In this document: positions 1 to 27,616 of the stretch, one piece after another | Numbering within the stretch: the stretch's first letter is position 1 | How the letters are laid out: the number at the start of each line of letters is the position of its first letter | NCBI GenBank assembly: GCA_964497155.1 | Contig: CAZCCB010000009.1 | Coordinates: forward strand, 4,385 to 32,000 | Direction: 5' to 3' | DNA: 27,616 nt | Source of the DNA: an uncultured Nitrososphaerota archaeon | GTDB taxonomy: Archaea > Thermoproteota > Methanomethylicia > Culexarchaeales > Culexmicrobiaceae | Made by a program: the position numbers and the translations under genes | Notes under the pieces: generated by a model | The model's database searches: none | Seen by the model: only the letters and a program-made list of their open reading frames with translations | What the model was told of the DNA's origin: nothing

Positions 1-378
1 TTGTTGAGCATATGTTCTTGCTTCTTCTAGGTCTCCTCTTCTAAGCGCTTCCTCATATTTAATTGCTGCTTCCTCCTTTATTTTTTTCCTACGTAAAATT
101 TCAAGTTCTTTTATTTCAGGTGGAGTTCCATCAAATACATAAACTGGTTTAATTCCTAATTCTAAGAAATTTACAGTTCTATAAAATAGACCACTTAAAT
201 GGCTTGTTATTCTTCCTCTCGAATCTTTAAGTGGTGTACCATTTGGTTGTCTAATTATTGCTAGGAACTGGTATAATGCATTGTACGCATCTATGGCTAA
301 TGTTTTCCCCTTTAAAGATTCTATATCGATAATTTCAACTGCTCCTTCCGGTATTAAGCTTCTTAGATTAACGCCCAT
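1..378 (-). CDS. fen: Flap endonuclease 1 (FEN-1), first 126 codons; the gene runs off the left edge of the window
   Basis: Absent from the ORF track because it is open at the window edge. Reverse-strand translation from the ATG at 378-376 reads [91 protein letters not shown]... This is the canonical FEN-1/XPG-N N-terminus ([29 protein letters not shown]). A GAGGGAG Shine-Dalgarno-like motif sits just upstream of the ATG. Confidence 0.9.
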
Positions 379-622
379 ATTCTCCCTCAATTAAACTTAT
401 ATTTCTCAAACCTCTTTTTGTAACTGTGACTAAAATTTTGCCCCATATTTCTAACTTCATAAGTGCTTTATTAAATTCTTTTGGAGACAAATTATTATGT
501 TGTTGTCTTAGATTGTCAAATAATTCGTTTTCTCTCATTGTTTTTCTTTTTCTTAATATTGATAGAATGCTTACCTCTAGAGGTTCAGATGGCCATAAAG
601 TATTCTTAGGCATAAACATCAC
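368..622 (-). CDS. Small hypothetical protein, possibly a winged-helix DNA-binding protein
   Basis: 84-aa ORF wedged exactly between the cdc48 stop (624) and the fen start. Its stop overlaps the fen start by 11 nt. The pattern [22 protein letters not shown]...[20 protein letters not shown] looks like a helix-turn-helix plus wing. No family recognised. The true start may be the 4th codon (MPKN). Confidence 0.5.
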
Positions 623-623
623 T

Positions 624-2852
<2,229 letters not shown>

Positions 2853-2898
2853 TTAAGCGAGTTATTATAGTAATTATAGTGTATATAGTTTATGTTCA

Positions 2899-3168
2899 TC
2901 ACATTCTAGTCACATATTCTACTTCTACTTGACTTACTAAGGGGACGCTCATTATTGCTTCTTCAACTATAGTTGTTCCACCTTCAGTTTCTTCAGGCAT
3001 AATTAGCGCCATTTTTAATAATTTTAATCCAAATGCGATTGGTTCTTCACTAGTTCTAGCAATTTTTACATTCTTCGGCAATGTTTTTTCGATCATTTGT
3101 GTTAGCATATTTAGGTTAACATTTGCCTCTTTAGGATAAACCCTAACAATTACCAAAACTTTACCCAT
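2899..3168 (-). CDS. ef1b: Translation elongation factor aEF-1 beta
   Basis: 89 aa. MGKVLVIVRVYPKE...EEPIAFGLKLLKMALIMPEETEGGTTIVEEAI...VSQVEV matches the archaeal EF-1beta size and motif pattern. GGAGGAGAGG-type SD upstream. Confidence 0.9.
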   Translation of the reverse strand: MGKVLVIVRVYPKEANVNLNMLTQMIEKTLPKNVKIARTSEEPIAFGLKLLKMALIMPEETEGGTTIVEEAIMSVPLVSQVEVEYVTRM

Positions 3169-3180
3169 AACCTCTCCTCC

Positions 3181-3366
3181 TCACGGTCCTTCAAATCCAC
3201 ATTTTGGACATTTATAAGAATTTGCTGTTGATCGACATCTCCAACATCTCCATAAAATTATTTCACCACAATTTGGACATGGAAAGTTAACCCCCTTTTC
3301 TCCAGGTATTATCGGAGTTTTACATGATATGCAGACTGGTAGCTTTAATTCTTCATCAGCAGACAT
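3181..3366 (-). CDS. Small double zinc-ribbon protein (the type usually found next to aEF-1beta in archaea)
   Basis: Four CxxC pairs (CISC, CPNC, CWRC, CPKC). I place the start at the internal ATG (MSADEELKLPVC...), which has a GGAGG 8 nt upstream, rather than at the ORF-track start 3408. Adjacency to ef1b is a conserved archaeal arrangement, from memory. Confidence 0.75.
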   Translation of the reverse strand: MSADEELKLPVCISCKTPIIPGEKGVNFPCPNCGEIILWRCWRCRSTANSYKCPKCGFEGP

Positions 3367-3477
3367 TTTTATACTTCCTCCACTTTGAAGACACTCTACA
3401 TTTTTCAAATAAAAGTTTTTCCTTATAACTAGCGTTGAACTTTTATTCTTCTTTTCTAAGTTACGTACTGATCCTAA

Positions 3478-3834
3478 TTGAGTGAATTAAAACAAGTAAT
3501 AGTTGTTCGTGCTGATTTGAAAATGAGTAGGGGTAAGTTAGCTGTTCAAGTAGCTCATGCAGCAGTATGTGCAGCTGAAGAAGCTAGAAATAAATTTAAT
3601 AATTGGTGGAAGGATTGGTTAACATCTGGTCAAAAAAAGGTTGTAGTTAAAGTAAAAGACGAGGAAGAATTATTAAGAATTTTTAATTTAGCCCGATTAA
3701 TGAATCTTCCCTCAGTCCTCATTTCGAATAGAGGTTTAACGGAGCTTCCACCAGGTACAATAACTTGTGTAGGTATTGGTCCTGCACCTTCCGAACTAAT
3801 TGATAAGATAACCGGAACTTTACCTCTTCTCTAG
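3478..3834 (+). CDS. pth2: Peptidyl-tRNA hydrolase, archaeal/eukaryotic Pth2 type
   Basis: 118 aa. KQVIVVRADLKMSRGKLAVQVAHAAV...GQKKVVVKV...TELPPGTITCVGIGPAP...ITGTLPLL is the Pth2 signature. TTG start. Confidence 0.9.
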   Translation: MSELKQVIVVRADLKMSRGKLAVQVAHAAVCAAEEARNKFNNWWKDWLTSGQKKVVVKVKDEEELLRIFNLARLMNLPSVLISNRGLTELPPGTITCVGIGPAPSELIDKITGTLPLL

Positions 3835-3835
3835 G

Positions 3836-5170
3836 TTGATGATTATGATTTCTCGATCACGATCAAGGCTTGATGAAAAGCTTGGTATGCTATACTATTC
3901 AACTTCCTCTTCTCCAATTAATGGTCGCATACGTACTTTCACTGAAGATTTCATTGTTGAAGAAATATTGCGAGATAAAACCGTAGTGCCTGTAAATGTT
4001 AATTCGAGAATATCCTTACCATTATGTGATGTAGTGAAAGGAAATTATGTAAGAGCAATTCTTATTAAAAAAGGTTATGATACTTTATCTGCAATTTTCT
4101 ATCTTTCAAAGAAATTTAAGCTTCCAATAAGTGCCTTCTCATATTTAGGACTAAAAGATGCTAGAGCACTGTCTTCTCAATTGATAAGCATTAAAATTGA
4201 TTATCCTATTTCATATTATGGTGAAAGAATTCTACTCACAAATTCTAAACAATCTCTTTTACCTGTGAAAGCTCATGAATTGTATGGGAATAAATTTACT
4301 ATAACCATTAGATCGATATCTTTAAAATCTGAAGATGCAGTTAGAAGAGTTCAGAGAATTTTTTCTGAACTCTCTTCTTTCGGAGGAGTATTAGCATACT
4401 TTGGTTATCAGCGATTTGGAACACTCAATCCAATAACGCATAAAATCGGAAAAGCAATAGTTAAAAGGAATATTGATCTGGCAGTTAGCTATTTAATCAA
4501 TAGTAATATTGGCGAAAAAGACCCCATAAAAACTGGACTTAGACCTAGGAAAAATGAAGTATTAGATTACGAAAGAATTGTGAGGCGCTTCTTTACTAAG
4601 AAGAGTAATGCTCTCAAAGCTATTAAGAAAGTTCCATTGCCTATTAGACGCTTATTTATTCATGCTTATCAGTCTTATCTATTTAATAGAATACTCAGTG
4701 AGCGTATTAAATTAGGTCTTCCTATTAATCGAGCAGTTATTGGTGATTTAGTTGGACTACCCATTTTTGGAAGTGTTTCTCCCCAATATGTTTTTCATGT
4801 TGATAAGAATAACCTAGATAAGGTAAATTCATTAATAAAACGGAATTTAATTTCAGTTGTATTACCTGTGCCTGGATATGCCATTAAAAAACTTCCAATA
4901 GGTTTGGCTAAAGAACCAATTCAAGGAGTTTTAGATGATGAAGGTATCTCTTTTAACGATTTCTTGATAGACATGTTACCTAATTTAAGAAGTCCAGGAA
5001 CCTATAGACCCGTAATATTTCAGGTTGAAAATTTTAAGATTATGAGTTTACTACGTAATGAGTCAAGTTTATCGATTAAAATTCAATTCTCATTAAGAAG
5101 AGGATTTTATGCAACCATGTTCTTAAGGGAGTTAATCAAACCATTCGACCCAGCGTTATTAGGTTTTTAG
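3836..5170 (+). CDS. truD: tRNA pseudouridine synthase TruD/Pus7 family
   Basis: 444 aa. N-terminal GRIRTFTEDFIVEEI, catalytic-Asp motif YLGLKDARALSSQ, and FGYQRFG and RRLFIHAYQSYLFN motifs typical of TruD. The exact start (TTG 3836, ATG 3839 or 3845) is uncertain. Confidence 0.85.
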   Translation: MMIMISRSRSRLDEKLGMLYYSTSSSPINGRIRTFTEDFIVEEILRDKTVVPVNVNSRISLPLCDVVKGNYVRAILIKKGYDTLSAIFYLSKKFKLPISAFSYLGLKDARALSSQLISIKIDYPISYYGERILLTNSKQSLLPVKAHELYGNKFTITIRSISLKSEDAVRRVQRIFSELSSFGGVLAYFGYQRFGTLNPITHKIGKAIVKRNIDLAVSYLINSNIGEKDPIKTGLRPRKNEVLDYERIVRRFFTKKSNALKAIKKVPLPIRRLFIHAYQSYLFNRILSERIKLGLPINRAVIGDLVGLPIFGSVSPQYVFHVDKNNLDKVNSLIKRNLISVVLPVPGYAIKKLPIGLAKEPIQGVLDDEGISFNDFLIDMLPNLRSPGTYRPVIFQVENFKIMSLLRNESSLSIKIQFSLRRGFYATMFLRELIKPFDPALLGF

Positions 5171-5173
5171 CAA

Positions 5174-6493
5174 CTAGGGTACAAGTCTATCCCTATCTCT
5201 AGGGAACAATGTTACCTCTCTAATATTCTTTTTACCAGTTATCACCATAAGAAGACGTTGAAAGCCTATAGCCCAACCTGCATGTGGGGGCATTCCATAA
5301 TCATAATACGATAGGAATGGTTCAAATTTCTCAGGATTTAGATTTTGTTCTTTAAGCCTCTCTATAAGCAGATCTTTTACATGTATTCTAGTCCCACCAC
5401 TCGCCAGTTCTAGCCAAGACCAGTTTAAGTCAAATGATTCAGTTATTTCCGGATCATCATCTTTGGGCTTTATATAGAAGGGCTTTAATTTTCTTGGCCA
5501 GTTAATTATGAAATATGGTTCCTTAAAAATTTCACCTAAAATTCTATTTGCTTTCGTAGGTAAGTCGTCTCCCCATTCTAATGATAAATCATGCTCCCTT
5601 AAAATTTCAAGAGCCTCATCATAAGTTATTCTCTTAAACGGTTTCTTTGGAACAATAATTTCTTGACTTAAGATTTCCAATTCATTTGCACACTTTTTCT
5701 TAACTTCGCTTATAGTATGTACAATTAATTCTTCAAGTATCTTCATAACATCATTAGCATTAACGAAGGCTGCTTCTATATCGACAGATATAAATTCATT
5801 TAAATGATATGTTGTATTCATTTCTTCAGCTCTATAATACTGAGCAATTTCAAATACTTTTTCGAAAACTGAAGTTAAAATCTCCTTATACAGCTGAGGA
5901 CTTTGTGCTAAGAATGCTTCTTTTTCAAAATAAATTACTGGAAATAATGCTGCTCCTCCTTCTGTTGCTGTAGCTAAAATTTTAGGAGTAAATACTTCTA
6001 TGAATCCCTCTCCTATTAAGAATTGACGAATTATATTTAATGTTTCATGATGAATTTTAAATATTGCAAAGTTACATGGTATTCTTAAGTCTAGAATTCG
6101 AGCATTTAATCTAGTATCAAGGTCTGCTGGCGTTCTTCCAGTGGTATCTAAAGGTAATGGTGTTTTGGCAATATTCAAAATTTTTATTTCTTTAGGTAAT
6201 ATTTCGACACCATTAGGTATTGAGGGTATTTTCTTAACTTGCCCCTTTACACCTATTACACTTTCTTTTTTCAAAACCTTTACTTTGTTAAAGAGTTCTT
6301 CAGAAACTTTTTTTCTAGGTAGGGTGATTTGTATAGTTCCTTCTCGATCCCTTAAAATTATGAATTTAATTCCTCCTAAATCCCTTATATCAACTATCCA
6401 TCCGAAGACAATGACTTCTTCGCCTTCATTTTTAGGTGATATTTCGCTTGTATAGTGTGTTCTTCTCCACTCCCCCATTACATCGATCTTCAT
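5174..6493 (-). CDS. aspS: Aspartyl-tRNA synthetase (archaeal class IIb)
   Basis: 439 aa. Close motif-by-motif resemblance to archaeal AspRS: RTHYTSEI, DLGGIKFIILRDREG, FLAQSPQLYK, YRAEEMNTTYHLNEF, SGGTRIH, GMPPHAGWAIG, FPRDRDRLVP at the C-terminus. Confidence 0.93.
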   Translation of the reverse strand: MKIDVMGEWRRTHYTSEISPKNEGEEVIVFGWIVDIRDLGGIKFIILRDREGTIQITLPRKKVSEELFNKVKVLKKESVIGVKGQVKKIPSIPNGVEILPKEIKILNIAKTPLPLDTTGRTPADLDTRLNARILDLRIPCNFAIFKIHHETLNIIRQFLIGEGFIEVFTPKILATATEGGAALFPVIYFEKEAFLAQSPQLYKEILTSVFEKVFEIAQYYRAEEMNTTYHLNEFISVDIEAAFVNANDVMKILEELIVHTISEVKKKCANELEILSQEIIVPKKPFKRITYDEALEILREHDLSLEWGDDLPTKANRILGEIFKEPYFIINWPRKLKPFYIKPKDDDPEITESFDLNWSWLELASGGTRIHVKDLLIERLKEQNLNPEKFEPFLSYYDYGMPPHAGWAIGFQRLLMVITGKKNIREVTLFPRDRDRLVP

Positions 6494-6500
6494 ACTTCCG

Positions 6501-7004
6501 CTACTCCACTATAATTCTAATGGTTTCTTTAGTGAATTCTGAAATTACTTTTTCTGCTTTTTCAAGTTCAAAAGGCAATCTTCTTAAGTCCATTCTTGAG
6601 ATTTTAATATAGTTTTCTCTACTACCATCGGGTAGCCAAACAATATTAACTCCCAAAACTTTAGCTGGCGAGAGTATTTGCTCAGCGATCTGCCTAATAC
6701 TTGAAGTTTTTTCGATAATTCTAACTGGTTTTTTAAGTGTATGTCCTAAAATTCTGGAAATTCTATTCCATAAGGGTCTCATGATCTTTCCATCGCTTTT
6801 AACTAAAACTATGAGCATCCTATCAACGTCAAAAGCCTTAAAAAATGTAGCATTTTTTAAGGCAGGAAATTTCTTTTCTAATTTAACTAAATGTTTTGCA
6901 ATTTCAATATCCAATTGAGTAATCTCTCCTCTATCCACCTTCTCCTGACAGCTAGGACATAAAATTCCACTTTTGAGACATACGAGGCATATGGGTAATT
7001 TCAC
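6501..7004 (-). CDS. Zn-ribbon plus NusA-like (KH-like) putative RNA-binding protein
   Basis: 167 aa. N-terminal CLVC...CPSC ribbon. The C-terminal half (VRIIEKTSSIRQIAEQILSPAKVLGVNIV...) resembles the archaeal NusA KH segment (..PA.V..V.I). No clear GxxG loop, so the functional call is tentative. Coding status is solid from length and context. Confidence 0.55.
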   Translation of the reverse strand: MKLPICLVCLKSGILCPSCQEKVDRGEITQLDIEIAKHLVKLEKKFPALKNATFFKAFDVDRMLIVLVKSDGKIMRPLWNRISRILGHTLKKPVRIIEKTSSIRQIAEQILSPAKVLGVNIVWLPDGSRENYIKISRMDLRRLPFELEKAEKVISEFTKETIRIIVE

Positions 7005-7062
7005 GAATTTTCCCCCAAATTAAAGAAATTGTGGAGAATGTTGTTTTACTTGGCTCTCCTTT

Positions 7063-7344
7063 TTACTTTTTTCCTCTGGCTAAAACTATGGATATAGTGC
7101 TTGTGTTTATTGTTCTTCCATCTTGAGTTGTTAATTGCTCTGTACCTATTTCAACGTTCTTAACTTTAACATCTGTTAGAAATCTGTTCCTTACAATTTC
7201 AGCAACGTCTACAGCTTTACTTATTGCTCTACCTCTAGCCTTAACGCTTATTTCCTTTGCTCCTTGGTGAAACAATGTTAGACAAGCTAAAACATAATTC
7301 ATAATCGGCTTATTTCCTACTAGCACCGCGTTTTCCTGAGCCAT
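7063..7344 (-). CDS. albA: Alba chromatin/RNA-binding protein
   Basis: 93 aa. [49 protein letters not shown] is the Alba signature. GGGGAGGGAG SD upstream. Confidence 0.93.
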
Positions 7345-7485
7345 TTTCTCCCTCCCCTAAGTTTTATAGAGTGCAAGCTTAAAGATAATATAACAACGAC
7401 ATTTATAAGATTTAGGTTTCTAAGTTTCACTCTATAGGTGAGAAGAAATATATTATCGTTTTTTACATATGTCCGTGGTGATGCA

Positions 7486-7971
7486 ATGCCTAAAAGCGAA
7501 CAGATAAATATTAGCTTAACTGAACGACAAAGATTATTATTGTTCAAATTATATGAAAGTTCTAAAAGTATGACTGTATATACTGTAAATAAGTCGCAAA
7601 GTGAGCTTGCAAAGGAACTTGGAATTACTCGTCAAGCATTAAGTATACATTTAAGAAAATTTAAGGATGAGGGTCTTATAAGAACTGGGAGAGGCTTTAT
7701 AGATTTAACTGAGAAGGCGCTTAAAGTACTTAATATCCGATCTGCTGATACGTTTGTTTTCATTAAAGTTCATCCTCAAATGAGAACTATCGCCTATGAA
7801 AAAATAAAAAAGATTCCTAACGTAAGCAAGCTATTTAGAGTAACTGGTGAAGTTGATTTAATAGCTCTAGTTGATCAATCAACTCTTGATAGCTTTCTAA
7901 GAAATGTATCTCAAATAGATGGTGTTGTTTCCACTTCAGCTCACATAGTTATTGAAACATTAAAAGAGTAA
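7486..7971 (+). CDS. Lrp/AsnC-like transcription regulator (N-terminal HTH, C-terminal RAM-type domain)
   Basis: HTH segment SQSELAKELGITRQALSIHLRKFKDEGLI. The C-terminal FVFIKVHPQ...VSKLFRVTGEVDLIALV...IDGVVSTSAHIVIETLK is typical of the AsnC-type ligand domain. I use the ATG at 7486 (MPKSEQ...) rather than the ORF-track start 7438, which lies in the divergent albA promoter region. Confidence 0.8.
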   Translation: MPKSEQINISLTERQRLLLFKLYESSKSMTVYTVNKSQSELAKELGITRQALSIHLRKFKDEGLIRTGRGFIDLTEKALKVLNIRSADTFVFIKVHPQMRTIAYEKIKKIPNVSKLFRVTGEVDLIALVDQSTLDSFLRNVSQIDGVVSTSAHIVIETLKE

Positions 7972-7994
7972 CTAAAGCTTCAGGAGGATTAAGG

Positions 7995-9131
7995 TTGAGG
8001 TTATATGAATATCAAGCCAAAGAGGTTTTCAAAAAATATGGGATACCGATTCCTATTGGAAGCGTAGTTTCCTCACCTACTGAAGCTAGACAAGTTGCAG
8101 AGAAAATTGGAAAACCTGTAGTATTAAAAGTTCAAGTTTTAGTTGGAGGAAGAGGAAAAGCTGGAGGTATAAAATTTGCATCAAATCCTCAAGAAGCTGA
8201 AAAAATTGCTAAGACACTTATTGGCCAAACATTTAAGGGATTTAAAGTAAGTAAACTTCTGGTTGAAGAGAAACTTCAAATAAAAGAGGAATACTATTTA
8301 GGCTTCACTATAGATCGATCAGCAAGAAAATTAGTTGCAATAGCAAGCTCACGCGGTGGGGTAGACATTGAAGAAATAGCAATTTCATTTCCGCAATATA
8401 TTGTTAAGCAGCATGTTGATCCATTAATAGGTTTTTATCCATTCATGGCTAGACAATTAATCAAAAAATTAGGATTTGAAGGTAAAATATTAAATGAAAT
8501 GTCAAGCTTTCTTTATAAGTTGTATAAGATTATGATTGACTATGATGCTGAATTAATTGAAATTAATCCATTAGTATTAACTGAAGATAATAAACTAATT
8601 GCAGCTGATGCTCGATTAAATATTGATTCTGATGCCCTCTTTAGGCATTCTGATATTAAGCAAATTGAAGAATTATCAACATTTTCACCATATGAATTAG
8701 AGGCTAAGAAAGCTGGGCTATCATACGTGGAACTTGATGGAAACATAGGAATTATAGGTAATGGCGCTGGATTAGTAATGACAACATTAGACTTAGTTAA
8801 AATGTATGGAGGTAATCCAGCAAACTTCTTAGATGTTGGTGGAGGTGCTGCATCGGAATCAATTGCTACTGCGCTCAGAATATTATTGAATCATCCAAGA
8901 GTGAAAGTAATCTTAATTAATATTCTTGGTGGAATAACTAGGTGCGATGAAGTAGCCAAAGGAATAATTTCAGCATTAAAAACTTCAAATATGGGCAAAC
9001 CTATTGTAATAAGGTTAACTGGAACAAATGAATTAGAAGGAAGAAAAATATTGAAGAATGAAGGATTAATAGCGTTATCTTCCATGGAAGAAGCCGCTAA
9101 GAAAGCTGTCGAATTAGTGGGGGGAGAATGA
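7995..9131 (+). CDS. sucC: Succinyl-CoA synthetase beta subunit
   Basis: 378 aa. [83 protein letters not shown]. Confidence 0.93.
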
Positions 9132-9132
9132 T

Positions 9133-10002
9133 TTGGGCATAATAGTCGGTAAAGATACTAGAGTAATAGTTCAAGGGATAACTGGGAGGCAGGGTAGATT
9201 TCATACTAAATTAATGTTAGATTATGGTACAAAAATAGTAGCTGGTGTGACTCCAGGAAAGGGAGGGCAAAATGTTCATGGAGTACCTGTTTATGATACA
9301 ATAGTTGAAGCATTGAAAAATCATCCTGCAGATACATCAATAATTTTTGTACCTGCACCTTATGCTTTTGATGCTGTTGTAGAGGCTATATTATCGGGAA
9401 TGAAAAATGTTGTAGTAATAACTGAACACATACCTGTACATGATTCAATAAAAATGATAGCTCTTGCAAAATTAAGAGGAACAAGAATTATTGGACCAAA
9501 TACTCCTGGTATTATAACTCCTGGTGAATGTAAAGTTGGCATAATGCCTAGTAAAGTTTTCAAGCCAGGTTCAATAGGCATAGTCTCACGAAGTGGTACT
9601 CTAACCTATGAAATTGCAATGAACTTATCAAATGAAGGATTTGGACAATCCACGTGTATAGGAATTGGAGGGGATCCTGTAGTTGGTCTTGATTTTATAG
9701 ACATATTAAATCTGTTTAGAGAGGATAAACAAACTAAAGCAATAGTCATCATTGGTGAAATAGGTGGAGATGCTGAAGAAAGAGCCGCATCATTTATTGA
9801 AGAGACAAATTATCCGAAGCCAATAGTTGCATTTATTGCTGGCCGAACTGCTCCGCCAGGGAAAAGAATGGGTCATGCTGGTGCAATTATATCAGGAAGA
9901 TTTGGATCTGCAGAGAGTAAAATAAAAGCTTTTAATAGAGCAGGAATTCCCGTAGCTAAAAAACCATCGGAAATTCCAAAATTAGTTGATAGGTTAATTT
10001 AA
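9133..10002 (+). CDS. sucD: Succinyl-CoA synthetase alpha subunit
   Basis: 289 aa. [47 protein letters not shown] and the phosphohistidine loop [13 protein letters not shown] start 1 nt after the sucC stop. Confidence 0.95.
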
Positions 10003-10631
10003 TATTGTTTCAATTTTCTTTCAATTCGCTCCAGCATCTTTTCATTACAATATTTCATAATTTTTTTATCTAACATACTCTTCTCCATAATTTCTCTTAA
10101 GTCTTCAATTAACGTTCTAGCCAAATCAATATTTTTATTCATCTTTATCAAGTATTTATTGAGATCAACTAAATATAATAGGAAGGTAGCTATTTCTCTT
10201 ATTTTTCTCTTTATAATTTTTTCATCCTTCATTTCTTTCTCAGAAAGATAAAATTTCTTGTTTAGCTTTTTAATTTTCTCAATAATATTAATTATTCTTT
10301 CTCTTATATTAATTATTCTATTTGAAATTAATTTTAATTTATTTATAATTATCTTAAGAACTTCATTAACTATTAGAATTTCTTTTGCAATTTCAATTTT
10401 ATTTTGATTAATTAATTTAAAAACTTTATTTTCATTACTTAATATTTTCTCCGAACAAAGTATAACTTCATGAGTAATCCACTTCACAATTTTTTGTGAG
10501 GCCTCTAAATCTTTTGTAGTCTCATGCAAAATTGCCTCAATATTTATATTATCTCGTATTTTTTCTTTTGTAATTTCAAGTATATTGAAGATAACTTCTG
10601 TACTGATTGGTCTTTTATCCAATATTTCCAT
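9999..10631 (-). CDS. Hypothetical Ile/Lys/Asn-rich all-helical (coiled-coil-like) protein
   Basis: A 210-aa uninterrupted ORF in a very AT-rich stretch. No motif recognised. Internally repetitive ([32 protein letters not shown]). A 633-nt open frame in stop-rich AT-rich DNA argues for real coding. Its 3' end overlaps sucD by 4 nt. Confidence 0.5.
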
Positions 10632-10697
10632 CTCCGATATCTCTTATGCAAAAGCTTTATAATACTGTTTAGATTGCTACTAAATGGTGATCTCCTA

Positions 10698-10859
10698 ATG
10701 CCAATACATGACCCAGAAAAACTAAGGATTGCACAACAACGGCGTTTATTCATTAAAATTTGCAGAAAATGTGGAGCCCGTAATCCCGCATCAGCTGAAA
10801 AATGTCGAAGATGTAGAAGTAAGAATTTAAGATGGAAAAGAAGAGAAAGATCACGATAA
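10698..10859 (+). CDS. rpl40e: Ribosomal protein L40e (eL40)
   Basis: 53 aa. MPIHDPEKLRIAQQRRLFIKICRKCGARNPASAEKCRRCRSKNLRWKRRE, with the CxxC...CxxC ribbon of L40e. The ORF-track start at 10524 adds an implausible N-terminal extension antisense to the neighbouring gene. Confidence 0.9.
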   Translation: MPIHDPEKLRIAQQRRLFIKICRKCGARNPASAEKCRRCRSKNLRWKRRERSR

Positions 10860-10980
10860 TAACATTGTTATATTGTTATATTTTCTATTCCATAGTATTG
10901 CTTAAAGCTAAATAGCGTAATCCATACTAGTTAATTATATTTCGAGTAAACTTTAAGGGATCTGAAAAACATTTTCATAT

Positions 10981-11057
10981 GGGCGGGTGGTCCAGCTGGT
11001 TAGGATGCCGCCCTCACACGGCGGAGAGCGTGGGTTCGAATCCCACCCCGCCCACCA
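10981..11057 (+). tRNA. tRNA-Val (anticodon CAC), with genomically encoded 3' CCA
   Basis: Hand-folded cloverleaf. Acceptor GGGCGGG/CCCGCCC (7 bp), D stem GTCC/GGAT, anticodon stem CCGCC/GGCGG with loop CTCACAC (anticodon CAC), variable loop AGAGC, T arm GTGGG-TTCGAAT-CCCAC, discriminator A, then CCA. No intron. Confidence 0.93.
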
Positions 11058-11165
11058 TTATCTTCCAGTTTAATATTTTCCTAAAATGATCTATATTGAT
11101 TTATTACTTTAAATTATATTGCTTTTATTAGAATCTTAAGTATTAATTTTATTATGAATATTATT

Positions 11166-12440
11166 TTAGGTTTTAGTTTTTATTATTTCATTATTTTCTG
11201 GGATAATTATTTCAGTCTTTAATGTATCTCTAATCTCTTCTGCAAAAACTTTTAGATTTTCCTTTTCTCCATGTATCATTACAATTTCTGCATCTTCTCT
11301 TTTTTCCTTAACTTTTTTAATTATATCTGTTAACTCTTTCTTTCCACAATGAGATGAAAAGTCGAACCATTTTACTTTTGCTTTCACTTTTTCTATTCTT
11401 TTTCCGAAGTTAAATACTCCGTTTTCTAAAAGAATATGACCTGGGGTTCCAGGTATTTGATATGATACTAGGAAAACTGCATTTTTCTCATTTCTAGCTA
11501 ATTTTTTCATATAAAAGACTGCTGTTCCTCCCTTAAGCATACCTGCTGGGGAAACTATTATTGCTGGTTTTTTACAAGCTTTTTTTCTTTGACTCCATCC
11601 AGAAATCCATATTGCCTTTTCAAGTGCTCTTGCCAGCAATTTATAATTTCTAAAGAACTCTGGATATCTTAACATTATTTTACTTGCTCTTCTGGCCATT
11701 CCGTCTAAGAAAATTTTTGATTTAACTTTATGAGCTGTCAATATACATAATATCTCTTGAGATCTTCCTACTGAGAATGCAGGTATTAATACTGTCCCTC
11801 CGTTATCAATTATTTTTTGAATTTCATCTACAAATTCCTTTTCTAATTCTCTTCTATTTGGGTGATTAGTTGTTGTATAGGTACCTTCCATTATGATTAA
11901 ATCTAATTTTGGAAGTTTTTTGGGTGCACCTTTTAATAATCTAGTGTTTATAGTGTTTAGATCTCCAGTAAAGAGGATTCTTTTTCCATTAGCTTCTATT
12001 ATAGTCATCATACTGCCTGGAATGTGTCCTGCATTTAAAAATCTAATTGACATATCTTTTATCTTTATTCTCTGACCATAAGATACTGGGTATAAGTTAC
12101 GTAGCATTGTATCTAATTCAATGTTTTCATATGGAAGATAATAACCTGATATTTTTATTAAATCTTGAATTAAGAGTTCAGTAATTTCAGCTGTTAATTT
12201 TGTTGCTATAAATTTCGGTTTTTCAGTAATGTATAATAGTGGAATGCTGCCTGAATGATCTAAATGTGCGTGACTTAAAATTACTGCTTTTATTTCTTTA
12301 GGAGAAACATGGAAAGGGTATTCAGGCTCACCATTGGTTAACATTATTCCGTAGTCGAGTAGAATATTGTTCTCATTATGCATTAATAAGATTCCTATTC
12401 TTCCTATTTCTCCACCGCCACCTAGAATTCTGAGCTTCAA
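11166..12440 (-). CDS. Metallo-beta-lactamase / beta-CASP family RNase (aCPSF2-like, no KH domains)
   Basis: 424 aa. HAHLDHSG motif 2, later GH, EGTY and a C-terminal H (MIHGE) typical of the beta-CASP RNA-metabolising MBL fold. Size matches the KH-less archaeal group. Confidence 0.85.
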   Translation of the reverse strand: MKLRILGGGGEIGRIGILLMHNENNILLDYGIMLTNGEPEYPFHVSPKEIKAVILSHAHLDHSGSIPLLYITEKPKFIATKLTAEITELLIQDLIKISGYYLPYENIELDTMLRNLYPVSYGQRIKIKDMSIRFLNAGHIPGSMMTIIEANGKRILFTGDLNTINTRLLKGAPKKLPKLDLIIMEGTYTTTNHPNRRELEKEFVDEIQKIIDNGGTVLIPAFSVGRSQEILCILTAHKVKSKIFLDGMARRASKIMLRYPEFFRNYKLLARALEKAIWISGWSQRKKACKKPAIIVSPAGMLKGGTAVFYMKKLARNEKNAVFLVSYQIPGTPGHILLENGVFNFGKRIEKVKAKVKWFDFSSHCGKKELTDIIKKVKEKREDAEIVMIHGEKENLKVFAEEIRDTLKTEIIIPENNEIIKTKT

Positions 12441-12507
12441 TTTTTTCCCTCACTTCAACATAGATAACTTTTAAACGTTGTTTATCAAAGTTGTGTATGG
12501 GAGAGTC

Positions 12508-13233
12508 ATGGCTACTAAAATAATTTTACAGGAAGAGGTTGATTTAAGTAATTGCACCTTTATATCTGGCTTCCATGGTATAGGATTAGCTGGCTTTATT
12601 GCAGTTAAGCATTTAATTAAAAAATTGAAAGCGAAAAGAATAGGTTTTTTGGAATCACGTCTCCTTCCTCCTTTCATATCAATTGATGTAGATAATAATA
12701 TAATAACTCCATTTGAATTCTTTAAGTATAATAACTGCATTTTCTTTTTAACGGAATTCCCTCCTTATGAAAAGGAGATGTATACTCTTTCTAAAGTTCT
12801 TGCAGACTGGATTGTTAATAATAAGTTTTCTAAGGCAATATTAATTGGTGGGCTTGATAAAAGATTCAAGCATAGTGAAGAAATTTCATGTAAATTCATA
12901 ATGACTTCAGCCTTTAAGAAAGCTGGCTTTATAGCTAAGGAATTACCAATATTGGATAGCGGATTACATGCATTTGGGCTCTTAGCATTACTTCTCGCTA
13001 GATTTGAGATTAGAAACTTTCCTGCACTAGCTATTTTGCCTTATGCTGACGCTTCAAGACCTGATCCTCTTGCAGCTTCAGTAGCTATTGATTTCTTAAA
13101 TAAATTTCTCGGTTTAAATGTTGATACTTCTGAATTAATAAGAGATGCTGAAAGAATTGAGCAGGAAATTAAAGCCATACAGCAATTAGCTAAAAAACTT
13201 AAGGCTCCTCATGAAAAGACATTATACATGTAG
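12508..13233 (+). CDS. PAC2-family protein (proteasome assembly chaperone-like)
   Basis: N-terminal FISGFHGIGLAGFIAVKHLI resembles the PAC2 family G-[FL]-x-G-x-G-x-[VA]-G signature. Size of about 240 aa fits. Start moved to ATG 12508 (MATKII...). Confidence 0.7.
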   Translation: MATKIILQEEVDLSNCTFISGFHGIGLAGFIAVKHLIKKLKAKRIGFLESRLLPPFISIDVDNNIITPFEFFKYNNCIFFLTEFPPYEKEMYTLSKVLADWIVNNKFSKAILIGGLDKRFKHSEEISCKFIMTSAFKKAGFIAKELPILDSGLHAFGLLALLLARFEIRNFPALAILPYADASRPDPLAASVAIDFLNKFLGLNVDTSELIRDAERIEQEIKAIQQLAKKLKAPHEKTLYM

Positions 13234-14850
13234 AATCTCTCCACTTAACGTTTTCAATATTTCTTTAAGTTCTTTTGTTCCATTCCTTACAATCTTTACT
13301 TTAACATTAAGTTTATTACATAATTTTTTAAGTCTATTTACAATTTTTTCATTTAGATAATGATGATCTTCATCCTTGTATATGATTACAAATCTATAGT
13401 TATTGTTCTTCAAAAGTATCTCTGCGGCTTTTAATATTACTTTATAGGAATTTAAATCTTTATGTATTGATTTCTCATGTTGTGTGAGCGGATAAATTTC
13501 ATCAATTTCTAATGGTATTATTCCAAATGGTACACAGTAAATACATTCATGTACTTCTACAGCTCTTTCCCTTAATGTCTTATTTACTATCTTAATTATC
13601 CTCTTTACCTTTTTGCTTTTATGATATGGTTTTTCAATAGGATCAGGTATAAGTAAGAGTATTTTTTTATCATGAAATCTAACGTTTCTTTGTAACTTTA
13701 TTAAATGTCTAGTGATCTCCGGCCTTGATAATCCTTCATATGAAAAGTAGAAAATCCCCTTGACTTTACCTTTTAATGATGGATCATACTTTTCTAGATA
13801 TTTCCTATATTTCATTAACCTGAGAACTGCCTGATGTAATTGTGGATGTGCCCTCGCCTTTATTTCAATTAATTCCCATAATGTTCCCTCATGAATTGCC
13901 TGCTTAATGTTATTAATTTCCTTAATGATAACTGACAAATTGTGTTCAGCTAATATCTGCATTCTACTTTTCTTATCAAGTTCCTTTAATTCTTTTGCCT
14001 CATATTTTCTGCATACTTCACAGTTACATGGAAGTACTTCTAATCTATCAAGCTTTATAGTTCCTGTTGGAGTGATGTACCTGTCATCACGTGCATAGAT
14101 GGCGTAGGATGCCGAATCAAATGTATCGCATCCAAGTGCTACTAATAATGGAAGAATAAGCGGATGACCTGCTCCAAATAAATGTACTGGTCTATTTATT
14201 GGTAATTCTCTTTTTGCATTAACGACTAAATCTACAAGATCATCAAAACGGTAGTTCTCCATTAATTGAGTTGGCCCTCCGATTGCATGCATTTGAAAAT
14301 TCATTGATCCAATTTTCCTTGCACAATACCTAACTAAATCAGTATAGATTCCTCCCTGAACTGGGCCAACCCAAATAATATCACTTCTAGTAATTTTTTC
14401 AATGCTTATTTTTGCATTTTTAATTGTCCTCCATACAGTTTCCCTTGCTTCTTTATATGATGCAGTTCCAGATGTAGGTATATCTAAAATAACTGCAATA
14501 TCAGAATTAAGTTTTTCTTGAATCTCTATTATTTCAATGGGATCTATCGATACTTTTTTATATACCAGAATTTGATATGCTCCTGAATCGGTCATTATTA
14601 TATCATTAAAGTTTAGAATTTCATGTATATCTCTAATTGGCATTGATCGCTGAATTAGATACTTGCTTAAAATATATGCGTTTGTTATTATATTTTTTAT
14701 TTTAAATTTATTTTTTAATATATTTACTGGTATTATGTTGTTTCTCGGATTAATTACTGGAAAAAATGCTGGGGTTTCAATAACTCCCATTTTAGTTACC
14801 AGTTTTCCAGTTCTTCCAGCAAGATCCTTCTCTTTCACTTCAAATATCAT
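13222..14850 (-). CDS. tgtA: Archaeosine tRNA-guanine transglycosylase (ArcTGT), short form without a recognisable PUA domain
   Basis: 542 aa. MTDSGAYQ, GGPTQLMENY, HLFGAGHP and Zn site CNCEVCRKY...H are TGT motifs. The C-terminal region of about 180 aa resembles the ArcTGT C1 domain. Nothing looks like the C2/PUA tail. Confidence 0.9.
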   Translation of the reverse strand: MIFEVKEKDLAGRTGKLVTKMGVIETPAFFPVINPRNNIIPVNILKNKFKIKNIITNAYILSKYLIQRSMPIRDIHEILNFNDIIMTDSGAYQILVYKKVSIDPIEIIEIQEKLNSDIAVILDIPTSGTASYKEARETVWRTIKNAKISIEKITRSDIIWVGPVQGGIYTDLVRYCARKIGSMNFQMHAIGGPTQLMENYRFDDLVDLVVNAKRELPINRPVHLFGAGHPLILPLLVALGCDTFDSASYAIYARDDRYITPTGTIKLDRLEVLPCNCEVCRKYEAKELKELDKKSRMQILAEHNLSVIIKEINNIKQAIHEGTLWELIEIKARAHPQLHQAVLRLMKYRKYLEKYDPSLKGKVKGIFYFSYEGLSRPEITRHLIKLQRNVRFHDKKILLLIPDPIEKPYHKSKKVKRIIKIVNKTLRERAVEVHECIYCVPFGIIPLEIDEIYPLTQHEKSIHKDLNSYKVILKAAEILLKNNNYRFVIIYKDEDHHYLNEKIVNRLKKLCNKLNVKVKIVRNGTKELKEILKTLSGEILHV

Positions 14851-14857
14851 GAGTTTC

Positions 14858-15304
14858 TCACTTTCTTTCCCTCTTTTTCTCAGCTACAAACTGTTCATAT
14901 ACTCTTTTTACTCTTTCAGCTACTGGTCCACTTCCTTCTACAACCCCTTCTTCCGTAACTCTTATTCTATCCATTACGACGATTACTCCTGCCTCTTCAT
15001 AAAGCTTAACCATATTTGGAAACATTTTCTCCAATCGTTCAGCCAGTCCTTTTAAATCAAAAGGCTCCTCCTGTCTTATTATTTCTGAAATTACATCTCC
15101 CCGGATAAATACTCTTGCATAGACTGTTCCTTGATTATCCTTAGCCTCAGATAAGCATAGACTTAATGTATTTGGGTCATATCCTATCAGCTTTCCTAAA
15201 TAAGTTTTTCCATGAATAGTTTTTACACTAACGGTTTTATCAAGTAGAGCAGCTAATTCTCTAAGAAATCTCACACTTCCAGTTGCAGTTAAGCTACTTG
15301 CCAT
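14858..15304 (-). CDS. Lsm/Sm-like protein with a C-terminal extension (SmAP3-like)
   Basis: Sm fold segment LLDKTVSVKTIHGKTYLGKLIGYDPNTLSLCLSEA...VFIRGDVISEI, followed by an extra domain of about 70 aa, as in crenarchaeal SmAP3. Start placed at MASSL (ATG 15304), which has a GGAGG upstream. The ORF-track start 15388 overlaps the rpo8 start region. Confidence 0.75.
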   Translation of the reverse strand: MASSLTATGSVRFLRELAALLDKTVSVKTIHGKTYLGKLIGYDPNTLSLCLSEAKDNQGTVYARVFIRGDVISEIIRQEEPFDLKGLAERLEKMFPNMVKLYEEAGVIVVMDRIRVTEEGVVEGSGPVAERVKRVYEQFVAEKKRERK

Positions 15305-15378
15305 AAATTTTCCTCCAACCCAATTGACGCAGAAGAATTTATTTGTTTTTTCATTCAATAAGCTTTCGGCGATCACTA

Positions 15379-15753
15379 ATGAATGCAATTGTTAAGCTCA
15401 GACTGGATCGCATTGAGCAATCTGAAATTAGAGGTATTCTAGCTTTTCATTTTTCAGAAATAAATGGAGATCTAAGCATAGATGGAGAACTTCCTGAAAG
15501 CTTAATTGTCAATAAGCTTAAATTAAATAGCAATGTAATTATCATTATATCTAATGATGAGCTCTCTGTTGGAGATTTAAAGAAGTATGGTTCTCCTGTA
15601 ATTATTTGTGAAGGAATTCTTTACAAGAAAGCTAAGGAGGATGATAAGAATAAGTATTGGATTTCGCTTCATGGGTTTCAATTCAGAATTGAGACTAAGA
15701 AAGATTTCTTAGAAAGCATGGGCAGAATATGGTTTGGAATAGCAGTTAAATAA
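15379..15753 (+). CDS. rpo8: RNA polymerase subunit Rpo8 (RpoG)-like protein
   Basis: 124 aa from ATG 15379. From my memory of Sulfolobus RpoG, the C-terminal block NKYWISLHGFQFRIETKKDFL...RIWFGIAVK resembles ...YTTIISLYGLLVKIISNKESFL...HVYFCVKK. The N-terminus is less clear. Confidence 0.6.
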   Translation: MNAIVKLRLDRIEQSEIRGILAFHFSEINGDLSIDGELPESLIVNKLKLNSNVIIIISNDELSVGDLKKYGSPVIICEGILYKKAKEDDKNKYWISLHGFQFRIETKKDFLESMGRIWFGIAVK

Positions 15754-15904
15754 TTTTATTACTTTCACTCTTCTCTCTACTTGATAACCAAATAATAGAA
15801 TGTATCTTACATATAATAAAGTGTACTTATTTATTATTTAAATGAATAATAGTATAAGAAAAAGTTAATATTTGAAAAAAGTTTAATATCAAAAAGGGAT
15901 TTAA

Positions 15905-16906
15905 ATGACCGATAAACGATTTAGATGTAAAGAGTGTGGTGGTTCCCTAACAATTTCAGAATACGGAGAATTAGTGTGCACAAATTGTGGTCTAGTTAAC
16001 GATAAAATCTATCTTCCTCCGCTCTTCGAAATTGAACCTCTTTCAGATTTCTCTGCAACCTCTAAGGTATATGTAAGTCCTGATTGGAAACCTACTAGAA
16101 GTGATGGACTTGGAACAATAATTTTAAGATGTAGAAATTTCCTTAAAAAAGATAGAAGTAATATATCTAATTACATTAGGTTCATGAAATTAAGCTATAT
16201 ACACGAAATTTATTCTCGTGATCCATTTTATAAATCCACATTAAATGCTTTCTATGCTCTAAGGAGAGCATGCTCCAACTTAAGAGTGTCTTCACATATT
16301 TTTCAAAGAGCTTCATATATTTTTTTAAAAGCTATAAAACATGTAAGAGAAGCAGGATCGAGCTATGTAATTGCTGCAGCTTCATTACTAATAGCTGTGA
16401 GAGATTTAAATTACCCAATTACATTAAGAGAGATAGCCTCTACATTTTCCCAAATGGGACATAGAGTACTCGCTAAATCAATATCCAAAGCTGCAATCTT
16501 AATAGCTAGAAGACTAAACATTAATTGGAAATTACGTAGAGTAGAGGACTATCTACCTCGTATAGTAAATAATTTAAAATTTATTTATGAAGTGAATCAC
16601 CGCATAAATGATTTAGAAATTGATAAAGACACATACTTTAATTCGTTATTAAATGTCTCTTATAAAATTGCAAAAATATTAGATGATAAAATTAGAATGG
16701 GAAAAAATCCATATCTATTGGCAATTTCAATAGTTTATATTGCTGATAAAATAATAGCTAAAGAACTTAATTGCAAACCAATTCTCTCTCAAAAAACATT
16801 AGCTATCCATTTAAAATCAACTGAATATACAATAAGGCAGCACTTTAAAATAATAAATGAAATACTTAAACGTCATGGAATATCGGTTTCACTTAATTAC
16901 TACTAA
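15905..16906 (+). CDS. Transcription factor B (TFIIB) paralog, full length but divergent
   Basis: 333 aa. N-terminal Zn ribbon C-x2-C-x13-C-x2-C (CKECGGSLTISEYGELVCTNCG). First cyclin fold: FQRASYIFLKAIKHVREAGSSYVIAAASLLIAVRDLNYPITLREIA. Second cyclin fold: GKNPYLLAISIVYIADKI...SQKTLAIHLKSTEYTIRQHFKII. Preceded by a 151-nt very AT-rich spacer. Confidence 0.85.
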   Translation: MTDKRFRCKECGGSLTISEYGELVCTNCGLVNDKIYLPPLFEIEPLSDFSATSKVYVSPDWKPTRSDGLGTIILRCRNFLKKDRSNISNYIRFMKLSYIHEIYSRDPFYKSTLNAFYALRRACSNLRVSSHIFQRASYIFLKAIKHVREAGSSYVIAAASLLIAVRDLNYPITLREIASTFSQMGHRVLAKSISKAAILIARRLNINWKLRRVEDYLPRIVNNLKFIYEVNHRINDLEIDKDTYFNSLLNVSYKIAKILDDKIRMGKNPYLLAISIVYIADKIIAKELNCKPILSQKTLAIHLKSTEYTIRQHFKIINEILKRHGISVSLNYY

Positions 16907-16940
16907 TATTTTTCCATATTGCCTAAAGGTGAATATCCAA

Positions 16941-19052
16941 ATGAATATATTTTTGAATAACATGTGTTTTCTATCTCCATTAATTGTCATGAAATCAACT
17001 CATACCTTAATTATGAAAATTAACTGCCCTAAAAAATGTGTTTTTAAGTCTTTTTTTGGTGAGAAAATATGTATCTCCTCTTTTGCATTGGCATATGCTT
17101 CATGTAAAATTACTAATAAAAATATTAAGGTCAAAATAAGCGGTGGAACGATTAAATATGATAATGACTATATTGAGTCCCTTGCCAATATTATTTATAG
17201 CATAAGATTTAAAAACCCCACTTACTTTCATGAAATAATCAATAAATGTAAATACTCCAATGATATATTTGCCCAAGCCATTTTGGATATCGTATCACTT
17301 TATCCCAATATTGGAACATTATATTATGATATTCATGTCTTAGATGAATTATCTAATCTAATAAAAAAGTGTGACATATTACCTAACTATATTAAGAAAT
17401 TTATTAAAAAAATCAACAAAAAATATTATAAATCAATTTCGAAGGATTTCCCATACAATGAAACATATGAGTCATCACTAATAAACGATACTTCAGTAAC
17501 TAACCTAAACTTCTCATGTAAAAAACATTCCTATATCATTAATGATATATTTATGGTTACTCTAATCCATGAAAATTCATCATTTAATCCAACTTACTAT
17601 GTTAATTATAAACCTGAATTACATCAACTCCTTCCAACCTTATGGTCAACAAGCACCTTTATATCGCTTAAAAAATTATCTAGTATAGGAATTGGTCATG
17701 GATTTCTCTCAAAAATAATAACTAAACGCCAAAGATTAGCTTTCAATTTTCTTAAAAAATATTTTCCAGAATTCCCAGGTGAGGTTTTAGGAAAAATTGC
17801 TTTTCTCGCGGGATTTGATTCAATTGGATTCTTGAAGATTGCTCCATTTCTCCTTGATGATAATGTTGAAGAATTCTTTATTGATCGGCCTAACTCTCCC
17901 ATTTACATTGATCATTCTAAGTGGGGAAGATGCAAATCAAATATCCTGATAACTTCAAACGATATAAACAGAATATTAACCCAGCTCAAAGCTGAAAGTG
18001 GTCTTAGACTAGATATGTTATCTCCTTCACTTAAAACAGATATTATAACTAAAATTTTCCATGTAAGAGTTTCAGCAGATATTTCACCATTGACAGTTGA
18101 CGGCCCTTCAATAATTTTTAGATGTTTTAAAAGAAAACCCCTAACAATAATTGATCTAATTAATAATGGTACATTAAGTATTAAAGCTGCAGCATATTTG
18201 ATTTTCTGTCTATTCCACAGGAGAAATATCATGGCCATAGGTGAACCCGCCTCTGGAAAAACAACTCTAATTAACGCACTAGACATGATTACGCCTCCAC
18301 ATTGGAGAAAAATTTCCATAGAATCAGCTGTAGAAAGTATAAGACAAGTAAATCTTGAGCATTATCAAGTTAGATATCGAGTAGATCCATTTGAAAGTTC
18401 AAAACCTTTAAGGAGAAAATATACTGAAGTTATAAAGCTTCTCCATCGTTCTCCTAATTTCATTTTTCTAGGAGAACTTCTTACTCATGAACATGTTAAA
18501 GCCCTTTTCTATGCACTATTATCTGGATTAAAAGGATTAGAAACATGTCATGCAAGTTCTTTAAAAGCCTTAATATTAAAATGGACACTATATTATAAGA
18601 TACCTTGGTTTTATCTACCTGAGCTAGATGTTGTAATTCAAATGAAAAGAATACTTCTCCCATTAGTTAATAAGAGATTGGTTTGGAGGATAAGTGAGAT
18701 AGAGCTTATTGAATCCAATGATTATGATCATGTTAAAATGCATAATTTTCCTCAAGCGTTTAGAATTCTCGACATTTTCAAGTATGATTCAATAAATGGA
18801 TTATCCCCTACAGTTAACTTATACGAGACTCCGGTATTGAAAAAAATAAGAGATGAAGAATATCTAACCAAAGAAAATTTTTATAGTGAACTAAATTTCT
18901 ATGAAAAAATAATTAATTTACTAATTAAAAATAAAATATCTGATAATAAAACTATTATAAAGGTTTTTGCTAAAGCATTTTTATTGTCAAAAAATAGAAA
19001 TTTCAATTTAAAGGAGGTTTTAAGTATTGTCCATTCTCTTAAAAGTGTATAA
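16941..19052 (+). CDS. Type IV filament / secretion ATPase of the FlaI-TadA-VirB11 (T2SSE) superfamily with a long N-terminal extension
   Basis: Walker A GEPASGKTT (18240-18266), Asp-box-like KISIESAVE, Walker B FIFLGELL (18459-18482), His box ETCHASS (from 18543). Upstream FlaI-like N2 region: LLDDNVEEFFIDRPNSPIYIDHSKWGRCKSNI...LSPSLKTDI...VRVSADISPLTVDGPSIIFRCFKRKPLTIIDLINNGTLS. Start placed at ATG 16941, with AGGTGA 8 nt upstream. The ORF-track start 16857 would overlap the TFB gene by 50 nt. Confidence 0.85.
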   Translation: MNIFLNNMCFLSPLIVMKSTHTLIMKINCPKKCVFKSFFGEKICISSFALAYASCKITNKNIKVKISGGTIKYDNDYIESLANIIYSIRFKNPTYFHEIINKCKYSNDIFAQAILDIVSLYPNIGTLYYDIHVLDELSNLIKKCDILPNYIKKFIKKINKKYYKSISKDFPYNETYESSLINDTSVTNLNFSCKKHSYIINDIFMVTLIHENSSFNPTYYVNYKPELHQLLPTLWSTSTFISLKKLSSIGIGHGFLSKIITKRQRLAFNFLKKYFPEFPGEVLGKIAFLAGFDSIGFLKIAPFLLDDNVEEFFIDRPNSPIYIDHSKWGRCKSNILITSNDINRILTQLKAESGLRLDMLSPSLKTDIITKIFHVRVSADISPLTVDGPSIIFRCFKRKPLTIIDLINNGTLSIKAAAYLIFCLFHRRNIMAIGEPASGKTTLINALDMITPPHWRKISIESAVESIRQVNLEHYQVRYRVDPFESSKPLRRKYTEVIKLLHRSPNFIFLGELLTHEHVKALFYALLSGLKGLETCHASSLKALILKWTLYYKIPWFYLPELDVVIQMKRILLPLVNKRLVWRISEIELIESNDYDHVKMHNFPQAFRILDIFKYDSINGLSPTVNLYETPVLKKIRDEEYLTKENFYSELNFYEKIINLLIKNKISDNKTIIKVFAKAFLLSKNRNFNLKEVLSIVHSLKSV

Positions 19053-19872
19053 TTATATGGATTTTCCTCTTCCAATGAAAATCGTCAATAAATTGGCTTC
19101 AGATGAGCTTAAAGAATCCATTAAATATTTATCGATAAGAAGCGGTATAGAATATTTATCAACCAGAGCTATAATTTCGTCCTCGATAGCATTGTCATCA
19201 ATAATTTCATTTTTATGCTTTTTAGTATTGACATTCATATTCCTAATTAATGTTTTCTTATCCTTTTTATTATCAATTCTATTTTTCATAATAATCTACA
19301 ATTTTATTTTAACATTTCCAATTAGAATATATCAACATGATAAAATTATCCTTTCAAGGTATGCCTACCTAATACTGCGAGAATTGTCAATGGTTATATC
19401 AATAACTGGCTCATTACTTGATGCCCTAATTTTCATTAAGTTTGGTAATTATCCAATAATCTCTAAGGATATGAAATCAATAATTTTATCTTGCTTTAAT
19501 GGCTTTCCTCCAGGTCATGCCCTTAATATGTATGCTTCCTTTTTACCTTCAATCACCTTAAGAAATGGTTTAAAATTAATTTCAAATCCTAATATACTTT
19601 CGTCTGAAACTCTATCCTCAATATGCTATCTTACTACTTCAGAGATAAAAGGTATTCTTAAAGATCACCAATCTAAAATTGAATTATACTGTTTAATGCT
19701 TATAGTATTAGGATTACTCTTCCCATTTTCATATCTCATGCTAATTCCATTCCTAAAGACACATGTTATAGATCTTTCAATAATACCTTTCATAATGATT
19801 ATTCTTCACATTATCTTACTATCCCTGCTCACAAAAAAATTAATGGAGAAAATTAGAGGGGTGTTAAATTGA
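19027..19872 (+). CDS. Polytopic membrane protein, single T2SSF domain (TadB/TadC/FlaJ-like platform protein)
   Basis: 281 aa. N-terminal hydrophobic helices, a central soluble helical segment (SRYAYLILRELSMVISITGSLLDALIFIKFGNYPIISKDMKSIILSCFNGFPPGHALNMYA) and C-terminal TM helices, which is the T2SSF architecture. The TTG start has a strong GGAGG 9 nt upstream and overlaps the ATPase stop by 26 nt. Confidence 0.7.
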   Translation: MSILLKVYNYMDFPLPMKIVNKLASDELKESIKYLSIRSGIEYLSTRAIISSSIALSSIISFLCFLVLTFIFLINVFLSFLLSILFFIIIYNFILTFPIRIYQHDKIILSRYAYLILRELSMVISITGSLLDALIFIKFGNYPIISKDMKSIILSCFNGFPPGHALNMYASFLPSITLRNGLKLISNPNILSSETLSSICYLTTSEIKGILKDHQSKIELYCLMLIVLGLLFPFSYLMLIPFLKTHVIDLSIIPFIMIILHIILLSLLTKKLMEKIRGVLN

Positions 19873-20654
19873 AATCATTTCTTCCCTCAATATCTCATCT
19901 CATATTCAATATCTATTTTCAAATAATAATTATTATTACTATAATTTTCATATTATCAATATATTTATTAAATAAACTATTACGTAATAGAAAAACCATC
20001 AACCTTAAAAAATACTTTAATGAATCAATTGAACTAGAAAACTTCTTAACTTTATTCGCTTCCAACTTAAGATTTGGATTAAGCCCAGAACTTTCTCTTC
20101 TCAAATCATGTAACAGTTATTCTGGAACATTGAAAAATAAAATAAAGCAACTAAAAAATTATATATCCTCAGGTCTTAACGTTTTTCAAGTACTTTCTAT
20201 TTTAAGTAAAGAACTTTACTTCGATGAGAATAAGAGAGTGATTTATCTATTTATGAAGATGCTTAATAAAGCCCCCCGTAAGCTAGGTCATGTTGCATAT
20301 GATGTAATTAATAATATTAAGGAGCTGAGAGAATTAAGATTTGAAATTGATACTATGTTTTCAAGAATGAAATTGAGAGTTATTCTTTTATCAATTATTT
20401 CTTCAATAGTCTACGCATTTATGGTTAAGATATCATATTTCTTTTTATTTCAAACAACAATATTTTCTAAAATAAAAATTAATCTCGAAAATTTTCATGT
20501 CTCACTATTCATAGCAACCGCCCTCTTAACTTTCATAAATAGCTATTATATCTCATTAGCAATAGGTATAAGTAGGCCAGTAATAATTTCCATAATTTCT
20601 GAATTACTTTACCTACTAGCATATTTAGTTATCCCGCGAATACCAAGTATTTAA
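19869..20654 (+). CDS. Second polytopic membrane protein, single T2SSF domain (TadC/TadB/FlaJ-like)
   Basis: 261 aa. N-terminal TM helix, a soluble segment (LFASNLRFGLSPELSLLKSCNSYSGTLKNKIKQLKNYISSGLNVFQVLSILSKEL...) and C-terminal TM helices. The TTG start overlaps the upstream stop (ATTGA) and has GAGGGGTG upstream. There is no in-frame ATG in the N-terminal half of the ORF, so a non-ATG start is required. Confidence 0.7.
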   Translation: MKSFLPSISHLIFNIYFQIIIIITIIFILSIYLLNKLLRNRKTINLKKYFNESIELENFLTLFASNLRFGLSPELSLLKSCNSYSGTLKNKIKQLKNYISSGLNVFQVLSILSKELYFDENKRVIYLFMKMLNKAPRKLGHVAYDVINNIKELRELRFEIDTMFSRMKLRVILLSIISSIVYAFMVKISYFFLFQTTIFSKIKINLENFHVSLFIATALLTFINSYYISLAIGISRPVIISIISELLYLLAYLVIPRIPSI

Positions 20655-20660
20655 ATATTT

Positions 20661-20668
20661 TTTATATA
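20661..20668 (+). promoter_or_regulatory. TATA-box-like element (TTTATATA) upstream of the pilin gene
   Basis: Exact match to the archaeal YTTAWATA consensus in the 29-nt gap between the platform gene and the pilin ORF. Only 15 nt separate it from the TTG start, so the geometry is imperfect. This motif can also arise by chance in an AT-rich genome. Confidence 0.3.
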
Positions 20669-20683
20669 AAAAGATAAGGGGCT

Positions 20684-20929
20684 TTGAGAAGGATTCTGAG
20701 GAGAATATTCCTGCTATTAAAGGATAAAAAGGCTTCACCATTACTCGAAGAAGGAATGCTAATAGGACTTGCAATAATGACTCTTACCGTAGTTTTTTCA
20801 ATAATTGTTGGCATTCTCGGAGGAGTGCAAGATATTGTTAAAAACTTAGGTTTTGCCACCGAAGACTTTATGAATGCATTAAATGAGCTATGGACTAAAA
20901 TTATGGCTTTCCTAGGTCTTAGAGGTTAA
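20684..20929 (+). CDS. Flp-like / class III signal peptide prepilin (small type IV pilin)
   Basis: 81 aa. Basic leader MRRILRRIFLLLKDKKA, then SPLLEEGMLIGLAIMTLTVVFSIIVGILGG. This gives a small residue at -1, Glu at +5 and +6, and a hydrophobic helix of about 22 residues. From memory it aligns with the Flp motif G|xxxxEY-GLIAALIAV. It is the last gene of the ATPase/platform cluster. The start codon is uncertain: TTG 20684 or ATT 20693. An ATG at 20756 would remove the leader. Confidence 0.6.
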   Translation: MRRILRRIFLLLKDKKASPLLEEGMLIGLAIMTLTVVFSIIVGILGGVQDIVKNLGFATEDFMNALNELWTKIMAFLGLRG

Positions 20930-21505
20930 GTATGTTAGATATTTCTCAATAATCCCCTCTTTTTCTAATTCTCTAAGCCAGTTAATTCTACCAGGTTTGA
21001 AGTCATGATTTTTTATTGCTTGCATTATTTCCTCAATTATTTCTTCAACATTCTTTCCCGTAGCATTTACTTCTCTTACTAGTTCCTCACTATAAGTATT
21101 GATAGCTTCAATTAAGCATTCATCAAGAATTTCAGCTAATACATTTTCAGCTATTTTTTTCTCAGGCCATCCTCTTTTAATAAGTCTCTTCTCAAGTTCA
21201 AGAGGATGTAATCTAATGACGATTACTTTTTTTACATACTCTTTAGGTACAATATCTGCAAAATGTCCTTCAACAATTACATAGCCCTTATATTTGCTAA
21301 TTATATCCAAAATCTTTTGTATCAACTTATCTACATCTGCTATTAGAGTGAAACTTCTTTTTTCGTCGACTCCAATGTATAACTTTTCTTCTCTCACAAG
21401 TTTAGACAAGTTTACGTGATATGCATTTAATTTTTTACATAGATGCCTTGAGATTGTAGTTTTACCTGTCCCAGGAGTGCCATGGATAACAATTACTTTT
21501 CTCAT
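20912..21505 (-). CDS. fap7: Fap7/AK6-type adenylate kinase (small-subunit rRNA maturation NTPase)
   Basis: MRKVIVIHGTPGTGKTTISRHL (P-loop), ...VIVEGHFADIV..., about 197 aa. Start placed at ATG 21505 rather than GTG 21514. Its 3' end overlaps the pilin ORF by 18 nt (convergent). Confidence 0.85.
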   Translation of the reverse strand: MRKVIVIHGTPGTGKTTISRHLCKKLNAYHVNLSKLVREEKLYIGVDEKRSFTLIADVDKLIQKILDIISKYKGYVIVEGHFADIVPKEYVKKVIVIRLHPLELEKRLIKRGWPEKKIAENVLAEILDECLIEAINTYSEELVREVNATGKNVEEIIEEIMQAIKNHDFKPGRINWLRELEKEGIIEKYLTYLTSKT

Positions 21506-21559
21506 TTTATGCACATTATACCTTTTTATTTAGTTAGATATAACCTTATATGAGAGTAA

Positions 21560-21844
21560 ATGAGTGAAATTAGAAGAATACTTAATCGAATAATATGGCA
21601 CCCTAAGGAAGATCCCAGGAAATACGAAATAGTATTCATTCATAGAGGTGCGCCGAACAACCTAAAAATTATTCCGATGTGGTGCGTAACGAAAATTAAT
21701 CCCGGAAGTTTCGAATATACCCTTGGAAATGAGAGTGCAAGAATACCCTTCCACCGAATAGTTGAAATTAGAGAAAGAATTTCTAAGCGTATAGTTTGGA
21801 GGTCAAGAAGATATGGTTCAACAACCATTTGCAATGATTCCTAA
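21560..21844 (+). CDS. UPF0248 / DUF504 (MJ1316 RNA cyclic-end recognition domain) protein
   Basis: 94 aa. ILNRIIWHPKEDPRKYEIVFIHRGAPNNLKIIP...IPFHRIVEIRE...IVWRSR matches the small archaeal UPF0248 family pattern (NKIKWD...Y.I.Y.HRGAP....IP.HRI..I) as I recall it. Confidence 0.75.
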   Translation: MSEIRRILNRIIWHPKEDPRKYEIVFIHRGAPNNLKIIPMWCVTKINPGSFEYTLGNESARIPFHRIVEIRERISKRIVWRSRRYGSTTICNDS

Positions 21845-22829
21845 AATACCTACTGCCAATGATCTAATTGAAATAGCATATAGAAGAAGTATAAAAGTCT
21901 CTCCTCCTATACCATTTCGGGCTTCACGTATAATAAGGGTTAAAAGATTATCTGAAGCAAGAATAAGAGCTCTAAGTGATATATTATGTAGCAAGTTAAA
22001 TTCAATATATAAGCTATTTCCCTCCTCAAAACTTCTACACCCCTTTTATAAAGCGTTACTTGAAATATTAATCCCACTAAATCAATATGATAATTTAAGA
22101 AGGAAGCTTAGATCATCTGTGAAAATAATTAGAAGAATTTCAAATGAATATATACAAAAAATAAGACGAGCTTCAACTGTTGAAGAAGTTCAGAAGTTAA
22201 GAAAAGAAGCCTATGGAAGGATACTATCGGTTATAAAGAGAATAAAAAAACATTTATATTTGTTAGAAGAAGTAAGAGCGACTCTACATAAAGTTCCTTC
22301 GATAGATCCACAAGAATTAATAATAGTTGTTGCAGGCTATCCAAATGTTGGTAAATCGACATTTGTTAGCAAGATTTCAACAGCAAAACCCAAAATTGCT
22401 GAATATCCATTCACGACAACGGAAATAATAGTTGGACACATAGTTTTAAATAATTTGAGAATACAAATCATAGATACACCAGGGCTTCTTGATAGACCGT
22501 TGTCAGAGAGAAATAATATTGAAAGAATGGCTATTGCAGCAATTCAATATCTAGCTGATTCAATAATATTCATCCTAGACCCCTCAGAAACAAGTGGTTA
22601 TCCACTTAAGGAGCAATTATCATTATTAGAAGAGATAAAAAACACTTTTCCACAAACTCCCATATTGCCAGTATTAAACAAGATAGACGTGGCTTCATTA
22701 AATCAAATATTGCTTTGTGAGAAAGCATTAAACATGAATCTTCTAAAAATGGTTGCAAAAGATGGAAAGGGGGTTCATGAAGTATTATCTTATGCCGTAA
22801 AGTTAGCTCTTAAATCTAAAAGCCCTTAG
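21813..22829 (+). CDS. Nog1-like GTP-binding protein (N-terminal helical NOG1 domain plus GTPase)
   Basis: 338 aa. G1 AGYPNVGKST, G2 YPFTT, G3 DTPGLLDRP, G4 NKID, preceded by a helical region of about 165 aa, as in archaeal Nog1/DRG-like GTPases. The start may instead be ATG 21834 (MIPKIP). Confidence 0.85.
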   Translation: MVQQPFAMIPKIPTANDLIEIAYRRSIKVSPPIPFRASRIIRVKRLSEARIRALSDILCSKLNSIYKLFPSSKLLHPFYKALLEILIPLNQYDNLRRKLRSSVKIIRRISNEYIQKIRRASTVEEVQKLRKEAYGRILSVIKRIKKHLYLLEEVRATLHKVPSIDPQELIIVVAGYPNVGKSTFVSKISTAKPKIAEYPFTTTEIIVGHIVLNNLRIQIIDTPGLLDRPLSERNNIERMAIAAIQYLADSIIFILDPSETSGYPLKEQLSLLEEIKNTFPQTPILPVLNKIDVASLNQILLCEKALNMNLLKMVAKDGKGVHEVLSYAVKLALKSKSP

Positions 22830-22842
22830 TTATTTTGGAAGA

Positions 22843-23946
22843 CTAATAATTAGATAAATCCGTATTAATTAATCCTATCCCTTTTACTCTAATTTTAGCT
22901 CTATTAATCTTGTCTCTTTCAATTTTAAATTTAACGCCAAGTATTTGTTCTACTATCATTATGTTTGTTTCAGCATGGAGTGTCAAATTAGTAATGTATA
23001 TTTCAGAAGTTCCTTCCGCAATGGCCATATATGGGGGTAACATATCTGCTAAATGACTGTCAATTGGAGCTTCTCTCCTTAGTTCCCACATAAGTTTTTC
23101 AGCAGCTTCTCTTCCAACTTCTTCAGCTCTTTTCCCACGCTCTCCCAATGCATCTGCTCCAAGAATAGTATTCATTTTGCTTTTGGCCCATAATACTATT
23201 CCGCTTCCAGGGCCCAGATGATAATCTCTCATTGGTTCATACCATTCTAAAGCTATATCCACATTAGCAAACCCATGTTTTTCCAAATAATTTTTTGCAG
23301 CAGATGCTTGTCTCTCAGCTACATGTTTTGGCAACTTTACACAATGTGAAATACCTTTAATATTGGTTATTTCTCCTCTTTTAATAATCACTATTGAATT
23401 TATTTTTCTAACTGGATTAGCAATTACCTTAACTTTTCCTCCTCCCCTCGGATAATGCCCTCTTCTTAAAACTTGAATTTCAACATTATATCCCATTTTC
23501 CTTAAATATGGTAAGAAAACATTTTTCATATAATCAATTGGTGGGCTCCACTTTACATCAGTCCCACCAGTTATTTCTAATGTTGTTCTTGAAGGTGCAA
23601 AGGCTAGAGCAGGTAAAATAGCTTGTAAAACAAGTGAAATACTTCCTGCTGTGCCCACGTCAACCCTAATGTCTCCTGAAAGCCTTTTTCTTGGCTTAAA
23701 AAGTATTTCGGTTGAACCTATACTTAATCCTTCAACATTCGCTTTAGTTAGCATAGCTAAAATCTTTAACCCCACTAAATGTTGGGGTCTTAATCCTGGG
23801 TTCGATCTTTTCACTCTAATATTATAAACTTTCACGGGCTTTAAACTTAAAGCGGAAAGTGCAATAGCAGTTCTAAGAACTTGTCCCCCTCCTTCACCTA
23901 TAGAACCATCGATTTCAATTATTTCCATCATTCTCATTATTCTCAT
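22843..23946 (-). CDS. rtcA: RNA 3'-terminal phosphate cyclase
   Basis: 367 aa. IEIDGSIGEGGGQVLRTAIALSAL, NPGLRPQHL, GTAGSISLVLQAILPAL, ITGGTDV.WSPP, DSHLADML are RtcA motifs. The true start is probably MEIIEIDG, a few codons downstream. Confidence 0.92.
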   Translation of the reverse strand: MRIMRMMEIIEIDGSIGEGGGQVLRTAIALSALSLKPVKVYNIRVKRSNPGLRPQHLVGLKILAMLTKANVEGLSIGSTEILFKPRKRLSGDIRVDVGTAGSISLVLQAILPALAFAPSRTTLEITGGTDVKWSPPIDYMKNVFLPYLRKMGYNVEIQVLRRGHYPRGGGKVKVIANPVRKINSIVIIKRGEITNIKGISHCVKLPKHVAERQASAAKNYLEKHGFANVDIALEWYEPMRDYHLGPGSGIVLWAKSKMNTILGADALGERGKRAEEVGREAAEKLMWELRREAPIDSHLADMLPPYMAIAEGTSEIYITNLTLHAETNIMIVEQILGVKFKIERDKINRAKIRVKGIGLINTDLSNY

Positions 23947-24014
23947 ACCAACTTATTAATGTAAAGATAAGATAAATAGGGATAACGTTATCACTTACAT
24001 CAGGGGTTATCAAC

Positions 24015-24548
24015 TTGACTAAATGGCGTAGAGGTGCATATATTGGCAAATTTCAACCATTCCATAATGGTCATCTAAAATGTGTAGAATACATCTTGAC
24101 TAAAGTTGATGAATTAATAATAATTTTGGGGAGTGCTCAATATAGCCATAGTTTAAATAATCCATTTACCGCAGGAGAACGTATTGAAATGATAAGATTA
24201 GCCTTAAAAGAAGCAAATATACCTCATGATCGTTACATCATTGTACCTGTACCAGATACTAATGGAGTTCACTCTGAATGGGTTGCAAGAGTTCTAAGTT
24301 ATTCTCCCAAATTCGATGTTGTCTTCTCAAATGAGCCTCTAACTAGACGACTTTTCATCGAAGCTGGATTTAATGTTCAAAATATTCCTTTCTTTAATAG
24401 AACAATTCTATCTGCAACTGAAGTTAGAAGAAGAATGATTGATGATGAAAATTGGGAAGAATTAGTTCCTCCAGCTGTAGCTTCATATATAAAGTCAATA
24501 AAGGGGGTTGAACGCTTAAAATCATTAACTATAAAAGATAAACTATAA
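24015..24548 (+). CDS. nadM: Nicotinamide-nucleotide adenylyltransferase (archaeal NMNAT)
   Basis: 177 aa. RGAYIGKFQPFHNGHL (the (H/T)xGH motif), ILGSAQYSHSLNNPFTAGERIEMI, ISATEVRRRM. Closely parallels the Methanocaldococcus NMNAT pattern. TTG start. Confidence 0.9.
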   Translation: MTKWRRGAYIGKFQPFHNGHLKCVEYILTKVDELIIILGSAQYSHSLNNPFTAGERIEMIRLALKEANIPHDRYIIVPVPDTNGVHSEWVARVLSYSPKFDVVFSNEPLTRRLFIEAGFNVQNIPFFNRTILSATEVRRRMIDDENWEELVPPAVASYIKSIKGVERLKSLTIKDKL

Positions 24549-24559
24549 ACTATGATAAA

Positions 24560-25369
24560 TTAAAATTGCTTAATTTCTACAGTAATTTGGTCACCGATTT
24601 TCGCCCCTAATCTTTTAGAAGCACTTCCCTTATTAATTGCTATTTCAAGTAGATTAAAGCTATCAATCACTGCTAGTAATTCATTTTCCTTTCCTAATCC
24701 ATAAGATCTACGTAATATTATATTTGATTCCTTTCCTTTAAATTTAATCAATAGCTGATCTCCGTATTTTATATTTAGCTTTTTCAGAAGTTCATAAGGA
24801 ATATTAGTAACAACATTACCAAAACCATCAATATAAATAATCTCGCCAATAATTCTCTTTTCATAGATTGCTGGTTCTGGAAAAGGCATCCTAATATAGT
24901 CTTCAATTTTCTCTCCCATTTCTCCAGCATCAACACCAATAGCTAAATATGCAGCTGCTGGTGCAAAGATATCTCTTCCATGAAATGTTGAAGATCTACC
25001 CTTTAACATGTACTTCGGATTCCTTATTTCAATAACCCTAAGTATACCTTCACTATGGGCTGCCAGCATTAAAATGCCATTATCAGGTCCAACAAAAGTA
25101 CTTCTATTAGTCTCAACAATAATTGGTCTTCTCTTCGTTCCAACACCAGGATCAACTACACATAAGTAAATAGTATTCCTAGGAAAATATCTTACTACTG
25201 AAGCTAAAATAAAGGCCCCCTGTTTTACATTAAACTTCTCAACTTCATGCGTTATATCGATTATTTTGACATGTGGAGCTATACTCAATATCACTCCTTT
25301 CATTATTGCTACATAAGGATCTCTTAAACCAAAATCAGTTAAAATCGCTATTATGTCTCTTTTTACCAT
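24560..25369 (-). CDS. DUF62 family SAM hydrolase (S-adenosyl-L-methionine hydroxide adenosyltransferase; chlorinase/fluorinase-like fold)
   Basis: 269 aa. IAILTDFGLRDPYVAIMKGVI, VVDPGVGTKRRPI, FVGPDNGIL, FHGRDIFAPAAAYL, IDGFGNVVTNI are the family signature blocks. Confidence 0.85.
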   Translation of the reverse strand: MVKRDIIAILTDFGLRDPYVAIMKGVILSIAPHVKIIDITHEVEKFNVKQGAFILASVVRYFPRNTIYLCVVDPGVGTKRRPIIVETNRSTFVGPDNGILMLAAHSEGILRVIEIRNPKYMLKGRSSTFHGRDIFAPAAAYLAIGVDAGEMGEKIEDYIRMPFPEPAIYEKRIIGEIIYIDGFGNVVTNIPYELLKKLNIKYGDQLLIKFKGKESNIILRRSYGLGKENELLAVIDSFNLLEIAINKGSASKRLGAKIGDQITVEIKQF

Positions 25370-25509
25370 TATAACACCAAAGTAAATTAATGAATATCCC
25401 TACATAAACATGCCGTAAAGTTTTCACAATATTTTACTCCCAAATAATTTTCACTGAGCGTTAAGTGGACGCGCTAAAAGATTTTCACTATAATTAATTT
25501 GTGGAAATA

Positions 25510-25568
25510 GTGTGTCAGAGCTTTTAACTTTCATCACCATTAAGCGCTCAGCCAGCTCATCATCCACG
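25510..25568 (-). ncRNA. Candidate C/D box sRNA (2'-O-methylation guide)
   Basis: The minus strand reads GCGTGG-ATGATGA(C)-GCTGGCTGAGCG(12 nt)-CTTA(degenerate D')-ATG-GTGATGA(C')-AAGTTAAAAGCT(12 nt)-CTGA(D)-CACAC. Box order and the 12-nt guide spacing fit the archaeal C/D architecture exactly (49-nt core, 25515-25563). A TATA-like TTTATAAAA lies about 25 nt upstream on the same strand. The element is intergenic. Confidence 0.55.
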
Positions 25569-25570
25569 CA

Positions 25571-25600
25571 AAATAAATATTTCACTTTTATAAATTAAAT
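25571..25600. promoter_or_regulatory. AT-rich TATA-like region probably serving divergent transcription (sRNA on the minus strand, phosphoesterase gene on the plus strand)
   Basis: aaataaatatttcacttttataaattaaat contains the near-palindromic TTTTATAAA (25586-25594). It lies 16-24 nt upstream of the ATG at 25610 and about 23-30 nt upstream of the C box on the other strand. Confidence 0.3.
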
Positions 25601-25609
25601 TTTCGAGCC

Positions 25610-26179
25610 ATGAAATTCCTGGTAATAGGAGATTTTCACATACCAACTAGAGCTAAGAAGATACCCTCTCAATTCCTATCTCTAATTAATGAGGAGCAAA
25701 TTAATGTAATATTATGTACTGGAGACTTTGTAGAAGAAAGAGTATTGAATGAATTAGAAAGTATTGCTCAAACAGTATGGGTAATTGGTAACATGGATTT
25801 CTTCGCTTCATCTCCAACTAAGCGCAAATTAAGGATAGGTAATTATTCTATTGGGCTTATTCATGGTCACCAAATATATCCGAGAGGTGATAAATACAAA
25901 TTATTTAAGATAGCATCACAAATGGATGTTAATATATTAATTTCTGGCCATACACATGTACCCTCTATAACCATATTTAAAAATGTTCTATTATTAAATC
26001 CTGGAAGCGCCACTGGATGCTGGAGTGGAAGTGGTGGGTCATTAATTCCAAGTTTAATGATATTAAAAATAGAGAATAGCGATCTATTAATATCACTCTA
26101 TGAACTGAAAAATAATAAACTTCATAAACTTTCTAGAAGCTTCAAATTACTTAACAATACAATTAACGAACTTAACTAG
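25610..26179 (+). CDS. MJ0936/YfcE-family metallophosphoesterase (Vps29-like fold)
   Basis: 189 aa. MKFLVIGDFHIP, CTGDF, GNMD, LIHGH, ISGHTHVP, LLNPGSATG are the calcineurin-like phosphoesterase motifs in the order typical of the MJ0936 subfamily. Confidence 0.85.
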   Translation: MKFLVIGDFHIPTRAKKIPSQFLSLINEEQINVILCTGDFVEERVLNELESIAQTVWVIGNMDFFASSPTKRKLRIGNYSIGLIHGHQIYPRGDKYKLFKIASQMDVNILISGHTHVPSITIFKNVLLLNPGSATGCWSGSGGSLIPSLMILKIENSDLLISLYELKNNKLHKLSRSFKLLNNTINELN

Positions 26180-26399
26180 CCTCCTCTCTTAATATTTCAT
26201 TCCAAAGTTCAAGTATTGAGAGAGCAGTTTTTTCATCTATTTTTTGAATAGCAAATCCAGCATGAACCATTACGTAATCTCCAGGTTTTAATTCTTCTTC
26301 AATAAGCGAAATTATAATATCTCTTTTAACTCCTCCAAAATCAACTTTTGCTACATCCCCATTAATCGAAATAATTTTCGCTGGAACTGCTAAGCACAT
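26172..26399 (-). CDS. hypC: HypC/HupF-type hydrogenase maturation chaperone
   Basis: Start placed at MCLAVPAKII, because the invariant N-terminal Met-Cys-Leu-[AG]-[IV]-P is diagnostic of HypC. 75 aa. ...GDYVMVHAGFAI... fits the family. Confidence 0.85.
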   Translation of the reverse strand: MCLAVPAKIISINGDVAKVDFGGVKRDIIISLIEEELKPGDYVMVHAGFAIQKIDEKTALSILELWNEILREEAS

Positions 26400-26470
26400 T
26401 TTTATCATAATTAGGAACCAAAAAGATTAATTTAACTCTTACGTTAATTTTTGACACGCAAGGTGATATC

Positions 26471-27169
26471 ATGCCATTCGCCAAGGGTGATTTCATTCTA
26501 ATAGACTTCGTGGCAAAAATTAAGGAGACGGGTGAAATATTTGATCTTACAATTGAGGAGATAGCAAAAAAGGAGAATATTTATCGAGAAGATGAAATTT
26601 ATGAACCAATGCTAGTTGTCTTTGGTGAGGGATGGATACTTGAGGGTCTTGAAGAAGAATTAATCAAAATGAATCCCGGAGAACAAAAAATCATTGAATT
26701 ACCACCTGAAAAAGCTTTTGGATCTAGAGATCCATCAAAAATCAAAGTAATACCTGCTAGAGAACTTACTAGAAAAGGAATTACCCCCCGCCCAGGAATT
26801 CGAGTTGAACTAAATGGTAAGCCTGCACTCATTAGAAGTGTTGGTGGTGGAAGAGTAGTTGTGGACTTTAATCATCCATTAGCTGGGAAAACTCTAATTT
26901 ATGACGTGAAGATAGTAAAGAAACTTGAAACCGATAAAGAGAAAATTCGAGCTCTAATTCATAGACGAATCCCTAGGATTCCAGCAGAAAAATTTAATAT
27001 AAGAATTAGGGGCGACATAGTCACTATAGAAATACCCGAAGAAGCGTATTTCATAGAGGGGCTTCAATATGCAAAAAGAGGAATTGCCAGAGATATAGAA
27101 AAATTCTTCCCCTCAATGAAGTCCGTGAAATTTATTGAGAAATACGAATTTAAACGTGAAGAAGCTTAA
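26471..27169 (+). CDS. FKBP-type peptidyl-prolyl cis-trans isomerase, long archaeal type with insert-in-flap and C-terminal domains
   Basis: 232 aa. KGDFILIDFVAKIKETGEIFD, FGEGWILEGLEEELIKM..GE, PPEKAFGSRDP, GGRVVVDFNHPLAGKTLIYDVKIV match the archaeal SlyD-like FKBP organisation. Confidence 0.9.
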   Translation: MPFAKGDFILIDFVAKIKETGEIFDLTIEEIAKKENIYREDEIYEPMLVVFGEGWILEGLEEELIKMNPGEQKIIELPPEKAFGSRDPSKIKVIPARELTRKGITPRPGIRVELNGKPALIRSVGGGRVVVDFNHPLAGKTLIYDVKIVKKLETDKEKIRALIHRRIPRIPAEKFNIRIRGDIVTIEIPEEAYFIEGLQYAKRGIARDIEKFFPSMKSVKFIEKYEFKREEA

Positions 27170-27616
27170 GTGATTAATGGATAAAGTTGCGCTTTTACTA
27201 ATCTTAATCCCCTTGGACAGTCAATATCTCCTAATAATTTTTCAATCTTAACTTTATCTCCTTTAATCAATCCTTCTGGTTGACATAACCTTCTATAGAT
27301 GCAGTTCTCTTCACAATCTATGGGATTATATTTAACAATAATTCCCTCTATTGCATATTTTCTCTCTATTACCGCATCAATCGACGAATAAGTAACTTCA
27401 ACAACTACTACTTCTCCATGTACTGGACATTGATGTCTCCTTCTTCTCACCCTAACCACTTCATAAATTCGCTTTTTACTAAGTTTTTCTATGCAAACTT
27501 TTCTTAGCGGACATTTTGAGCATTCTTCAGCTTCTCCTTCATGAATAAATTTAAAACCAACTTTAGCAAGATTTTTAGCTACGAGAGTGATGATCTTAGT
27601 CGATGATACCTGTAAT
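27166..27616 (-). CDS. UPF0179-family Cys-rich protein; 5' end (a few codons) lies beyond the right window edge
   Basis: The ORF track starts this at GTG 27459, but the frame stays open to the window edge. Translation: LQVSSTKIITLVAKNLAKVGFKFIHEGEAEECSKCPLRKVCIEKLSKKRIYEVVRVRRRRHQCPVHGEVVVVEV...CPRGLRLVKAQL. Length of about 150 aa and the Cys pattern (C..C....C, H.CP.H, C...C....C, C) resemble archaeal UPF0179 proteins as I recall them. Confidence 0.7.
   Translation of the reverse strand, partial: LQVSSTKIITLVAKNLAKVGFKFIHEGEAEECSKCPLRKVCIEKLSKKRIYEVVRVRRRRHQCPVHGEVVVVEVTYSSIDAVIERKYAIEGIIVKYNPIDCEENCIYRRLCQPEGLIKGDKVKIEKLLGDIDCPRGLRLVKAQLYPLIT

Follow-up and report, generated by a model that had tools for sequence, protein, structure and literature searches.

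In Sulfolobales, TFB3 is a truncated TFB that is encoded apart from the ups pilus operon and acts jointly with TFB1. Induction of the ups pilus operon depends on TFB3, which is DNA-damage-responsive (PMC6101594). TFIIB homologs are the commonest regulators in archaeal type IV pilus (T4P) loci (PMC4858521). It has been reported that subclade 4D of Pyrobaculum and Thermoproteus comprises an ATPase (arCOG05558), a membrane protein (arCOG05557/13890), and a TFIIB homolog (arCOG05559) in one predicted operon with an adjacent RPB8 gene, and Makarova, Koonin and Albers considered it in 2016 to be pilin-less and possibly transcription-related (PMC4858521). This description was given again in a 2026 census. 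The original prediction for the locus studied here treated a filament operon headed by a TFB gene as an unknown arrangement, which was wrong, as 4D had been described in 2016.

The window analysed is a stretch of 27,616 nucleotides. Five ORFs had been predicted at 15905-20929, and all were found on the + strand with the same boundaries (Table 1). The expected tight packing with good Shine-Dalgarno motifs was also observed. The start of TM1 overlaps the preceding stop by 26 nt behind a GGAGG motif, and that of TM2 overlaps by 4 nt behind a GAGGGGTG motif. Independent gene calls gave this five-gene block in Methanomethylicia as well. The block sits amid housekeeping genes in a macro-syntenic region, and the proposed flanks, rpo8 upstream and fap7 convergent downstream, were borne out by Pfam and NCBIfam matches. 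The Rpo8 ORF was listed from TTG 15343, and its start is probably ATG 15379. The Fap7-like kinase forms the downstream boundary of the block and keeps this position in 16 loci. As predicted, no prepilin peptidase or further filament gene was present among the window ORFs of at least 90 aa; a prepilin peptidase was also absent from two independently annotated loci.

Table 1. Features of the locus, with positions in the window.
Feature	Position	Strand	Basis
Rpo8 (RpoG) RNA polymerase subunit gene	15379..15753	+	Pfam RNA_pol_RpbG, 29.7 bits (cutoff 27)
Promoter block TATAAGAAAAAGTT, then TATA-like TTAATATT (putative)	15853..15873	+	32-52 nt 5' of the TFB start codon
TFB (TFIIB) paralog, 333 aa, full-length, highly divergent	15905..16906	+	Pfam TFIIB, PRK00423, AF2 model
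FlaI/GspE-type archaeal secretion/filament ATPase, 703 aa	16941..19052	+	Pfam T2SSE, AF2/Foldseek, motifs
TM1, platform half 1, 281 aa, 4 predicted TM segments	19027..19872	+	T2SSF in homologs
TM2, platform half 2, 261 aa, 4 predicted TM segments	19869..20654	+	T2SSF, 17.2 bits
Flp-like prepilin candidate, 81 aa	20684..20929	+	Motif alignments
Fap7-like adenylate kinase	20912..21514	-	NCBIfam PRK03839, 126 bits; Pfam AAA_18

The first gene of the block was examined with profile and structure comparisons. The TFB paralog matched Pfam TFIIB at 31.4 bits (cutoff 23.6) and Zn_Ribbon_TF at 25.7 bits, under the cutoff of 29. NCBIfam PRK00423 aligned with it end to end with a score of 68.5 bits (cutoff 384), and the AF2 model was superposed on TFB/TFIIB cores (1d3u_B, TM 0.72). 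In line with the claim of a full-length paralog, the protein has a Zn ribbon (C8, C11, C25, C28), a DGLG-containing linker, two cyclin repeats, and, near its C-terminus, a motif resembling a helix-turn-helix; the C-terminal sequence motif is LTQK...EYSIRDHY. HMMER aligned the DGLG linker to the human TFIIB segment LSDGDLSTMIG, which we take to be the B-linker. A profile of the paralog scored family members at 214 bits or more and other TFB-like proteins at 124 bits or less. These results indicate that the protein is far removed from housekeeping TFB, and that every domain predicted to bind RNA polymerase, TBP, and DNA is retained. The block at 15853..15873 is a putative BRE plus TATA. It is invariant in five lineages whose proteins are about 45-57% identical, and its exact core, TAAGAAAAARTT, is unique within the window and recurs at the identical position in loci L001, L002, L003, L005, and L010.

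Next in the block is the ATPase, for which a FlaI/TadA type with intact motifs had been proposed. Pfam T2SSE matched it at 37.1 bits (cutoff 24.9), and Walker A (GEPASGKTT), Walker B (FIFLGELL), and the His box (ETCHAS) were confirmed as intact. The NCBIfam FlaI score was 102.5 bits, far under the equivalog cutoff of 550. A longer ORF begins at 16857; a GGTGA Shine-Dalgarno motif precedes 16941, where homologs begin. The AF2 model had a pLDDT of 85.6, and a Foldseek search with it returned 2oap as the best match (E 1.7e-28, TM 0.77), FlaI as the second, and TadA/CpaF after these. The best structural matches, afGspE (PDB 2OAP) and FlaI (PDB 4IHQ/4II7), aligned over about 506-536 columns covering the canonical N-terminal domain, the ATPase core, and the C-terminal domain, which occupy residues ~195-703. 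Unlike afGspE and FlaI, the ATPase has an added Cys-rich N-terminal domain of about 165 aa (residues 1-165), lineage-specific to this ATPase family.

The two membrane proteins had been described as single-T2SSF-domain proteins. The window copy of TM1 had no Pfam match, and TM2 matched positions 1-124 of the 125-position T2SSF model below the cutoff of 25.2 bits. In homologs, T2SSF was the sole recurring Pfam family, being matched by 6 of 15 TM1 homologs (best E 7.8e-6) and 6 of 16 TM2 homologs (best E 8.4e-5). Support for the domain assignment is weak in the window copies. TM1 is homologous to TM2 (hhalign E 7e-5), and the two are fused in Promethearchaeia into one protein of ~505-510 aa, the fusion being found in 28 loci. 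These comparisons indicate that TM1 and TM2 are the paralogous halves of a predicted split platform, each with a divergent single T2SSF-like domain.

In the 81-aa protein, a 17-aa leader, MRRILRRIFLLLKDKKA, precedes a predicted cleavage site at A17/S18 (KKA|SPLLEE). The predicted mature N-terminus is SPLLEEGMLIGLAIM, with Glu at +5; a single TM helix and then a short tail of amphipathic character follow. Glu+5 was the single invariant column among 28 homologs. The pattern [GA]|xxhhE[EY] was found in 44 of 68 Flp-like homologs, 26 of the 44 having K or R at -2; the 24 leaderless homologs start precisely at the predicted mature N-terminus (MTNLLEK). Pfam Flp and class-III-signal models matched none of the 28 homologs and not the window copy. 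Judged from its sequence, the protein bears a Flp-type prepilin signature. Additional pilin-like genes, whose products have N-termini of class-III-like or xxhhE[EK] type, occur in loci of Thermoprotei and Thermofilaceae.

We then surveyed 80 related loci from Methanomethylicia, Thermoprotei, Bathyarchaeia, Thermofilaceae, and Asgard archaea. A TFB paralog lay within 7 kb of the ATPase gene in 41 of the 80 loci, in four arrangements: immediately upstream (27), upstream with an insert (8), divergent (3), and downstream (3). The TFB adjacency noted in the original prediction is therefore conserved. A Flp-like gene was found in 68 loci. Wherever an Rpo8 homolog was detected (21 of 21 loci), it directly precedes the TFB paralog on the same strand; hhalign confirmed the Thorarchaeota copies (probability 99.1%, E 1.8e-18). 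TFB was divergent without detected Lsm or Rpo8 in two Freyarchaeia loci (L014, L015) and in L011, and downstream without them in a Helarchaeota locus (L068) and in L029. These results demonstrate that the TFB-ATPase linkage survives several independent rearrangements. As the arrangement recurs in distant lineages, it is far beyond chance, and the survey counts indicate selection for the linkage.

The most likely reading, to which we give a probability of about 0.5, takes the block for a filament module governed by a dedicated TFB. It would be part of a gene module that is old, has passed mostly by vertical descent in Thermoproteota and Asgard archaea, and pairs a full-length TFB paralog of its own, in most cases with Rpo8 in front, with a minimal type-IV-filament assembly system. 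The small protein would be cut after Ala17 by a prepilin peptidase encoded elsewhere and assembled by the ATPase and platform into a thin Flp-like filament, and the TFB paralog may act as a promoter-specific initiation factor that turns the module on. The original picture of a minimal module, in which the platform is split and the subunit Flp-like, is supported in general, and its gene identities were correct. The conserved promoter block before the TFB gene is not repeated before any other gene of the block, so that an action of TFB on the block promoters is unsupported here. Also weighing against this reading are the sub-threshold platform matches in the window, the small protein's lack of a Flp or class-III-signal match, the absence of a linked prepilin peptidase, the loci in which the ATPase has no platform gene or no TFB nearby, and the constant adjacency of Rpo8 and TFB.

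It is also conceivable, if unlikely, that the machine was repurposed to serve transcription, a function that Makarova et al. suggested for 4D. On this view, a membrane complex of ATPase, platform, and small membrane protein would build no pilus and would control the TFB paralog; for example, the Cys-rich N-terminal domain may hold TFB at the membrane until a signal releases it, like an anti-sigma/sigma factor pair, or the complex may act on RNA polymerase via Rpo8. The lineage-specific Cys-rich domain, the lack of a pilin-model match for the small protein, and the housekeeping, macro-syntenic surroundings are consistent with this, as is the co-occurrence of Rpo8, TFB, and ATPase across the Thermoproteota-Asgard divide. 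In many loci the genes for TFB and ATPase are contiguous or overlapping, suggesting coupled synthesis, and no platform gene could be recognised next to the ATPase in Thorarchaeota and in some loci of Odinarchaeota. The 4D of Pyrobaculum and Thermoproteus, without pilin and with an ATPase of just ~340 aa, points the same way (PMC4858521). However, the small protein keeps an exact prepilin signature with an invariant Glu+5, some lineages have several extra pilin-like genes, and about 35 loci, mostly of Promethearchaeia, have retained ATPase, platform, and small protein but show no TFB nearby. The TFB is therefore not strictly needed by the machine.

These TFB-less loci also suit an inherited gene order without shared function, which we consider improbable as well. 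TFB and Rpo8 would form a pair for transcription, with the filament module as a neighbour of no related function, in an ancient and slowly breaking housekeeping array, TGT-Lsm-Rpo8-TFB ... Fap7-MJ1316-NOG1. The whole array and most of the window are syntenic in Methanomethylicia, and fragments of the array remain in Thermoprotei, Bathyarchaeia, and Odinarchaeota. In the eight loci with an insert, TFB is set 2-4.5 kb apart from the ATPase by other genes, runs convergently to them, and thus lies outside the ATPase operon. The constant adjacency of Rpo8 and TFB likewise favours this order, since the function of TFB may be tied to the polymerase and not to the filament genes. Simple inheritance is opposed by the far lower retention of other neighbours near the ATPase (Lsm in 14 loci, Fap7 in 16, and TGT in 12, versus TFB in 41) and by the rearranged loci without detected Lsm or Rpo8, where TFB is still linked. 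All 10 Thorarchaeota loci, moreover, have Rpo8-TFB-ATPase-Flp with the other array genes all missing. A rough estimate puts the probability that some TFB gene falls within 14 kb of a given gene at about 1-2% per genome.

The proposed filament module can be compared with several known systems. As in the bacterial Tad/Flp pilus (TadA/CpaF, TadB, TadC, Flp, TadV), the platform consists of two single-T2SSF-domain proteins, the subunit is very small with a G|xxxxE[Y/E] motif before a hydrophobic helix, and a hexameric secretion-type ATPase would supply the power. Unlike in Tad/Flp, TadZ, a secretin, TadV, and TadE/F-type pseudopilins are absent from the window, the small protein is unmatched by the Pfam Flp model, and a TFB gene, which Tad loci are not known to contain, is present. 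The 'Tad/Epd-like' label first given to the block holds as an analogy only, as the ATPase is nearer to archaeal afGspE and FlaI than to TadA/CpaF by both sequence and fold. Epd of Methanococcus (EpdJ/K platform pair, EpdL ATPase, EppA peptidase), which we take to be clade 1, is likewise an archaeal filament system with two platform-like proteins. Its pilins are also short and carry class-III signals (PMC4858521). The arCOG table places clade 1 ATPases in the CpaF family and pairs them with an EppA-type peptidase (PMC4858521), whereas the ATPase here is FlaI/GspE-like and no peptidase is linked to the locus; Epd loci also have no known TFB or Rpo8 association. The proposed switch resembles the control of ups pili by TFB3, in that a TFB paralog would be dedicated to turning on a type IV pilus operon, but unlike TFB3 the present paralog has its full length and all the parts that bind DNA and polymerase, and is encoded in cis at the head of the block.

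The closest likeness is to subclade 4D. In both, a TFIIB homolog, a T4P-type ATPase with a Cys-rich N-terminal region, and a membrane protein with 4-5 TM segments share a predicted operon in a housekeeping-gene context, with an Rpo8/RPB8 gene adjacent. The ATPase has 703 aa with a C-terminal domain here and 335-343 aa without one in 4D; there are two cyclin repeats in TFB versus one, two platform halves versus one membrane protein, and a Flp-like gene where 4D was reported without a pilin. The present arrangement extends over Methanomethylicia, Bathyarchaeia, Thermoprotei, Thermofilaceae, and many Asgard lineages, whereas 4D is confined to one genus group. The locus looks like a fuller and far more widespread relative of 4D, with sequence orthology to the 4D arCOGs not demonstrable, and would best be seen as the complete form of that reduced system. 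These results suggest that the pairing of a divergent TFB with a pilus-like machine, known in a reduced version since 2016, is conserved from Thermoproteota to Asgard archaea.

The original prediction had placed five genes on one strand of the window, and all five were found there on the plus strand: a TFB paralog, an ATPase, two membrane proteins (TM1 and TM2) and an 81-aa Flp-like protein. Their coordinates, start codons and the motifs ahead of the starts are shown in the table. The TFB gene was preceded by an AT-rich spacer of 151 nt, and overlaps of 26 nt (ATPase/TM1) and 4 nt (TM1/TM2) were found within the block. A longer alternative ATPase reading frame begins at 16857; homologs start at the position of 16941. 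The predicted flanks were also confirmed: the upstream neighbour is Rpo8 (RNA_pol_RpbG, 29.7 bits), and on the downstream side a Fap7-like kinase gene converges on the block. Rpo8, TFB, ATPase and membrane proteins thus follow one another on one strand. Outside the block, every window ORF of at least 90 aa with a Pfam match belonged to a housekeeping family, including CDC48, TruD, AspRS, succinyl-CoA ligase, beta-CASP RNase, PAC2, archaeosine TGT, Lsm, NOG1 and RtcA. As had been claimed, no prepilin peptidase was present among window ORFs of at least 90 aa, nor was any further filament gene.

Horizontal transfer of the block was considered and rejected: its G+C content (0.27-0.30) is close to that of its flanks (0.30-0.36), and the region is entirely syntenic in related genomes. 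The PHROGs phage families gave one unannotated TFB-like family and none for the other four proteins, and thus no sign of viral origin. A scan for sigma-70 promoters and terminators, which is inapplicable to archaea, returned about as many matches as shuffled sequence did.

Two other places in the window deserve mention. The Lsm gene, which has an Lsm_C domain, and the Rpo8 ORF as listed are divergent, and their 5' ends overlap by 46 nt. The ATG at 15379 is the more likely Rpo8 start, which would reduce the overlap of the start codons to only about 10 nt. Because the 5' ends overlap, each promoter must lie inside the coding region of the other gene. The listed 111-aa ORF matched ribosomal protein L40e in its last ~40 residues only, and the homolog in the Methanomethylicia contig L082 has 53 aa; the true L40e gene is therefore probably much shorter. 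The 210-aa ORF overlapping it had no Pfam match.

Coordinates of features in the window and in loci of related genomes
Sequence	Feature	Coordinates	Strand	Start codon; motif ahead
Window	Succinyl-CoA ligase pair	7995-10002		
Window	210-aa ORF	9999-10631	-	
Window	111-aa ORF with L40e match	10524-10859		
Window	Lsm	14858-15388	-	
Window	Rpo8 ORF as listed	15343-15753	+	
Window	TATAAGAAAAAGTT site	15853-15873		
Window	TFB paralog	15905-16906	+	
Window	ATPase	16941-19052	+	ATG; GGTGA, 8 nt ahead
Window	TM1	19027-19872	+	TTG; GGAGG
Window	TM2	19869-20654	+	TTG; GAGGGGTG
Window	Flp-like gene	20684-20929	+	TTG; AAGGGG
L001	TATAAGAAAAAGTT site	5914-5927		
L002	TATAAGAAAAAGTT site	31-44		
L003	TATAAGAAAAAGTT site	5910-5923		
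L005	TATAAGAAAAAGTT site	5596-5609		
L010	TATAAGAAAAAGTT site	5656-5669		
L022 (Thermoprotei MAG)	Insert between TFB paralog and ATPase: four minus-strand and two small coiled-coil genes	3545-6380		
L022	228-aa membrane protein after Flp-like gene	10382-11068		
L044	Leaderless Flp-like homolog	7133-7552		
L047	Leaderless Flp-like homolog	8244-8663		
L062 (Thorarchaeota)	Two large repeat-rich proteins and P-loop protein	1938-4592, 8750-10801, 11021-14752		
L083 (Jordarchaeales, GCA_038821275.1)	Region of 526-aa ATPase-family member	5824-15455		

The ATPase belongs to the T2SSE superfamily (Pfam T2SSE, 37.1 bits against a cutoff of 24.9), and its Walker A, Walker B and His box are all intact. 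Its AF2 model (pLDDT 85.6) was closest in Foldseek to afGspE (2oap, E 1.7e-28, TM 0.77), followed by FlaI and then TadA/CpaF. An additional domain, residues 1-165, has semi-conserved cysteines, among them a CPxxC. Identity with the FlaI archaellum motor was rejected (NF058587, 102.5 bits against a cutoff of 550), and neither archaellin nor other archaellum genes were found among window ORFs of at least 90 aa. TadA/CpaF was likewise rejected, with 61.5 bits against 373 for TIGR03819 and CpaF structures ranking behind afGspE and FlaI. In precomputed annotations, PF27713 (UCP018868) was matched by many members of the ATPase family and by bacterial CpaF proteins.

The two membrane proteins, each with four predicted TM segments, had been called T2SSF proteins. 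The window copies themselves fell short of the Pfam model, TM2 reaching 17.2 bits against a cutoff of 25.2 and TM1 having no match; among their homologs, T2SSF was the sole recurrent family (6/15 for TM1, 6/16 for TM2 and 1/20 for fused forms). An hhalign comparison of TM1 with TM2 gave E 7e-5 at a probability of 62%; judged by their sequences, the two are probably paralogous. Promethearchaeia have a single two-repeat protein of about 505-510 aa in which both are joined, and the fused-platform profile gave chance-level matches only against PDB sequences.

The protein at the head of the block is a TFB paralog and not the general factor. It passed Pfam TFIIB (31.4 bits) and aligned end to end with the housekeeping TFB model PRK00423, but scored 68.5 bits where 384 are required. 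In an alignment of 21 paralogs, the zinc-ribbon cysteines C8, C11, C25 and C28 were invariant or nearly so; the match to Pfam Zn_Ribbon_TF was slightly below the cutoff (25.7 bits against 29). Two cyclin-fold repeats were evident from Pfam TFIIB, the AF2 model, Foldseek and the alignment. The model had an overall pLDDT of 76.7, about 90 over residues ~110-330 and below 50 over residues 35-86, and it superposed on 1d3u_B (TM 0.72) and 1ais_B (TM 0.69) over 226 columns. HMMER aligned a conserved DGLG(S/T)xI motif to LSDGDLSTMIG of human TFIIB, which we take to be the B-linker; the reader-like part is divergent and modelled with low confidence. The 21 sequences also have a C-terminal LTQK...GVAEYSIRDHY motif, which resembles the BRE-reading helix-turn-helix of canonical TFBs. 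The motifs in the paralogs and the match of the modelled core to TFB/TFIIB structures suggest that this protein is a complete but highly divergent TFB.

An exhaustive search of 1.84 billion representatives with a Thermofilaceae-type paralog profile (E up to 1e-3) returned only 162 proteins, so the family is compact. Name look-ups of members gave the annotation 'hypothetical protein'. A weak TFB-like match in a Promethearchaeota MAG (P0136) was rejected as a displaced paralog, because its score was far under the family and its neighbourhood was unrelated.

Upstream of the paralog, TATAAGAAAAAGTT was invariant ~40-50 nt before the start codon in six Methanomethylicia-type genomes whose proteins are only about 45-57% identical. 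It may represent a BRE-like element recognised by one particular TFB. A promoter motif shared within the block, which would have been a sign of autoregulation, was rejected, since TATAAGAAAAAGTT occurs once in the window and is absent before the other block genes.

We next consider the Flp-like protein. Its leader and mature part are predicted to join at MRRILRRIFLLLKDKKA|SPLLEEGMLIGLAIMTLTVVF..., with KKA| at the leader end, and it has the features of a prepilin: a leader ending in G/A, Glu at +5 and a hydrophobic helix of ~20 residues. The pattern [GA]|xxhhE[EY] was found in 44 of the 68 homologs, 26 of which also have K/R at -2, and Glu+5 was the sole invariant column in an alignment of 28 sequences. 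The remaining 24, all leaderless, come from Promethearchaeia, Hodarchaeales and Hermodarchaeia. They begin with MTNLLEK, the predicted mature N-terminus elsewhere, and carry ~100 extra C-terminal residues; at their loci (L035-L073) the platform is one fused protein and the TFB is absent nearby. One Promethearchaeia homolog reads A|GSLLEYG, the bacterial Flp E5-Y6 signature. None of 28 homologs matched Pfam Flp_Fap or Class_IIIsignal at E up to 1, so the assignment as a candidate pilin is drawn from the motif and gene context. The profile of this small protein gave chance-level matches only against PDB sequences.

One scan of GTDB species genomes for a conserved peptide yielded 278 relatives of the ATPase, whose family is large and archaeal. 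Among the best 80 of 278, the closest were from Methanomethylicia/Culexarchaeia (46% identity), with Bathyarchaeia, Thermoprotei and Thermofilaceae as further non-Asgard groups and Thor, Odin, Jord, Frey, Atabey, Hel, Hod, Hermod and Promethearchaeia lineages on the Asgard side. Neighbours at these 80 loci were counted with iterated profiles on six-frame ORFs. The Flp-like gene was found at 68 loci, the platform (TM1/TM2, split or fused) at about 60, the TFB paralog at 41, Rpo8 at 21, Fap7 at 16, Lsm at 14 and TGT at 12. The adjacency of TFB paralog and ATPase, on which the original prediction had been built, is thus conserved. The paralog lay immediately upstream of the ATPase in the same direction at 27 loci, upstream with an insert of 2-4.5 kb at 8, divergent at 3 and downstream at 3. 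It was not found in 35 loci, mostly of Promethearchaeia, and upstream sequence was too short to judge at 4.

Wherever Rpo8 was detected (21/21 loci), it directly preceded the TFB paralog. The Thorarchaeota candidates aligned with Thermoproteota Rpo8 in hhalign (probability 99.1%, E 1.8e-18), and their top PDB match was eukaryotic Rpb8. Rpo8 has been reported from Thermoproteota and Asgard archaea only, which is also the range of the TFB-ATPase module.

The gene order is well preserved among close relatives. In precomputed gene calls of a Methanomethylicia contig, the five-gene block recurs (TFIIB, T2SSE, then proteins of 274, 266 and 77 aa). Synteny with contig L082 extends over almost all of the window and places it in or near Methanomethylicia, with the common order CDC48, PTH2, TruD, AspRS, Lrp, L40e, beta-CASP, TGT, Lsm and the block, followed by Fap7, MJ1316, cytidylyltransferase, FKBP and UPF0179; the succinyl-CoA ligase pair is missing from L082. 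In Thermoprotei, the insert between TFB and ATPase contains four opposite-strand genes that are pilin-like, along with two for coiled-coil proteins. At L022 the four have class-III-like or MxxVLE[EK] N-termini; neither the insert genes nor the 228-aa membrane protein of this locus had a significant Pfam match, the coiled-coil proteins giving sub-threshold coiled-coil hits only. Thermofilaceae have extra pilin candidates with MxxhhEE N-termini. Thorarchaeota keep Rpo8-TFB-ATPase-Flp with no platform gene adjoining. At L062, genes for two very large repeat-rich proteins border the Thorarchaeota block; both proteins have at least one hydrophobic, membrane-anchor-like segment, and a 1243-aa protein with the P-loop motif GATGTGKT lies nearby. 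At L083, a shorter ATPase-family member of 526 aa, with the TFB absent nearby, has the RNA polymerase subunit B gene on one side and, on the other, genes with EAP30, VPS28 (ESCRT-related) and UQ_con (ubiquitin-conjugating) Pfam domains.

With the gene identities and the linkage of TFB and ATPase in place, we weighed what the module may do. The reading we prefer, at a probability of about 0.5, is a filament module under a dedicated TFB, in which the Flp-type subunit would be assembled into a real filament and the paralog would act as the initiation factor of the module. A real filament is favoured by the Flp-type subunit, the extra pilin-like genes of some lineages and the platform. A dedicated factor is suggested by the intact domains of the paralog and by analogy with the ups pilus operon of Sulfolobales, whose induction is TFB3-dependent. 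The same genes might instead form a machine repurposed from a filament system, which we consider unlikely; it would agree with the lack of any pilin-model match, the absence of a platform gene beside the Thorarchaeota block, the Cys-rich domain of the ATPase, the constant pairing of Rpo8 and TFB, and the pilin-less form of 4D, a T4P-like subclade of Pyrobaculum and Thermoproteus. That the linkage is nothing but inherited gene order is similarly improbable, because the TFB stays with the ATPase much oftener than the other genes of the array do and the link survives rearrangements in which neither Lsm nor Rpo8 was detected.

A further reading is speculative, and we rate its chances as low. A membrane-anchored, filament-derived machine wired to its own TFB paralog and Rpo8 would go back to the ancestor shared by Thermoproteota and Asgard archaea, with the ATPase complex gating the initiation factor via its Cys-rich N-terminal domain, which is possibly metal- or redox-sensing. 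Were this so, it would be an archaeal counterpart of transmembrane sigma/anti-sigma signalling and would point to early specialised TFIIB-family factors in the lineage leading to eukaryotes; if the machine controls the factor, archaeal relatives of eukaryotes would have a novel form of membrane-to-polymerase signalling. Under the preferred reading of a filament module driven by its paralog, the module would offer a rare archaeal case of a complete alternative general transcription factor genetically tied to one defined target, and a clean setting in which to study promoter selection by TFB paralogs.

The original prediction had also regarded a filament operon headed by a TFB as an unfamiliar arrangement. 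Its gene identities and linkage were upheld, but its novelty was not, since the TFB-ATPase-Rpo8 arrangement is already published (Makarova, Koonin and Albers 2016, PMC4858521). In that report, TFIIB homologs are the commonest regulators in archaeal T4P loci, and the 4D ATPase arCOG05558 of Pyrobaculum and Thermoproteus (335-343 aa) has a Cys-rich N-terminus and no C-terminal domain. Its predicted operon contains the ATPase, one membrane protein with 4-5 TM segments and a TFIIB homolog with one cyclin domain (arCOG05559), and adjoins RPB8; a pilin was not found, and a transcription-related pathway was proposed as a possible role (PMC4858521). A 2026 census repeated the 4D description and found archaeal type IV filament systems to be widespread except in Asgard archaea, for which its ordered searches led to core components only, in co-localised loci of most genomes. 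In the literature we covered, which was incomplete, no description of the wider family, the Flp-like gene or their Asgard presence was found.

The window block shares with 4D the TFIIB homolog in the operon, the adjacent Rpo8 and the Cys-rich N-terminal region of the ATPase. It differs in that its ATPase has 703 aa and a predicted C-terminal domain, as its model matches afGspE from end to end, and in that a candidate pilin is present here, with homologs at 68 of the 80 loci, whereas the pilin was called absent in 4D. Among 20 named hits of the exhaustive Thermofilaceae-type search, Thermoprotei and Thermofilum were found and no Pyrobaculum or Thermoproteus protein; a word-indexed search with the 21-sequence TFB profile also gave none from these two genera. 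By description, the window locus looks like a fuller variant of 4D with a far wider distribution. With this family, Asgard lineages gain a likely filament system whose Flp-like subunit can be recognised, and the puzzling pilin-less 4D would become the reduced end of a widespread, ancient module.
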